Shown here: positions 1 to 64,000 of the stretch, in pieces | Numbering within the stretch: the stretch's first letter is position 1 | How the letters are laid out: each line of letters opens with the position of its first letter | From: a virus | Lineage: Duplodnaviria > Caudoviricetes | Virus record (IMG/VR): IMGVR_UViG_2667527945_000002 | Coordinates: 1-64,000 of that record | DNA: 64,000 nucleotides | Strand: one strand, 5' to 3' | Position numbers and translations under genes: made by a program | Notes under the pieces: model-generated | Databases searched by the model: none | What the model was told of the DNA's origin: nothing | What the model saw: only the letters and a program-made list of their open reading frames with translations

Positions 1-127
1 AAAGCTCGTGGAATAGAATTGCTTTTGATTGGCGAGGCAACATCGGTTCTTCGCCTTCTTTAGCAATTTCGCCGTAAACCCTCGCCCGATGAGGGCGGGG
101 ATATAAGGCGTAAGACGCGATAGCGTC

Positions 128-556
128 TTAATCTGGGGTTGATTGACTTTCCACATAAGCTTTTAATGTTTCAATAGTCGCACCGCCAGCAGTGCAAGCA
201 AAGTATGAACGAGACCACAGGGCGGAGCTTTTGCTCTGCCTTGTAAGGTGCGTGTTTTGTAGTCGTAGCATACGAGATGAAACTGCTTTTAAGTTGTTAA
301 CCATTACGCTGATTGAAAGTTTTGGAGGGTATGAGATCAGTAAATGAACGTGATCCTGTTCACCATCCATTTCTATCAATTCGCATTCGAGTTTTACACA
401 CGCTGACTCAAAAACTTCCCTTAACTGTTCGATCATAACTCCAGTAAACAACTTGCGTCTGTACTTCGTTGTAAATACCAGATGAACAACCAATTTGCTC
501 ACGCTGTGCCTTTTTCTGAGGTAATCTTGAAGCAACTCTTTGTTGTGTGCACTCAC
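128..556 (-). CDS. tnpA: IS200/IS605 Y1 (HUH) transposase TnpA
   Basis: HLVFTTKYRR, DHVHLL (HUH motif), LWSRSYF, C-terminal YVESQ catalytic Tyr. Confidence 0.97.
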   Translation of the reverse strand: MSAHNKELLQDYLRKRHSVSKLVVHLVFTTKYRRKLFTGVMIEQLREVFESACVKLECELIEMDGEQDHVHLLISYPPKLSISVMVNNLKAVSSRMLRLQNTHLTRQSKSSALWSRSYFACTAGGATIETLKAYVESQSTPD

Positions 557-600
557 TTTACAATATCCACATAAGATAATAATATTAATGAATTATACAT

Positions 601-1755
601 GTGAGCACTGAAATGTTAAGAGCAACAAAAATACGCATTTACCCAACGCAAGAACAAGCTGAGTTTTTAATCGCTCAGTTTGGTGCCGTGCGTTTTGCGT
701 ATAACAAAGCTCTGCATTTAAAATCGCACATGTACCGCAAGCATGGTGTCACACTGAATCCAAAAAAGGATATAAAACCACTGCTTGCTGTTGCTAAGAA
801 ATCCCGCAAATACCACTGGTTGAAGCAATATGATTCAATCGCCTTACAGCAATCGGTAATCAATCTTCACCAAGCCTTCGATAACTTCTTTAATCCGAAG
901 TTGAAAGCCAAGTACCCACAATTCAAACGTAGACATGGCAAGCAGTCGAGCTATCACTGTGTGGGTGTAAAGGTACTTGATGGGGCAATTAAGCTTCCAA
1001 AAATGAAGCCTATAGAGGCGAATGTTCACCGTGAGATTGCAGGTGTGGTTAAAAGCATCACTGTAAGCCTGAGCAATACAGGTAAGTTCTACGCATCAAT
1101 CCTTGCGGATGATGGAGTGGAAGCTTCAACACCACTCCATACAGTAAGAACAGTGACAGGTGTCGATCTGGGTTTGTCTCATTTTGCGATTGAGTCAAAC
1201 GGCAGAAAGACAGCCAACCCAAGATTTGTAAAACGCGCTGAGAAGAATCTCAGACGTAAGCAGCGTCAGCTATCCAGAAAAGCAAAAGGCAGTGCTAATC
1301 GCGCAAAAGCTCGAATACTTGTTGCTAAATGCCATGAGAAGGTAGCGAATGCTCGCGCTGATTTTCAACACAAACTCTCTCGAACTCTCGTTGACGAAAA
1401 CCAAGCGGTGATAGTTGAGACATTGAAATCAGCAAATATGATGAAAAACCGCAAACTAGCAAAACATATTGCTGATGCCTCATGGCATAGCTTTGTTGTG
1501 AAACTGGAATACAAACTGAAAGAGCAAGGTAAGCACCTAGTAAAGCTAGACCAGTGGTACGCCAGTTCTAAGACATGCCACTGTTGCGGTCATAAAATGG
1601 AAGAAATGCCCTTATCGGTTCGCAAATGGGATTGCCCATCTTGTGGTACAACGGATATTGATCGCGACTTAAATGCCGCCCTTAATATTCGTGATAAAGG
1701 CATTCTAGAATTAAAGGCGGCTGGACGGTCGTTTCTGCTTATGGAAGCTGCGTAA
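601..1755 (+). CDS. tnpB: RNA-guided endonuclease TnpB
   Basis: N-terminal HTH (RIYPTQEQ), RuvC motifs GVDLG, IVETL and DRDLNAALNI, Zn ribbon CHCCG..CPSCG. Confidence 0.96.
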   Translation: MSTEMLRATKIRIYPTQEQAEFLIAQFGAVRFAYNKALHLKSHMYRKHGVTLNPKKDIKPLLAVAKKSRKYHWLKQYDSIALQQSVINLHQAFDNFFNPKLKAKYPQFKRRHGKQSSYHCVGVKVLDGAIKLPKMKPIEANVHREIAGVVKSITVSLSNTGKFYASILADDGVEASTPLHTVRTVTGVDLGLSHFAIESNGRKTANPRFVKRAEKNLRRKQRQLSRKAKGSANRAKARILVAKCHEKVANARADFQHKLSRTLVDENQAVIVETLKSANMMKNRKLAKHIADASWHSFVVKLEYKLKEQGKHLVKLDQWYASSKTCHCCGHKMEEMPLSVRKWDCPSCGTTDIDRDLNAALNIRDKGILELKAAGRSFLLMEAA

Positions 1756-1843
1756 GTCTCGATACTATCGAGCAACGGCTAACGAAATAAGAAGCATCGC
1801 CTGATAAGGCGGTGAGAAGTCACAGGTTGTTAAAGAATCACCG
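1650..1843 (+). ncRNA. Predicted TnpB omega/reRNA (right-end scaffold plus guide from the flank starting at 1824); 5' end approximate
   Basis: Established TnpB biology: the RNA overlaps the tnpB 3' end and the right end, and the guide comes from flanking DNA. Boundaries are inferred. Confidence 0.55.
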
Positions 1844-2068
1844 GATACACCTATGGGGATAACAATCGAAGGCAATGCAGCGTTTACGGTAGAACTACCG
1901 AAAGCTGGTGCGTTTCATCATTACCCACTTGATGATAAGAGCGAAATGAACGTTGTCATGTTCAAAATGGATAACTCAACCAAAAACACACCAGAAATTT
2001 CATTTCAACTTTCTAATGCAGAGCTGAAAGAGCTTAAAAAGGTGAGTGTTTTGCCTGTGATCGGGTAA
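1824..2068 (+). pseudogene. 3' part of a hypothetical gene interrupted by the IS (5' part at 1-63 and upstream of the window)
   Basis: Joining 3-63 to 1824 reads SSWNRIAFDWRGNIGSSPSL-E-VVKESPDTPMGITIEG.. in frame with the 1853 ORF. Confidence 0.75.
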
Positions 2069-2080
2069 TGGAGAGGTTTT

Positions 2081-2401
2081 ATGAGTATCACTATTTTTGG
2101 CACCGTTCTGGTGCCTCAATCAATGAGTGAAGATGAAGCTCAGGCGCTTCAGCGTGAAATATCCGAGCGTGATGATTTTAAAGCTATCCGTGTGCAAAGG
2201 GATGTGACCCGCAAGGCTCATTTCTTGTTTGAAGGTGAGCGCACGATTGAATCAAAAGGGCTTGAGCACCCAGACGTTATGTTTGGCGCTTGGTGCGAGA
2301 CTGGCGGCGATCCATTTTTCTATGAGCCAGCCTACAAACCAATTGCCTACTTCCTGAAAGATCGTGGCTATAACCTGTTAAGTTTTCCTAGAGAGAGATA
2401 A
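2081..2401 (+). CDS. hypothetical phage protein
   Basis: ORF with GGAGAGG ribosome binding site (RBS), operon-like spacing. Confidence 0.75.
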   Translation: MSITIFGTVLVPQSMSEDEAQALQREISERDDFKAIRVQRDVTRKAHFLFEGERTIESKGLEHPDVMFGAWCETGGDPFFYEPAYKPIAYFLKDRGYNLLSFPRER

Positions 2402-2403
2402 AG

Positions 2404-2691
2404 ATGAGTGACAGCATAGTGCAATTGTCTAACGTGTTTGGGGTGCTGAAAGAGAAGCTGCCCACAATTGAAAATGAGTTTGACCCGCTTGAGCTGGAAG
2501 TTGAAGAGCGCGACGGTATTGTTGTCGACTACATCATTAATAAGGCCGGTGAGGGCTATGTATTGGTGATTGACGATCGTGACTTAACACCTGAACTAAT
2601 CACACTGGAATTTGAAACTGGTGATGCCATGGTGGCCTATTTTGAGAAAGGGCAGCGTAAGCCAATGGTGCTTGATTCGGTTGAAAATTAA
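2404..2691 (+). CDS. hypothetical acidic protein
   Basis: Tightly coupled ORF; ends in MVLDSVEN. Confidence 0.75.
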   Translation: MSDSIVQLSNVFGVLKEKLPTIENEFDPLELEVEERDGIVVDYIINKAGEGYVLVIDDRDLTPELITLEFETGDAMVAYFEKGQRKPMVLDSVEN

Positions 2692-2700
2692 GGAGGATTT

Positions 2701-2892
2701 ATGGCTTCAAGTTCAGCAAAACAGCTAATGAGAGCTTATACAGTTCAGGTTCAAAGTGCGGCTCGTCGTGTATCAGATCCCCACAATAACCGTGACAAAG
2801 CTTTTAAAGTGATTGATAAGCAATGCGGTAAGGTCTATCCACGAGGTAAGGCTTGGGATAGGATTGCAGAGCTTTCGGATATTTGCCTTTAG
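2701..2892 (+). CDS. hypothetical protein
   Basis: Strong AGGAGG RBS. Confidence 0.7.
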   Translation: MASSSAKQLMRAYTVQVQSAARRVSDPHNNRDKAFKVIDKQCGKVYPRGKAWDRIAELSDICL

Positions 2893-2912
2893 CATTCGGG
2901 CGGGTTTAACTA

Positions 2913-3346
2913 ATGAAAATACCACAGTGGGCGCTTAACATTCTGTATTCGAAAGGGTTTCAGTTTGAAGTTGCAGGATTGAACAGTGAGATATGGAAAA
3001 AGTTCATTTCTGAATTTAATGACCAGCACTTTGCTGAGCGTGACTTACCCAATTACTTCCCTGCGTTCATTGAGAAGTTAATTGATAATGGGTGGATAGA
3101 TAAAGTAAGAACGCAATTAAAGGCTTCAAAAGCTCCGTTCAATAAAGCAAAAAAAGTTCATCAATAGACATCTTAGAAGAGAAGATTGATAACTTTTTCA
3201 AAGAACAGTCGCTGAAAGGTGAAATTGTGGAATTCAAAGTTATTGTTCAGTGTCCTCATTGTAATAATAACTCTTCTATATCAAGGTACGACTTGATGCG
3301 AGGTATTGTGGACTGTGGTTCATGTAATGAGTTCTTCAGCGTTTAA
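2913..3346 (+). CDS. hypothetical protein with C-terminal Zn ribbon (frameshift at an A tract near 3150)
   Basis: One extra A in GCAAAAAAAG extends the ORF to CPHC..CGSC..FSV* at 3346. Confidence 0.65.
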
Positions 3347-3422
3347 GACAACCTTTTGTTGTGGCGATAGGGTGAGCGCAATGCCACCCTAAGTCCGTTT
3401 TATCGAGTAGAAAGGAACGGAC

Positions 3423-3869
3423 ATGGATAAATTAGAACAGTTAGGCCAGCAACTTGCCACGGCCATGCAGCAAGCTGATCATGCCAATGTAGGCTCGATT
3501 GGCAGTGTGAATCACAAGATAAGCCCGTTAGCGTATGAGCTAGCTAAGAGCACCAATCCCTATTTAAACCTCCTTAAACAGAATCATGAGCGATTTCAGC
3601 ATGAGCATGGGCGTCCGGCTCAGAACGTGTATATGCCTATGGCTATGCTAATGTCTCTTGTTGGTGATTTGCCCCAAATGGAGCAACAGCTTTTCTGGAT
3701 GTCTGACACTAAGAAAATTGAAGGTATGGAAGTGAAGCTTACTCAAGATGGCACACTTCGTTTTATTGATCAAAAAAGGCCATCGCAAGGATGGCCAAGT
3801 GTGAGACTTTCAAGGAGTTATTATTATGCGGTTACGACCGCATGGTTATTATTCAGCGCATCTAAGTAA
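3423..3869 (+). CDS. hypothetical protein
   Basis: ORF with RBS, preceded by a copy of the late-promoter-like motif (3357-3390). Confidence 0.7.
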   Translation: MDKLEQLGQQLATAMQQADHANVGSIGSVNHKISPLAYELAKSTNPYLNLLKQNHERFQHEHGRPAQNVYMPMAMLMSLVGDLPQMEQQLFWMSDTKKIEGMEVKLTQDGTLRFIDQKRPSQGWPSVRLSRSYYYAVTTAWLLFSASK

Positions 3870-4386
3870 TTAGACACGGCGCCCATAGAGTTGGCGTGTC
3901 TGATTGATAGAGCGGTATTAATTGAGCCAGTTACTTTCGCTTGCTCTACTAATTCGTTGTCGACGGCGTTATTTTTGCCAGCCATTCAGCAACATCGCTC
4001 CATGCCCATAAAGGACGGCTACTGTCTACTCGTAAGATAGGAGTCGGAAAATCACCTTTTCCACGGCTACCTTTGCTGTATCGAGAAAGCGTCGCTTTCG
4101 TAGTGCCGGCCAATTCAGCGGCATCGCTTAGGCTGACCAAATCACCTATATCAACAGATAGACAGACTAAACCAGCAACTGATTCGATGTCAGATATCGC
4201 AGACATAACCGCTTGTTCGTAACTCTCGCCTTTTCGCGTGAAGTTTACGTACAGGGTGCCATTGTATGCCGCTGGGTGTGCATCGCTGCATCCAGCCTCA
4301 TACAATGCGTCTGAGACATCAAACAAATCGTCGTCGGTAGTGATCTTCTTTCCGCCTACCACAATATCAAAACTGTATTTTTTCAT
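3824..4386 (-). CDS. HicB-like antitoxin / HTH DNA-binding protein (frameshift at a tract near 3972)
   Basis: N-terminal DALYEAGCSDA..FTRKG domain, then HTH (VSLSDAAELAGTTKATLSRY) and FPTP..PLWAW. One added base extends the ORF to 3824. Confidence 0.65.
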
Positions 4387-4447
4387 AGCTACTTTCCTAT
4401 GATGTGTGAGACTTGAAGAAGTAGGCCGCCGTTTGACGGCCTAAGTG

Positions 4448-4669
4448 TTAATTGCATTTATCTACTAATGAGATTATGTCTTTCGCATGGTCTTGAGGGC
4501 TGTCAGGCGTTCCCCAAACTGATTTCTGATGGCACTTGTTTTCGTTACCACAGCGTAAAATTCCCACTGCATGACCTTTTCCCTTACGTTTGATGTAAGT
4601 CCAGCCACTAGACACGGCATATGCAATCGCCGCGTTGATCTCTTTATTTTTATGATATGCGATAGGCAT
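4448..4669 (-). CDS. HicA-like toxin
   Basis: Small basic protein, GW..GKGH..SVWGTP pattern, upstream of the HTH antitoxin. Confidence 0.6.
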   Translation of the reverse strand: MPIAYHKNKEINAAIAYAVSSGWTYIKRKGKGHAVGILRCGNENKCHQKSVWGTPDSPQDHAKDIISLVDKCN

Positions 4670-4723
4670 CTCCTTCTAAATAAGTCTCACATTGTTAAAG
4701 AACGTAGTTCGCCAAAACGGCTA

Positions 4724-4776
4724 ACTGGTAACAATAGTAACCGCTATATATTAAAGTGTCAACGTTTGTTACCAGT
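4724..4776 (-). promoter_or_regulatory. sigma70 promoter of the toxin-antitoxin pair, bracketed by an 11-bp inverted repeat
   Basis: Minus strand TTGACA(4762-4757)-N17-TACTAT; ACTGGTAACAA 4724-4734 and TTGTTACCAGT 4766-4776. Confidence 0.65.
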
Positions 4777-4953
4777 ACGCCAGATTCGACAAGGCGATTA
4801 TACACCTAATTGAGTAAACGCCTAGTTGACACAACTCACTTAAAGCAATTAGCGAAGCCCATCAAAACAAGCCTAATCAGTGCCTTATATATCTGTAATT
4901 GTCATAACGAGAAAATAAGCAAAACAAAGCAATATGATTGAGCAATATTTCCC

Positions 4954-4987
4954 TGTTGCTGCGGCAATGCTAGCCAGCGTTCATCAT
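4954..4987 (+). promoter_or_regulatory. putative late promoter (variant copy)
   Basis: TGTTGCTGC-N19-CATCAT upstream of the tail operon. Confidence 0.5.
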
Positions 4988-5015
4988 GACCCTATTTGCA
5001 TGATGAGACGAAACC

Positions 5016-5642
5016 ATGAGCAGGCAGAAAAAGATATTTTGCGTCACTTTGCTGGGGCAGGACCAGATCCAAGCCACGGCTGTTTTTGATAACGACCTTC
5101 TGGTGATCGCCAAACTAGAAAAAATCTCTGGTGCTTTTGGTACGTGGAAGCGAAAGCTCAAGCGGGACCTAAAGAAAAAGCACGAAGAAGGCTATCACAT
5201 GCTGATTGAAGAGCGTGGGGAAGAATTCAACGAGTACGCGCATAAAGTCTTACTGGAAGATGCCGACCCGAACGAAAAGCGCGGTTACATGAATATCGCC
5301 TTTGACCACTACTTCAACTTAATGCGCCTTGGTGATGAGACCGACGGCAATCAGATTGGTTGTCTGGTCCTGAACAAAGGATTAGAGCGCCACTGGATCC
5401 GTGATTCCATGGTTAACATCATGCCAGATGACCGTGGGCGTTATCGCTATGACATCGACCATGCCAAGTTTTCCGGCTACCAACGTGCGATTTTACTCTG
5501 CGTGTTGGCTGCTCGTGAGTTCAACCAAGTCAATCAAGACTATCTGGATACTTTCTTTGAGGCGATTGACGTCGAAGAGGAAGAAGGCGTGTTCTCAACG
5601 CTTCGTCGTATCACCATAGAAAAAGACTTGAGGGATCTATGA
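5016..5642 (+). CDS. P1 gp5-like morphogenesis protein
   Basis: First gene of the tail operon; size and synteny with the P1 5/26/25/7/24/6 group. Confidence 0.5.
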   Translation: MSRQKKIFCVTLLGQDQIQATAVFDNDLLVIAKLEKISGAFGTWKRKLKRDLKKKHEEGYHMLIEERGEEFNEYAHKVLLEDADPNEKRGYMNIAFDHYFNLMRLGDETDGNQIGCLVLNKGLERHWIRDSMVNIMPDDRGRYRYDIDHAKFSGYQRAILLCVLAAREFNQVNQDYLDTFFEAIDVEEEEGVFSTLRRITIEKDLRDL

Positions 5643-5953
5643 CGCAGTTATCACGCCTAAGCCCTCTTAACATTCAAGACGAATTGATACGTGCTCGCTT
5701 TTATCGTGAGCTGCGTGACGGTTTGTTTGAGTGGGAAGAATGGGAAGTATCTATAGATGAAATCCGTATGCCAGAGCTGATTTCTCTCCGTTATTACGGG
5801 ACCGAAAACCTTAAAAAGATCGTAGCGGTCTGTGCTGGCCTTGATGATATGCGCGAATACCTCAAAGCGGGTAGCCTTATTCGCCTACCAACCATTAAGT
5901 GGGTAAGGACTCGTATTCGCTATTACTGCCAGTTTGAGCAGGAGGGCGTATGA
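5639..5953 (+). CDS. P1 gp26-like baseplate protein (LysM/tail-X like)
   Basis: PELISLRYYG..L..G..IRLP pattern; synteny. Confidence 0.7.
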   Translation: MTQLSRLSPLNIQDELIRARFYRELRDGLFEWEEWEVSIDEIRMPELISLRYYGTENLKKIVAVCAGLDDMREYLKAGSLIRLPTIKWVRTRIRYYCQFEQEGV

Positions 5954-7128
5954 AGCAGCCAGAAATGACCAAGACGGTTCGTGGTCAGGATAAGGACTTT
6001 AACGAAAGGCGAAGAAACCAGAAGGCTGAACGCCAGTACGCCCGACGAACGTTATCACCTTCCGCTATCCGTGAAGCCATCAAGACCGGTGATTTACCGC
6101 TTTATCACTCAGTGTTACTGGGTTCCAAGAAAGGCGGCGATCCCTTCACTATTGATGATATGCGAGCCTTTGATAAGGCGCGTAAGTCAACGTCTAAGAA
6201 GTGGGGCCGTACTCGTGGCGCACCACTGGATCAGCTGATTGTTGCGTCTCGTAAAATTGACGTGCAACGGGCCAATACTGAAATTAAAGTCGCCCGACTC
6301 TATAAAGTTCGTGGTGACTTGCTGCATTTCAACGTTACAGCGTCAGGCAAGCACGGCGAAGACAGTTATCAGGTCCGTATCCGGTTAGAAAACTGGATGG
6401 AAGAGCTAACCCAAACACAGCGCAGCTGGATAGCAGCAGTAAAGCGCATCACATTGGGTAATGTATCCATTGACTGTCAGTGTGGCCGTTATCAATTCTG
6501 GTACCGATATGTTGCGACTGCCGGCAACTTTGCCATTGCTCCCTATGAGAAAGACTTTCCAAAAATCCGAAACCCTCAGCTAACAGGCTGTTGCTGTAAG
6601 CACCAGTTAAAAGCATTGGGCGCCTTGAAATCCCCGACCGTACAAGCACAGCTCGCTAAGCAGCTGCAGGCACAGGCTGAAAAAGAAGGCTTTGCCGGCG
6701 ACAACACCGACTCGTTCTTAACCAAAGAAGACCGTGAGCAGCTAGAACGCGCCCGTCCTCGTGATGTGGACAAAGCCGCTGCTATGCAAGTGATCAACAA
6801 AATGAAGCAGGCAAAGCGTGTATTCAAGCGTCAAGTGAAAGATCCGAAGTACATCAAGAAGCTGGAAAAAGAAGTGTCAGAGCTGCGTAAACAGCTAAGT
6901 AAGCAGCAAGCCAAGGTATCAACCAGTAAGGCGAAGGCAAAGAAAGCTGTTGAGCAGCGCCAGAAACAAGCACAGAGCGCTAATCGTGACCAATTGAAGA
7001 CCTTACTTAGATCAGAGCTGGACAGAGCCAAGATGTACGGCGCAGACCGTGATAGTGCGGTAAAAGTCTTCGCCAAAATGAATAAAGTGCCTCTTTCTGA
7101 CGCCCAGAAACTCGCTAAGGACCTGTAA
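5950..7128 (+). CDS. P1 gp25-like tail protein with SWIM-type Zn finger
   Basis: DCQCGRYQFWYRY..PKIRNP..CCKH; synteny. Confidence 0.75.
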   Translation: MKQPEMTKTVRGQDKDFNERRRNQKAERQYARRTLSPSAIREAIKTGDLPLYHSVLLGSKKGGDPFTIDDMRAFDKARKSTSKKWGRTRGAPLDQLIVASRKIDVQRANTEIKVARLYKVRGDLLHFNVTASGKHGEDSYQVRIRLENWMEELTQTQRSWIAAVKRITLGNVSIDCQCGRYQFWYRYVATAGNFAIAPYEKDFPKIRNPQLTGCCCKHQLKALGALKSPTVQAQLAKQLQAQAEKEGFAGDNTDSFLTKEDREQLERARPRDVDKAAAMQVINKMKQAKRVFKRQVKDPKYIKKLEKEVSELRKQLSKQQAKVSTSKAKAKKAVEQRQKQAQSANRDQLKTLLRSELDRAKMYGADRDSAVKVFAKMNKVPLSDAQKLAKDL

Positions 7129-7868
7129 TGAGTCGAATTACCCCAATAGACCGTAGACGTGTGTTTGAGCCGATCTACAGCGATCTACAAAAGACATTAG
7201 ATATAAGCCCCAATGCGTTTGATTGTCTGCTATTCAAAGCGCAGCTGAACGCATTAGAGCATCTTGAAGACAGTGATGTGGTTGGCAACTTGGAAGCAAG
7301 GGAGGAAACATTTTCTTATAGTAGCCCCTCCCCAACACGAGCCATAGAATTGCCCAATGATGGTAGCTCTATTCAAATGCTGGCATTTGGCGACGGTGCG
7401 GACGAAGGCGAAGAAGTCTTTCAGATGCTCATCAAAGAGCCGAACGTACCAGAGCAAAGCGTTATCTGGATTGAAGAGCTGGTTGATGATGAAGAAATAC
7501 AGGTTCGCTTGCTCTACATCGTCAAGGCTGAAGCTATCGGCAAAAATGGTTCAGGCGGTTTTAAGTACCACCTCATGCCGTTTGATGTTGGTAGTGACTT
7601 CTTGCCAGATAAGTTTGAACCAGGAGCCGGTGAGCCGATTGAGTTCTTACCAAATCCACATCCAGAGCCAAGTTTAACCGGCGTGGTGAACAAGTTGGCA
7701 CAAGCAGCCAGCAAAGAGCAGATTGAATCCCTACGCCAGCCAGTACCAACGGTAAGCGAGCAGGATGAAGTCAACGAAGAAAGCCTGAACAAACAAGCTG
7801 TGGACCTCCAAGACAAAGTGGGATCCATTGCCGATATATTTGATGTATTCAAAGGGGACGATGAATGA
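7128..7868 (+). CDS. P1 gp7-like tail/neck protein with C-terminal extension
   Basis: Synteny between gp25-like and gp24-like genes; acidic. Confidence 0.55.
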   Translation: MSRITPIDRRRVFEPIYSDLQKTLDISPNAFDCLLFKAQLNALEHLEDSDVVGNLEAREETFSYSSPSPTRAIELPNDGSSIQMLAFGDGADEGEEVFQMLIKEPNVPEQSVIWIEELVDDEEIQVRLLYIVKAEAIGKNGSGGFKYHLMPFDVGSDFLPDKFEPGAGEPIEFLPNPHPEPSLTGVVNKLAQAASKEQIESLRQPVPTVSEQDEVNEESLNKQAVDLQDKVGSIADIFDVFKGDDE

Positions 7869-8788
7869 GTACCGATCCTAATACGCCCGTCGATATTACA
7901 TTAACGCCGATCACTGGTGTTGATGATACGACAGTGACGGCGCCATCCCCTAGCGACATTACCACTCAGCCAATACAGAACAAAGTTACGGTACCGTCAG
8001 TATCGGCGCCAGCTTCTGTCGACTACACGCCCGTTTCTACCTCTGACGAGGTCAATGATGAGTCGCTGAACCGTACAGCGAAGACGCTGCGTGATGATGT
8101 CAATGCCAAGCTGACCTCCTTTGCTAACTCAGTCTCTTTGATTTTGGGGCAGTTAGGGACCGAGCACAGTCAGCAGATTGTTGAAATAAACAACAAGATG
8201 GCATCACTACGAGACTCGATTAACGCAGAGCTAGCGACCATTCGCACAGAGAACGAGCAGCAGAACGCAGACATGGCAACGGCCATTAACCAGCGTTTAT
8301 CTGTCGTAATGTCGAACCTGACTACGCTCTCTGGCGCAATTAAGAACAGCCAAGACAAGATAGCTGCATTAGATGCTACCTACGCAACAGATTCTGACAT
8401 TGCCGCCAAAGTGGCGACTATCAATGCAGCACTGGAGCAGCTTAACCAGACGGATACGGACGTGCTGCAGCAGATGCAGGATACCGTCAATCTGGTGAAC
8501 TCGATGCGAAAGCTCAAAGAGAAAAACGTTACGATTTCTAGTTCTGCCGGTACCTATGACTTTTTGACCGTTCAGGAGGGAATGGGAAGCTATCCACTGG
8601 TCACTGACTATATGGCAACTGCCACGGTAGAAGGCAATCCGCTGGTGGAAGCGTATATCACACAAAAACTCGCGGTCGGCTTCACCATTGAGTTGAAGTC
8701 AAAAGGGGTGCATTTCCGTCCTCAACCGCATGATGCCAGCGTCACGCCTGTTTCAGTTCGCGTGGCACTGACTACAACGCAGAGCTAA
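7865..8788 (+). CDS. coiled-coil fibre/whisker-like virion protein
   Basis: T/P-rich N-terminus, long heptad region, C-terminal beta domain. Confidence 0.55.
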   Translation: MSTDPNTPVDITLTPITGVDDTTVTAPSPSDITTQPIQNKVTVPSVSAPASVDYTPVSTSDEVNDESLNRTAKTLRDDVNAKLTSFANSVSLILGQLGTEHSQQIVEINNKMASLRDSINAELATIRTENEQQNADMATAINQRLSVVMSNLTTLSGAIKNSQDKIAALDATYATDSDIAAKVATINAALEQLNQTDTDVLQQMQDTVNLVNSMRKLKEKNVTISSSAGTYDFLTVQEGMGSYPLVTDYMATATVEGNPLVEAYITQKLAVGFTIELKSKGVHFRPQPHDASVTPVSVRVALTTTQS

Positions 8789-8790
8789 GC

Positions 8791-8988
8791 ATGACAGTAG
8801 ACTCTAAGCGTTATGGTGATTTAGCAACGGAACAACAAGTTGCCAATGCCAAAGGTGAAGCTCAGGCAGGCATGGTCTCCACGCTGGCATTTGAGCAGTT
8901 TAAACAGGAACTGATGACGGCAGTTGATGCCATCACTAAACAAAACAACGATTCAGCAGATCGTTTAAGTGGGAAAACCAATGCGTAA
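8791..8988 (+). CDS. small fibre-associated protein
   Basis: Coupled ORF, helical. Confidence 0.55.
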   Translation: MTVDSKRYGDLATEQQVANAKGEAQAGMVSTLAFEQFKQELMTAVDAITKQNNDSADRLSGKTNA

Positions 8989-9017
8989 ACAATATAACGA
9001 AACTTTGGGAGGTCGTC

Positions 9018-9755
9018 ATGAGTGACTTTCAACCGCTAGTAGAAAGTAATCGCCGTTTAACTGAAACGGTTGAGAATAAAGTTGGCGAAATTGATCAGCG
9101 TGTAGAAAGTGCTGAGCAGGAATATAACCAGTTAATTAATGGTATTCGTTCAGATTTCCCGTTCTACAGGTTAACTAAAAACCAAGAGTTAAAGATTGGG
9201 GGCGTTTTAACTGTTGGCTCTACAGGCACTCCTGATGGTTGGGCCAATCGTGATGACACAGGGCACCTCGTTGAACTTGTTGCATTTACTGAGACAGGCG
9301 TTGACCCAGAAAATAAAAACCCAATAATTCAAGATATGTTTACGGATTTATTGGGTGGGGTTCCAAAACATAATCAGCCTAATTTTGCTGTAATTCGTGT
9401 AACTACCAAACCAGACTATCCACCACAGAGTATTTCTAAGTTATTTACTCTTTATCAAGGGCCTATCCCTGACGGGGTTCCTTTGACTTTTGGTGGTTGG
9501 ATTAAAGTGGAGTCCGGTGAGGTTCGCTTCCTAAGCAATGCGATCTCTGATGTAGTACCAGCAGACGGGAAGTGGCACGAAAAGATTCGACACGCTGATA
9601 TGTCTAATGGTGGGGCTAGTTATACATTTGGGCCGCACCTTTATATCGAACCTGGAGCTAGTTGCCTGTTGGCATTACCAGCTGTGGTTGCTGGAAAAGT
9701 ACCTCAAGGTAAGTGGGGCTTTATTAATAAACCTGTTTTGGAGCATGAAGGCTAA
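9018..9755 (+). CDS. putative receptor-binding / tail fibre distal protein
   Basis: N-terminal coiled coil (LTETVENKVGEIDQRV), then a beta-rich domain; visibly more AT-rich codons; followed by a chaperone. Confidence 0.6.
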   Translation: MSDFQPLVESNRRLTETVENKVGEIDQRVESAEQEYNQLINGIRSDFPFYRLTKNQELKIGGVLTVGSTGTPDGWANRDDTGHLVELVAFTETGVDPENKNPIIQDMFTDLLGGVPKHNQPNFAVIRVTTKPDYPPQSISKLFTLYQGPIPDGVPLTFGGWIKVESGEVRFLSNAISDVVPADGKWHEKIRHADMSNGGASYTFGPHLYIEPGASCLLALPAVVAGKVPQGKWGFINKPVLEHEG

Positions 9756-9961
9756 TGAGTGACTTTGTAAAAACAACAGATGTTATCGGTGGGAAGCGTG
9801 CTCAATTTGATATAGATAATGATTATCGCCGTTACTTAAAAGAAACAGACTGGTATGTAATCCGTGAGCAGGAAACGGGTGAAGCGATTCCTGACGACAT
9901 CAAACAAAATCGAGCCAAAGCAAGAGCGGAAGTGCAATCTCCGTTCGCAGTAAATCTGTAA
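9755..9961 (+). CDS. tail fibre assembly chaperone
   Basis: YLKETDWYVIR.ETG..IP.DI..R..AR motif. Confidence 0.75.
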   Translation: MSDFVKTTDVIGGKRAQFDIDNDYRRYLKETDWYVIREQETGEAIPDDIKQNRAKARAEVQSPFAVNL

Positions 9962-9991
9962 CACATTTTCGTGTTGGCGATCTCAATATAG

Positions 9992-10023
9992 AAAAGGGGT
10001 AGCGTTTCGCTATCCCTTTTTTT
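9992..10023 (+). terminator. rho-independent terminator
   Basis: AAAAGGGGTAGCG-TTT-CGCTATCCCTTTTTTT. Confidence 0.85.
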
Positions 10024-10037
10024 GTTGGGTAGTAACC

Positions 10038-10769
10038 ATGACCGAGATTACTGAAAAGAACGACATTACCGATTTTTACCCCGTCGATGTGGCCTTTGGT
10101 GGTCATATTGTTGATGCATTGGCTGAGCTAGACTCTGAAAGCTGCCCGCATCATGTAAAAGCTTTCCTGCAGCGCGATTCTAAGCAGCAAGTGTTTCGTG
10201 GTGACTATGACTCACCCAAAGCCTTTATTCAGGCAATACGCCAGTTTCAAAAGCAAACGGGCAATGATGGCGAACGTAAGTTCAATGCTGCTCGTTTGCC
10301 GCTAATCAACTACTACCGTCCGATCGGTTTCCGTAGTGCGTCCGCTGAATACGCTCAGTTTGTAGAGAGCGTGACTGGTTGGGATGACGCACTACTCAAG
10401 AAAACCAATATCAGTATCAGCTACCTTGAGCTGACTTATCGCATTGTGTTTATGGCAAATGATAAGGCGTCAGTCGAGCGTCTAGTGCTGGCTTGGCACA
10501 TGCATATTGCTCGTCGCCGTGCTGGTGGCCATCGTTTCAACGTCACTTACTCACTGTTTGGTGAGGACATCGACTTACCGATCACCATAGAAGACTCTCA
10601 GACCATTGAAGCCAACAACTTGAGCCATAACTACGCTGATGGTCGTCTTTATGCCGTGGACGTCGAGCACAAGGTCAATGCGCCTATCTTATATGGCAAA
10701 GGAGTAGGGCATATTAGTCCTATTCGCTGGATGGTGGAGTTCAGGCCGCTTGAAGAGGTGTTCTCGTGA
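10038..10769 (+). CDS. P1 gp24-like tail completion protein
   Basis: LPLINYYR motif; synteny. Confidence 0.6.
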   Translation: MTEITEKNDITDFYPVDVAFGGHIVDALAELDSESCPHHVKAFLQRDSKQQVFRGDYDSPKAFIQAIRQFQKQTGNDGERKFNAARLPLINYYRPIGFRSASAEYAQFVESVTGWDDALLKKTNISISYLELTYRIVFMANDKASVERLVLAWHMHIARRRAGGHRFNVTYSLFGEDIDLPITIEDSQTIEANNLSHNYADGRLYAVDVEHKVNAPILYGKGVGHISPIRWMVEFRPLEEVFS

Positions 10770-11764
10770 GTCGCCATGAACACCAGTTAGTTCAATCCAT
10801 TATCTACCACTATGAGGATAAGCGCGAAGAGTTGGACCTGTCGTTTCTAAAAGAGGCAACGTTCGTAGAAACCACCATGCTTGACGGTCCTAAGCTCATC
10901 ATTGAGTACGACGACAAAGAGAAATTCTTGCGTGATGATTTAGAGATAAAGGAAAGATCCGTTTTTACCGTAGTTTTGTCGGATCCTGTTAATCAGGACG
11001 CACTCAACTGGGAAACACAATGGGTAGTCATGACCATGCCAGCCAGTGAAGGTGGGGTTATTACCTTTAATCTGCTTTTAAAAGCCCTTCATGACCTAAA
11101 AAAGCCAGCCCCCAGTGCGCGTTGCTTCGTGAAAGAGCCTGTTAGTAAGGTGTTGCGACAGTTAGCGCCAGATCTTCCGCTCGATGTCGGTACGTTCCCT
11201 ATCCGGTTGGATTTTCACTTGCTGCCAGCTCAGCGCCCCTCTCGTCTTATTCGTCAGATGGCGAAAGAGTTAGGTGCATTAGTGTTCATTCGTCGTGGTA
11301 CGTTGGTGTTTCGTACATTGAAAGAGCTGCAGCAACGAGCACCTACCTACATCTACCATTACAACGACACTCGACAGCAGCACCAAATAGCCCAGTACAC
11401 ATTACCAAACGACAGCTCATTAATTGAAGACCTGACTCAACGGCGCTTTGTTGGCTGGGACGACAAGAAAGGCATGGTTTATTCCGGCAATTACTCAGCG
11501 GCGCCTATTGAACATTCAGGCGTTACCAATAAGTTTGTTCTGGATAACCTAAGCAAAATCCCCATTCCCGTTTTGGATACGTACATGTTTGGTAATGGCG
11601 GGTTAAGGGCAGGGGATGTGATTGAAATGATCTGGAACCGTTCAGATCTCGAAAGACCCATTGATGAAAGCCTGCCAACGCTTGTTGTTATTGGGTTAGT
11701 GGCACATAGCTACAAAAATAAGAAATATTACAACCGTATCAAAGGGATACTGGACAAACACTAA
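10766..11764 (+). CDS. P1 gp6-like baseplate hub protein
   Basis: E..LDGPKL..D, PSRLIRQMAKE.G..F..RG; precedes the spike gene. Confidence 0.7.
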   Translation: MSRHEHQLVQSIIYHYEDKREELDLSFLKEATFVETTMLDGPKLIIEYDDKEKFLRDDLEIKERSVFTVVLSDPVNQDALNWETQWVVMTMPASEGGVITFNLLLKALHDLKKPAPSARCFVKEPVSKVLRQLAPDLPLDVGTFPIRLDFHLLPAQRPSRLIRQMAKELGALVFIRRGTLVFRTLKELQQRAPTYIYHYNDTRQQHQIAQYTLPNDSSLIEDLTQRRFVGWDDKKGMVYSGNYSAAPIEHSGVTNKFVLDNLSKIPIPVLDTYMFGNGGLRAGDVIEMIWNRSDLERPIDESLPTLVVIGLVAHSYKNKKYYNRIKGILDKH

Positions 11765-11786
11765 TTAGGTATTTAAAGGGTATTCA

Positions 11787-12581
11787 ATGGATAATCCAGC
11801 CGATCTCCTGCTCCAACGACCAGAGCTAGAAGCCGTGGTAGTGAGCGTGCAGGATCCAGATAAACAAATGCGTGTACAGGTGCGCGTATTTGGTGTGTTT
11901 GATGATGTGCCAGACAACAAACTGCCATGGGCAACTTATAAACTCCCAGTAGGTGCCAGAGTAGGGCAAGGTGATTTTACGCCCGTTCAAGCGGGGGATT
12001 TAGTCTGGATTGATTTTCCGTATTACACCCATGGACGCAAAGACACTCGTCGCCCACGGATCACCGGTTCAGTACATCACAGCCCAGAGGGTATCCCAAA
12101 CCTGCCTCCTGAAGCTTTTGAAGGTGAAGGACGTTACCAGCACAAACGCAGCCATAAAGAACCAGCACCAGAGCCGCAGGGCTATCACGAAAGCAAAGTG
12201 TATATCTTGCATGGGATGATGTTTGAAGTTGAGAAAGACAGTGTATATCGCGTTACGCACATGCCGACTGGCTCAGCGTTTGAGTTTGATGCGCGTGGTA
12301 ACTCTATTTTGCACGTAGAAGGCGATAGCCATCACTCAGCGACGGGTGATATGGAAAATCACGCTGACGGTAACATCAACAATGAAGCTGGCGGGAACCT
12401 GACCGAAAAAGTCAGTGGTTTCTGGAAGATTAAGGTTGATGGTGCCGCTCAGGTGGATGCCAAAACAATTAGCCTTAATCAAGGCAAGGGAGATCAAAAA
12501 ATATTTAGAGCTTGTGACTTGTGCCTTCTGACAGGTACAGCTCATGGGCAGGGTTCAAACACTACATTTGCAGGAGATTAA
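11787..12581 (+). CDS. baseplate central spike (OB-fold, gp5/gpV/UpfB-like)
   Basis: VVSVQDPDKQMRVQVRVFG..LPWA..P..GD.VW..F; beta-helix-like repeats; C-terminal CLLTGTAH metal-binding tip. Confidence 0.85.
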   Translation: MDNPADLLLQRPELEAVVVSVQDPDKQMRVQVRVFGVFDDVPDNKLPWATYKLPVGARVGQGDFTPVQAGDLVWIDFPYYTHGRKDTRRPRITGSVHHSPEGIPNLPPEAFEGEGRYQHKRSHKEPAPEPQGYHESKVYILHGMMFEVEKDSVYRVTHMPTGSAFEFDARGNSILHVEGDSHHSATGDMENHADGNINNEAGGNLTEKVSGFWKIKVDGAAQVDAKTISLNQGKGDQKIFRACDLCLLTGTAHGQGSNTTFAGD

Positions 12582-12582
12582 G

Positions 12583-12792
12583 ATGCCACTTGAAGGTAAA
12601 GAGTCGACGATGGCAAAAAACATCATGGATTTCATGGAAGAGGCAGGGTTAGATCCAAGAGCCTCAGCCGCACTGGGTGAAAAAGTATGGACCGCCATAA
12701 GTAAAGGGATCATTAAAACCATCAATGATGAGGGACTGGTCGAGGTGAAAGGCGGTGGTTCATACGGCGGGGAAATGGCGAAAATCAAATAA
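12583..12792 (+). CDS. small spike-associated protein (UpfC-like)
   Basis: AGGAG RBS before the ATG at 12583; follows the spike gene. Confidence 0.6.
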   Translation: MPLEGKESTMAKNIMDFMEEAGLDPRASAALGEKVWTAISKGIIKTINDEGLVEVKGGGSYGGEMAKIK

Positions 12793-12833
12793 AGGTCATT
12801 GCTTAAAACTAGCTATATTCTCGATATGTCAAC

Positions 12834-12864
12834 AAGGGTGTAATTCTATGAATTGCACCCTTTT
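12834..12864 (+). terminator. hairpin / terminator
   Basis: AAGGGTGTAATTC..GAATTGCACCCTTTT. Confidence 0.55.
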
Positions 12865-12948
12865 GTTTTGTGGTTTCCCTACTTGCTAAAAATCGGTTGT
12901 GTAAATTAGAACTCCCGTTTGTCTGCCGTCTCGAAACTAAAATTTTTG

Positions 12949-12982
12949 TGTTGATGCTGGGTATTGGCGCTCTTGTTAGCCT
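12949..12982 (+). promoter_or_regulatory. putative late promoter
   Basis: TGTTGATGC-N19-TAGCCT upstream of the capsid gene. Confidence 0.7.
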
Positions 12983-13046
12983 CATCGCTGAAAAACCATG
13001 TTTGAAGCACCAAAGCCGGTGCGCAAGTCCAAATAAGGAAGAGACA

Positions 13047-14648
13047 ATGGGAACTCCTAGCACAGAACAGGCGTACCGCGAACAGGTCGCTACAATCAAT
13101 AACAACGCTTCACAGCTTGCGCAGCATATTATCGATCCGCAGATGGATAATGGTGAGATCATCACCGACAGTGCTGTTCGCAATGAAGCCATCGTTCAAA
13201 GCCTCGAAGGTTCTATCTTTGATAATGCTGGCGAAATGTCACGTATGGTTGCTGGCTCAGCGGCCAATGCCGTTCGTCACTATCATTCAATGCACGGTGA
13301 AATGCCGTCTGCAGAGCTGATGTCGTCCATGCATAACAGTATTTCAAATATGCTGGACCCAAATACAGACAACCCTAAACTAAGAGCGATTCTCGATAGT
13401 GCCGGCGACGGTGCAATGAGTTCGTCTGAAGGGATCATTCAACGTAACCGCATGGTTGCCTTGGTTGTTCCAGTTCAGCTCATGATGGTCACTAACGACA
13501 TGGTGACGCACATTCCTGCTAACTATAACAAGTCAGAAATCTTCCGTATTAACCGTGTTGCGGGTTCTACGTTTGGCGACTTGAACGAAGGTGATGTGAT
13601 TGACGTTGATTTCAACGGCCAATACTCAACGATGGACCAACGTCACGAGATTGGTAGCGGTGATGGTACCAAAGTGGACTTCAGCTTCGATATTGCCAAC
13701 AAGTCTAAAGCTATGCCTTTTGTTAAAGGTAAGGTTCGTATTCTTGTCGATCGTATGCCGGTTGGTGGTGATGATGGCAAAGGCGGTATTTTCGGCAAAT
13801 TCATTGACGCAGACGGTGACACGGTAACATTCACAGGTACTGTGAATTATCAAATCGGTCAACTTGCTTTGAGATTCTCGAAAGCTCCTAAGACTGGTAT
13901 CGAAATCCACACCATTGCAGATATCTCTATTGAGAAAGACCCATCGCTTATCCCGACCGTTGAGCACGAAATGGTGAGCTATGAGCTTTTCCCGCACGAA
14001 TCTGCGTTGGTTAGCTCTAACTCTATCCAATCTCAGTTCACTGGTAAGCGTGAATACAATATTGATATTGCAGGTATGCAGCTGGCAACTGCACGTAACC
14101 TGATGGCAGCGGACAAAGACCGTAAGCGCCTAAACGATATCTACTTCTACGCCAAAGGCGAGAAGCCCTTCGACCTTACAATTCCTTCTGGTCTGTCTTA
14201 CCGCCAACATTACGAAATGATCCAAACGGTTCTGTTGGCAATTTCAACAGAGCTAATGAACCGCACTAAACGTAGCGGTCTGGTTGGTCTGGTTGCTGGT
14301 CGTGAAGCGTCGCGTGTGCTCAAGTCTCTTGGTGCGCCACATTTGGTGTATGCGCCTAACTACCGCCAGCTACCACAGCCTCATTATGTGGGTACCGTCT
14401 TTGGCTACAAGTTCAAAGAAGACCCTCATATGCCTGACCCTTGGAAAATCCTGTGTTACGCCAAAGGCCGTGAGCACGGTGATGCGGGTTATGTGGCGGG
14501 TGATGCGATTTCTGCTATCAACTACGCGCACAGCATTGGTCGCAATTTGAAGCACGAAAACACGCTCTACGAGCTGGCTTATCGAGATCTTCACCCTCAC
14601 AACGGTCGTGACTGGTTCATGTGGTTGAAAGTTATCCCTAAAGCTTAA
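13047..14648 (+). CDS. major capsid protein (P1 gp23-like)
   Basis: AAGGAAG RBS before the ATG at 13047; RVAGSTFGD, DISIEKDPSLIP, YRQLPQPHYVG, AGYVAGDA motifs; precedes the sheath gene. Confidence 0.85.
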   Translation: MGTPSTEQAYREQVATINNNASQLAQHIIDPQMDNGEIITDSAVRNEAIVQSLEGSIFDNAGEMSRMVAGSAANAVRHYHSMHGEMPSAELMSSMHNSISNMLDPNTDNPKLRAILDSAGDGAMSSSEGIIQRNRMVALVVPVQLMMVTNDMVTHIPANYNKSEIFRINRVAGSTFGDLNEGDVIDVDFNGQYSTMDQRHEIGSGDGTKVDFSFDIANKSKAMPFVKGKVRILVDRMPVGGDDGKGGIFGKFIDADGDTVTFTGTVNYQIGQLALRFSKAPKTGIEIHTIADISIEKDPSLIPTVEHEMVSYELFPHESALVSSNSIQSQFTGKREYNIDIAGMQLATARNLMAADKDRKRLNDIYFYAKGEKPFDLTIPSGLSYRQHYEMIQTVLLAISTELMNRTKRSGLVGLVAGREASRVLKSLGAPHLVYAPNYRQLPQPHYVGTVFGYKFKEDPHMPDPWKILCYAKGREHGDAGYVAGDAISAINYAHSIGRNLKHENTLYELAYRDLHPHNGRDWFMWLKVIPKA

Positions 14649-14710
14649 TGTCTCCACTGGGCGCTGCATGATAGCGGCGCCTACTTCTTTTAACTAAGCA
14701 GGAATTTTTT

Positions 14711-15304
14711 ATGGCAACCACAAAGAAAGCCACAACTCGCAAGCCCGCAGCAAGCGCTAAAGAAAATGCTGGCGACAAGTCAACAACCGAAAGTACTGAT
14801 ACGGGTACGGAAAGTTCAGGGGGTGTTGTGGCGGGTGATTCATCATCCACTGAAGGCGCCAACGCTGGTAGCAATGGTTCAAGCGACGCATCGAGTGCTG
14901 ATTCTGGTACCACTGAAGGTGATGCTGATACCGGCGGTGATGTCGCTGGTTCTGGTTCAGTCGATGGTGATACTGGTACGGGTGATTCATCGGGCGCGGA
15001 CGGCACTGACTCTGGTACCGCTGACGGTAATTCTACTGGCGAAGTAACAGGGAACGAAGGCGACACAAGCAAAGGAACTGAAGAAGGTGACACCTCTTTG
15101 CTGGAGACAAATGAAGCTTTCGAAGTGCTACTGACCAACAACAGCGTCTCTGGTCACGAAATCTTGCGTGCAGACGGTAGCGTTTTAGCTATCGACGGTC
15201 ATTGCAAAGCACTACCAATCACGACAGATAAAGAAGAGCTGGTCGCTATTCAAACCGCTCTTGCTGATAAGCCGTGGGTAGAAATCAAACTTAAAGCGGA
15301 GTAA
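14711..15304 (+). CDS. G/S/T/D low-complexity virion-associated protein
   Basis: Basic N-terminus, long disordered linker, small C-terminal domain. Confidence 0.7.
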   Translation: MATTKKATTRKPAASAKENAGDKSTTESTDTGTESSGGVVAGDSSSTEGANAGSNGSSDASSADSGTTEGDADTGGDVAGSGSVDGDTGTGDSSGADGTDSGTADGNSTGEVTGNEGDTSKGTEEGDTSLLETNEAFEVLLTNNSVSGHEILRADGSVLAIDGHCKALPITTDKEELVAIQTALADKPWVEIKLKAE

Positions 15305-15310
15305 TTCAGC

Positions 15311-16864
15311 ATGTCTGGAATGATCAGCAAATCTATTACCCAAGCGGCAGGAATTGCCGTTTTACCGCCGATTGACAATAACTACACCACGGGTGGCGGT
15401 GATTTCGCGGTTGGTGCGTGTGTGGTTATTGCCCCAAAAGGTCCAGTTGGCAAAATTATCACTGCAACTGCAAATGATAGGGAAGACCTACTAGGTCGTC
15501 CACTGCCAATGAATCAAGGCACAAAAGCGGAAGGCTTACGTCACCTGAAAGATGCACTAGATGACCTACAGTACTGTCACGTTGTCCGTGTTGTTGCAGA
15601 TGATGCGAAATACCCATCTATCGCACTGCCTATTGCTGCAGATGGCGCTACCGCTAAATCATCACATAGCTATGGCACATCATTAAGCTTGGCAAGTGGT
15701 CATTGGTTGGCGGTTTATCCTATCGACGGAGACCCATCAATCAAACGTCGTATGGTGATCAGCGAGATTAATGCTGATGCTAAACGCTTTACGTTGTCGT
15801 TTGAAGAGCAGATCAGTGGTGAATGGCTGGCAATGCAAGGTGAAAGCTATGTTGTGGGTGTTGATGTCGATGATATTGACGACTCAGGGCTAACAGCTTA
15901 CCTACCAAATGTATTGGAAGAGCGCTCTGGGCGTTTCCGTGCAGAGCTAGCGACTACTGTCGACTTTGCAGTCGTTAAAGTATGTGAAGAAACATTTGAA
16001 GGCGGTACTAATGGCGGTGAGCCAACGCTAGACAACTGGAAAGCCGCTTGGGACTTGCTAAAGACCGACGATATCGACTTTAACCTGTGTTTTGCCGCTG
16101 GTAACTATGACCCTTCAGCCATTGCGCACATGATCACGATAGCAGATGGTCGTTTAGCTCAGTACCGCTTTGATGTGCCGCCATGGTTAACCGAAGAAGC
16201 CGCTGCGCAATGGCTGAAAGATGCCAACCTTGAGTCTTATCAGGCGTCGTGCTTCCACTATCCATACAAGGCAACCGACGAATGGTATGGCGGTAAGAGT
16301 GTATGGGGCTTATCTGGCGGAGCAACCGCTGCGAAAGCGAAGTGCTTTGCAACGCCAACAGGTCACGCCGCAGTCAAAGGTGCTCACTTTACCGCAGCTG
16401 GCGAAAAGCGCGGCACGATCAATCGTCGTGGTATTGAACCGCTTCACCTAACAGGCAAGCTACAGCCAACTGAACTGGTCAAAGCTCGCATTAACCCTGT
16501 GTCAAAAGGCAAGGTGATTAATGACTGTCTGAATATCTGGCACAAGAACAACTACCTTCGCTTCGAACACACAACAGCAGTTCTCAATGATCTCTGTCAC
16601 GAGTTCTTACAAGCCGCTGCAGTTGTCCAGTTTGAACCTGACGGTTTTGTGTTGGAAAACCTACAGGAACTTGCAGATAAAATCTGTAAGAAGCGCTATG
16701 AAGCGGGTGCTTTCGTTAAGCCTCGCAATCCAAATAAAGACGGTAAAAACCCATGGCGTATCACGCTAAAACAAGTTGAGCTGGACTTCTGGCACATTGA
16801 AGTTGCTTACGCTCAAACTGGTGTAGCGCGTCGTATCGCAATTCAACCTCGTCTGATGGCGTAA
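15311..16864 (+). CDS. tail sheath protein (P1 gp22-like)
   Basis: GPVGK, VVRVV, FEGGTNG, ARINPV, FEPDG, GVARRI..P motifs. Confidence 0.9.
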   Translation: MSGMISKSITQAAGIAVLPPIDNNYTTGGGDFAVGACVVIAPKGPVGKIITATANDREDLLGRPLPMNQGTKAEGLRHLKDALDDLQYCHVVRVVADDAKYPSIALPIAADGATAKSSHSYGTSLSLASGHWLAVYPIDGDPSIKRRMVISEINADAKRFTLSFEEQISGEWLAMQGESYVVGVDVDDIDDSGLTAYLPNVLEERSGRFRAELATTVDFAVVKVCEETFEGGTNGGEPTLDNWKAAWDLLKTDDIDFNLCFAAGNYDPSAIAHMITIADGRLAQYRFDVPPWLTEEAAAQWLKDANLESYQASCFHYPYKATDEWYGGKSVWGLSGGATAAKAKCFATPTGHAAVKGAHFTAAGEKRGTINRRGIEPLHLTGKLQPTELVKARINPVSKGKVINDCLNIWHKNNYLRFEHTTAVLNDLCHEFLQAAAVVQFEPDGFVLENLQELADKICKKRYEAGAFVKPRNPNKDGKNPWRITLKQVELDFWHIEVAYAQTGVARRIAIQPRLMA

Positions 16865-16874
16865 TGGAGTAAAT

Positions 16875-17543
16875 ATGTATTACGGAACAGGTTACCCATT
16901 TGGTGGTTCTGATCCTGTGTTTGATTCAGTTGGCCATGTGCCAGCTGACAAACCTCAGAACGACTATGAAATCCCTAATCAAATTCTGGATGATGCCAGC
17001 AATGATTTGGGCGAAAAGCAAATCCGCGCTAACGCCATGGCTGCAGCGCTAACATGGCTAGAAGATAACGATGCAAGTTATTCAAATTTCGAAGCCATTG
17101 TTGCCGGTCTTTCTGATTTTGATGAAGACGGTGAAATCACAGAGCCAGAAGAAGAGCTTTTCAATGAGATCTTAACGATGGCCGCTGATTCGCTGGTGGA
17201 GCTAGGCGCTAATGCTGCCAATGTTCAATCCTTTATTGATGATGAAAGCGAAGAAGCGGGTGAAAAACTGCATACCTACCTGAACAAAAAGCTATCAGAC
17301 AATGAAAAATCTGATGACGAGTTGATCACTGAGTATGCAGTAAAAGCCAAGCTCGTGCTCGATGCCACTCAGCGAGTGGTCCGTAATGGCAAAGTGAAGG
17401 TCATTAAAAAGCCCCTGAAGAAAAAACGCATGTCTTCTGCACAAAAGTCTGCACTGAAGAAAGCGCGTCGTAAGGCGAATAACTCAGGTGCGCGACGTAA
17501 ACGTGCCAAGTCCATGAAAACCCGTCGTCAGCGCAGCATGTAA
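16875..17543 (+). CDS. P1 gp21-like protein (acidic body, very basic C-terminus; prohead-core-like)
   Basis: VVRNGK..AQKSALKKARRKAN..KRAKSM. Confidence 0.7.
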   Translation: MYYGTGYPFGGSDPVFDSVGHVPADKPQNDYEIPNQILDDASNDLGEKQIRANAMAAALTWLEDNDASYSNFEAIVAGLSDFDEDGEITEPEEELFNEILTMAADSLVELGANAANVQSFIDDESEEAGEKLHTYLNKKLSDNEKSDDELITEYAVKAKLVLDATQRVVRNGKVKVIKKPLKKKRMSSAQKSALKKARRKANNSGARRKRAKSMKTRRQRSM

Positions 17544-18187
17544 TGGCGAAGGTATGGCAATCCGCGGGGGCGCGGACCGTTGGTAACAACGATCCGAAAG
17601 TCAGCCAATACCTTAAATGCTGGATAAAGCAGGGTAACACCTGCGTTGTCGGTGTCATTGGTGAAGGTACCGCGAAAGAGCTAAACGCGAACTGGAATAG
17701 TCCTTTTGAGGGTGATTCCGTTGGTTCGAAGTTCAGCAAAGCCGGTGGTGTTCTGCAGACAGGCGCTGTCACAGACTCCACCAACGGCATGACGTCAGTC
17801 ACAACCCTCTCAAGCCGTCAGGTTTGGGAGGGAAATCAACCTCATGCATTCCCTATTGTGCTCTCACTTTATGCGTTATCTGACCCTAAAGCAGAAGTAG
17901 AAGACGCAATTATGGAGTTAGAACGCATGTTTTCTCCTGAAGTAAATGCGATTTCCCCAGTCGGCAATCCTATTGGAGATAGTAACGCTGTTGGCCGTGT
18001 TCCAAGTTCGGTCATGGTCAATATCGGGCGCAATGTCGTGCTAAGTGGTTGTGTGATTGAAAGTATGTCAGCTCCTTTAGATGGTCCTCGCAGCCGTGAC
18101 GGCTACCTAATGAAAGTTGACGTTCAATTAATGATTCAGTCTGAGGCAATGCTAAATCGTTCTCAGATCCCTTCAACATACGGTTAA
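17543..18187 (+). CDS. PmgG-like tail tube initiator
   Basis: NWNSPFE, QVWEG.QP, EVEDAI..L..M.SP, NIGR; synteny. Confidence 0.65.
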   Translation: MAKVWQSAGARTVGNNDPKVSQYLKCWIKQGNTCVVGVIGEGTAKELNANWNSPFEGDSVGSKFSKAGGVLQTGAVTDSTNGMTSVTTLSSRQVWEGNQPHAFPIVLSLYALSDPKAEVEDAIMELERMFSPEVNAISPVGNPIGDSNAVGRVPSSVMVNIGRNVVLSGCVIESMSAPLDGPRSRDGYLMKVDVQLMIQSEAMLNRSQIPSTYG

Positions 18188-18200
18188 TTGGAGCTAAACA

Positions 18201-18701
18201 ATGGCTGTACCAAACGCAAAAGGGAACGTCGACTTACTGCGACAATCCCATAAGAAAAACGTCGCACTCGGTGAGCGTGCGGTTGCATCGGATTTTACCG
18301 TCATAATCCGAGAGTATCCGGAACTCTCAGCACTTATTCGAACCGCTCAGCTGCCTGAAGAAAAGCGTGGTGAGCCGGTGGAAGATCAAGGTCAATATGG
18401 TCAAGGCTTCCGTCAATATGGCGCAACAAAACGTGACGGCGACATGGCGGCTCAAATTGTTGAAATCAAACGTGGTGATGTCCTAAAGACAATTGCCAAG
18501 ATTGTGGACAACAAAGAGTACGTCAATATTGAAGTTCTTCTAGACGGTGAAGATATCGAGAAAAAGGGGTATCTACTCGAAGATGTAATGATAGCTGCAG
18601 ACCCTGCAGATCTAGACACAGAGAATCGCACCGGAACCGTGCGCATTCCTGTTACCTTCCAATACAACTGGTTTGAACGCCTCGGAGGTTATGCAGGATG
18701 A
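18201..18701 (+). CDS. tail tube protein (BplB-like)
   Basis: LIRTAQLPE..E..G..G pattern and terminal YNW; synteny. Confidence 0.7.
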   Translation: MAVPNAKGNVDLLRQSHKKNVALGERAVASDFTVIIREYPELSALIRTAQLPEEKRGEPVEDQGQYGQGFRQYGATKRDGDMAAQIVEIKRGDVLKTIAKIVDNKEYVNIEVLLDGEDIEKKGYLLEDVMIAADPADLDTENRTGTVRIPVTFQYNWFERLGGYAG

Positions 18702-19255
18702 CGCCAAACGCCCTATTAGAGCGCGTCAAAGGGCAGTTCGTAACCCTTTACCATGACGAGCCAGATAAACTCGAAGCATTGCTTATACAGGCGCTTAACG
18801 AGTATCAAGATAGGGCAGGTGTGATCCGGTCAGTTACGCTGACATTGGACCAACAAAAAGCAGGCGGTATTCCGGTACCGCCGCACTTTATGACCGTTGC
18901 AACGGCTAATGATGTTGATCAAGTTTGGCATGAGGTTTCATCTTCTGAAGACACGCTAAACATAGTGACAACGGATTACAGTGTCGCACCGTTCAAGATC
19001 CAATATATGGAAGCGATTTGTCAGTACGACTTAGACAACGATGTTCTGCCGGCTCATATCACGGGGATGCTACAAAAGTACCTCAAAGCCCTTATCGACA
19101 TTCCGAATACAGAGCGTGAACAATACTCTCGCAGCGCTGCAGGCTTACCTCTTGATGGTATGCCGCAATTGTCTGAGCTGCACGAGCGTAAGCGCCAGTT
19201 AGAAGATGAAATGGAAGAGTCAGGCAATATGCTAATGCCTTCCATGTTGCTTTAG
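18698..19255 (+). CDS. head-tail adaptor (PmgC-like)
   Basis: MTP..LLE.VK..F..L, ALNEYQDRAG, YLKALIDIPNTER. Confidence 0.7.
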   Translation: MTPNALLERVKGQFVTLYHDEPDKLEALLIQALNEYQDRAGVIRSVTLTLDQQKAGGIPVPPHFMTVATANDVDQVWHEVSSSEDTLNIVTTDYSVAPFKIQYMEAICQYDLDNDVLPAHITGMLQKYLKALIDIPNTEREQYSRSAAGLPLDGMPQLSELHERKRQLEDEMEESGNMLMPSMLL

Positions 19256-19265
19256 GAGAGCGACC

Positions 19266-19622
19266 ATGCGCCACAATGACGTTTCAATTGGTACGCCTTT
19301 ATATTTTTACCAGATCACCCCTGAAGGTCCGCTGGTGGGCGAGTGGCATACTTGCACCATAACAGGGGAGCACGGTCAGGTTTGGCTTGTTAGCCATGAA
19401 AATAAAGTCTATGCCGTTGATAAGGCGACCCTTGTTAGCGAGCGTATTGCTTTTTATGCCCAAAAAGCACCGGAGAACGAACCTAGAGGTTATTACGTAC
19501 TTTCAGAATCATTACGTCAGTACTTTATCTCTAATAGACACCGGAAGATGCCGTACCCGTTGATTCGTCAGATCTACGATATGGTTAACGGCCATGTGGC
19601 GGAGACGTCTGATGGCCGCTGA
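19266..19622 (+). CDS. hypothetical protein
   Basis: AGGAG RBS; lies inside the tail operon. Confidence 0.65.
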   Translation: MRHNDVSIGTPLYFYQITPEGPLVGEWHTCTITGEHGQVWLVSHENKVYAVDKATLVSERIAFYAQKAPENEPRGYYVLSESLRQYFISNRHRKMPYPLIRQIYDMVNGHVAETSDGR

Positions 19623-20121
19623 TTTTAATCGTGAAAAAATGCTGGTTAAAAAGCAGGTCCACACACCATTTCAGCATCAATGGCAGTTTCGCCTTGAAAT
19701 TGAAGAGCAACCCCTAGACTTCGAAATCTTCATTAAAGATGTGACCTATGGCCCTATTGAGCTGGAATATGAGCCAGTAAAAGTCGGTGTAAATCAACTG
19801 CAGTTCCCAACGGGTGTTATGCCCGTCTCAATATCCATGACAGTACGAGATCATGATGATGAACGCATCCATAAATGGTTTGCGGAATGGTCCAGTAAAG
19901 TTGCCAATGGTGACGGCACAGTCAACCCACCATTAAACCCTGAAACCAAATGGATTAGAGACTGGAATAAGTACACCTTGATCCACAAGGCCAAAGGGTT
20001 TGAGGAAATATTGTCTGAAACCTACCCAGTCGCCCCAGTACAGCTGGGGGATGTCACACAGAGCTACAGCGAACACTCATTTAAAGAATTTCCGCTGACT
20101 GTTATTCAATTTAGGAGTTAA
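19612..20121 (+). CDS. tail tube-family protein (P1 Tub-like)
   Basis: WQF.LEI, KDVTY..IE, SMTVRD, NGDGTVN.P, GDVT.S. Confidence 0.75.
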   Translation: MAADFNREKMLVKKQVHTPFQHQWQFRLEIEEQPLDFEIFIKDVTYGPIELEYEPVKVGVNQLQFPTGVMPVSISMTVRDHDDERIHKWFAEWSSKVANGDGTVNPPLNPETKWIRDWNKYTLIHKAKGFEEILSETYPVAPVQLGDVTQSYSEHSFKEFPLTVIQFRS

Positions 20122-20123
20122 GC

Positions 20124-20921
20124 ATGTTTGCACCGTTTTCATTACCCAGTAAGCCTATCCAGCAAGTTCTTATCCGAGAAGCGAGCACTGCAGAAACACT
20201 AGATTTCTGTGATGTGTTACCTGAGCATGAAGAGTCGCTAACAACGAAGTTTCTCAATACGATTCAGGACAAAGAGGCTTTTACCAATTGCCTTGATTGG
20301 ACAGCAGAAGATCGCCGCTTGGCGTTATTCTGGTACTGGATACATACCACCGAAGATACTTATGTCTCTCTGGATTATGACTGCCCTCATTGTAAACAGA
20401 CGCACACTCATGAATTTGACATGCGTGACTTAGCGGAGGGGTACGAAGAAATACAGGGACTCGCTAGTCGTGACCTCGAATTTGAAGGTAGAAAGCTCAT
20501 CATATCCCCACGAACGGGGAAACACATGGAAGAGCTTGAGAATATGCGCCTTGCTTTAATGATTGAGCAAGAAGGTTCGCCGGCAGCAGTTCGTAAGCAA
20601 GCTGATATCCGCTTTCAAAAGCTCAAGTTTGCCTTACATATGGCGGATGACCACGAAGATAACGCCCGTAGACGGGAGGCTAATCTTCATAATTGGCTAC
20701 GAGAGCTTCCAGAAACAAAATATCAAGCTCTGCAAAACAAAGTGTGTGAGATCCTAGAAAGCATGACACATGGCTTGCCGAGTAAGATTATGGATGACGG
20801 CAAGATTATGTTGCGGTCGCCTAGTCATGTTTGCCCTACCATCAAAGCCAAAGAAAATAAGGAGGTGACAACTGAGTTGTTGCTTCCCTTTCGGAATTAC
20901 AGCCGGATTCCGCGAGTATAG
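20124..20921 (+). CDS. tail assembly chaperone (PmgB-like); probable +1 frameshift extension to 21054
   Basis: WTAEDRRLAL.W, YDCPHC..H, C-terminal PFR; directly upstream of the tape measure gene. Confidence 0.75.
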   Translation: MFAPFSLPSKPIQQVLIREASTAETLDFCDVLPEHEESLTTKFLNTIQDKEAFTNCLDWTAEDRRLALFWYWIHTTEDTYVSLDYDCPHCKQTHTHEFDMRDLAEGYEEIQGLASRDLEFEGRKLIISPRTGKHMEELENMRLALMIEQEGSPAAVRKQADIRFQKLKFALHMADDHEDNARRREANLHNWLRELPETKYQALQNKVCEILESMTHGLPSKIMDDGKIMLRSPSHVCPTIKAKENKEVTTELLLPFRNYSRIPRV

Positions 20922-21050
20922 CAGTCGTTCTTGGGACGTCATGCTCAATGAGTTGTCCCTTGATGCTGGTCAACCGATTGATAGCCTGCTTTGCTCCCCT
21001 AGAAGCCGTGTTTTGACCATGCATAAACGTTACAGAAAGGCGGGGCAGTC

Positions 21051-23744
21051 GTGACCATTAAAGAAACGCCACAATCAGAAATTGTTGTCGACCCAAACCA
21101 AATGTCACCTGTCGATCAGGTGACAGACAAAACACAACAAGACGAGGATTTACAGCCTAAAATCCTCGCTATTCTTGATAAAATCGAGTCCAACACGTCA
21201 GCCTTATTACGACGTGAGCCACGGGCTTTAGCTTCCACTTCTCAGGCTGTTCCTGCGGAAAATAACAGCACTAAGTCAGTATTAAAAACACACCAAATTA
21301 ATACCAATCAAGTATTAGTTAGCAGCACAAGCAAAACGCAAGTATCTAAGGTTAGTAAGGGCGGAGAGACTTCTCACTCTTCGCTCCAAGTGGATAAGCA
21401 GTCGTCTATTGCTGGTGGCAATGACCGGAGTCACGCAAGTACTGTTTCACAAACCCAATACCGTGAAAAACAATCGGAATTGGTTCAAGAGAAAAACAGT
21501 CAAGCCCACGATGCAACCGTAAGCAATGCCAAATCAGAAAGCCATTTGGTAGCGCAGACTCGTCCTAATGGCTCAACAGGAAGTCACGCTGAGCAGCCTA
21601 CAGAGAAGCGAGTATCAACGCCTAGAGTAGCGAAAGCCAATAAAGATACGGCGCAAAGCATTAATGAACCAGCAGCTGTCAAGCCAAAGGAAGAGAGACA
21701 GGAAACACCGCCTCAAGAAGCGCCGACTTCGACAGATGCAGTTAGCTCCAAAAAGCCAGCGTCAAACCGAAATAAGACACGCAAAAATAAAGCAAACACA
21801 CCCAATCCAGATCAGGCTAATCATGGTGATAAGTCAACGCCAGATGAAAGTTCATCAACCACGGCCAGCCAGCAAGCGCAACAGGACCAAAAAGAAAAAC
21901 GTGATCGCTCAAGCCTATTTAAAACAGTAGGGGATGTATTCAAACGAGCTACAGAAGAACGAGAAGAACTTGAAGCTGGGGATACTGCGACAGATGCCGC
22001 TGGTTCTGTTGTGGGTGGTTCACTGTGGGAAGCCGCAAAAGAAGTTAAAGAAGCCGTTGATGACGTAAAAGGTAGTTCGCTTGGGCAGAAGGTCATTGAA
22101 AAGGTAACTGGTAATAAAGAAGATGATGGATCCAGTGACGACTCATCACCTGCAGAGGCGGTTGCCAAAGACAAGCCTAAAGGTCCTGTCAGGGATGAAA
22201 ACGGGCGCTTCATCAAGCGTTCTGAAGTCGATACCTCAAACCAAGACGTGCAGAACTCAAAGCAGGTCGTGGTATCAAGTGAGCAACAGCATGATAGCCA
22301 AGAGAATGTCAGGTCTTCTGATACTCGCAATATTGATACCAATACAACACTAGATAAGTATCAACTAAATACTAACAAAAAACCAAAAGCCCCCGTTAAC
22401 TCTAAAGATGATGCAAAAGTAGCGCTCGCATCAACCCACTCTGTCCGAGAAGGTAAGAGCCGAGAAAGCAATAGACACAAAACCAGTACTACCTCTGCCA
22501 ATGTCGTAAAAGAAAGAGAGAAAGTTAAAAGTAATGAAGCTATCGCTGACCGTCTTGATGAGCAAGCTGAACTATCACAAAGTCAGCACAAAGAGCTTAT
22601 TAAGACCATAGAGAAAAAAGAGTCCGGTGGTGAGTCTGGTGGATCTCTCATGGATAGCGTGAGCGACCTAACCGATATGTTTGGGGGCGAAGGCAAAGAG
22701 AAAGGTGGTAAGCGAAGAAGAGGTAGAGGGCGAAAAGGCCGACTAGGCTCGTTACTCGACCGATTTAAAGGCAGTAAAGCATCCGTAGCGAGTCGCAACG
22801 CCACTGCTCTTAAATCCGCGCCTACGACCAAGCTTGGACGAGTCGCACAAGGGGTTAAAACGGCCACGGGTTCACTTGCAAACACTGGTGTAGGAAAAGC
22901 CGCTGGTGGCGCACTAAAAACGGTAGGCTCTGTCGCTAGTCGCGCAGCCGCGCCTGTTGCTGCTCTCGCAACAGGGTATTTCAAGTACAACGAAGTCAAA
23001 GACAGAGAAGATCTCACAGGCTCACAGAAGGCGGTTCAAGTTGGAGCAACAACCGCTGGCTCCCTTGGTGGTGCCAGTGCTGGTGCTGCCATGGGCGCCG
23101 CAATGGGTTCTGTCGTTCCTGTTGTCGGTACTTTAATAGGCGGGTTACTTGGTGCTGCAGTCGGTGGCTGGTTAGGTGGTAAAGGTGGAGACATCGTTGG
23201 CGAGGCGGTTAGTGACAAAATGGAAGGCACTGACGGTAAGACTCGCGCTGAACGTGAGTTGGAGTCTGCTAAAACAACCCACCAATCAAAAGAAACGACA
23301 ACCGAGAACAGCGATAAAACCGAGCTTTCAAAGCAACAGAATGCATCGGTTCAGGCAACAGCAACAGCAAAAGAAAACCAATCCCAACGAAAAGACAGCT
23401 CAACGTCGACTCAAACGGTTCAGGCTTCTGAAGCGTCTGTATTACCAGAGCAGCTAAAAGCAACGCTACCAGAAATCAGCCCGTCTAAATCAGCTTTAAA
23501 CAAGGTGAACACCAAAGAAACGCGATCAGAAAAAATAGAGACTGTCGCAAAGATTGATGAAAAGAAACTGGGTAAAGCCATTGTCGATGCTATGGACAAG
23601 TCTAAACAACAAAGCGGTGTTAGTGCGTCCTCATCAGGGCCTCGCTATGCTGCCTCTCAATCGAAAGCCCCTTCGGTACCCGCACCGATTAAAACGGAAT
23701 TCGAAGACAAAACACTTGTGTTGATGGCACATGACAGGATTTAA
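21051..23744 (+). CDS. tape measure protein (P1 Sit-like)
   Basis: Long low-complexity protein with RDENGRF motif and Gly/Ala-rich hydrophobic zipper; position between chaperone and baseplate genes. Confidence 0.75.
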   Translation: MTIKETPQSEIVVDPNQMSPVDQVTDKTQQDEDLQPKILAILDKIESNTSALLRREPRALASTSQAVPAENNSTKSVLKTHQINTNQVLVSSTSKTQVSKVSKGGETSHSSLQVDKQSSIAGGNDRSHASTVSQTQYREKQSELVQEKNSQAHDATVSNAKSESHLVAQTRPNGSTGSHAEQPTEKRVSTPRVAKANKDTAQSINEPAAVKPKEERQETPPQEAPTSTDAVSSKKPASNRNKTRKNKANTPNPDQANHGDKSTPDESSSTTASQQAQQDQKEKRDRSSLFKTVGDVFKRATEEREELEAGDTATDAAGSVVGGSLWEAAKEVKEAVDDVKGSSLGQKVIEKVTGNKEDDGSSDDSSPAEAVAKDKPKGPVRDENGRFIKRSEVDTSNQDVQNSKQVVVSSEQQHDSQENVRSSDTRNIDTNTTLDKYQLNTNKKPKAPVNSKDDAKVALASTHSVREGKSRESNRHKTSTTSANVVKEREKVKSNEAIADRLDEQAELSQSQHKELIKTIEKKESGGESGGSLMDSVSDLTDMFGGEGKEKGGKRRRGRGRKGRLGSLLDRFKGSKASVASRNATALKSAPTTKLGRVAQGVKTATGSLANTGVGKAAGGALKTVGSVASRAAAPVAALATGYFKYNEVKDREDLTGSQKAVQVGATTAGSLGGASAGAAMGAAMGSVVPVVGTLIGGLLGAAVGGWLGGKGGDIVGEAVSDKMEGTDGKTRAERELESAKTTHQSKETTTENSDKTELSKQQNASVQATATAKENQSQRKDSSTSTQTVQASEASVLPEQLKATLPEISPSKSALNKVNTKETRSEKIETVAKIDEKKLGKAIVDAMDKSKQQSGVSASSSGPRYAASQSKAPSVPAPIKTEFEDKTLVLMAHDRI

Positions 23745-23746
23745 GA

Positions 23747-24088
23747 ATGGAAGAGCTTAATCACCTACTCAATGTTAACAGTACTGGCCTTGCCGTTTCA
23801 TTTGATGGCAAAGCCCTGAACAACAACATAGAAGAATGGTTTGATAATCCAGAGCATACAATTGCAGATAACCCAGCTTGGGGCCATAACTTGGCGCCTT
23901 TCCAGTTCTGTGCGCAAACAGAAGATGATGCAGTGATGATGGAAATGGCAATCGTGGGAAAGTTACCCCGTGACGTTCAAGGGGTAGTGATCAAAGGAGT
24001 CCGTGTGACTTTTCCTGAGATTGACCTCTGTCGCATTCTCATAAGCCATCAATACGGCCTATTCGATAACAATATTCCACTGAGGTAG
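23747..24088 (+). CDS. baseplate wedge / sheath initiator (PmgA, T4 gp25-like)
   Basis: EW..P.....P.WG motif; position. Confidence 0.7.
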   Translation: MEELNHLLNVNSTGLAVSFDGKALNNNIEEWFDNPEHTIADNPAWGHNLAPFQFCAQTEDDAVMMEMAIVGKLPRDVQGVVIKGVRVTFPEIDLCRILISHQYGLFDNNIPLR

Positions 24089-24091
24089 CCC

Positions 24092-25516
24092 ATGAGCAAT
24101 CTTGATAACAAGGCAGAAGCACGCGCTTCCTTTACCGACATTATTCGTAAAAAGCCGGTACTTGAGCCATTGGCGGATAGTCAGGTTATGCAAGGGATCA
24201 ACACCTTTCAAAATCTCGCTTTGGAATACGCTGTTCACAAATTAGAACGCGCAAGTCAAGAAGGCTACCTGAGTACGGCTTATAACCGAGGTTCCATCTT
24301 GGCGCTAGCAGAAGATAGGCAGTACTTGCCTCGCAAAGCCGCACCAAGCCGTGGTCAAATTCGGATCCTGAATAAGCAAAACCGCGACCGTAGCGTTATG
24401 GCCTATTTCCCTATCGTTTCAGAAGATCAGGTTTACTACATGGTCAATGAAAGTGTGCGGGTGGCAGCTGGTGGCGAAGTCGTTGTTGATGGTTGTCAGG
24501 TGAAGCGTCATGAATTGTCATTTTTGGTAGAAAAAGAGCAGCCCTTTCTTGAGTTTGAGTTTGGCAGAGAGATCAGTGTTAGCCTGCATAAATTCAGAGT
24601 ATTCATTGATATGGGGGATGGGTACGAGGAATGGCAACCAACAAGCCGATTCCGTAACGCTCGCGCTGATAAAGTCTTTGATGAATTCTATTCTCATACC
24701 GATCAGGTTGGGATCCGCTTTGGTAACAATATCTTTGGTCTCATTCCGTCAAAAGACGCCAAGATTAAGGTTGAGCTTTGGCTAACTGAAGGGGATACAA
24801 AGCTGATGCCAAGCCAGCCACTTACCCCTGTCGATGACAATGCCGAAGAAATAGAATTTGAGACCGCTTCTGTCTTTACTGGTGGTGCGGCCCGTGAAGA
24901 AACGGATGAGTTACGCCGTAATGCTTTGTATTACCCGCTCTACGATGACAATCACGTTTGGGATGACGATTACCTCTTCTTCATTAAACAGCATTTTCCA
25001 GAGGTTATTTGGGGTAATGTGTGGGGGGAGGCCGAACAAGAAAAGATGGACGGAGAGCTGAAGATGGAGAACGTAAATAAAATATTTCTCTGCGTCTACG
25101 CGCCTGACAACGCCAATATTGGCAATGAAATTGAAGCGTATATGAAAGAGCATATTCCTCAGTTTAATCGCCGCTACCAGAACGTCCCTGTCGAGGCTCA
25201 TGCATTTACCGCTAAGATTTCGGGCAATATCTTACGAAGCGTGACATTGACCGACGCCAAGAAGCTGATCAGCGATACGCTTTGGAATAGTTACGGTAAA
25301 GATGCGACGAAACGAAAAGCCAAGGCATTAAAGCGCGACTTATACCGCTTAATGAATAACTTAAACATCTTCGAAAGCGAAGATGATATTGAGATAGAAG
25401 TATTAGGACAAGCAGAGCCAGAAAACCTCAAGCAAATGATATACATCGACCTTGACGCCTCGATGGCAATGCTCGATATAGATTTCACTAACAGTGCTAA
25501 GTTAAGTATTTATTGA
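24092..25516 (+). CDS. bplA: baseplate wedge protein (P1 BplA-like)
   Basis: EGYLSTA..R.SILA.AEDR.Y, GIRFG..FG.IP, E...ELR..A.Y...YD, WGE.EQE. Confidence 0.85.
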   Translation: MSNLDNKAEARASFTDIIRKKPVLEPLADSQVMQGINTFQNLALEYAVHKLERASQEGYLSTAYNRGSILALAEDRQYLPRKAAPSRGQIRILNKQNRDRSVMAYFPIVSEDQVYYMVNESVRVAAGGEVVVDGCQVKRHELSFLVEKEQPFLEFEFGREISVSLHKFRVFIDMGDGYEEWQPTSRFRNARADKVFDEFYSHTDQVGIRFGNNIFGLIPSKDAKIKVELWLTEGDTKLMPSQPLTPVDDNAEEIEFETASVFTGGAAREETDELRRNALYYPLYDDNHVWDDDYLFFIKQHFPEVIWGNVWGEAEQEKMDGELKMENVNKIFLCVYAPDNANIGNEIEAYMKEHIPQFNRRYQNVPVEAHAFTAKISGNILRSVTLTDAKKLISDTLWNSYGKDATKRKAKALKRDLYRLMNNLNIFESEDDIEIEVLGQAEPENLKQMIYIDLDASMAMLDIDFTNSAKLSIY

Positions 25517-25565
25517 GTATCAATTAAACCCTAACTAAACACCTATCACTGGTAAAAAATCTTTT

Positions 25566-25599
25566 TGTCGTGGCGGGTTCTTGCTTGAGACCGTACCCT
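25566..25599 (+). promoter_or_regulatory. putative late promoter
   Basis: TGTCGTGGC-N19-TACCCT. Confidence 0.6.
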
Positions 25600-25627
25600 C
25601 ATTCGAGATTTAGAGTGAGGTTTCCCT

Positions 25628-27049
25628 GTGGCTGAAAAATGGTTAGTTGAGCGTCTGACAAAGAGCAAGCAAAGCTCTCCCCAGTGGGTAGCGCTGGCTG
25701 AAGCATTGGAAGAGTACTGGGATACTAATTTTTTTAGCGACCTTCAAACCTTCGAAGACAGCAAAAACATCTTCACAGCCAATGACGATCACTTAAACAA
25801 AAAGATCGCTGAGTTCGGTGATTACTTTGATACAGCTTTACCTATCGACTCGTCCGGCAAGCGCCTATCTATCTCATGGCAACGCGCTAACATCCACGAA
25901 AAAGACACCATTGTTCCCTTTGTTAATGCCTTGTGCGTTAACTTTGCCGGCCTTGGTGTAACGTGGGAGCCGTTATACGCAAATCAAAGCCAACCATACG
26001 CAAAAGATAACCTTTTCACAGAGCAAGAGATCCAACTCAAGCAGTGGGAACTCAATGATTTCTGGATGACGTCTCGTGGGAAGATAGCTGTTGATTTAAC
26101 CCATCTTCATCAACTGGGGATGGCAAAAGAAACCTTTGTTGTAATCGCTCGACGAGAGATTGAACGTTTACGCCCGTCTCACATCGTTTATGACGGTGAA
26201 TACTTCATTCTAACCATTAATTTCAACTATGAACCTTTGGGCTACCACGTTGAGCGACAAACCATAGGAGAGAAAGGCGGTAGCATGTTCTATCGACTTA
26301 CTGCTTCTTTTGATGATCGTCCTGCCGATGTTCCTTGGCTTGATGAAAGTCCACTTTATGTTGAGCACCAGCGCGGTACCACATCCAGTCAAACTGACTT
26401 TGTACTGGGTGGGATGTCATGGTCCTTAGACTTATTTGTTGATATTGGTGGCCGTCGCGTGCCGTTGGCGGGAAAGGAAGGGGATGTTTTAGGCGCATTG
26501 CAGGAAATATCTAGCATTGAGCGTTATATACCCATTCAACACGGCAATATGCCCATGTCTGGTGCGTCATTGTCTGCAACCCGCTATCCCTGCATGACTT
26601 TCAATATGCATTATCAATTTGACGTAATGCCGGCAGACAGTGTGCCGACAAATGACCCTCTTCACGGTCAAAGTCGGATCACCGAAAGGCCATCCTTGAT
26701 GAGTTATCAGTTAGGTGCGGATTGGTCTCTCGACCTTTTTATTACTACGAAGTCCGCCGCGATCCCCGTCTCAGGAAAAGAAGGGGACAAACTACCACCA
26801 ATGAAGCAGCACAGTGCTCAACTGCGTTCGTTTCAGGTGCCAGTGAAACCGCATAGCACCACTCAAACCAAACAAACACAGTCATTCTGCTCAATAGCCT
26901 ACAGCGCCAAAGCAGATTGCATAGTTAGAGAGTATCCGTCTCTTCCTTTTGAGTTAAAACAACCAACAGATATAAACCAAAACCCGTGGCTGGGGTTTGA
27001 CGAGATCCCAGCTGACTTTGCACCATTAGACACACCACTTTGGAATTAG
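25628..27049 (+). CDS. P1 gp16-like baseplate protein with duplicated C-terminal module
   Basis: WL..RLT..KQ.S..W, WEPLYA, TSRG.I, P.HIV.DG; FD..PAD occurs three times. Confidence 0.75.
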   Translation: MAEKWLVERLTKSKQSSPQWVALAEALEEYWDTNFFSDLQTFEDSKNIFTANDDHLNKKIAEFGDYFDTALPIDSSGKRLSISWQRANIHEKDTIVPFVNALCVNFAGLGVTWEPLYANQSQPYAKDNLFTEQEIQLKQWELNDFWMTSRGKIAVDLTHLHQLGMAKETFVVIARREIERLRPSHIVYDGEYFILTINFNYEPLGYHVERQTIGEKGGSMFYRLTASFDDRPADVPWLDESPLYVEHQRGTTSSQTDFVLGGMSWSLDLFVDIGGRRVPLAGKEGDVLGALQEISSIERYIPIQHGNMPMSGASLSATRYPCMTFNMHYQFDVMPADSVPTNDPLHGQSRITERPSLMSYQLGADWSLDLFITTKSAAIPVSGKEGDKLPPMKQHSAQLRSFQVPVKPHSTTQTKQTQSFCSIAYSAKADCIVREYPSLPFELKQPTDINQNPWLGFDEIPADFAPLDTPLWN

Positions 27050-27053
27050 CGCT

Positions 27054-27491
27054 ATGTCGACAAATCAACCTTGGCAGATTGCAGAGCTACTGCCCCGTTT
27101 TTACGAAAAAAATGCTCTATCAATTGCTGGATTGGCAAAACAATTCAAGATCGTAAAGTTTAAATTCGGTCATGATCCGTTGCTGGTGGATGACAGCCAA
27201 ACCCCGCCAGCACTATCCCCGTTCAAACCAGCGGAAAACGACATCAAAAACGTTTTCTATGAAGGCACTATTAACCCTGCAGAAGATATTGTTTGGGCTA
27301 ATGGTCGCTTATTGTTTCGCTGTATCATGCCTGAAAACACGCTGTCTGAACCAAAACAATATAGTCAGACGGGCCTTTATGATGATGATGGCGATCTGGT
27401 GGCTGTCAGTATTGACCTGCCAGATTGGGTAACACCAGAAGAAGGCGTAAATACGCACCCATACGTCAACTTCCCGATCTCTGGAGAGTAA
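27054..27491 (+). CDS. P1 gpR-like tail fibre attachment protein
   Basis: Position between the gp16-like and S-like genes; GLYDDDGDLVAV. Confidence 0.65.
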   Translation: MSTNQPWQIAELLPRFYEKNALSIAGLAKQFKIVKFKFGHDPLLVDDSQTPPALSPFKPAENDIKNVFYEGTINPAEDIVWANGRLLFRCIMPENTLSEPKQYSQTGLYDDDGDLVAVSIDLPDWVTPEEGVNTHPYVNFPISGE

Positions 27492-27494
27492 TGA

Positions 27495-28052
27495 ATGAAC
27501 ACATACCCACAACAACCGATTGACGATCTGAGAGTTGACACGGCGTGGCGTGAGAATTATTCAGGCGCTTCAATGAACCAAAAGCTCCATGGTTTGTTAC
27601 CTAAAGGGGTGTACTCAGGCTTTGCGGTCAAACCAAAAACTGGTCTGACGGTTGAAATATCGGGAGGCAGTGAGCAAAACATTGCTGTACTGGAAGTTGG
27701 TACCTATTCACTGACGGCCAGAATGCCAAACGATGTGCTCAAGCAAGTCACTCTAACTGCCGGCAAAACCCAATACGTTGTTTTAGAAGCCCAATACGCG
27801 ATGAATCAAGCATCCACTGTTGGGATCTTCGTGCGTGACGCTGTACCAAGTAACGCCATTATGCTTGCAAAAGTAACACTAGCGTCTGGGGCGACGTCTG
27901 TACCCGTAGACAGTATCGAGCTGGCCCTTCCATCTAAACCCGTTACCGCTGCCGATTATGCCGAACTCGCGGCATACACGATCGACAACGGACGTCGAAC
28001 CTTAGAGTTACAAGAAGAAGTCAATCAGCTCAAGAAGCATCTAGGATTGTAA
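27495..28052 (+). CDS. stand-alone N-terminal (baseplate-anchoring) domain of a P1 gpS-type tail fibre
   Basis: E.YSGASMNQKLHGLLPKGVYSGF..KP and L.AGK..Y.VL resemble the P1 S N-terminus; ends after 185 aa in a short coiled coil. Confidence 0.7.
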   Translation: MNTYPQQPIDDLRVDTAWRENYSGASMNQKLHGLLPKGVYSGFAVKPKTGLTVEISGGSEQNIAVLEVGTYSLTARMPNDVLKQVTLTAGKTQYVVLEAQYAMNQASTVGIFVRDAVPSNAIMLAKVTLASGATSVPVDSIELALPSKPVTAADYAELAAYTIDNGRRTLELQEEVNQLKKHLGL

Positions 28053-28058
28053 TTATTG

Positions 28059-28080
28059 CTCCCTCATGTCTTGAGGGAGT
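28059..28080 (+). terminator. hairpin / terminator
   Basis: CTCCCTCA-TGTCT-TGAGGGAG. Confidence 0.55.
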
Positions 28081-28089
28081 AAATTTTCC

Positions 28090-28123
28090 TGTTGATGCGA
28101 ACCCAATCCCTGCGCTCTACCAT
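28090..28123 (+). promoter_or_regulatory. putative late promoter
   Basis: TGTTGATGC-N19-TACCAT upstream of the dar operon. Confidence 0.7.
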
Positions 28124-28162
28124 CGGACTGTTAACAACACAATCACAGTGTGGAGCGTTCCC

Positions 28163-28765
28163 GTGAGTTACTTATCTTTCGACTATGCCCAATTCAATGA
28201 AAAGGGCCTGAAGAAAGTCATTGACGAATTCAAACGTCAAAAACTTCAGGTTACAAGCGTTGAGGCGGACAACAAAGCCAAACGACAGTCTGGTGTTCAG
28301 ACTAAAAAAGCCATTCTCCATTTTGCCGACGGACAGAAACTCATGTTTCAAGCCACGGCGCAAGGAGCTATTTTCCAAGTTCGCCTCAATACGAGAGTGA
28401 TCCCCATTAAGCATGTTGATGATCTGAAAAAAGCCGTTGCTGAAATCGCTGGCAAAATCAGCGCGAACAGCAAGCAATTTCAACAAACCTTAAAAAAACG
28501 GGCATCCAGAGCCAGCAGTTCGAGCAAGGACGCATCTAGCCGAGCTAAAACATCACTCAAGGCCCAATTGGCCCTCGCCAATTCAGACAAGCAAGAGTTG
28601 GAGTCCTCCGTGGAGGAAAAGCGCCAACAAAAGCAAGCCTTAGAAGAAGCGCTCCCCGTTAAAGAGCAAAACAAGTCAGACATTAGCGCTCAAATAACAC
28701 AAGAGTATTCCGTTTCTGAGCAACTGGAATCAGAGTTAAAACAATTAGAGGAGTCCGCCGCATGA
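28163..28765 (+). CDS. hdf: Hdf-like Dar-system protein
   Basis: FDYAQFNEKGLKK..SGV..K..F.DGQ..G.IFQVRLN; C-terminal coiled coil. Confidence 0.75.
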   Translation: MSYLSFDYAQFNEKGLKKVIDEFKRQKLQVTSVEADNKAKRQSGVQTKKAILHFADGQKLMFQATAQGAIFQVRLNTRVIPIKHVDDLKKAVAEIAGKISANSKQFQQTLKKRASRASSSSKDASSRAKTSLKAQLALANSDKQELESSVEEKRQQKQALEEALPVKEQNKSDISAQITQEYSVSEQLESELKQLEESAA

Positions 28766-30278
28766 ACCCAGCAAAAGGATTAAAAGTATTTGCCATGCCG
28801 GACCCATTGGCAAAAGGTTTCACTCGCTCACAAGTCAGCGAAGCTATGTATCAGCTAACAGCCGATCCAGAACAAGCCGCATTGATGATGGAAGTTGAGC
28901 CTTTATCTGTCATGGACGCCGCTTATATCGAGGGTGAGCTGGTAGAAAAACAAGATGGGTTTGTGCTGGATGCAGTAACAACCAGCTATGCTGTATTTCC
29001 TCGCACCATGAAAGCACTCGCCAGAGCACTTAACCGAGCGTTATCAAGCAGCGATGTCACCGTAACCGGCCATGAGGTTGGTCAGCCAAAGAAAAACAAC
29101 CTGTTTGCTACCGTGGCCGCGCAATTTACGCTAAGCGATGGGCAGGCGATTAGTGTTGTATTTCACGCCCCTGACGAAGATCCAAAGATATTCAAACCAG
29201 ACGATATTGTTATTGCTTTTCGATGGTTGCTGAATAAACGAGACATTACACCCGTTGTTGCCCCTGAAATGAGTAAGGGGAAAATGCGAGAAGTATCTCT
29301 AACTACGATCGGGAAGCGCATTGGCCATTTAGCCGCTGAAAACTCCAAAGCGTTCCAAGCCAAGCAAAAAGAGGTGACGGCAGCAAGAGAGCAGCTCGCC
29401 AGCTTGGAAGAATCCGCAAACAGCTTACTGGATGAGCTTAATAAGCTGACCACTGAAGTGTCTCAACTTGAAGGCCGCGATCAAGAGCTTGAGCACATGG
29501 TCACGGTCAAGTCCGAAGAGCTAGCAACTCGTAAAAGTTACAATGATAGTCTACGTGAAAAATCGCCGCTCTGAAAGCTGCAGCGCCCGAACCAACTCCA
29601 GAGCCAACAACTGAACAGGGTGAAGGCGAACCGCAACCAGAAGAAAATGCCGCATTAGAGCGTTTTCAGCTGGTGGATCCGTCATTGTATAACGATGTGC
29701 TTTCATCAATGAGCACGATCACGGCTATTGACCGTGGGGAAGAGAAAGGGTTAACTCGCTCACTCTTTGTCAATTCCATTGTTAACAAGTTAAAGACTCG
29801 ACATAACAATGGTCAGTCTGAAGTCGTTGATGCCGCATTAGATTTTATCTCTGAAGCACAAAAAACGCTTGATAAACCAATCATTTCAGCTCGAAATGGC
29901 GTTTGGGCTTTGCATAGCAATGCTACTGGCAGCAAGGAAGAGAAGGATGAACAGGCCACGCCGGAACCGGATGCACCTGAAGCGTCGCCAACGTCTGCAG
30001 ATACGCCGTCACCAGTGGAACCTGATACACCTGCAGAATCCCAAGAAGGGGAAAGTAGTGAAATGAATGAGCAATCTATAGGTGATAAGCCTCAAGCCGT
30101 ACTAACATTAGAGAATATTGTTAATGGTGTACATGATGATGTTGCTGCAGATGATGTGCTTGAAATGATAGAAGAAGCCAGCGAAGAGTTAGAAAAACTA
30201 GAACTGGTGGAGCAATATGACGCCCTAATCGGCTCAGCGGTAGAAAGATACGCAGAGTTAGATGAGAAGCAGGAGTAA
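28762..30278 (+). CDS. darA: DarA-like internal head protein (frameshift at an A tract near 29560 joins the two ORFs)
   Basis: RTMKALARALN..LSDGQAISVVFHAP..AFRWLLNKRDIT.VVAP; one extra A gives EKIAALKAAAPE.. continuing into the 29673 ORF. Confidence 0.8.
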
Positions 30279-30283
30279 TAGGC

Positions 30284-30595
30284 ATGTTATCTGGTGTAGA
30301 GAAACTCAAGCTGGCAAAAGAAATCCGTCAGCTTAGAAAGCAAATAAGAAGCACATCAATCAAAGGTATTGAAAAGTTAAAAATTGCCAAACAAATCAAA
30401 GCAGTTCGTGCTCAGATTGTGGGTGGAGCTAAAAAACTCGCGTCTCGACTCGAAGAGCTGATAAGTGGCAAGTTTGACAACTTAGAGCCGGTAAAATTCA
30501 TCACTATTGTGCGCGAAGTATCTGAAGAGTCGGGCGAATTTGAGTCCGTTAAGCAACCAGTAATTAACTATGTCGAAAAAAGACTCCCAGCCTAA
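30284..30595 (+). CDS. ddrA: DdrA-like protein
   Basis: MLSGVEKLKL..GIEKLKI repeat; position after darA. Confidence 0.65.
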   Translation: MLSGVEKLKLAKEIRQLRKQIRSTSIKGIEKLKIAKQIKAVRAQIVGGAKKLASRLEELISGKFDNLEPVKFITIVREVSEESGEFESVKQPVINYVEKRLPA

Positions 30596-32339
30596 AAAGA
30601 AGGCTGTCATTTCAGCCATTCAAGCGTCCAGCAAGATAGACGGTCTATGTGCCGTCTTCCTTGGCGCCTTTGGTGAAGTGATGAGTGCTCAAACGCATCA
30701 AGCTAAAGCACTCAAACAAAAATTGATCGACACCGAGGATGATTTAGAAAAATTCCAAGTTTGGCGAGACATTGTTTCGCTGCAAGTGGAGCTTAGCCGC
30801 TACGATGATAATCGTTTAGAAGCAATCGCTGAGCAAGGTGCAGACCTTAACAGTTTGCGACAGGCTTACATTGTGCCTGATGATCTTGACGAACGTCAGC
30901 GCCAATTCTGGCAACAGCAAGGCGACAGCTTTCTCAATGAGGTGATTTCCCCAGAGAAATCAAAGTTACTCAAAGAGGTGGCGAGTAGCATCAATGAGTT
31001 ACTCCGAAGTAATCCTGATATCAATGAAAGAATTGAACGTCTCGAAGATGAATACATATCGCCATTGGCAGAAAAAGCCAGAGGGGTGATAGGTAAGATC
31101 CATGAGCAAGGGCAAAGCGAAGTGCTTATGTCTGAGTTTGAAATGATACGTTCAGCCATTGAATCTGCTCACAGAACTCAAATTGACCCTGTTCTTATGG
31201 CCTCAAGTGAAGAGTTGGACCACGTAGCGCGAGAGCAGCTTCAATCACTGCAGGAACAAAAAAAGCGCCTTGGTACCGAGTTGATGTCAGATGTCTACGA
31301 CTCTCTGTTGGAGCATTCAAGCATTTCTTCAGAAGAAGCAGACCTATGGGCCAAAACTCAAGAGATCAGCGCTTCAGCGGTCACTAGGATGCGAAAGTCG
31401 GGCTATCCTGAGTCAGAAGTTAGACGCGACATGGCAACGTACTATCGCTTGATTAATGGACGTCTGGATAATGTTCGCCTTGTAACTACAGGGAGTAAGC
31501 GTGCAAGCGCCATTATCAATACGGCGACCATTGATATTGACCATGATTTTGACCGTCGAACCTTGTTTCACGAAATGAGCCACTTGTTAGAGTCGGATGA
31601 GTCGGTCAAGTTGGCCAATCAACGATTTATTCAAAAACGCGCTTCTGGTACCCCTCAGCGCCTTAGTGAGCTGACCAATAACCGATCCTACAAAAGTGAT
31701 GAAGTCGCTATCCCTGATAACTTCTACTCACCATATGTCGGTAAAGTCTATGAAAGTGGCGCAACTGAAGTGGCTTCCATGGGGATCCAACAGTTCTCAT
31801 CACTAGAAAGCATGTATGCGCTTTATGACAGTGATGATGAAATGTTTACTCTGATGGTCGGTATGATGACAGGGGTTAATGACACGCTCATTCAGCGTCA
31901 AAAGAAACAGTTCGACAAACAAGTCAATGGCGCTGGATTTAACGTTGCAGTGAAAAAGCTCATCAACCAGCTATCTTGGCAAGATGGTCATAGGATGACG
32001 TCTGATGAAGCTTGGCAGCAAGCATTGACAGGGAAAGGAAAAACTAACGCACACAATAAAAAGTGGGGCTGGAAACGCACACTAGGCAGTTGTGAGCTTT
32101 TCCCCGCTAAAGCACCACGCCAGAGAAAGCAGATTTATGGAGTGACAGTGGCTGGTGGCGATAGCGAACAGTCGAAACGCCACTTTTTTAGAGAAAGATT
32201 GCAGGCTGATATCTTCGTGTATATTCACGAGTTGTCGGTTCGAGGTATTAAGCCATTACCTCAAAGCGCTTTCTATCTTGCCTGCAACAATCAAGCACCT
32301 GATTGGTATCAACCTGATACTGAATTACCACTTATTTAA
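30570..32339 (+). CDS. ddrB: DdrB-like protein with zincin-type HExxH domain
   Basis: TLFHEMSHLLE, YVGKVY, TEVASMG; position. Confidence 0.7.
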   Translation: MSKKDSQPKKKAVISAIQASSKIDGLCAVFLGAFGEVMSAQTHQAKALKQKLIDTEDDLEKFQVWRDIVSLQVELSRYDDNRLEAIAEQGADLNSLRQAYIVPDDLDERQRQFWQQQGDSFLNEVISPEKSKLLKEVASSINELLRSNPDINERIERLEDEYISPLAEKARGVIGKIHEQGQSEVLMSEFEMIRSAIESAHRTQIDPVLMASSEELDHVAREQLQSLQEQKKRLGTELMSDVYDSLLEHSSISSEEADLWAKTQEISASAVTRMRKSGYPESEVRRDMATYYRLINGRLDNVRLVTTGSKRASAIINTATIDIDHDFDRRTLFHEMSHLLESDESVKLANQRFIQKRASGTPQRLSELTNNRSYKSDEVAIPDNFYSPYVGKVYESGATEVASMGIQQFSSLESMYALYDSDDEMFTLMVGMMTGVNDTLIQRQKKQFDKQVNGAGFNVAVKKLINQLSWQDGHRMTSDEAWQQALTGKGKTNAHNKKWGWKRTLGSCELFPAKAPRQRKQIYGVTVAGGDSEQSKRHFFRERLQADIFVYIHELSVRGIKPLPQSAFYLACNNQAPDWYQPDTELPLI

Positions 32340-32353
32340 TACTCTTTAGTTTA

Positions 32354-32382
32354 GCCGACTCCCTATCAACAGGGAGCCGGTT
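32354..32382. terminator. hairpin between convergent genes
   Basis: CCGACTCCCT..AGGGAGCCGG. Confidence 0.5.
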
Positions 32383-32384
32383 CA

Positions 32385-32951
32385 TTATTCGCATCCTAAA
32401 ATCCTCGTCATGCCTTCAACCACGTTTAATCGGATCCGTGCTAACGAAAGTTTTAGCTTAGCTTGCGCTACGCCTTCCTCTGCTTGCTCCTTTGCCGTGG
32501 GTGATACCTTTGCTTCGCTGTGAAGTACAGGTAAGTCTCTATGAGAGAAAAAATCCAACACATGAGGCTGAAACAGTTCAACGGGCGGTGTTGAATACCC
32601 TTGATGTACTGCTCGTTCGTAAATCCGCTCAAACTGAGCATGATTTGCGTGCTTGCAGTAAGTTAAAAAGCGATCCCGCATGGTACGGTCTGCCACACCA
32701 ATCATCATTGCTGCATCATGGATGCGTGCTCCGAGAAAGATAGACAATATCGCCTTTTGTGTTTCGTCAGTGTATAGGAAGTTAGTCTTTTCCTCTGACG
32801 ATACTGGTGAGGTCGCCGACTCCTGAACGACCTCGTTTGGATAGTTCGTGACATCCATTTCTTTTCTGCGTCCTGCTGACTCAAGATAGCCTGTCCCAAA
32901 GTCCGTTTTTTCAATATGAGTTATCACAGTATGAAAGTAGTCACCTAGCAC
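32385..32951 (-). CDS. putative SOS-inducible HTH-like regulator; paralog of 49870-50286
   Basis: AAGGAG RBS; GARIHDAAMMIGV HTH-like segment; LexA box upstream. Confidence 0.7.
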   Translation of the reverse strand: MLGDYFHTVITHIEKTDFGTGYLESAGRRKEMDVTNYPNEVVQESATSPVSSEEKTNFLYTDETQKAILSIFLGARIHDAAMMIGVADRTMRDRFLTYCKHANHAQFERIYERAVHQGYSTPPVELFQPHVLDFFSHRDLPVLHSEAKVSPTAKEQAEEGVAQAKLKLSLARIRLNVVEGMTRILGCE

Positions 32952-33000
32952 TACGTCTTCTCCTTTTCTTATTATGGAAGTGCAACCTTTGCACTAACAT

Positions 33001-33026
33001 AGATACTGTTTAAATATACAGTATCT
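33001..33026. promoter_or_regulatory. LexA (SOS) box
   Basis: AGATA-CTGT-TTAAATAT-ACAG-TATCT matches the gammaproteobacterial CTGT-N8-ACAG; overlaps a minus-strand -10 region. Confidence 0.85.
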
Positions 33027-33115
33027 TACATCTTTTTTATATAAATCAAAGACTCAATAAGGGCGAGTATGCATAAGAAGAGATATGTTGTATGTAGACA
33101 AAAAAGTCCACAAAA

Positions 33116-33865
33116 CTAACGAACTCTGAATGAGTCCGCCTTTGTGATTACTTTGAGTGATGAATGACTAGACAATAAAGTACGGAGTTCAAACACGCTA
33201 TAGCCCGTCTTCTCTCGAATTCGAGCCTTCATCGAACGCACGGTAGAGGGCTTAATCCCTAGCCTTTCTGCGGATTCTTTATCGGATAACCCCATTCTTT
33301 TGCAAAAATAAGACGAGACTCAGCCATGCTGAGCGGGTTTGAAAGGTCGGCAAAGTCAGGCACCTTCACATGCCTAGAATCACTGACTCGAAAAAATCAT
33401 TTATTAAAAATGCGGTACCAATCAAGTTTCCATTCAGGTCAATCAACGGGTATTTCTGCGTTTCAACGGTATGCAATTTGACACGATCACCAAAAAGTAA
33501 TCGCAATCTGCAAAAACCATCGCTTGGCGCTCTTCCATAATGAGCTGATCTTGCATTGCATACCCTTTGGCAACCTCATCACTCACACAAGTTGGCATTT
33601 CTTCTAGTCTCTTGCCGTAAAAACTGTACCCACAAGGCAAATCAACCAGCTCCCGATAATGGCAATTCATTACAAGGTATTCAGAGTTAACCCCTTTGAT
33701 ACCAGCGGGACCCGGATATCGCATCAGTTCAGCGACAAGGCAGTCACAAAGCACGAACTGTCCTGAGTGGATGCCATGATGAATGGACGTGTCCTTTCGT
33801 GGATAGCATCGCCGGCACAGGTGTTTATTTTTATTTAAGCAATCGTTATAGCTCTTTGCGGTCAT
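33116..33865 (-). CDS. VqmA-like PAS + LuxR-HTH transcription factor (three homopolymer frameshifts; intact or pseudogene unresolved)
   Basis: PAS: YPGPAGIKGVNS..N..YREL..G..EMP..QD; after repair KYPLIDLNGNLIGTAF and LSMAESRLIF..GLSDKESAERLGIKPSTVRSMKARIREK. Confidence 0.8.
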
Positions 33866-33966
33866 TCTATCCTCGAAAATATCTGTTAGACCGCCAACTG
33901 TAAAACGTAATTTATATATTAATTATTATGTTAATTCTTATTGTAGAACAAATTTTGACAAATTTA

Positions 33967-34000
33967 TGTGGATGCCTGTATTCATGTGGCTTGTTACCCT
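33967..34000 (+). promoter_or_regulatory. putative late promoter
   Basis: TGTGGATGC-N19-TACCCT upstream of darB. Confidence 0.65.
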
Positions 34001-34062
34001 CCAAATGAACATTAATGTTTGCCCATCAACAGGAGGATGGCGAGCCTCCCGCCATAAGCTGA

Positions 34063-37000
34063 ATGTACAAATTCTTAATAACAACCCCTTTTAAATCAGA
34101 AGTTTCCATTCTGATTAGTTCCGAGTGGGACCAAAAATCGAACGTCGAAATGGAAGGTTCAGACGATGACAAAAAGATGATAGAAAATTTCATCCGTTTT
34201 CATGGTATGACTCCCGACGGTCGCTTAGCTGGCCTACCAGAAATAGCACCAATGAGCGCTCATTATTCATTTACAACTAAAGCCGCTGTAGAACAGGGCT
34301 TTTCTATTACGTTTATTCAAGGTGAGCAAAAACCATACCCACACCGTGATGTGATCTTTGATAGCGCCAGTGATGACGCCCCATCGTTCACCACCAAACC
34401 ACAGTCCTTTAAACTGCAAGACCGTTACCAATTTCAAAACTTACCCATTTCGATTGAGAACAAAGCTGGCACGAAACGCTCTGGCGTCGATCCGGATGGT
34501 AGCGAATGGTCCGTCTCAATGCATTATGACTACGGATACATAAGGTCAACCAAAGGCACCGATCAGGAAGGTATCGACTGTTACGTTGGACCAAACCGAA
34601 AAGCCGATCACGTCTACATCGTAAAACAACATGCGATCGAAAAAGTAAAGCAGTGGTCGTCTAAGTATTGCCCTCAATGCAAAGAACACACGCACGACTG
34701 TGCATGTCCTGAATTCTTTGATGAAGACAAAGTAATGCTGGGCTTTGATAATAAAGAACAAGCAAAAGCAGCCTATCTGAAGCAGTACGATTCCGATCTG
34801 TTCTTAGGACCGATCTCTACCATGCGCATAGAAGACTTCAAGAAAGCGATCGCTGATGCTGATGGAGAGGAATTAGACCTGCCGTTACAGTTTGTTCATG
34901 ATCATGCCGTGCTGGATAGCGCAACGAACGAAGAAATCAAAGCGCTACAAAACGCAAAAGATATCAACGAATTAGAAAGCGTTTTCAATCAATTATTTAC
35001 TCCTACCAATTATGCTGATGAGCGCGATTTCGGTCTAAAAGCAAGCGGGGTAAAAACAAGAGAAGCGATCAATAACAAGGTAAAAGCGATCGTTGATCGA
35101 ATTAAGGCGGCAAACTGGGATACCAGCAGCTTGAGCGCCGAAGATTATGATCTGCTTGTACAGTACTCTGGTCGTGGGGGACTAAGTGAAAACAGCCAGT
35201 ACGAGTACTACACACCAACTTACATCGCAGAAGGGTGTTGGGACTTATTGAACGCTAACGGCTTTGATAATGGTAACGTGCTAGAACCTTCAGCGGGTGC
35301 CGGTGTGTTTAATGCGACTAAGCATCAAGGCGTGAAAATGACGGCAACAGAAATCGATCCGATCAGTTCTGCCGTAAATAAAATCCTTCACCCTGAAGAC
35401 AACGTATTTAATCAGTCATTTGAAACGATGGCCGTTGAATCTCCCGACAATCACTTTGATTCCGTTATTGGCAATATTCCATTTGGTAGCGCTCGTGGCG
35501 CGTCGGCCCACGACGATCCTGACCATAAAAATGAAAAACTGATTGAACGTTACTTTATCAACCGTCTCATCGACAAAGTGAAGCCGAGCGGATTACTGGT
35601 GCTCGTGGTTCCCGTCAATATTGTCCGTGAGCGTGGTAAGGCGTGGCAAAAATGGCGAGCTAAAATCAGTAAGAAAGCGGAATTTCTTGGTGCTCATAAA
35701 CTCCCAAGCAAAACATTTGGTAAACAAGGGACTGGTGTTGTCACCGATATTATCGTTCTTCGTAAGCACTCAAAGAATGGCGCTGAGAAAATAGCTCAAC
35801 TCCCAATGGCACAACTGCAGGAATCTAACGTGCTCTGGGATACCTTTATTGAAGGTAAATGGTGGGACCGCGATGGCAAACCGTTCATTCACGGTAAGTT
35901 CGTCGCCAAAGATGCGAGCAAAATCCGTGATGATGACAAAGTTATCCGTGATTCAAGCGTAACTGATGTAGCGCTCAAACGAAAACTAGCCGCTAAGTTC
36001 CACTCTCGCATAGATTGGGAAGCTCTTGATACGGCAGAGCCTGTGATTCATAACTATGTTGAAGGCGATCGTCGAGTGATTGATGAACGCACCTACGAGT
36101 TCACTCGTGGTAACTGGGAACCAGCAGACAGCCTGCAGGGAATGACAACCGCCATAGACAAAAATAAGTATGGGGTATCTTCGCTTGAAGCACTGCAGGG
36201 GCTGCTTGAAAGTAATCATGGGTTAATGTCGCTTTCGGTTAAGCAAGCCTTTGCTGCGATGAAAGCATGGGGCCATTTATTCAGTAAGCCCCAAAAACAA
36301 GCGATTGAGTTTGCAATGACTCAACCAAGTGATGAATACCGAGAGCAAATTTTCAGAGGCTCACTTATTGGCGCGGATCTCGCTCGTTTCCAAAATGACA
36401 CCAACCAAGGCGAATGGAATGCGACAGAACAAATGCGCCTTCAAGAGCTGGTGGCGAATGAAATCAATAAATATGGGCATCCAAAACAAAACAAGGGATT
36501 GATCCTCGCTGGTGAAAGCTCTCGCTACTTTGGTGTATTTTCTAACGCCATGGATGAAAACGGAGATTACTCCACTCTACTAACCGGTGATGTGAGCACA
36601 AAAGGACTGGCATTTGACGATACCAATCCACATGCCATCGTTGAGCACCTGTATCTACGAGAGGGCATGACTCATATTACGCTAGAAGACATACAGCAGC
36701 TGTACAAGGGTAAAACACCTATCCAATCGCTGTCTGATCTGGCCGACAACAAAAACCTTGCCATTCACCCTGACGGGCTTGTAATGCCAATGACTCGCTT
36801 TTGTTCAGGAGACGTTTACCAAAAAGTGCTAACACTAAGCCATGCACTTAATCTTGAGACGGATCCAAAGCTAAAAGCCAAGTATCAGCAACAGCTTGAA
36901 GAGATAGAGCAGCGACGCTTCAAAACAGAATCAGAAAACATTGCTTTCTCAATGCGCCACAAGTGGATTGACCGCAAATATGTTCTCGAATTCATGCACG

Positions 37001-40000
37001 AAAAAGGGTATTCCAACTTGGATTACCTCGTGGATAAAAAGCAGGTCGCACAAGATGATGATACTGGCAGTAGCTATGTAGAGAACGTTAAGATTCGTGA
37101 TACCAGATCTCCTTTTGGTGAGTTCGTGGGTTATGACGATACTCAAGGCTTTCACAAGCAACTTAATAACTGGCTGAATGGCGGTAACGTCACCAGTTCA
37201 AAGCAAGAATATATCGAAGAATACAAAGAGCGCGTCTCTCGTTTAGATGAAGAGTTCCGCCTTTGGATGCAGCAACACAAGGACATTGACGATCTCTCTG
37301 AACTATATAATCAAAAATTCAACTCATACATTCCATTTGAGCACTCTGATTCAGATTTAGGCTTAGAAGGCGTCAGCGCCATGGTTAAACCTCATGGTTA
37401 TCAATGTGCCGCCGTTCGTCGCTTGTCAGAAGATGGTTCCGGTATTCTTGGTTTTGATGTTGGTCTTGGCAAAACCTTCAGTGCTTTAGCGCTGGCCGCA
37501 TATAACAAGCAAATGGGCCGAGCGAGCAAGACGTTGATTGTCGTTCCTAACTCTGTTCTAGCGAACTGGTATCACGAAGCTAAGATGTTCCACGGCAAGC
37601 TGGATAACGCTTTATTTGTTGGCTTTAAGCCCAAGCAGGACAAAGAAGGACAAATTCAGAGAGAGCCAGTCAAAGACGAGAAGGGCAATCCTAAGAAAAA
37701 CAAACACACAGGCGAAGTTGAGTATCAAGACATCTTGATCAAAGAATCCGCTGAAGAAGTGTTTGATAAGATGCACCAAATACCACAAACGTCTAAATCG
37801 TTAGTGGTCATGACCTTTGAAAAGTACAAAGAAATTCAGATGCGCCCCGTCAACAAGCACAAGTATGCGGACAAGTGGGTAGAAAAATCACTAATTTCTG
37901 ATCAAATGGCAGCAAGTACTGTTGCGGGTGATGATTTCAGCCTTGGTAAAGGCAAAGATAAGATCAGCTATAAAGAAGCGGTACGAAAAGAAGCCCTGCA
38001 ACAACGATTCCTTGAAGATGGTGGTCATAAGAAGGGCGAATACCCTTACTTTGAAGATATGGGGATCCAATCGGTAATCATTGATGAAGCCCACGCATTT
38101 AAAAATAGCTTCAAAGCCGGCGACAAAACCGCAAATATCGCATACCTCCCTAATCCAACGGAATCACAGCGTGCTATCGACATGGCAATGAAGATGGCTT
38201 ACCTGCGTGACCAAAACGAAGGGCGCGGTCCGGTTCTATTGTCAGCAACACCTGTCACCAACTCGCCACTAGAAATATTCAACATGCTGTCACTGGTCCT
38301 GCCGGTAGAAGAGTTTGAAAAATTCGGCGTTTATACTGCAGACGATTTTGTACGTGTATTCGGCAAGGTCGACAATATAGAAAAAATGACCGTGCGCGGT
38401 GACATCGTTCAAAAAGACGGACTGGTTGGCTTCCAAAACTTAGATGGACTGCGAAACCTTTTCCACCGTTACACTCTCATGCGAAATGCTGAAGACGTTA
38501 ACCTAGCGTTACCTGATGCGCCAGAATCTCATGAAAATGTTGATATGACCGACGATCAGAATTCGGCCTATGAGACACTGCGTGAAGAAGCTAAAGAAGC
38601 CAGCAAACCAGCAAGACAACGTAGCCCTAACGCTCGTGCTTTATTTGCTGTTATGCGCGATATGGACAAAGTAACCACGGACATGGATTTGTACAATCAA
38701 ACCATGACCTTTACTTTCCCTGCAGCAAAGGCAAAAGCTGTCGATCAATTAATTGCCGCACTACCACCGTCTATCGAAGCTGAGCGTATTGAGCAGACAG
38801 AAGATGGGGAAGAGGTAAAGCGCAAAGTTTCTATTGAGCTTGAATACCAACGCAGTGAAGAATCCGAGTCTATTGTGCTGGTGGTTCCTGATGTTTACGA
38901 ACAAGCCGTTCTTGATCGTCTAAATGACGCTCTTATCAAGTCGTCAGATGTTAGTCACCCATTACCACCAAAATACGCGAAATTGATTGCCAACTTAACA
39001 GCAGAGCTGGAAGTGAAAGGTAAGCAAATCATCTTTACGGAAGAGAAAACGCAGCATCACAAACTCAAGCGCATTATCGTTAATCAGCTTGGCCTTGATG
39101 AGAAACAAATCGGCATTATTAATGGCGCCGACGCTGCAGGAGCGAAGCTTCAACGTATTGCTGATGCGTATAATGCTGGTGATATCAAAATCGTTATCTG
39201 TAACAAGAAAGCGGAAGTGGGCGTAAACCTCCAAAAAGGAACAAGCGCAATCCACCACTTAACGCTCCCATGGACTCCTGCTTCAATCCAGCAGCGTAAT
39301 GGCCGTGGTGTAAGGCAAGGCAATACTGCCTCAAAAGTCAGTTTGTACTACTACCTTGGTAAAGGGTCGTTTGATGGGTACCGCCTTGATCTGCTTAATA
39401 AGAAAAAGAGCTGGATGCGTGACTTATTCAACGGCACTGAGTCTGAGGCCGTCAATGGTAACGCCATTGATAACGACGACTACCTTGATATGTTTGAAGC
39501 GGATCCTGAAGCAGCTAAAGCTAAGCGAATGGAACGCTTGGCACAAAAGCAAGCTGAACGTAAACGCAAGTCAGATCTAAAGTGTGCCGTAGACTTGTCT
39601 CAAGTGATTGGTCTACGCAGCCAGCTATCGAATTGGGAAACCAACAAAGCCGAAGACTACAACCGCCTCATTGAGCGTAAAAACAAAGCGCAAGCTTCGC
39701 TATCGAGAGTCAAAGAAAAAAGCGAAGACAGCGGTAAAGCTGAACAAGCACTGGCTCGTGTGAATAAATCTATTCAAGATCACGATGAAAAATGGCAAGA
39801 AGACAAACGAAAGCTTGAATCTAGACTGTCACAACGTGTGACGTTCCTGAAACAGAAAGCCAGTGCCGGTGAATTGCCGTTTAATGGTGAAATCATAGAA
39901 AACCCAGAAACCGCCATCGTAGCGCGTGATGGTACTGTGCTCACTATTGGGGATCATCTTGAGACGGACTTTGGTGCCATTCTTCGCATTGAACAAGTAG

Positions 40001-41112
40001 AGCAGGAGTCTCGTAGTGTGCATTACTCTGTACCTGTCGGGGATGTCTCTTACTACTGGTGGGGACGTCGCAATGGGGAGCACATGAAAGCGGACCTTGA
40101 TTCGATGCCTGAAGGTTTAAAGCGTGTTTCTTTGTCAGATGATGAGGTGAGAGTAAAACAAATACTGTCTATCACTTACAGCTACAGTACGCTTCCAAAA
40201 CTGAAAAAAGATCAGTTCACTAAATATCGTGATGACATCAACCTACAAAGCTACGGTAATTTCCTATTCCGTGCGGACGGTCAACTGGCGATTGCCAGCA
40301 TTGACCAATACCAGCGAGACCAGCTTGTTTTCCCAGATACCAGTGATAACGCGCTAAAACGCGAAATAGCACTGCATTACTTAAAGTTACGCCGAGAAGG
40401 TAAGCCAGCTTTTGCATGGCGCGACATCGTTAAGCCGTTTTTTGGTGCTCACTACGATCAAGAAATTGCAGAGTATGGTGATAAAGCGTCTCAAGGGGAG
40501 GTCTTAGCCGTTTGTGATCGGGCTTGGAATGATTACCAGCCAACGCTCATGGAGGGTATTCAATTGTCCTCTTCGCTGAAAGCCTTACCTGAAGCCATTG
40601 CGAAGCATCAAGCTTACCGATTGGCTCGCCAAGACTTCCAAGAAAACGCAGAAGACAAAGCCGCTGAGCTGGGTGATAACCGTGCTGAAATCAATCGCTG
40701 GGTGCGTGAATACATTGCCGGATTGGAGAGTAAACTACTTGATGATGCAGAAACGGCTAAACGCCTCGCTGCCGATGCTGAGCTAGAAGAGTTAAAAACG
40801 AATCCGGCATTCAAAGAACTTGCAGCAGAGGTTAAAAAAGGCTTTGACGATATCGGTATTATTGCTCGTTACAATTACAAAGATGTGCCTATCCCTCGCA
40901 ACGGGCGCTACCGTGCGCGTACATTGCCTGCATTCCAGCATTTCTTTTTGCAGGACAAAAACGGCAAAGCAGGGAAGCTATTTTCAGCGAAAGATATTCT
41001 GAAGAATCGCTTTGGTGCTAAATTCTGTGCGGCGGAAGGAGATTGGGAGGGCAGTTGGTGGTACTTCCCTGCTAGCGTTGATGTCGCTGAGATATTTGAA
41101 ATAATCGCCTAA
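34063..41112 (+). CDS. darB: DarB-like polyvalent protein: InPase-like domain + N6-adenine methyltransferase + SNF2 helicase
   Basis: ISIEN..G..R..YGYI..T.G.D...D.YVG..DEDKVMLGF; EYYTP, VLEPSAGAGVF, GNIPFG; GLGKT, DEAH, SATP, QRNGRGVRQG. Confidence 0.92.
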   Translation: MYKFLITTPFKSEVSILISSEWDQKSNVEMEGSDDDKKMIENFIRFHGMTPDGRLAGLPEIAPMSAHYSFTTKAAVEQGFSITFIQGEQKPYPHRDVIFDSASDDAPSFTTKPQSFKLQDRYQFQNLPISIENKAGTKRSGVDPDGSEWSVSMHYDYGYIRSTKGTDQEGIDCYVGPNRKADHVYIVKQHAIEKVKQWSSKYCPQCKEHTHDCACPEFFDEDKVMLGFDNKEQAKAAYLKQYDSDLFLGPISTMRIEDFKKAIADADGEELDLPLQFVHDHAVLDSATNEEIKALQNAKDINELESVFNQLFTPTNYADERDFGLKASGVKTREAINNKVKAIVDRIKAANWDTSSLSAEDYDLLVQYSGRGGLSENSQYEYYTPTYIAEGCWDLLNANGFDNGNVLEPSAGAGVFNATKHQGVKMTATEIDPISSAVNKILHPEDNVFNQSFETMAVESPDNHFDSVIGNIPFGSARGASAHDDPDHKNEKLIERYFINRLIDKVKPSGLLVLVVPVNIVRERGKAWQKWRAKISKKAEFLGAHKLPSKTFGKQGTGVVTDIIVLRKHSKNGAEKIAQLPMAQLQESNVLWDTFIEGKWWDRDGKPFIHGKFVAKDASKIRDDDKVIRDSSVTDVALKRKLAAKFHSRIDWEALDTAEPVIHNYVEGDRRVIDERTYEFTRGNWEPADSLQGMTTAIDKNKYGVSSLEALQGLLESNHGLMSLSVKQAFAAMKAWGHLFSKPQKQAIEFAMTQPSDEYREQIFRGSLIGADLARFQNDTNQGEWNATEQMRLQELVANEINKYGHPKQNKGLILAGESSRYFGVFSNAMDENGDYSTLLTGDVSTKGLAFDDTNPHAIVEHLYLREGMTHITLEDIQQLYKGKTPIQSLSDLADNKNLAIHPDGLVMPMTRFCSGDVYQKVLTLSHALNLETDPKLKAKYQQQLEEIEQRRFKTESENIAFSMRHKWIDRKYVLEFMHEKGYSNLDYLVDKKQVAQDDDTGSSYVENVKIRDTRSPFGEFVGYDDTQGFHKQLNNWLNGGNVTSSKQEYIEEYKERVSRLDEEFRLWMQQHKDIDDLSELYNQKFNSYIPFEHSDSDLGLEGVSAMVKPHGYQCAAVRRLSEDGSGILGFDVGLGKTFSALALAAYNKQMGRASKTLIVVPNSVLANWYHEAKMFHGKLDNALFVGFKPKQDKEGQIQREPVKDEKGNPKKNKHTGEVEYQDILIKESAEEVFDKMHQIPQTSKSLVVMTFEKYKEIQMRPVNKHKYADKWVEKSLISDQMAASTVAGDDFSLGKGKDKISYKEAVRKEALQQRFLEDGGHKKGEYPYFEDMGIQSVIIDEAHAFKNSFKAGDKTANIAYLPNPTESQRAIDMAMKMAYLRDQNEGRGPVLLSATPVTNSPLEIFNMLSLVLPVEEFEKFGVYTADDFVRVFGKVDNIEKMTVRGDIVQKDGLVGFQNLDGLRNLFHRYTLMRNAEDVNLALPDAPESHENVDMTDDQNSAYETLREEAKEASKPARQRSPNARALFAVMRDMDKVTTDMDLYNQTMTFTFPAAKAKAVDQLIAALPPSIEAERIEQTEDGEEVKRKVSIELEYQRSEESESIVLVVPDVYEQAVLDRLNDALIKSSDVSHPLPPKYAKLIANLTAELEVKGKQIIFTEEKTQHHKLKRIIVNQLGLDEKQIGIINGADAAGAKLQRIADAYNAGDIKIVICNKKAEVGVNLQKGTSAIHHLTLPWTPASIQQRNGRGVRQGNTASKVSLYYYLGKGSFDGYRLDLLNKKKSWMRDLFNGTESEAVNGNAIDNDDYLDMFEADPEAAKAKRMERLAQKQAERKRKSDLKCAVDLSQVIGLRSQLSNWETNKAEDYNRLIERKNKAQASLSRVKEKSEDSGKAEQALARVNKSIQDHDEKWQEDKRKLESRLSQRVTFLKQKASAGELPFNGEIIENPETAIVARDGTVLTIGDHLETDFGAILRIEQVEQESRSVHYSVPVGDVSYYWWGRRNGEHMKADLDSMPEGLKRVSLSDDEVRVKQILSITYSYSTLPKLKKDQFTKYRDDINLQSYGNFLFRADGQLAIASIDQYQRDQLVFPDTSDNALKREIALHYLKLRREGKPAFAWRDIVKPFFGAHYDQEIAEYGDKASQGEVLAVCDRAWNDYQPTLMEGIQLSSSLKALPEAIAKHQAYRLARQDFQENAEDKAAELGDNRAEINRWVREYIAGLESKLLDDAETAKRLAADAELEELKTNPAFKELAAEVKKGFDDIGIIARYNYKDVPIPRNGRYRARTLPAFQHFFLQDKNGKAGKLFSAKDILKNRFGAKFCAAEGDWEGSWWYFPASVDVAEIFEIIA

Positions 41113-41193
41113 CACTTAACAGGTATCTAATAAATACTTATTTAACACTCTTAGGGTATCTGCTATATTGTAGATACCCTACGGCAAGGAACC

Positions 41194-41616
41194 ATGAAAA
41201 TGAAAATAAAATTTCCAACACAGGCAGAGTTGAAGCCTCTCTACGATGAGGCAATCGACGGCCAAACAGAAGAGCAGTGGATGGAGAAGTTTCTCGCAAC
41301 TGTCACTACGATGTTACGCAAAAATCCGCTCTGGTATCGCGCATACGGGGTGTACTGGTGGGGCGTAAAGCAGATGCTGATTGAACGTAATTTAATAGCA
41401 TTCGATTTCGTTGATGCCGAATGGGTTGAAAAAATTCAATACGAAAAGCCGGCTTATCACTTACTGGCTGCATTTGCTTACCACGATGAACGGCAAGACA
41501 TTGGTGCTCTTGAAGATGATACTCACGTCATTGAGCTGGATGATGGCTCAATTGATAGCTACATTTTGATAGATGAAGACTTTGAGCTACACGCTGTCGC
41601 TAATACCCTGTCTTAA
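41194..41616 (+). CDS. ulx: Ulx-like protein
   Basis: NPLWYRAYGVYWWGVK motif; adjacent to darB. Confidence 0.75.
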   Translation: MKMKIKFPTQAELKPLYDEAIDGQTEEQWMEKFLATVTTMLRKNPLWYRAYGVYWWGVKQMLIERNLIAFDFVDAEWVEKIQYEKPAYHLLAAFAYHDERQDIGALEDDTHVIELDDGSIDSYILIDEDFELHAVANTLS

Positions 41617-41692
41617 TTGCACTAAAAGGGTATCAATTCGATACCCTTTAAACCCCAAGTAAATACCTTCCTTATTTTTTCAAACAAATCTG

Positions 41693-41726
41693 TGTTGATG
41701 CGCCCCTTATAGCAGCTGGTTACTCT
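41693..41726 (+). promoter_or_regulatory. putative late promoter
   Basis: TGTTGATGC-N19-TACTCT upstream of the portal gene. Confidence 0.7.
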
Positions 41727-41755
41727 CTCGATGTTAATTAACAGGCGAGAGAATC

Positions 41756-43417
41756 ATGGCTGAGAACAAAAAGAAAAGGAGTCTGCTCTCACGATTATTC
41801 CGAGGTCAGCAAGAAGAGGACCACAGCGGTCACTTGGAGCTAGCAGAATCCGGATTTGATTACGAAGACGCAGGCAAGATTGACGAGCTACTTGGAAAAG
41901 AAAGCGCCCAATCTGAGTCAGAAACTGAAAAGCTGATTGAACCTTTTCCTCGTAATCGTCGTGCTGGCTACTTACGTTTTGAAGAAATGGCCGTTGATCC
42001 TACGATCGACAGCGCCCTTAAAATGCACGTCGCCAACGCTCTATCTGCGAAGACGGATACAGGAGAGATCTTGTTCATTGCTTCAACCAAAGAGGGCGAG
42101 GGTGACAAGATAGTCAAAGACCTGAGAAACACAATTGGTCGATGGCTCAATGAAAACGCAGAAGCTATAGCCTTTCAAGCAGCCAAGTATGGGCTGAGCT
42201 ATGTTCGTCCATACATTGAAAAGCAGAAAGGGATCACTCATATCCGCTTTGACCACTACACACATCCTGCACACATTCGCTGTTACGAACGTGCCGGATT
42301 GCTGTGTGGCTACACCTCTAAGTACCAACGAAGCCTTGAAAAGAAGGGGTTAGTTGAACTCATGGAGCCATGGAAGTTTATTCCATTCAAAATCCCCAAG
42401 TGGGACGGTCATGGAAGCACTCTGTTAGAGCCTGTGCGCCTAAACCCAATGGCATTTGATATCAATGACGACGACTACCTAAACGAAGAACCCGTTGAAA
42501 CACAAGACTACGGTTCAAGCCTGTTACGGTCAGCCTACGATCCATGGGTTGATTTAAACGAAGCTATCCTGTCGCTCAATTCAGCGAGAAAAAATGCCGC
42601 GAAAAGGGACCGTTTCATTACCATTCAAACGGGTAAGAAAAATCCCGCATTAGCTGCTCAGTACTACAACACGATATTGGGTGCGTTAAAGCGCAAGCTT
42701 AACTTATCAGCTAAGCGCTCAGCCAAGCGTGGTCATATTTCAACAATTGATAATCACATTCTACCGGTTACCGCTGACGGGTCTGGTCAAGTCAACATTC
42801 AAACCGAACAATCAGACGTCAATATTAGCCACATTGAAGACGTCAACTTTCACGTTAATCGTCTCTGCAGTGCGCTGGGCGTTGATAAGTCATTGGTTGG
42901 TTTTACAGAAGACATGGCCGGCGGTCTTGGTGAGGGTGGCTGGTGGACTCAATCAATGGTTGCCGCAATCAAAGCAAACCTGATCCGACGAGCTATTAAA
43001 GCTGGTGCTGAAAGGCTGTGTGAAATCCACGTACTAATGAAATGGGGCAAGGTTTACACCGAAACGGACAAACCTTGGCGCATTGAGTTCAACAGCTTAA
43101 ATAATGTATTAGAGCGTGAAGAGGCAACCGCGAGAGAGTCCCGTATTAACTTTGCCACTTCAGTAGTTACGCTTATGCAGATACTGGATCCGGACCTCAA
43201 CAAATTCAATTTTAACCATACTTCAAACTGGCTTTTCACTGACGTTCTTCGTGTTAATGAAGAAACGTTTAAGCAGCTTATTGAAGCTGCGAAAGAAGGT
43301 GATGAGGATGAAGTAAACAACGTTCTGGACTCGGTTTCTGATCCAGAAAGCCACAATCAACTGAAAACCATGATTTACAGCTGCATTGCAGAGCTGATGG
43401 GAGAGGAAAATGTCTAA
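41756..43417 (+). CDS. prt: portal protein (P1 Prt-like)
   Basis: EEMA..PTI..AL..H...ALS, ETQDYGSSLL, GGLGEGG, IEFNS.N. Confidence 0.9.
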   Translation: MAENKKKRSLLSRLFRGQQEEDHSGHLELAESGFDYEDAGKIDELLGKESAQSESETEKLIEPFPRNRRAGYLRFEEMAVDPTIDSALKMHVANALSAKTDTGEILFIASTKEGEGDKIVKDLRNTIGRWLNENAEAIAFQAAKYGLSYVRPYIEKQKGITHIRFDHYTHPAHIRCYERAGLLCGYTSKYQRSLEKKGLVELMEPWKFIPFKIPKWDGHGSTLLEPVRLNPMAFDINDDDYLNEEPVETQDYGSSLLRSAYDPWVDLNEAILSLNSARKNAAKRDRFITIQTGKKNPALAAQYYNTILGALKRKLNLSAKRSAKRGHISTIDNHILPVTADGSGQVNIQTEQSDVNISHIEDVNFHVNRLCSALGVDKSLVGFTEDMAGGLGEGGWWTQSMVAAIKANLIRRAIKAGAERLCEIHVLMKWGKVYTETDKPWRIEFNSLNNVLEREEATARESRINFATSVVTLMQILDPDLNKFNFNHTSNWLFTDVLRVNEETFKQLIEAAKEGDEDEVNNVLDSVSDPESHNQLKTMIYSCIAELMGEENV

Positions 43418-44440
43418 AACGATCCTGCAAAGAATCACATGTACCTTCAATATTTTTGATACAGGTAGAAAGTACACCGGCAAACAGCGCGGTTACATAC
43501 TGAATAATGTTAAATCTGTCCTGAACTCACCAGAAGTACAGGAGCGGCTAAGATTACGTGAGCTGGTTGGCTATGTGTCACATGGGTTGCGTGAAATGGC
43601 GGGTAAGCTGACATTGGGTGAAACTTTGCCAGTACAGTTGCCTAACGGCCAAATGACCGTGGTTAACGCCATTCCAGCAAATGTGACCGTTGAGCTATCA
43701 ATCGACGATGACGGCAATTTAACTCACACTCAAGAAGTGCTCGATAATGACGAAGGACGTAAGCTACTTGGTTTGCATAATTCACGTATTGGCGGCTTTT
43801 CATGGGCCTGTGGTGGTGGGAAGCTGGGTGGTAACACGTTAATCAATGGCTTTTTTGGTTTTGATTATGTTCATAACCCTTTATTTGCTGCTAACCGTGG
43901 TTACGTGTTGGATTCTGAATCAGGAGAAGAAGAATTTGACCGTCAGGCTATTCTGGATAACTTGAGCAGTGCTGGGGTGCCTGATGAAAATAGAGAGATG
44001 GTTTTAGATGCTTTTAATGCTTCTATTGCATTTGAGTCAGCTCAATACAAAGGGATGCTTCTTGACGCTCAGCAAGTTATTGCCGATCAAGATGAAAAAA
44101 CACAAGAGCTTCAACAGCTCTTAGATAGTGCTTCAGAAGAAACTGAAGCTTTAAAATCTGAAAAAACAAGTCGAGAGCAGTTTTTCAAGCAACTTCAAGA
44201 ACGTAGTCACATTGTAATTACTGATCAGGTGCTTGACGCATTGGTTAGCGCTGATAGTGAAGAAGGCATGGAACTTATCATGCAGATGGTTATGGATGCC
44301 GCTAATATCAGCACTCAGCATTTGCCGTTATCTCAAAAAAGAAAACCTTTGTAAAGCAATTCCCAGAGCTAGATTCCGAAAGCGATTCAGATGATCCGTT
44401 CAGCATTAAAGCTTCTATGGATGCAGGGTTCTATGATTAA
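43410..44440 (+). CDS. pro: prohead protease/scaffold (P1 Pro-like); A-tract frameshift near 44340 extends it to 44440
   Basis: GY.SHG.R, P.NVT, HTQE.LD, GGFSWA.GG, GFDYV..P; acidic coiled-coil tail. Confidence 0.88.
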
Positions 44441-44533
44441 GCCTTGCTAGGCCAATGCTGGCGAAGCCAGTGTGTTGAGTAAATAAGCATTAGGCACATT
44501 GTTCCTATGTTAATAGTAAGGTTAATGTGAAAG

Positions 44534-44560
44534 AAAAAGGAGCCAAACGGCTCCTTTTTT
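44534..44560. terminator. bidirectional rho-independent terminator
   Basis: AAAAAGGAGCC-AAAC-GGCTCCTTTTTT. Confidence 0.85.
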
Positions 44561-44903
44561 ATGCTTCTTTTTTCTTCTGCTCTTTGAGCGTTTTCTCTAT
44601 CAGCTTGTTCATGCCGTCAGCAATTAACACTTGGCAAAGGTGTTTACGATTCGCAAACTGTGGGTCCAATTCTGCCAGTTTGGTACCCCATTCACGGTAA
44701 TACTCGTTTAAATTGATGTGAACTGGCTTTTCAGATGTTTTTGTTTTATCGGTTGACTCTAAAGCGTCATACCATGCAACTGTAGGTTCTGATTTTGCTT
44801 CTTCAGGTGTACTGCCTTTTCCATTGATGAAAGCGTCTGTTTCTTCTTCAGATATTTGTTTTTTTCGAACAGGTTCTCTGAATCGTTTATCTTTATCAAC
44901 CAT
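44559..44903 (-). CDS. ParA partner (probable centromere-binding adaptor, type Ib)
   Basis: Coupled downstream of parA; DAFINGKG motif and a C-terminal strand-helix-helix. Confidence 0.6.
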   Translation of the reverse strand: MVDKDKRFREPVRKKQISEEETDAFINGKGSTPEEAKSEPTVAWYDALESTDKTKTSEKPVHINLNEYYREWGTKLAELDPQFANRKHLCQVLIADGMNKLIEKTLKEQKKKEA

Positions 44904-45555
44904 TAGCCTTCTCCAATAGTTCATTAACCAAGTTGTTCATTTCAGCCTTGGCTTTTGGATCGTTCATTTCTCTAACGCCTCTGCCTGTTGCATAAGCGTC
45001 ACTATAAACCACTCGTGTATAAGCCACAGTTTCCAGTATTTCCATAGAGCTGTGCTTTTTGAGTTGTTCCTTTGTAAATTCGATGTCTTGTTCTCTCGCA
45101 TTGTGGGTCGGGGCAATCGAGATCATGCAAAACGGTTTGAGTTTGGTATTAAAGTCTTTAGCTGTATCTACAAGGTCTTGTACTTCTAAAATACTATCCC
45201 TATGGTCCTGAGTTGGACGGAAAGGAGCTAATGCAATATCAGCTGCGAGTAAACCGCTTCGCATTTCTTGTGTACGGGTTGGATCAGTATTCCCTTGAAC
45301 ATCTACGATGACAAAATCATAGTTAGTATCTAGTTCCTGCAGGGTTTTAGTGATCTTACCTCTCTTTTGAACGCAGAAGATTGTAGGTTCTAGCCCTTCC
45401 TCTTCTCGATAGGCGCCAAAGTTAGCAGTTGTACCACCTGGGTCTGCATCAACTAAACAAACAGTGTGTTGACGGTGTGCGAGTTCTACGGCCAAGTTTT
45501 GGGAGCAAATAGACTTCATTGCTCCACCTCTTTGCCCAAAAACCAAGATAATCAT
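44896..45555 (-). CDS. parA: ParA-family partition ATPase (type Ib)
   Basis: Deviant Walker A GQRGGAMKS, LVDADP, YDFVIVD, DPKAKAEM. Confidence 0.9.
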   Translation of the reverse strand: MIILVFGQRGGAMKSICSQNLAVELAHRQHTVCLVDADPGGTTANFGAYREEEGLEPTIFCVQKRGKITKTLQELDTNYDFVIVDVQGNTDPTRTQEMRSGLLAADIALAPFRPTQDHRDSILEVQDLVDTAKDFNTKLKPFCMISIAPTHNAREQDIEFTKEQLKKHSSMEILETVAYTRVVYSDAYATGRGVREMNDPKAKAEMNNLVNELLEKANG

Positions 45556-45754
45556 GAGCCTCTCCTTCTTTTGTGTTCGCACATCATAACATACAAAAAC
45601 TTATTTGATACCCATACGACACCACAAAAACACCTAATAGGTATCAGCTAGATACTTATTAGTTTGTTTTGCTAGTTTAGAACAATAAGAAAGGATATTA
45701 ATTATTGATTTAGGCGAAGCCGATCATGTGGAGTTGGTGGGTAACTGCTTGTAG

Positions 45755-45763
45755 TTATCCACA
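45755..45763 (+). promoter_or_regulatory. DnaA box of origin 1
   Basis: Perfect TTATCCACA. Confidence 0.8.
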
Positions 45764-45882
45764 AATCCACACTTATATATAACAGTTATATTATCTCTAT
45801 GAAGATCTATAATGATCTATAAAGATATATAGACCATGGAAATGTCTTTAAAATCAATTGCATACATGATTTACTATTACTG

Positions 45883-46265
45883 TTTACTCCGGTAACTAGA
45901 TCGCTTTACTCCGGTAACTGTTACCTTTTACTCCGGTAACTAGATCGCTTTACTCCTATAGCTAGATCACTTTACTCCGGTAACTATTACCTTTTACTCC
46001 TTTGAAAAATAACAACTTGTTAGTAATTCACTGTTCTCTAACCTAGTTTATTCGTTACCTCTTAACTATTACCGTTCACTCCGGTTAATCACTCAAAAAT
46101 AGCTAAACCCCTTTACTATTACTACTTACTCCGGTATTAAGTGGGGGAAATGCTAAAACATTACTCATTACTCCGCCTAATCACGAGTAAGAGGTAATAG
46201 TTAAGAGGTTCGCCACAGCAGAACGTCATAATTGGTGAGAGCACCGGAGTAAAAGGTAATAGTTA
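45883..46265 (+). repeat. iteron array of origin 1
   Basis: TTTACTCC(GGTAACT) at 45883, 45905, 45927, 45949, 45971 and 45993 (22-bp period), scattered copies beyond, and an inverted copy abutting the rep ATG. Confidence 0.9.
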
Positions 46266-47304
46266 TGAATGAAAATGAAGCCCCTGACCTTAAATCACAA
46301 CTAAAAGAGAGAACTATTACCAGTGCGGTGTCTACCGACATTCATAGTGATTTCTTCAAAAAGTCCCATGCACTTGTCTTTTCGCGCCTATCATTATCGC
46401 CAGTCGAGCATGATATTTTCGCTCTTTTGCTATCAAGGTTACATAAGGACCAGTGGGAAGACTTTATGGCAGGAAAGACTCCTATATCTCCTAGCTATGA
46501 GTTTAAAAGCAAAGTACTTTGTGATTGGTTTTGCGCTGGAAGGGATGATCTATATAACATCCTTTACAAACCCTCAGAGCGACTAGCTGGAAAGAAAATA
46601 GGGGTGACACAAGAAGGGAATTCTTTTGATTTCATCCCATTATTTAAAAGAGTGAAGTATAAAAATGGCACCCTTACCATCAAACCTAATGATGAGTTGA
46701 TTACAGAGTATTTAGGTATATCTCAAGGTCATGCTCAGATCCCGCACAAGTCATTCCGTCAAATTAAAACAGAGCATGGGAAACGCCTGTACACAATGCT
46801 TTGTCGTTTCAAATCCCCACATACCGAGCTTCATGCACAATCAATAGAAGAGCTACATGGCTTTTTTGGACTGTTAGATAAGCAAGGCACCCTTCTCAAA
46901 AAGACATACGCAGTCAATGCCAATTTTATTAAAAGGATTATAAAACCAGCAATTCAGGAGATTGGCGAAAAAGAGGATGATATTCGATTTTTGATTGATG
47001 AAAAACAGGGAACCATGGATTCTCATACATAAAGGAAGGTAGAAAGGTTGTGGGAATTAAGTTTCTCTTCCAGTGGAAACAGCGTGAATTCATCGCAAAA
47101 GACAAAGAGAGCAAAGAGGATCTAACTTACGATGATGCGCTTACCACTTATATCGATGTCGTAGAAAGAAGGCGCATTCCCTCTATCAATGAAATAAAAA
47201 ACCTGAAAGAAAATCTTATCCAGATTGGTACTGATGGTCACGATCTAGGAGGGGATTTCTTCTTGAAACTAAGTGAATCAGAGGAAGCAAGTTTAAGCTT
47301 GTAG
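46265..47304 (+). CDS. repA: Rep_3-family replication initiator (A-tract frameshift near 47003 joins the two ORFs)
   Basis: KKSHALV..LS..E, KRLY..L; one added A gives IKEGRKVVGIKF. Confidence 0.85.
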
Positions 47305-47308
47305 AAAA

Positions 47309-47346
47309 TAAACCGTGAAGAACATAAACGTTATTCACGGTTTATA
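47309..47346. terminator. hairpin between convergent genes
   Basis: ATAAACCGTGAA..TTCACGGTTTAT. Confidence 0.55.
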
Positions 47347-47356
47347 GGGGACATCA

Positions 47357-48229
47357 TTAGGCGGTTATCAGCTTTGGGTAGTAAGGTAGAAGTCCATCCA
47401 TATAGCGCCTGAACTGTTTCTTTGAGAAACCTCTAAGGGCGATCATTTCAAACGTATTGCCACGACCGCTCCCTTTGCAGCTAATTGAGCGCCTCACAGG
47501 CGTTTTGTAGACGGTGAACCCTTCTTCTCGATATATATGGGTTAATTCTGGCAAAAGCGTGTTAGTGGCGATAACAGCGCCGTCATAGCCGCTCAGCATT
47601 TGGACTATACGATCTTGTAGGTTCTCATTTTTATCTTTGGTGTATGCATTAAAGGTCTTTTCATAAGGTGGATCTATAAGAACCAGTTGAGCGTCTGATA
47701 TATCCACCTCAGAGAAACACCCACAGTTAAACGTCCAATTCTTAGCGACGCGCATGAACTCTTTTGTGTCTGGTGGAGTAGCAATGCCGTCATACTGACC
47801 GAAAGGCATATTAAAGTTCCCTTTGCGTTGACCTTGCCTAACTAAGCCATTGTAAGAGTGTTTGCATAAATACCAAAAAAGCGATGCTTCTCGCTCCCCC
47901 AACTCTTTCCCTGAATGAAGTGCTTCGTTCAACTCTTCACGGGCAGCATAGAAAAAGTCTTTTTCAAGCAAAAAGTCATTTGGATTGATCTCGTATCCAT
48001 TTGCTAAATGCTTGTAGAGATTGATGAGTGCAGGATTGGCATCATTTAGAGTGACGTCTTTAAATTCGTAGAAAAGTGAAAATGCAGCAGAACCAGCAAA
48101 GGGTTCAATTACCCGCTCAGGGGCAATGTCATTAACAATGCGCTCTGCGCGTTTAGCTAGCCAAGTCTTACCGCCGGCCCATTTTATTAGAGGTTTCATG
48201 CTATCCCTTTTTGCTATCAGTTTTCCCAA
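47357..48229 (-). CDS. Dam-like (D12 class) DNA adenine methyltransferase
   Basis: KWAGGK, EPFAGS, FNMPFG, DPPY. Confidence 0.92.
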   Translation of the reverse strand: MGKLIAKRDSMKPLIKWAGGKTWLAKRAERIVNDIAPERVIEPFAGSAAFSLFYEFKDVTLNDANPALINLYKHLANGYEINPNDFLLEKDFFYAAREELNEALHSGKELGEREASLFWYLCKHSYNGLVRQGQRKGNFNMPFGQYDGIATPPDTKEFMRVAKNWTFNCGCFSEVDISDAQLVLIDPPYEKTFNAYTKDKNENLQDRIVQMLSGYDGAVIATNTLLPELTHIYREEGFTVYKTPVRRSISCKGSGRGNTFEMIALRGFSKKQFRRYMDGLLPYYPKLITA

Positions 48230-48476
48230 ACTGCGAATGAAATATGATGGCCGTAGCTGCTTTTTGTGTGTCTAACTCAGGAATGTCACGCTGAAGGCAA
48301 GCAACCTCCTGATTAATATTGGCGCCCTGATTGATAGAAATGGCGTGCAGCCCTGCCAAAAAATGAAGTTTGTATCGAGAAGAGAAGTGAAGTAGCAGGT
48401 CATGAAAGCCTAGCGTTTTAATACGCTGCAATCGTCGATAGCGCTGTTGGTTATCTGACATTTCGCCTCCATTCAC
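48201..48476 (-). CDS. hypothetical protein
   Basis: Coupled ORF; likely start at 48461. Confidence 0.6.
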   Translation of the reverse strand: MNGGEMSDNQQRYRRLQRIKTLGFHDLLLHFSSRYKLHFLAGLHAISINQGANINQEVACLQRDIPELDTQKAATAIIFHSQFGKTDSKKG

Positions 48477-48478
48477 GG

Positions 48479-48841
48479 CTAGTCAAACCGCGATCTGTAC
48501 TTCTCGTTAGTTTCTTGTTCAAAGTGCTCTTTCATTTTCTCTTCCCAATCTGGGTAGAGAGTTTTAAGCACTTCGTTCTCTCGTCTTAGTCCGCTGCAGT
48601 GCGTACCAAGCTGTTTAATTTTGTCGGACCGTTGAATCAGGGCTTCTCTAAACCATTTAGCAATTGCAATTGGATCGCCAACATACCCAAGCCCATCACA
48701 GTGCAGGCAATCCCACATTCTAGAAAATAAACCCTCAGTTTCACCTTTTCCGTTGCACTTGGTGCAGGTTTCGGGTGCTTGGTTTGATTGGGTGCTGGCA
48801 AGCTCTATCGCTGCATCAACTAATGAGCGCTTATTCTTCAT
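48479..48841 (-). CDS. CxxCxGxG Zn-finger and coiled-coil protein
   Basis: CTKCNGKG..CLHCDGLG. Confidence 0.7.
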   Translation of the reverse strand: MKNKRSLVDAAIELASTQSNQAPETCTKCNGKGETEGLFSRMWDCLHCDGLGYVGDPIAIAKWFREALIQRSDKIKQLGTHCSGLRRENEVLKTLYPDWEEKMKEHFEQETNEKYRSRFD

Positions 48842-49196
48842 CTATGAGCATTAACCCAAGAGAGTGCGCGGCGAATACTTCTGCTAACGCTCCCTTTGAT
48901 TCCATCCATCCACATAAACGAATCACAGCATTTGAGACAAAGAGATCAGAAAAACTCAACCTCATGTATTGGTCGTAAGTTAGCCCTTTGGGGTTTCTTG
49001 CTGGGTTTAGTGGGATGTGTCCGGCTTCTTGAATCAACTCTTCAATGCGGAAAAACTCCGGATGATTGAAATGTCGATGCCCCGTCATAGGTCCGCTGAT
49101 ATAAATTGTGAGCTTTCCCGCATCTTCTTTTAATTGCTTCAAACTTTTTAAAGTCAATTCAGCGCGACATGTGACGTGGGCCATTTCCGGTGACAT
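48831..49196 (-). CDS. DUF4406-like (nucleoside deoxyribosyltransferase-like fold) protein
   Basis: IYISGPMTG..FN.P.F, LNPA, GW.ESKGA.AE. Confidence 0.8.
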   Translation of the reverse strand: MSPEMAHVTCRAELTLKSLKQLKEDAGKLTIYISGPMTGHRHFNHPEFFRIEELIQEAGHIPLNPARNPKGLTYDQYMRLSFSDLFVSNAVIRLCGWMESKGALAEVFAAHSLGLMLIDEE

Positions 49197-49401
49197 TCAA
49201 TATCCCTTTAAAACAAAGTGGTGGACAGAAATTAACACTTTGATGTATGTTAATCAATAGCGTAATTAAAAACGTAATTATTGAGTTAATTTAATGCGTT
49301 TTAACTAACGGTGAAGAGTAAGTTGGTGATTGGTAAGTGTGCATCCTTCATGTAGCATGGCGATAATCGTCAACTAGATAATAAAATTGATGGATATCAA
49401 C

Positions 49402-49682
49402 ATGCTAAAAAATGCTGAGGTACGTGTTCTAGTCATACTCAAAAAGAGAAAAAGAACACGATTGCCATGACCGATCTCACTCGACGCCTTAATGTCAATG
49501 CTGGTATCAAAGCTGCAGAGAAAAACCAGATACTTGAATCACTAAAATCACAAGGCTTGGTCGCTGTTGAACGAAAACAGATCCCTGCCATGCGTCGGAC
49601 TCCTACCCTGATCACGTTGACCGAAAAAGGTAAGCAAGTGCTCAAAGGTGTTGAGTCTGGTGATATTGAGTTTGAAACCTGA
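49402..49682 (+). CDS. winged-HTH (MarR-like) protein; A-tract frameshift near 49443
   Basis: LKSQGLV..ITLTEKGK; one added A joins the ATG at 49402. Confidence 0.65.
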
Positions 49683-49869
49683 ATGATCTGAGAAGTTTTG
49701 ATCCAGTCGATAAAAGATGAAACAACATTTTTTTGTTGTTTCTCGCCAACGCTAAAAACGGTAAATAATGCACAACAAAAAGATAAAAAATTGTTGTGGC
49801 AACCAAAAGCGCTTTTGAAGTAAGCGCGGTACCACTACTTAGCGGTGACGTTGGAAGGCTGAAATTGAA

Positions 49870-50286
49870 ATGGAAAAGACCAATACAAATCAAGAACGTG
49901 GAATATCACTCCAAAAAGAAGAGAAAATTGCGTGTGCCATCTTAAAAGGTGCAAAAACCGCAGATGTTGCGGCAGTTAATGGCGTTAAGTACGCTGCCTG
50001 CCGTGAAATCCTTCATAAGTATTGCCGTCGTGCTAACCCTCAAGCCTATGAGCGGATTAATATCGACGCAGCCCACCAAGACTGTCATAGCCCTTTCCTA
50101 GATCAGCTCCGTGAGAACTCAAACTTGTTTATTTCTCAAGATGAGCCTCGTGATGCTGAACAGCTTCGCCGCGAAATCGAACAGCAAAGTGAGCGCTTAA
50201 ACAGTGCTCAAATAACGCTGCGCTCAGAACGCACCATTCTAAGCCAGTTGGAAGCAGAGCTTGCAGCTGCGACTCAAAGCAAGTAA
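49870..50286 (+). CDS. HTH-like and coiled-coil protein; paralog of 32385-32951
   Basis: GAKTADVAAVNGV..YCRRAN..YERI. Confidence 0.7.
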   Translation: MEKTNTNQERGISLQKEEKIACAILKGAKTADVAAVNGVKYAACREILHKYCRRANPQAYERINIDAAHQDCHSPFLDQLRENSNLFISQDEPRDAEQLRREIEQQSERLNSAQITLRSERTILSQLEAELAAATQSK

Positions 50287-50313
50287 CACCAAAAGAAAGA
50301 AGGATCCCAGAGT

Positions 50314-51225
50314 ATGAAGCCTAAAAATATCATGGCTTATCGCTTTTCTCGGACAGTTCAACTCACTCCCGACCAATTAAGTGAGCAATTATCTGAATTT
50401 GCGTTCGTTCCGTGCGGTGAGCAAGACAAACGAAAGTTTGGGTGGGCACCAGTCATGGGTAAACATAGTGAGCAATTACTGCATGTTGGTGGTGACTGGT
50501 TGCTAATTGCTGCCCGTCAACAAGAAAAGATGCTTCCCGCTTCTGTCATTAAGGATGAAGTGAGTGAGCGTGTTGATGCTCTTGAAGCCAAAGAAGGGCG
50601 ACCGTTAAAGAAAAAAGAAAAAGACAACATCAAAGAGGATGTTGTTATTGATTTGCTACCTCGTGCATTCAAGCGAGCTAATACAACGTATGTTTGGATC
50701 TGCCCCAAGAAAGAGCTGCTTTTTGTTGATACCAGTAGCTTTAAGAAGGCAGAGGATGTCCTCGCTCTTCTCAGAAAAACAATTGGCTCTCTGCCTGTTG
50801 TACCAGTTACCTTCGAATCAGCTATTGACGTCACCTTAACTGAATGGCTTAAAACTGGAGAAGTTCCTAGTGGATTTTCGCTACTTGAAGAGGCAGAGCT
50901 GAAATCTGTTCTAGAAGATGGCGGCCAGATCCGTTGTAAGCAGCAAGAGTTAACTTCTGAAGAAATCCAAATTCATATCGAAGCAAACAAAGTCGTCACC
51001 AAGTTAGCAATCAACTGGCAGGACCGTGTGGATTTTGTTTTGTCGGATGATGGTAGCCTGAATCGTCTCAAGTTTTCAGATGAGCTGGTGGATCAGAATG
51101 ATGATATTGCCCGTGAAGATGTAGCTCAGAGATTTGATGCCGACATGGTTCTTTTTGCTGGTGAGTTTGATGCTTTCCTCCCTGAACTGTTTGATGCTCT
51201 AGGTGGGGTGGTGAAATGTCAGTAG
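50314..51225 (+). CDS. rdgC: recombination-associated protein RdgC
   Basis: [44 protein letters not shown]. Confidence 0.95.
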
Positions 51226-52007
51226 TGAAGCTAATTGAAAAGCCGTGGGCAAAGGCAGTTAGATGCCTACCAAATGAATTAGCTCGATATGCTCTATTCA
51301 CCGTTGGGACATCACAGGAACGTCGTTATTATACCAAGCCAATTTTATTAGGCTTGATTGATGGCAGTCATACTCCCATGGAGTTGCAGTTTGTAGGGCC
51401 AGAACTAAGGCAAGATGATTTAGATGTTTTTTTAGAGTTGCTTCATTATGCGCGTGATGCGGATTTGTCCGGTCGTCTAACATTTAAACGTGCAGATTTA
51501 ATGAGAGCGTTAGGATGGTCAAGAACCCCATTTTATTACGATAGATTGCTGCAGTGTATGCGTCGGTTGAGTCAGTCAAATGTTGAAGGTCTGATCACTC
51601 GTCGTGAAGAAGGCGATCTAATTCAACATCGTTTTAACTTTAATTTGGTAGACTCGTTCGAATATAAGGACGTGAATGGTGCAATGGCGCGTTTTTGGCA
51701 TTATCGTTTACCTGTTGAGATGGTGAAGTTTTTCACCTCTTCTGGTTTTGCAAGAATCGATCTAAAGCGCCGACAGGCATTAAAGAATAACCATATTGCT
51801 AAGTGGCTGCAGTTTTACTTTGCCAGTCACAAGGCCAATAACAAATATGCGGTCTCTGTAGAAAAGGTTATGCATAGTTGTGGCTCTAAGGCGAGTGATT
51901 TGAAAACGTTTCGTCAAAAATTGAAAGCGGCGCTTAAATTGCTCAAAGCAACTGGTATTGTAGATGCCTACATAGATACAGGCTCAGATCGGATTTTGCG
52001 TAAGTAA
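51216..52007 (+). CDS. TrfA-family replication initiator
   Basis: [26 protein letters not shown]...RQ.L..AKWL..YFASH, FRQKLK.AL. Confidence 0.8.
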
Positions 52008-52027
52008 CGCTCACGCTATTCGGATAC

Positions 52028-52052
52028 AACGCCCCAAAAAAGGGGCGTTTTT
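52028..52052 (+). terminator. rho-independent terminator
   Basis: AACGCCCC-AAAAAA-GGGGCGTTTTT. Confidence 0.8.
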
Positions 52053-52069
52053 ATTGTTAAGGTCATATT

Positions 52070-52420
52070 GTGAATTGGATATTCATTGTTTTTAACCTGA
52101 TCCCTTTGTTGCTTGGCTGGTTTGGATTCTCAACCGGTGAGCCGGAATTGGTTACTTTTGCTATTACTATTATCGCTATCCGTGCAGCGCTAGTGCTGTT
52201 TACGGTGCCTAAGATGTACATTAAGTTCCAAAAAGCAGATCAATTGACACGACGTTACCACCGAAGACAGCTGAAGAAGCCAGCCTTGGTTTTTATCGTA
52301 TCTTTTATAACACTCTGGTCACTGGTGGTGTGGGGCGAGGTTCTTGTTTTATCTATGGTGGTGCTAAGCACTTCCATGTATCACGGAATGAGAAGTCACA
52401 TAGTTAGGCATTCTTACTAA
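52070..52420 (+). CDS. small multi-pass membrane protein
   Basis: About four hydrophobic segments. Confidence 0.65.
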   Translation: MNWIFIVFNLIPLLLGWFGFSTGEPELVTFAITIIAIRAALVLFTVPKMYIKFQKADQLTRRYHRRQLKKPALVFIVSFITLWSLVVWGEVLVLSMVVLSTSMYHGMRSHIVRHSY

Positions 52421-52439
52421 ACCGCATCATTAACAAACG

Positions 52440-52472
52440 AACGGCATTCTCGTATGAGGGTGCCGTTTTTTT
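52440..52472 (+). terminator. rho-independent terminator
   Basis: AACGGCATTCTC-GTAT-GAGGGTGCCGTTTTTTT. Confidence 0.8.
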
Positions 52473-52507
52473 ATGTCTTGTGTATGCTGAGGTTTGAGTT
52501 ACCCACT

Positions 52508-52860
52508 TGTGGAAAACCTGTTTATATACAGTGGTATAAGTACTGTATATACAGTGGAATTTAGCAGATTTTAAGCATAAGTTGAGATACCAAAATGCAT
52601 AAATAGAGATACCCGTTTGCATAAGTTGAGATACCAAAACGCATAAATAGAGATACCCGTTTGCATAAGTTGAGATACTAGCAAAGCATAAGTTGAGATA
52701 CCATTTTTAATATTTAACCCTTTTAAAACATACGCTTGCATTTGTTGCTTGGTGATGTTTTGGGAGGCAACAACCATCTTATAACCATATATAACCATTT
52801 AATAAACCATCTTATAACCTATTAAATAAAGAAATAATAAAAGGAAAAATTCTTTTTGAT
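52508..52860 (+). repeat. origin 2: DnaA box, six 17-bp iterons and AT-rich region
   Basis: TGTGGAAAA at 52508; GCATAA(G/A)T(T/A)GAGATAC(C/T) six times at 52575-52702 with a 22-23 bp period; AACCAT repeats at about 52770-52820. Confidence 0.8.
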
Positions 52861-53097
52861 TTATCTAAGAAGAAAGAAAAAGGGCAATTAAACACTTAGG
52901 ATCCTTATTGATCTATTGTTTCTAATGGTGATTTCTCGCTTACCAGAGCCTCTCTGCTTGCGTTTGAATGGTAGTTGAATGCCATTGCATGAATTATTAA
53001 TTACGGCGCTCTATGAGCTTTTAAGGCGCTTTTAGTCGATAGCTGACTAATTAGGAACTATGTGCCTATAATGTGAGCGTTAAGGGAGGGCTATGCC

Positions 53098-53637
53098 ATG
53101 AGTAAACCATTTCAAGTTTATTGGAGTGAAGACGGCCATATAACAAACGAGGCAAATTGGTTGGACTACGTTGAAACCGATGATCCTGTTAGAGCTGAGC
53201 AAATGTACTTCAAGCTGTGTAAAAAGATGCTTAGTAAGCAGGGCTATGTGTTTTTGCAATCGACAGATCCAGAATCGGTCCCATACGGACGATTTAATAC
53301 CTGTTCTGGTATTTGCTGGAATGTCGACCGTGAAGAACAAGAGATCCGACGATGGATGACTTGGGCTATGCCTCAAGAAATCCCCTATAAACGCTGGAAA
53401 GCTCCCACCACTCATATGGTTAAGGGGTTAAAAGCCGCTATTTTGATGCGTTCTGGCGAAAAGATAGGATGTGAGATCTCTGGTGAAACGATAGGTAGGG
53501 TGCTTGGTCGTAGTTCTCGTGGTGTCCGGTATTGGATTGCTGAGGACGGTGAAAGTCGAAGTATTGATTACGCTAATTGGCGTTGTTTGTTGGAAATGGC
53601 CGGATTCAAGAATAAACCGATAGAAACCTATCTGTAG
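53098..53637 (+). CDS. protein with C-terminal KorC-like HTH
   Basis: IGRVLGRSSRGVRYW..IDYANWRCL. Confidence 0.6.
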   Translation: MSKPFQVYWSEDGHITNEANWLDYVETDDPVRAEQMYFKLCKKMLSKQGYVFLQSTDPESVPYGRFNTCSGICWNVDREEQEIRRWMTWAMPQEIPYKRWKAPTTHMVKGLKAAILMRSGEKIGCEISGETIGRVLGRSSRGVRYWIAEDGESRSIDYANWRCLLEMAGFKNKPIETYL

Positions 53638-53639
53638 AA

Positions 53640-54179
53640 TTGGATCTTATGACTGAAACACAACTGGAAAACATGGCAAAGGCTGGCAATATTTTGGCTG
53701 GTCAAGCGCTGAGGCAGTATAGAAAGGCAAAGCAACCGAAAATAACCAACGGAAAGCCACTTAAAACGGTTCCTGCAAAGCGTAAAGGGGATAAGGGTCC
53801 TAGTGGGTTAGAAATGTCTTTTGCTATGCAGGTGAAGCAATCAGGGCTTCCTATGCCTTTGTGGGGGAAGGACGAGTTAAAGTTTCATCCTAAGCGCCGC
53901 TGGCGTTTTGATTTTGCATGGGAAGAACACAAAATTGCCGTAGAGATCGAAGGGGGAACATACAACCATGGTAGAGAGCAAATAGATTCTAGATCGGGTA
54001 AAAAAGTTACTCAGAAATCACGGCATCTAACGCCAACAGGTTTTCACGAGGATTGTGTGAAGTACGGAGAGGCCGCAATATTGGGGTGGTGTGTGCTTAG
54101 GGTGGATGCCAAGATGGTTAAGGACGGCTCAGCGCTTGCTATGCTTGAAAGGGCGATTCAGGATAAAACACTAGATTAG
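53640..54179 (+). CDS. PD-(D/E)XK / Vsr-like endonuclease
   Basis: E.KFHPKRRWRFDFAW..IAVEIEGG..RH..D..KY..A..LGW. Confidence 0.8.
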   Translation: MDLMTETQLENMAKAGNILAGQALRQYRKAKQPKITNGKPLKTVPAKRKGDKGPSGLEMSFAMQVKQSGLPMPLWGKDELKFHPKRRWRFDFAWEEHKIAVEIEGGTYNHGREQIDSRSGKKVTQKSRHLTPTGFHEDCVKYGEAAILGWCVLRVDAKMVKDGSALAMLERAIQDKTLD

Positions 54180-54226
54180 TATTTAGATAGTATCTATCGG
54201 GTATTTACTTGGTACCCGATAGATAC

Positions 54227-54472
54227 TTATTTGGTGTCGTCGATAAGGATGTTTTCAAGCTCTGATTCATCGGCAATATGTTTATTTTTGACTAGCCAGT
54301 TAACTAAAAGCGCGAACTCACCATCATTCATAGTTCTGAAACGAGCGCTATCGGGAGTGGTTCTCCAAGCCCAAATGGTATTCACGCTCGTCTTGTAACA
54401 AATATCTGCTACTTGTTGCGCTTTCAACTTGAAATGCTTCTGAATTATCTTGAGTTTTTCGTTATTGGTCAT
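54227..54472 (-). CDS. small HTH protein
   Basis: LKAQQVADIC..SVNTIWAW. Confidence 0.65.
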   Translation of the reverse strand: MTNNEKLKIIQKHFKLKAQQVADICYKTSVNTIWAWRTTPDSARFRTMNDGEFALLVNWLVKNKHIADESELENILIDDTK

Positions 54473-54529
54473 TAAAACGTTCCGTCAGTGTTTCGTAAAA
54501 AATAACACTCAGGCGGTACAAAGTACAGG

Positions 54530-54853
54530 TTAACGCTGAATGGCTGTCATTTTTCCACAGTGCTGGCACTTACAGCGTATTTTGTTGCGTGTTTTCTCGG
54601 CTTTCTCCTGCATTTCCTGCCATCGCCAGTAGAGCTGTGAGTTTTTATTGGCCAGAAGCTTTAAAACCCACATAGGGCTTAATACTTCTCGGCAAAGGCC
54701 GCACTCCACAGTGTCGTTGGACTCATTTATTTTGAAATCCCCGTGTTGGCATTTAAGGCTATGGCGGTATGTTTGAGTCTCTTTGAAAATAGGCTTATCT
54801 GAAGAAGATTGTTTGATTTGCTTAAATTCAACAATGTTGTCGTTATCTTCCAT
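54530..54853 (-). CDS. Zn-binding phage protein
   Basis: CQH..VECGLC..CQHCGKMT. Confidence 0.7.
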   Translation of the reverse strand: MEDNDNIVEFKQIKQSSSDKPIFKETQTYRHSLKCQHGDFKINESNDTVECGLCREVLSPMWVLKLLANKNSQLYWRWQEMQEKAEKTRNKIRCKCQHCGKMTAIQR

Positions 54854-54928
54854 TATGGCTCCCGTTGAATTGGTACCCTCATCAATGAAGGTACCAACGA
54901 CAGGCGGCAGTTGCCGCGCTGTAAAAGG

Positions 54929-55753
54929 TTATTGGCAAGCGCAGGCGCAAGGCTCAGCTTCGCCACTGTGAAGCGCTTTGCGGTTGAATTCGACCTCTGC
55001 TAGCAAATCAACCAGCTCTTTGCTTGAGTCGGTTGTGTAGCCAAGAGCTTTGAGAAGAGAGCTTCGGAGCATGTTTTGCTGATCGCTTTCCATATCGACA
55101 ACGTTGTGTGATTTGGTGACAGCGGTGATCAGTGCTGAAATAATTTCGATGAAGTATTCAGCTTCGTGCAAGGCGTCATAAAGTGCATGGTGCAGTGGGC
55201 CTTCTCTTTTGAGGGTGTATTTCGGGTCGATACCAAGTAGTAAGCGTCCAAGAAGACAAGCTGTGCGTAGTGATTGGTTGCCTCTAAACTTCCAAGGTTG
55301 CTCGATACCTGCTTCTTCATAAGCGTGTGACAGGATCACGTTATCAAATTCAGGGCCGTTACCCATTACTTGGGCTTTGGTGCCTTCTGGTGTGTTTTCT
55401 TCAATGTAATACGCGATTTGGTGAAGAGCTTCAGGAAGAGACAGGCGCTCATCACTTTTATCTGAAGAAAATAGTTCAGCATAAGCTTCTGGTGACTCTG
55501 TTTCTTGGCGCATCCAGAATGCCATTGTGCTATCTGGCTGGTTGATGTCATCTTTGACTCGGTTCTCTTGGCCTTCATTGCTGATCAGCATGTATGTTTG
55601 GTTAATGATGCGACGCTGATACACGTCTACAGTTACCACTGAAGCTGAAAAGATATGAGCATCAGGACCTTTAGAGCCTGTTTCAATGTCTGTTACGTGG
55701 ATGATTGGGCTTGATTTAATGCTTTTTAGGTAATCAAGTGTTGGTAAAGTCAT
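54929..55753 (-). CDS. DEDDh 3'-5' exonuclease (ExoVIII/Rv2179c-like)
   Basis: DIET, T..FW..Q, GNGPEFDNVIL, HHALYDA. Confidence 0.85.
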   Translation of the reverse strand: MTLPTLDYLKSIKSSPIIHVTDIETGSKGPDAHIFSASVVTVDVYQRRIINQTYMLISNEGQENRVKDDINQPDSTMAFWMRQETESPEAYAELFSSDKSDERLSLPEALHQIAYYIEENTPEGTKAQVMGNGPEFDNVILSHAYEEAGIEQPWKFRGNQSLRTACLLGRLLLGIDPKYTLKREGPLHHALYDALHEAEYFIEIISALITAVTKSHNVVDMESDQQNMLRSSLLKALGYTTDSSKELVDLLAEVEFNRKALHSGEAEPCACACQ

Positions 55754-55989
55754 AGTGATTGTCTCTCTTGAATTTTCAATATTTCTAGTTTGGAATTAAC
55801 AGGTACGATTTTAGATTTTGAAAAGTCCCTGTGCGGGTACTTTTTAGTGTCAATGGTTAGCCTTCTTTTAGCAGCACCTTTGCTTTTAAAAACCTGAGCG
55901 CTTTCAATGACTAGCGTTCTACAAGGGTCTCCATCGCCTTGAGAGAACCAGCACCCATCGAACCATTCAATGATGTATCCAGTGCTCAT
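55750..55989 (-). CDS. hypothetical protein
   Basis: Coupled ORF. Confidence 0.65.
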   Translation of the reverse strand: MSTGYIIEWFDGCWFSQGDGDPCRTLVIESAQVFKSKGAAKRRLTIDTKKYPHRDFSKSKIVPVNSKLEILKIQERQSL

Positions 55990-56618
55990 TGTTCGGTCTC
56001 CAGAGAATCTAAAGTTACTCTCTCCCCCACGACCGTGGTTGTGTATGTGACGGAATATTCAATTTCTAACTCATATTCGCCGCCGCAGATATCACACGTT
56101 TCTTTTCCATTGCTAGGTTCGTCTGGCTCGTAGCTGGTACCGCAGTGAGGGCAAACAATCTCATCGTTGTGCTTGTAGTCCCACTCGTCGTAATCGTTAC
56201 TCGCAACCTTTTCCAGAGCTTCACGTTTTAGCTTCTGGTCAAGGGCGGTTTGACATGGGTCGCATCTAAACCCTTCTCTCGTTCCCCAGACCGTCCCTAT
56301 GATTTCAGATCTATGCTTGCGGCAGCCCACGCAAACATTGTGTTCGTCACAAACAAAGTAGTCCCAGCCATTTGTGCTTCCTAAGCATTTTTCACAGCCA
56401 ACAACCCAGTACCATGCGCCGTCAATGAACTCTGATTTGAGGCCCTTTTGTGGTGGAGTAAGCTCTAATGTCGGCAAGTCTTTGTTATTGCTGTTCCATA
56501 CTGATTTCATTGGACCGTTATGAATACGATCAGTCCATTCTGGCAATGCTTCAGGGATGAGTATTTTGATATTTTTATCCATGGAGATCTCCTGCTGGTG
56601 GCTGCGACGCATGGCCAC
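55986..56618 (-). CDS. multi-Zn-finger phage protein
   Basis: Several CxxC pairs; likely start at 56582. Confidence 0.7.
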   Translation of the reverse strand: MAMRRSHQQEISMDKNIKILIPEALPEWTDRIHNGPMKSVWNSNNKDLPTLELTPPQKGLKSEFIDGAWYWVVGCEKCLGSTNGWDYFVCDEHNVCVGCRKHRSEIIGTVWGTREGFRCDPCQTALDQKLKREALEKVASNDYDEWDYKHNDEIVCPHCGTSYEPDEPSNGKETCDICGGEYELEIEYSVTYTTTVVGERVTLDSLETEQ

Positions 56619-56631
56619 AGCCTGTTATTGG

Positions 56632-57821
56632 TTAAGCTGCTTTAGGCTGGCGGCTTAGGTCTGACCAACTATTGTGTTGGTGTTGCCATTGCTCGACCAA
56701 TTTTTCCAGTTTGGAGTAGATTTGCTTCACAGCTGCTTCACCAAATCCCTTTGAGGCTTTGCCTGCTTTATTTTTAACGATGGCAAGTAAGCGGTGTGGT
56801 GGTATGTGCAGAACGCTGTAGAGACTTTGGAATCCTGCATTGTTCAGAGTGTCTAAATGCTTAGGGTCAATCTCAGCATCTTCTAAATACGTTTCTTTGG
56901 CCCATTCCATGCGCTCAATAAGGTGTGGGTGCGTTACTTCAATGCGATTGATGATGAGTTCATGTAGTGCATCATGGATGTCTGTCGGCCAGCGATCGGC
57001 TAAGTAATCACATGGAGGGTAAAAAGGCTGTAACCAGTCAGTCACAGAGACGGTGATATTTAATCCGTGATTGGATTTAACTTCGTAATACCAATCTAGA
57101 TCGTTAATGATTTTAATGGTGTCCGCTTCTGGTCGGAAAGATAGGCCGTATTCAAAAACATGGATGTAGCATTTCAGTTTCCCGTCGGTCCCAAGAAATA
57201 CTTTGTTTATTACGTCGCCGTCTTTGTGCATAAGACGAGCACGGGCCTCATTAAGTTCTTCAGAAAGCTGGGTGTTGGTTTGGACCATCACGTTCTTTTT
57301 GGTTTCAGCATCCACCAGCTGGCTTTTAAGCTCACGGATCTTGGTGCGTTGTTCTTCGAGCAGTTTTTGCTTTTCATCGCTCTTTTTACGCTGTGCAGCA
57401 ATGCGGCTTTTCATTTGATCAGGCTGCATATCCTGCAGGCGTTTGAGTTCAGCTAGCTTGTCTTTGACATTTGATTGAGAAACTTTGGCTTGTGCTTTCT
57501 CTCTTTCGGCTTCAGATATGGTTTTTTTGCTTCTAGCTCAAGATCATCAAGGTTGGCGCGTAGCTCTGATAACTCATTCTCTGTACGAGATAGATCACCT
57601 TGGGTCTTTTCAAGTTCGTCACAAAGCGTGTTGAAATCATCAACTTCAGCATTGTACTGTTCAATGACAAGCTGCTCAGTCTGGTCGACCATGGCGATCG
57701 CAGCATTAACGGATGTATGAGCAATGCCTTCGGTTTTGTCTGCAGCAATGCCTAGCTGAAAACGAGCAGGGTTAAGGGCGGACTGCAGGGCAGTTGCTAC
57801 GTTACTTTTTTCGGTTGTCAT
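56632..57821 (-). CDS. long coiled-coil protein (frameshift at a T tract near 57525 joins the two ORFs)
   Basis: One added base gives EAKKTISEAEREK..RLQDMQPDQ. Confidence 0.7.
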
Positions 57822-57870
57822 TATACTTCTCCTTCAATCTTTAAACTCGGTATTGGTAAGCGGGTGTTAG

Positions 57871-58068
57871 CTATGGCTGCATGGAACGGTTCAAGAAGTC
57901 CCAGATCTTGTCGACATAAACCTCTAACTTCTGGTCAATGCGCGTGAGCTTTGCTTGCAGCGACCTTTTGAGGCGCATAGAATAGGGAACTGGTTTACGC
58001 ATTAAATAACAGTGAGCAGCTAACAGACGCTCTGAATGTTCCATTCTGGATAACTGTTGATTGTCCAT
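57871..58068 (-). CDS. hypothetical protein
   Basis: GAAGGA RBS. Confidence 0.55.
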   Translation of the reverse strand: MDNQQLSRMEHSERLLAAHCYLMRKPVPYSMRLKRSLQAKLTRIDQKLEVYVDKIWDFLNRSMQP

Positions 58069-58101
58069 TGTTGGGATCCTTCTTCCTGTGTGGTGTGTGG
58101 A

Positions 58102-58452
58102 CTATGGCGTATCAATCTTTGGTCGGGGCGATACGCCAACCTTTCTAAACTTCGGCTTAACTCTTAGCTTGAATCTCTTTCCATCGGCATTTTTGCCGGT
58201 CAAATTAAACTCACTATCTATGTCATCAGCCAGCCTTTGAGCATCATCGTGGAAATCCGCGAACTGTTGCTGTGTCAGGTTGTTTGCTGTGTTTCCCTGA
58301 AATCGCGCTGAAAGCACTGTCACCTTGTGCCTCCCGTCTCCGTTCGCATGTCTTCGTGGTGTTGTCATCAACATTTTCCTGTCGTCGATAGAAATAATAT
58401 TGGGTGTTAACGTCACTGTGACAGTTAGCTCCCTTCGAGCTAATGACGCCAA
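58102..58452 (-). CDS. hypothetical protein
   Basis: First ORF of the leftward operon; start uncertain. Confidence 0.5.
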   Translation of the reverse strand: MASLARRELTVTVTLTPNIISIDDRKMLMTTPRRHANGDGRHKVTVLSARFQGNTANNLTQQQFADFHDDAQRLADDIDSEFNLTGKNADGKRFKLRVKPKFRKVGVSPRPKIDTP

Positions 58453-58460
58453 TATATATC

Positions 58461-58487
58461 TAAATCCTGTACAATGTACAGGATTTT
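58461..58487. repeat. palindromic site, copy 1
   Basis: TAAATCCTGTACAATGTACAGGATTTT. Confidence 0.9.
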
Positions 58488-58539
58488 TTTAAAAAGGTTG
58501 AGGCAGAGGCAAAAATCACTCAGCCAATTGGGACTCTCG

Positions 58540-59715
58540 ATGCAGACACATACAGTTAGTTTTTCTGAATCATCCGTTAAGCGAGCGCTAAAGAACGTGC
58601 AAGGTTGCGAAATTAAAGTTTCGTCACGCCCCACGGTTTTGTTGCGTCCGCATAAAGGTTCAGAGACGGGGACTTGGTATCTGCGTAAAGGGAAGAAATA
58701 TCATCCACTTGGTGGGTATCCGGCAGTTTCTACGGCGGTCGTTAAAGAGCGCTTACCTCATATCGTGCTTGAATTGACGATGAACCCAGATGCAAAGGTT
58801 GAGATCAGTAGCTTCCAGAAAGTAGCCGATCTCCTTAACTGGTATTGCGAACGTTCGCAAAATGACAGAGAGCTGTCTAAAAAGCGTAAAGCAACGGTGA
58901 AGTCAGTGATCAACAAGCACCTAATTCCGATGCTGGGTGATAAGGCTATTGATGAGCTAAATCATGCATGTATTGATGATGTGCTTATCTGGCCGCTTCA
59001 AAGTAAATACTCCCTCTCTAACGTAAGGCTGATTTTCTCAGCGTTAAAAGCGGCCTTTAAGATAGCTGCCAAGCAGAACCGGATTGACTCTAATCCGCTT
59101 GCTGGTCTGTTGTTTACCGACTTTATTCAAAAACGTATCAATCCCAAAGACGCCCAAATCAGATCTGCTGATATTCCTTCGGTGTTTGCTTCGCTGGTGG
59201 AATGCCATTACAGCACTAGGATGCTGATCTTAATGATGCTCCTGTTTGGTACCCGTATAGGTGAAACCCGTCAGGCGAAATGGTCCCACATTGATAATGA
59301 ATACTGGCACCTGCCAGCTGAACACACGAAAACCAAGCAGTCGCACCGTTTGCCATTGACTCCTTTTGCAAAGTCCCTGTTTGAATTGCATCGAAATACC
59401 CAGAAGTCGAAAGGCTATACAGGGCAGTTTCTTTTTCCTAACGATGATCGCAGTGGTCATTGTGTGCCAGCCAATACGGCGAGCATTCAGGTAAGGCGCG
59501 TGTCTGCTGGTAATTGGACCGCGCATGATTTGAGAAAAGTCGCTCGTACAGTGTGGGCAGACTTAGGTGTGGATTACATGGTCGGTGAAATGCTACTGAA
59601 CCACGCCCTTAGCAAACTTGATAAGACTTACATCCATACTCACGTCGAACACAAGATGAAAGAAGCTCTTAACCAGTACCACGATTGGCTGAAAGAGCAG
59701 GGCCTTTCGTTCTAA
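58540..59715 (+). CDS. tyrosine recombinase / integrase
   Basis: GTRIGE (R), TKT (K), HDLRK, LNH, TY: full catalytic set; N-terminal LG.YP arm-binding-like domain. Confidence 0.92.
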   Translation: MQTHTVSFSESSVKRALKNVQGCEIKVSSRPTVLLRPHKGSETGTWYLRKGKKYHPLGGYPAVSTAVVKERLPHIVLELTMNPDAKVEISSFQKVADLLNWYCERSQNDRELSKKRKATVKSVINKHLIPMLGDKAIDELNHACIDDVLIWPLQSKYSLSNVRLIFSALKAAFKIAAKQNRIDSNPLAGLLFTDFIQKRINPKDAQIRSADIPSVFASLVECHYSTRMLILMMLLFGTRIGETRQAKWSHIDNEYWHLPAEHTKTKQSHRLPLTPFAKSLFELHRNTQKSKGYTGQFLFPNDDRSGHCVPANTASIQVRRVSAGNWTAHDLRKVARTVWADLGVDYMVGEMLLNHALSKLDKTYIHTHVEHKMKEALNQYHDWLKEQGLSF

Positions 59716-59743
59716 CCCTCTCAAAAATCCCAATCAATTAAAA

Positions 59744-59770
59744 TAAATCCTGTACAATGTACAGGATTTT
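59744..59770. repeat. palindromic site, copy 2
   Basis: Identical 27 bp to 58461-58487. Confidence 0.9.
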
Positions 59771-59809
59771 GTTATATGGTGTTTCCACTTTCAAAAAAGG
59801 AGTGTCGAA

Positions 59810-60322
59810 ATGCTGTTAAACGAATTGAATATTCACCTACTTTCTCTGCTATCTGAGCACAAAAAAGCAACGGGTTATGGCCTAACAAAAATGATGAGCA
59901 CTAGCCATGTATGGCGTGCGTCTCATCAACAAATCTATCGTTCACTGAACAAGCTAGCCGACGATGGCTTTCTTGCTTGTCAGGACGAGCCGCAAAAAGG
60001 TAAGCCTGATCGTAAGCATTATTCACTCACTGAGGTGGGTATCAAAAAGCTGAATGAGGCAGTAGAAAGCGCCCTTCCTTCAATCAAATCACTGCACAGC
60101 ATTCGCACTGTCATGTTGAATGTGGGTAATCAAAATTACTTTGAAGAGCTACTGGAACAGTTAAGAGCTGAGATCCAGAAAACAGAGCTGTTACTTGAAA
60201 AAGCTGAAACCCCGTCAGAACGTATTTCTATGCAGCGTGAGATTTACATTAATCGCGCTGAAGAAAGCTATTGCGTAGAGGCTTTGGAGTACCTTCAAAG
60301 CGCGAAACAAATAGCTGCTTAA
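59810..60322 (+). CDS. AphA-like PadR-family transcription factor
   Basis: ATGY.LTK..W.ASHQQIYR.LNK..EPQ.GKPDRK.YS.T..G. Confidence 0.88.
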   Translation: MLLNELNIHLLSLLSEHKKATGYGLTKMMSTSHVWRASHQQIYRSLNKLADDGFLACQDEPQKGKPDRKHYSLTEVGIKKLNEAVESALPSIKSLHSIRTVMLNVGNQNYFEELLEQLRAEIQKTELLLEKAETPSERISMQREIYINRAEESYCVEALEYLQSAKQIAA

Positions 60323-60337
60323 AACAGGGAGCTAACC

Positions 60338-60936
60338 ATGAGCATGTCAACAACAAGTCACGATATAAAAGCAGAAGTGAAGCACCTTAATGCTAAGGGG
60401 TTATCCGTTGATGTTATCGCTTTTACATTAGGTCTATCACCTTTGTCTGTTAAGGGGTTTCTGAAAAAGCCTTTAACCATTTGGTCTGATGAAGACAAGC
60501 AATCTCTAAAGAATAACGCCGGAAAGATGAGTGCCGATGACATTGCCAGCCTTGTAAATAAAACAAAAAGACAAGTACAGGCAAAAGCCCAGAAAATGGG
60601 CATTTCGTTGGCATTTAAAAATGCAAAGCCTAAGCCGTGGACGTTAAATGACGAACGTTTCATTAAGCGTAATGCGGGGCTGATATCCGGTGTAGAAATC
60701 GCTAAGAGTTTGGGACGAAAAGTTGAACATGTTTATCGAAAAGCATACCTGATGGAGCTTTCTCTTTACGTTCGTGGAGAGAACAGCCATGCCGCAATTT
60801 ACCCCGACCATGAAATTGAACTGTGCCGTCAGCTCGCTGATGAAGGACTGAAGGCGCCAACAATTGCAAAAAAATGGAGATGAGCCGTAGCTTTGTTCAT
60901 CAAGTGATCAAGCACGAGCGCAGAACCTATTGCTAA
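60338..60936 (+). CDS. multi-HTH (Myb-like repeat) protein; A-tract frameshift near 60870
   Basis: WSDEDK..IA..V and WT..DE..IAKSLGR repeats. Confidence 0.7.
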
Positions 60937-60957
60937 CAACACAAAGAAGGAAACCCA

Positions 60958-61964
60958 ATGAGTATTTCATTGAATGCAGTTGCTCTACACCAATTGGTAA
61001 AAATGAACAAGAGGAATTAGTTGTTCATTTTGGTAATCATCACCAACCTATCCAGCCAGCATATGAGGCACTTGTAGAAGAGCTTCACCGTGCTTACGCA
61101 GGCAAAGCCAAAGGCTATGGTCAGTTCCAGTCTGACAGTGATTTTCAACAATGGCTGACAGATTGCCGTAAAGGAAACGCACCGTTTTATGAATTCTCTA
61201 AAACCAGCGCCGTTCGCCTTAAAGATGAACTTAGTAAGTACCCTTTTGCTGATGCAGGGACGTTAGTTTTTGCTGAGTACCAGTCGTTAGCTACTGACTA
61301 CTTGCTAGTTGGCTTAGTGTCTTCTAACTCTGGCATGACCGTAATGGACAACCTTAGCCTGAGTGCAACGGCTTACCTTGATATTGCCAAGATGGATCTT
61401 GCTGCAGTTATTGACCTTTCTACCTTTGAAACCGATTCAGATTCAAACCGTTACTTGTCATTCATTAAAGGGCGAGTGGGCCGTAAGGTGTCTGACTTCT
61501 TCCTTGATTTCTTACAAGCTGAAGTGGGCTTTGATGCGAAGCAGCAAAACCAAGTGTTAATGCAGGCTGTTGAGGACTTTTGTTCCGATGCGAAGCTAGA
61601 CAAAGAAGAAAAGGTTTCGTTTAAAAAGTCGGTGCATGACTACTGTAATGATCAGAAGAAGTGTGGTGAAGAAGTTAATGTCAAAGAGCTATCAGGTGAG
61701 CTTCCAGAGTTTGGCGACGTAGGGACCTTTATTAATTACACAGAAGAGCAGGGTTATGAGTTGGAAGATAGTTTTCCTGCTGATGCTGGTTGCGTTCGTA
61801 AGCTTACAAAGTTTATTGGTGCTGGTGGCGGTCTGAACCTGTCTTTTGATGCTCTACTACTAGGTGAGCGCGTTTTCTATGATGCCGAAACCGACACTCT
61901 TACCATCAAGGGAACACCGCCTAACCTACGCGATCAGTTAACTCGCCAAGGGGGTGCAAAATGA
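60958..61964 (+). CDS. ndpA: nucleoid-associated protein NdpA/YejK (frameshift near 61000)
   Basis: MSISLNAVALHQL.KN, ELHRAY..K.KGYG, YQSLATDYL, RYLSFIKGRVGRKVSDFFLDFL, TIKGTPPNLRDQL. Confidence 0.92.
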
Positions 61965-62689
61965 ACCCTCTATTCAATGCCAAAGGTGAGCAAGTCCCAC
62001 CACGTCCAGAACTGACCGACGAAATGAAAAAAGCCGGTGCATTAAAAGCGGTTCAAAGCGGTCACTTAGCTCGTGTTAATGAAGATGAAGCCGAGCAGTT
62101 TTTCGTAGATATTGCCAAGCATTACTACTGTGGTGTTGATGCTTATGACCTAGCCAAAGACATGGATAACTATGGTGGTTGGAACGTTGACTCGATGTTT
62201 GTTGATGATATGGAGCAGGTAGATAGCCATATCCAAGACATCCACCGCAATGCGATTAAAGATTGGGCTGATGCTTACCAGCCTGTACCGCCTTTTGAAT
62301 TGGGAGTAGAGCTTCACCTTCATTCCTTTGATGGTCCTAGCAATGGTGTTATAGACCGCATCTATGAATACGACCCAGCAAAGTACTGCGTAAGAATGGC
62401 AGGAACTGCCGAGGGCGACACTTCACGCCGTTTAATCAAGTTTGAAGAGGCGAGACTTCGCAAAGTGACTGTTGGTGATGTTGTCGAGCCGATAAAGCCT
62501 GACTATCAGCTAGCTAGTGGTTGCAGCCGTTACGATAACGCTGTGGTTGTGTCCGTTGAACCATTTGTACTGGTGTCCCATGGTGCTGATATGCGTTGGC
62601 AATCAACCGTTAAGCGCGAGCAATTCAAAATTGTAGGCAAGGTAGAGGGTGAAGCCCTTGAAGCCTGTATGAAGCGTTCGGAGGCTTAA
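61961..62689 (+). CDS. hypothetical phage protein
   Basis: Coupled ORF. Confidence 0.75.
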   Translation: MNPLFNAKGEQVPPRPELTDEMKKAGALKAVQSGHLARVNEDEAEQFFVDIAKHYYCGVDAYDLAKDMDNYGGWNVDSMFVDDMEQVDSHIQDIHRNAIKDWADAYQPVPPFELGVELHLHSFDGPSNGVIDRIYEYDPAKYCVRMAGTAEGDTSRRLIKFEEARLRKVTVGDVVEPIKPDYQLASGCSRYDNAVVVSVEPFVLVSHGADMRWQSTVKREQFKIVGKVEGEALEACMKRSEA

Positions 62690-62691
62690 CC

Positions 62692-63177
62692 ATGGCAAAG
62701 CAACTGACTAAATTAGACGCGATACGCTTATTTGAGCAAGCAACTTATCAAGAAAATCTCTGGGAACATTTGATGGATGATTTTTATGATGAAAAAACAA
62801 ACTCGTTTCCAACCATTTATGACGTCATGGTTGCCCTTGGGGTAAGTAAGGAAGAGTACGTACAGGCGACAAGCTCAGAAAATGTTGATTGGCCTGAAGA
62901 AACACAGATTAAAAATGTGCTCTTAGAAACCTCTGTTGAGGTTAAAGGTCCCGTCGAGTATGGAATGACACTCGCGGCTTACCTGATAGCTGGTGCAAAC
63001 GTATGGCCGTGGCATAAGGGCTATAAACCTCTCGATACTGAAGAGTGCTCACACCACCTATATGGGTGGGAAGAATGCGGATTCCTGAAACATGCCGGTG
63101 TTGGGGAGTTAGCGTCTGGTGATTTTAAGTCTCCTTTGGAGTTAATTGATGCTGTTAAAAAGGCCAAGGGGGCTTAA
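62692..63177 (+). CDS. hypothetical phage protein
   Basis: GGAGG RBS. Confidence 0.7.
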   Translation: MAKQLTKLDAIRLFEQATYQENLWEHLMDDFYDEKTNSFPTIYDVMVALGVSKEEYVQATSSENVDWPEETQIKNVLLETSVEVKGPVEYGMTLAAYLIAGANVWPWHKGYKPLDTEECSHHLYGWEECGFLKHAGVGELASGDFKSPLELIDAVKKAKGA

Positions 63178-63179
63178 CC

Positions 63180-63662
63180 ATGCATGATCCTATTTCTATC
63201 GACCAAATGAGCGTGGTTAATGCCATCAATGCAGAGCTATCGCGCCAATGCCCTAACATGCCTTTCTGTCCGAGCATCTTCAATACGGTGATCAAAGCTG
63301 CCAATTTGGTAGTTGAAGAATGCGGTCGAGAGCCGGTGAAAGTTAGAGAAGGTATGTCTATCTCTGAATGGTTTGAATGTGATGATACAGGAACTAGCTC
63401 AAAGTATATGGCTTATGCCATTGATGGTGGCACTACACGCTTGCCTATACAGAGTTATTCATACCCTCATGATGCTGATGATTTCGGTCGCTGCCTTCGT
63501 ATGGTCCGAGCGTTGGGTTTTGATAAGAAAGTAGTTGTGATGATAACCGCTGGCGATGAGTGGAGAGAGATTGCTACTCACTGGGATGAGCTGGTGGCTC
63601 ATTATGACAATGAAAACTGGGAAGGGCTTTACAGCTTCTTGTCCGGCTTGAGCAAAAGCTAA
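63180..63662 (+). CDS. hypothetical phage protein
   Basis: DTGTSSK.M..YPHD.DDF.RC motif. Confidence 0.75.
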   Translation: MHDPISIDQMSVVNAINAELSRQCPNMPFCPSIFNTVIKAANLVVEECGREPVKVREGMSISEWFECDDTGTSSKYMAYAIDGGTTRLPIQSYSYPHDADDFGRCLRMVRALGFDKKVVVMITAGDEWREIATHWDELVAHYDNENWEGLYSFLSGLSKS

Positions 63663-63674
63663 GGAGTCGGGACT

Positions 63675-64000
63675 ATGCAAAATAAAGTGGGGGCAGATTC
63701 AATCTGCCTCAACGATAAGCTGGAAGCCCTGATCGCCATACTTCGCAAGGGTAAGTATGAGTTTGCTGATGAAAAGGTATGCCAAGAGTACCTAGAAGAG
63801 CACTTTACAAACCTTGGGCTTCGCTTTGAACGTGAGTACCGCCTATCTGATGGCCGCAGCATCATAGATTTTTATTTTCCTAATTCCGGTATAGGGCTGG
63901 AAGTTAAAGCGTCAAAGGCGTGGAACAAAATGGGCGTATATCGCCAGTGTGAGCGTTATTGCCTTAATCCTGAAGTCAACGGTTTGATACTGGCAACCGC
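63675..64000 (+). CDS. PD-(D/E)XK nuclease-like protein (runs off the window)
   Basis: AAGGAG RBS; translation ..FEREYRL..IIDF..IGLEVK..QCERY. Confidence 0.7.
   Translation, partial: MQNKVGADSICLNDKLEALIAILRKGKYEFADEKVCQEYLEEHFTNLGLRFEREYRLSDGRSIIDFYFPNSGIGLEVKASKAWNKMGVYRQCERYCLNPEVNGLILAT

Follow-up and report, generated by a model that had tools for sequence, protein, structure and literature searches.

The closest described relatives of the regulator reported here are VqmA of Vibrio cholerae, a quorum-sensing receptor for the autoinducer DPO, and the VqmA-phage of the Vibrio phage VP882. As set out in excerpts of PMC8284805, VqmA acts on a divergent gene (the vqmR sRNA or qtip) through a palindrome, GG-N6-CC or GG-N9-CC, within the promoter region that both genes share. 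So far a single, tightly related family of linear plasmid phages is known to eavesdrop through VqmA; according to excerpts of PMC12802170 (mBio 2025), its published VqmA-phage members are >95% identical and lie between telN and repA of these phages. In the literature we found VqmA homologues described solely in the VP882-like linear plasmid phages (the supplements of PMC12802170 and of the Nature 2023 paper may list more) and no description of the family to which the present regulator belongs, in agreement with the original prediction that no example had been described in the P1-like class.

We analysed a window of 64,000 nt, part of the 82-kb record IMGVR_UViG_2667527945_000002. We suggest, as a reasonably probable reading, that the product of the locus below is a transcription factor of 250 aa, intact, from a small sister family of VqmA carried by phages, with an inferred role that would involve a ligand, an operator, and an SOS promoter. 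The original prediction is confirmed as an observation, and its interpretation is borne out in part.

33116..33865, minus strand: VqmA-like regulator gene, 250 codons, intact, with three 1-nt under-calls in the record

Integrity of the regulator gene

The ORF listing and the DNA alignment show that the loss of one base at each of three sites splits 33116-33865 (minus strand) into four ORF pieces, and the pieces contain the peptides quoted in the original prediction:

33443-33865, minus strand: ORF piece 1, 140 aa (ORF listing)
33366-33506, minus strand: ORF piece 2, 46 aa (ORF listing)
33259-33369, minus strand: ORF piece 3, 36 aa (ORF listing)
33116-33295, minus strand: ORF piece 4, 59 aa (ORF listing)

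Aligned with three intact syntenic 753-nt genes, the window copy has exactly three 1-nt gaps (alignment columns 392, 495, and 578), each where the gene strand has a run of T. These correspond to + strand A runs 33304-33308, 33391-33396, and 33492-33496, at most 3 nt from the positions originally proposed (33306, 33393, and 33494). One extra A behind 33303, 33390, and 33491 is present in 4/4 public runs, as judged from Logan contigs placed on 29500-49499; runs with small shares were left out of this comparison, and the evidence consists of assembled contigs, which do not show rare variants. The claim that the pieces form one gene of 250 codons, with one extra base per T tract, is therefore upheld by independent assemblies. 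A search for intact homologues in related Vibrio phage-plasmids, also proposed at the outset, found the frame open in 11/11 homologous loci examined.

The contig of one run (X1), which is probably the source sample judging by its letters, shows 0 other differences from the window over 13,330 nt. Its differences from the record consist only of an added A in A runs, at 7 sites in 20 kb, with 0 T runs affected; 0 substitutions together with additions confined to A runs is what a systematic error would look like. The same type of frameshift also occurs in further genes of the record that are probably essential. These comparisons show the three frameshifts to be homopolymer under-calls of the record, and a practical caution follows, as systematic A-run under-calls lead to false pseudogenes.

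A runs of at least five letters are affected at 3/6 sites within the 750-nt gene and at 4 to 5 of 78 sites in the rest of the 20 kb compared, a local excess of A-run losses within the regulator gene.

We consider it improbable that the regulator is a true pseudogene in the clone, with the three deletions present in the DNA and X1 merely a sister strain. The uneven share of affected A runs would agree with such decay, as would the blindness of contigs to rare variants and the lack of a recorded sequencing technology for X1. However, the lack of substitutions over 13.3 kb with additions only in A runs, the recurrence of the same lesion in other, probably essential, genes, and the intact gene in three further runs from other studies and in all 11 homologous loci argue against it. 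Programmed frameshifting or phase variation, with the T tracts toggling the regulator on and off, would account for three homopolymer sites in a single gene and is highly improbable: when intact the tracts reach just 6-7 nt, their length is the same in all four assemblies, the same type of error is spread across unrelated genes of the record, and the protein would require three shifts at once. An RNA run (X8) was rejected as expression evidence, as it covers the 20 kb at even depth and contigs cannot reveal transcription.

Protein architecture, family, and ligand pocket

With the under-calls corrected, the intact protein of 250 aa begins with a Cys/His module, followed by a PAS domain and then an HTH of the LuxR type; the HTH coordinates are approximate, and so, because of the under-calls, are those of the PAS domain.

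33725..33865, minus strand: N-terminal extension, residues 1-47, with C17-x2-C20, H29, and C40-x-C42 (alignments)
33388..33724, minus strand: PAS ligand-binding domain, residues ~48-160, approximate (PAS_4, AF2, alignment to the VqmA PAS domain)
33164..33345, minus strand: C-terminal four-helix LuxR/GerE-type HTH, residues ~175-235, approximate (AF2 helices, VqmA alignment)

On the intact homologues Pfam PAS_4 matched at E 2.4e-5 to 2.8e-4, exceeding the curated cut-off in 2/3. GerE remained under its curated cut-off of 23.5 bits, with 17.2 bits for the last fragment of the window copy; 2/3 intact homologues scored 12.1 and 13.2 bits. Among the four fragments Pfam gave weak HTH matches in the last one only, and the fragments alone are insufficient to identify the protein. 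An AF2 model built from 29 sequences reached a mean pLDDT of 74.7, with 85-95 across the PAS part (an earlier 8-sequence model with a pLDDT of 54.2 was discarded), and placed HTH helices at 181-191, 196-203, 207-221, and 225-234. This region aligns to the VqmA DNA-binding domain, and the fold-level match stands despite the GerE score.

In a phmmer search of 177,635 PDB sequences with an intact homologue, four VqmA sequences were the sole hits under E 0.1, at ~1e-4. With the family profile, 4/4 PDB hits at E <= 0.01 were VqmA (E 3.5e-10 to 1.3e-7), the only solved relatives being VqmA of V. cholerae (3.5e-10) and of phage VP882 (1.3e-7). The best 8 Foldseek chains were all VqmA (E 5e-14 to 3e-10, 21-25% identity), followed by EL222 at E 2.4e-6. 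An exhaustive profile search of 1.84 billion representatives reached P0036, which is a true relative of VqmA, at E 6.1e-5, and a fold search of BFVD returned generic PAS or HTH viral proteins only (best E 5.7e-6), with no closer viral relative found. The resemblance to VqmA greatly exceeds what chance would give. The HMM and structure searches, with VqmA at the top by profile and by Foldseek, thus agree with the predicted PAS plus LuxR-type HTH protein nearest to VqmA and the VP882 VqmA-phage, and by sequence comparison the family is a deep sister family of VqmA, not an orthologue. The gene had been described as hidden, which is true of this record; other records list it under the names 'PAS domain-containing protein' or 'hypothetical protein', or as phrog_27555 'transcriptional regulator'.

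At the codon level, dN/dS is 0.00-0.12 over the whole gene (8 of 15 computable pairs) and 0.00-0.04 in the N-terminal part (7 computable pairs), which shows strong purifying selection on the whole gene, including the N-terminal extension. The Cys/His extension is conserved across three clades; the full-length third clade (L015) retains CQKC..SIH..CGC. The extension announced in the original prediction is therefore real. AF2 confidence is low at residues 1-30 (pLDDT 48-66), the N-terminal segment alone had no match in Pfam, and the ESM Atlas gave nothing usable for residues 1-50. An Ogr/Delta zinc finger was rejected: PF04606 had no match at E <= 1 in the N-terminal 50 aa, nor in six frames of the whole record. 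From its motif we regard the Cys4/His module as putatively zinc-binding and zinc-finger-like; it would bind zinc or supply a metal or redox input.

Excerpts of bioRxiv 10.1101/2019.12.19.881847 report that the DPO contacts F67, F99, and K101 of VqmA are crucial by mutagenesis, and that F99A retains residual DPO binding. In the phmmer and profile alignments K101 corresponds to K138 here and is conserved, F67 corresponds to Y102 with the aromatic character retained, and F99, the second stacking residue, corresponds to T136 and is lost; K138, Y102, and T136 are invariant across the phage-borne family. Tyr36, Gln70, Asp71, and Asp85 of VqmA are retained as Tyr70, Gln105, Asp106, and Asp120, as is the equivalent of Lys23, while H87 is replaced by Asp and H97 by Ile/Val. 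The pocket had been predicted to keep a Tyr, the Gln-Asp pair, and a Lys and to carry Tyr for a Phe, all of which holds (Tyr36, Gln70-Asp71, Lys101, and Phe67); the change of Phe99 to Thr had been missed. A small molecule would bind the PAS pocket, and given this mix of kept and changed residues, the ligand could be DPO-like or something else.

Mobility, candidate operator, and proposed role

Synteny and similarity place the element of the window among the P1-like Vibrio phage-plasmids, as had been predicted, and there in the p0908/pVv01 family. This group is P1-like in its P1-type Dar, tail, Cre-like, and partition genes, and pVv01 is inducible by mitomycin C (PMC4132613). Seven Vibrio plasmids match a 1.2-kb query at 76.6-83.7% DNA identity over 100% of its length, and for one of the records compared (NZ_CP046830.1) 85/95 proteins have a tblastn match in the 82-kb record; a DNA search of GenBank phages with the 1.2-kb region gave no match. 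The regulator family is tiny: apart from a phage region in one Cellvibrionaceae genome, its members occur in two Vibrio phage-plasmid backbones that are unrelated to each other. One backbone is P1-like, the other (L012/L013) carries P2-type GpU/X/GpD and an IncFII RepA, and the regulator gene is the sole coding region common to L012/L013 and the whole 82-kb record. This comparison of gene content shows the regulator to be a single-gene cassette in unrelated temperate Vibrio phage-plasmids.

Three features lie downstream of the gene:

33093..33112: 20-bp palindrome, candidate operator, TGTGGAC-N6-GTCTACA (gene strand), 4 nt past the stop codon
33004..33023: LexA (SOS) box, TACTGTATATTTAAACAGTA (gene strand), in the promoter region of the 188-aa gene
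32385..32951, minus strand: 188-aa gene, candidate module output, directly downstream and co-oriented, phrog_25672 (unknown function), E 1.3e-92

At <=2 mismatches the palindrome has a single match in the window, and it is invariant in 7/7 P1-like sequences. Its 13-nt core recurs, inverted, right after the gene's stop codon in the unrelated L012/L013 backbone, and in both backbones 45.5-47.5 bp separate the palindrome from a TTGAGY block. Gene and downstream palindrome thus move together in these two backbones; after the gene of the third clade L015 the palindrome was not found. A terminator-like site overlaps the end of the regulator gene, and the palindrome could be a weak transcript-end hairpin instead of an operator.

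In the P1-like elements the palindrome lies upstream of the LexA-box promoter of the 188-aa gene. The box has 0 mismatches to the pattern, with 0.09 chance matches expected, and is single in the window; among three CTGT-N8-ACAG sites in the 82-kb record, the one at 33004-33023 alone has the AT-rich LexA consensus. Its CTGT..ACAG core is conserved in 7/7 relatives. The 188-aa gene has poor promoter hexamers separated by a spacer of 15 nt, and the promoter scan gave no more sites than shuffled sequence did. The 188-aa protein has no Pfam or PDB sequence match, is paralogous to the product of ORF 49870-50286 (28% identity, E 1e-9), and gave weak HTH-like leads in the ESM Atlas, every score being < 0.9. 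The L012-type phage has no homologue of it, so the output there would have to differ; in L012/L013 a short ORF of 21-26 codons follows the gene, the two loci being nearly identical.

On the other side of the gene lies a conserved region:

33866..34062: divergent intergenic region, 197 bp, between the regulator gene and a DarB-like gene, conserved, holding the likely promoter of the regulator gene

Its mean column identity is 84% (alignment A3). Promoter-like minus-strand sites occur at 33961-33934 and 33904-33876, such sites being no more numerous in the promoter scan than in shuffles, and AT-rich palindromes occur at 33908-33936. Rfam applied to 32300-34400 found no VqmR-like RNA, the only hit being a chance snoRNA match (E 1.6). 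The sole conserved palindrome of the right size has another sequence and lies 3' of the gene, and the VqmA-type divergent target was accordingly not found. A counter-oriented 42-codon ORF (33966-34094) is poorly supported as a qtip analogue by selection and by frame conservation: its frame is kept in 7/9 P1-like sequences and shifts after codon 21 in the other 2, dN/dS is 0.40-2.00 in 9 computable pairs, and no counter-oriented ORF was found in the L012 context.

We propose that a dimer of the regulator would bind the 20-bp palindrome 3' of its own gene and modulate the promoter that follows. In the P1-like elements this promoter, with the record's only consensus LexA box, would drive the 188-aa gene, and a single candidate switch for induction would then receive both DNA damage and the sensed ligand as inputs. 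The ligand, the DNA target, and the role in induction are predictions from sequence.

It is possible, though we think it unlikely, that the regulator acts not on induction but on host or phage accessory genes, either host group behaviours during lysogeny or a DarB-like anti-restriction operon. VP882 VqmA-phage activates host vqmR too (excerpts of PMC11945551), the gene is located among dar-type genes and outside the immunity region, and conservation is high in the 197-bp region between it and the DarB-like gene. In addition, the same element encodes an AphA-like PadR regulator (1YG2, E 2e-20), which suggests a wider mimicry of host quorum-sensing regulators. Against an accessory role, the divergent region contains no palindrome of the TGTGGAC-N6-GTCTACA type, the recognition helix is unlike that of VqmA, and the cassette travels with its own downstream palindrome.

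Returning to the proposed switch, a bolder version is offered tentatively and is doubtful as a whole. Here the family would be a second, independent VqmA-type lineage in phages, with a zinc (metal/redox) module and a non-DPO pocket, carried as a gene-plus-operator cassette between P1-like and P2-tail marine Vibrio phage-plasmids; chemical and SOS signals at one promoter would decide induction, and with the AphA-like regulator of the same element the phage would have a shadow version of the Vibrio quorum-sensing circuit. A VqmA relative on a marine Vibrio phage-plasmid suggests that small-molecule signals may be sensed by a second kind of phage. The receptor described here is of the VqmA type but deeply diverged, and the phage-plasmids that carry it are of two other types; it adds a conserved Cys/His module, its pocket is altered, and its candidate operator is portable. 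If the proposal is true, small-molecule sensing by temperate phages is broader and more modular than known. The locus also offers a directly testable system, in which the 20-bp site and the SOS-box promoter are defined and the P1-like Vibrio prophage can be induced.

Comparison with known systems

VqmA of V. cholerae (PDB 6UGL, 6IDE, 6KJU) has the same PAS plus LuxR-type HTH core in about 230-250 aa and is the best match to the regulator in sequence and fold, yet at 21-25% identity. It lacks the ~47-aa N-terminal Cys/His module of the phage-borne regulator, and its pocket differs from the regulator's at F67 (Tyr), F99 (Thr), H87 (Asp), and H97 (Ile/Val). VqmA sites are of the form GG-N6-CC and lie upstream of divergent targets, whereas the candidate operator here, TGTRGAC-N6-GTCYACA, lies downstream of the regulator's own gene; no vqmR-like RNA was found beside it. 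EL222, a light-activated LOV-HTH protein, shares the PAS/LOV plus LuxR-HTH architecture, with a fold match far weaker than that of VqmA.

In the TF-smORF modules of linear plasmid-like phages (Silpe et al., Nature 2023) the transcription factor lies outside the classical immunity region, as it does here. Those modules combine SOS as a parallel input with a counter-oriented small ORF, for which the 42 codons at 33966-34094 would be the candidate; unlike in those modules, this small ORF is without clear purifying selection, and the co-oriented 188-aa gene is the better candidate output.

The VP882 VqmA-phage (gp56, PDB 7DWM) is also a VqmA-type receptor in a plasmid-maintained temperate Vibrio phage; that phage is likewise SOS-responsive, and a second input to the phage decision is a plausible role. 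The two proteins are nevertheless distant (profile E 1.3e-7; tblastn of GenBank phages with P0004 missed VP882 at E <= 1e-3). VqmA-phage belongs to linear phages and the regulator to circular P1-like and P2-tail/RepA elements; the former lacks the N-terminal Cys/His module, the latter a qtip homologue. The logic of VP882, in which SOS is joined by VqmA-phage/Qtip, would thus be analogous to that of the proposed switch, but built differently.

Interruptions in the regulator reading frame

In the record, the regulator locus (33116–33865, minus strand) is divided into four ORFs of 140, 46, 36 and 59 codons, in which the peptides quoted in the original prediction are all present. When 72,556 plasmids were searched for distant DNA similarity to a 1.2-kb query, seven matched, all from Vibrio and including p0908 and V. 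vulnificus p48/10 (76.6–83.7% identity, 100% query cover), and every one of these plasmids carries a single syntenic gene of 753 nt. DNA alignment with three intact plasmid genes reveals exactly three 1-nt gaps in the window copy, all at T runs of the gene strand. The runs short by one base are:

33304–33308, plus strand, A run in the regulator gene
33391–33396, plus strand, A run in the regulator gene
33492–33496, plus strand, A run in the regulator gene

A search of public runs gave 15 rows in which half or more of the sampled words occur, and 20 holders in all, from 12 studies. Logan contigs from four runs were compared over 29500–49499: X1, which is probably the source sample, because it shows 0 other letters along a 13,330-nt piece; X3, from a jellyfish metagenome; X6, from a different isolate; and X8, from RNA-seq of another organism. 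Each of the four carries one more A behind 33303, 33390 and 33491, so that the tracts are each one base longer in independent contigs and one longer protein results, as had been proposed. An additional A is likewise found in 4/4 runs behind 29557 and 49440, further apparent frameshift sites, and X1 adds two more (46094 and 47000). Over the 20 kb compared, 8 of 84 A runs (≥5 nt) and none of 22 T runs are affected; this confinement to A runs is the signature of systematic under-calling of homopolymers. Could the three deletions nevertheless be real in the source DNA, making the gene a clone-specific pseudogene? Three of the gene's own six A runs are hit, a local excess that is unexplained and that leaves this alternative a small probability. 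The full frame, N-terminal extension included, is open in 11/11 homologous loci examined, so the intact homologues sought in related phage-plasmids exist and are not decayed; the shorter annotated CDSs of p0908 and p48/10 are start-codon choices. We conclude that the breaks are record errors.

The rest of the 81,983-bp IMG/VR record to which the window belongs shows similar damage. Of the 95 proteins of its closest plasmid, NZ_CP046830.1, 85 have a tblastn match in it; four of these shift frame and a fifth, the regulator gene, has stops, while blastn over the whole record reveals more uncompensated 1-nt losses within coding regions. Scattered losses produce apparent frameshifts in other genes as well, such as one of 502 aa in the dar region, another of 396 aa and that of a DEAD/DEAH helicase:

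29557–29562, 44327–44340, 46094–46099, 47000–47005 and 49440–49445, single-base losses in the window
57530, 60999 and 65284 (record positions), single-base losses beyond the window

Those inside the compared 20 kb appear as an added A in independent contigs and are therefore A-run under-calls. Separately, the 1,603-nt stretch 45770–47372 is exchanged for 1,420 other letters in X3, X6 and X8, whereas X1 matches the window, and the record also lacks any match to the RepB-family initiator of NZ_CP046830.1; close to the replication region, a cassette has been swapped at 45770–47372.

A sister family of VqmA and its carriers

The proposed PAS/LuxR-HTH, VqmA-like character is borne out by profile and structure searches. 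Pfam PAS_4 matches intact homologues at E 2.4e-5 to 2.8e-4, over the curated cut-off in 2/3, and several HTH families match under theirs. With an intact homologue as query, the sole matches below E 0.1 among 177,635 PDB sequences are four VqmA sequences (6UGL, 6KJU and 6IDE from V. cholerae, 7DWM from phage VP882), aligned over residues 48–223; a profile of nine family members finds only VqmA at E ≤ 0.01 (4/4 matches, E 3.5e-10 to 1.3e-7). An AF2 model from 29 sequences (mean pLDDT 74.7, 85–95 across most of the PAS domain) has VqmA chains as its top eight Foldseek matches in PDB (E 5e-14 to 3e-10, identity 21–25%), followed by EL222 (E 2.4e-6). The VqmA-like identity is thus well supported.

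The family comprises eight clusters at 90% identity among 5.8 billion proteins. When 1.84 billion representatives were searched exhaustively with the family profile, only four matches reached E ≤ 1e-10, namely the family's own cluster, one 205-aa relative and two fragments. In the weaker tail of 49 matches, the 18 members fetched and aligned (about 220–250 aa) are PAS-HTH proteins. The tail also contains a genuine relative of VqmA, P0036, which matches 6UGL at E 5.5e-32. Taken together, these searches place the regulator in a family that is a deep sister of VqmA rather than among VqmA orthologues.

That the host element is a P1-like phage-plasmid agrees with its relatives, p0908/pVv01-type Vibrio plasmids. 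This group comprises seven PLSDB records, two IMG/VR contigs (L010, L011) and a 79-kb V. owensii contig (L014), and includes pVv01, a myovirus prophage inducible by mitomycin C (PMC4132613). A second backbone is represented by L012, L013 and two 41-kb Vibrio cyclitrophicus phage records, with the L012/L013-type order P2-type GpU, X and GpD, the regulator gene, a convergent cI-like XRE gene and an IncFII-type RepA; a tblastx comparison shows no coding region other than the regulator gene to be common to L012/L013 and the whole 82-kb record. The third setting is a phage-gene region in a Cellvibrionaceae MAG. Across 185,579 species, each represented by one genome, only two regulator loci were found. 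The description of the gene as hidden holds for the window record, where the frame is broken, but not for public relatives, where it is annotated as 'PAS domain-containing protein', 'hypothetical protein' or 'transcriptional regulator'.

The window also encodes a relative of AphA, the Vibrio quorum-sensing regulator of low cell density, so that two quorum-sensing regulators of the host have look-alikes on the element:

59810–60322, plus strand, 170-aa PadR-family protein (best solved relative AphA, 1YG2, E 2e-20; next PadR 9e-8)

Putative ligand pocket and N-terminal module

In VqmA, F67 and F99 are described as stacking on DPO and K101 as hydrogen-bonding it; F67A and K101R lose DPO binding and F99A keeps residual binding (bioRxiv 10.1101/2019.12.19.881847).

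Equivalents of VqmA residues in the regulator family (PDB phmmer and family-profile alignments)
VqmA residue; family residue; state
K101; K138; kept
F67; Y102; aromatic kept
F99; T136; lost
Y36; Y70; kept
Q70, D71; Q105, D106; kept
D85; D120; kept
K23; K57; kept
H87; D122; changed
H97; I/V134; changed

The pocket Tyr, Gln-Asp and Lys are retained and one Phe has become Tyr (Y70, Q105-D106, K138 and Y102), as the original prediction had it, and all listed equivalents except position 134 are invariant in eight close members. Judged from these alignments, the pocket looks functional but reshaped; a signalling role is plausible, and DPO is a possible ligand that the pattern does not imply.

Residues 1–47 have no VqmA counterpart. 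The predicted Cys/His-rich extension is conserved: C17-x2-C20, H29 and C40-x-C42 are kept in alignments of the P1-like clade, a 59%-identity clade and a third clade at 37–39% identity (represented by the fragment P0014 and, at full length, by Cellvibrionaceae locus L015). For residues 1–47, dN/dS is 0.00–0.04 (7 computable pairs) and 0.00–0.12 for the whole gene in 8/15 pairs, the remaining pairs being saturated. Neither Pfam, Ogr_Delta included, nor ESM Atlas identified its fold; we infer a putative zinc-binding module.

Candidate output and comparison with known systems

In P1-like elements, the regulator gene and a 188-aa gene of the same orientation make up an island of two minus-strand genes between plus-strand dar-type operons; the two are separated by a strongly conserved spacer of 164 bp containing:

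33093–33112, 20-bp palindrome, 4 nt past the regulator stop codon, unique in the window at ≤2 mismatches
33004–33023, consensus LexA box, 0 mismatches (0.09 chance matches expected), the only good box in the 82-kb record

In the L012/L013 backbone, which is unrelated, a 13-nt palindrome core reappears in inverted form directly past the regulator stop codon, and the distance from palindrome centre to a TTGAGY block is 45.5–47.5 bp in both backbones. Given this recurrence and similar spacing, the gene seems to move together with an operator of its own, for which the palindrome is the candidate, and an adjacent promoter-like segment. Its layout resembles that of VqmA sites as described in PMC8284805 (short G/C arms, a 6–9-nt spacer, A/T-rich in Pqtip), whereas the sequence differs. 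The palindrome hairpin could instead be a weak transcript end.

If the palindrome is an operator, a ligand-bound dimer would act there on the next promoter, which in P1-like elements would also be under LexA and drive the 188-aa protein, a candidate induction switch belonging to phrog_25672 (function unknown). We regard this output step, from dimer at the palindrome to the LexA-controlled promoter, as tentative and rather doubtful: the palindrome is absent past the regulator gene in L015, the promoter hexamers are weak, and tblastx found no 188-aa homologue in the L012 context.

Several further features were observed around these loci:

32385–32951, minus strand, 188-aa gene downstream of the LexA box, paralogue of the following (28% identity, E 1e-9)
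49870–50286, plus strand, 138-aa product, first gene of an rdgC-trfA-like operon
L012 6800–6880, plus strand (L013 likewise), palindrome, then TTGAGC block, AGGAGG and a 21–26-codon ORF reaching the convergent cI-like gene at its 3' end
33966–34094, plus strand, 42-codon ORF counter-oriented to the regulator gene and overlapping the DarB-like start
34037–34055, conserved hairpin in the DarB-like gene leader (ATGGCG..CGCCAT on the minus strand)
34063, plus strand, ATG start of the DarB-like gene (MYKFLITTPF...)

The short L012/L013 ORF could represent an output that runs antisense to the repressor gene. The 42-codon ORF occurs in 7/9 P1-like sequences, with dN/dS of 0.40–2.00 and its frame lost in V. 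cholerae and V. vulnificus plasmids, and is not supported as a qtip mimic; an Rfam search of 32300–34400 found no VqmR-like RNA. The DarB-like start, indicated by the synonymous substitution pattern across relatives, lies ~110 nt upstream of that annotated in several of them. In its leader, an alternative GGAGG/CCTCC pairing would mask the Shine-Dalgarno-like AGGAGG, and the hairpin may be a translational control element.

TF-smORF modules have been described only in linear plasmid-like phages (Silpe et al., Nature 2023), and phage VqmA homologues likewise only in VP882-like linear plasmid phages, where the isoforms are given as >95% identical to one another (PMC12802170). In line with the original prediction, the main texts searched contained no mention of VqmA-type genes in phage-plasmids of the P1-like or P2-tail kind. 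What is new, as read from sequence, is a VqmA-type phage regulator in further phage classes, differing from known phage VqmA in its added conserved module, altered pocket and different regulatory layout.
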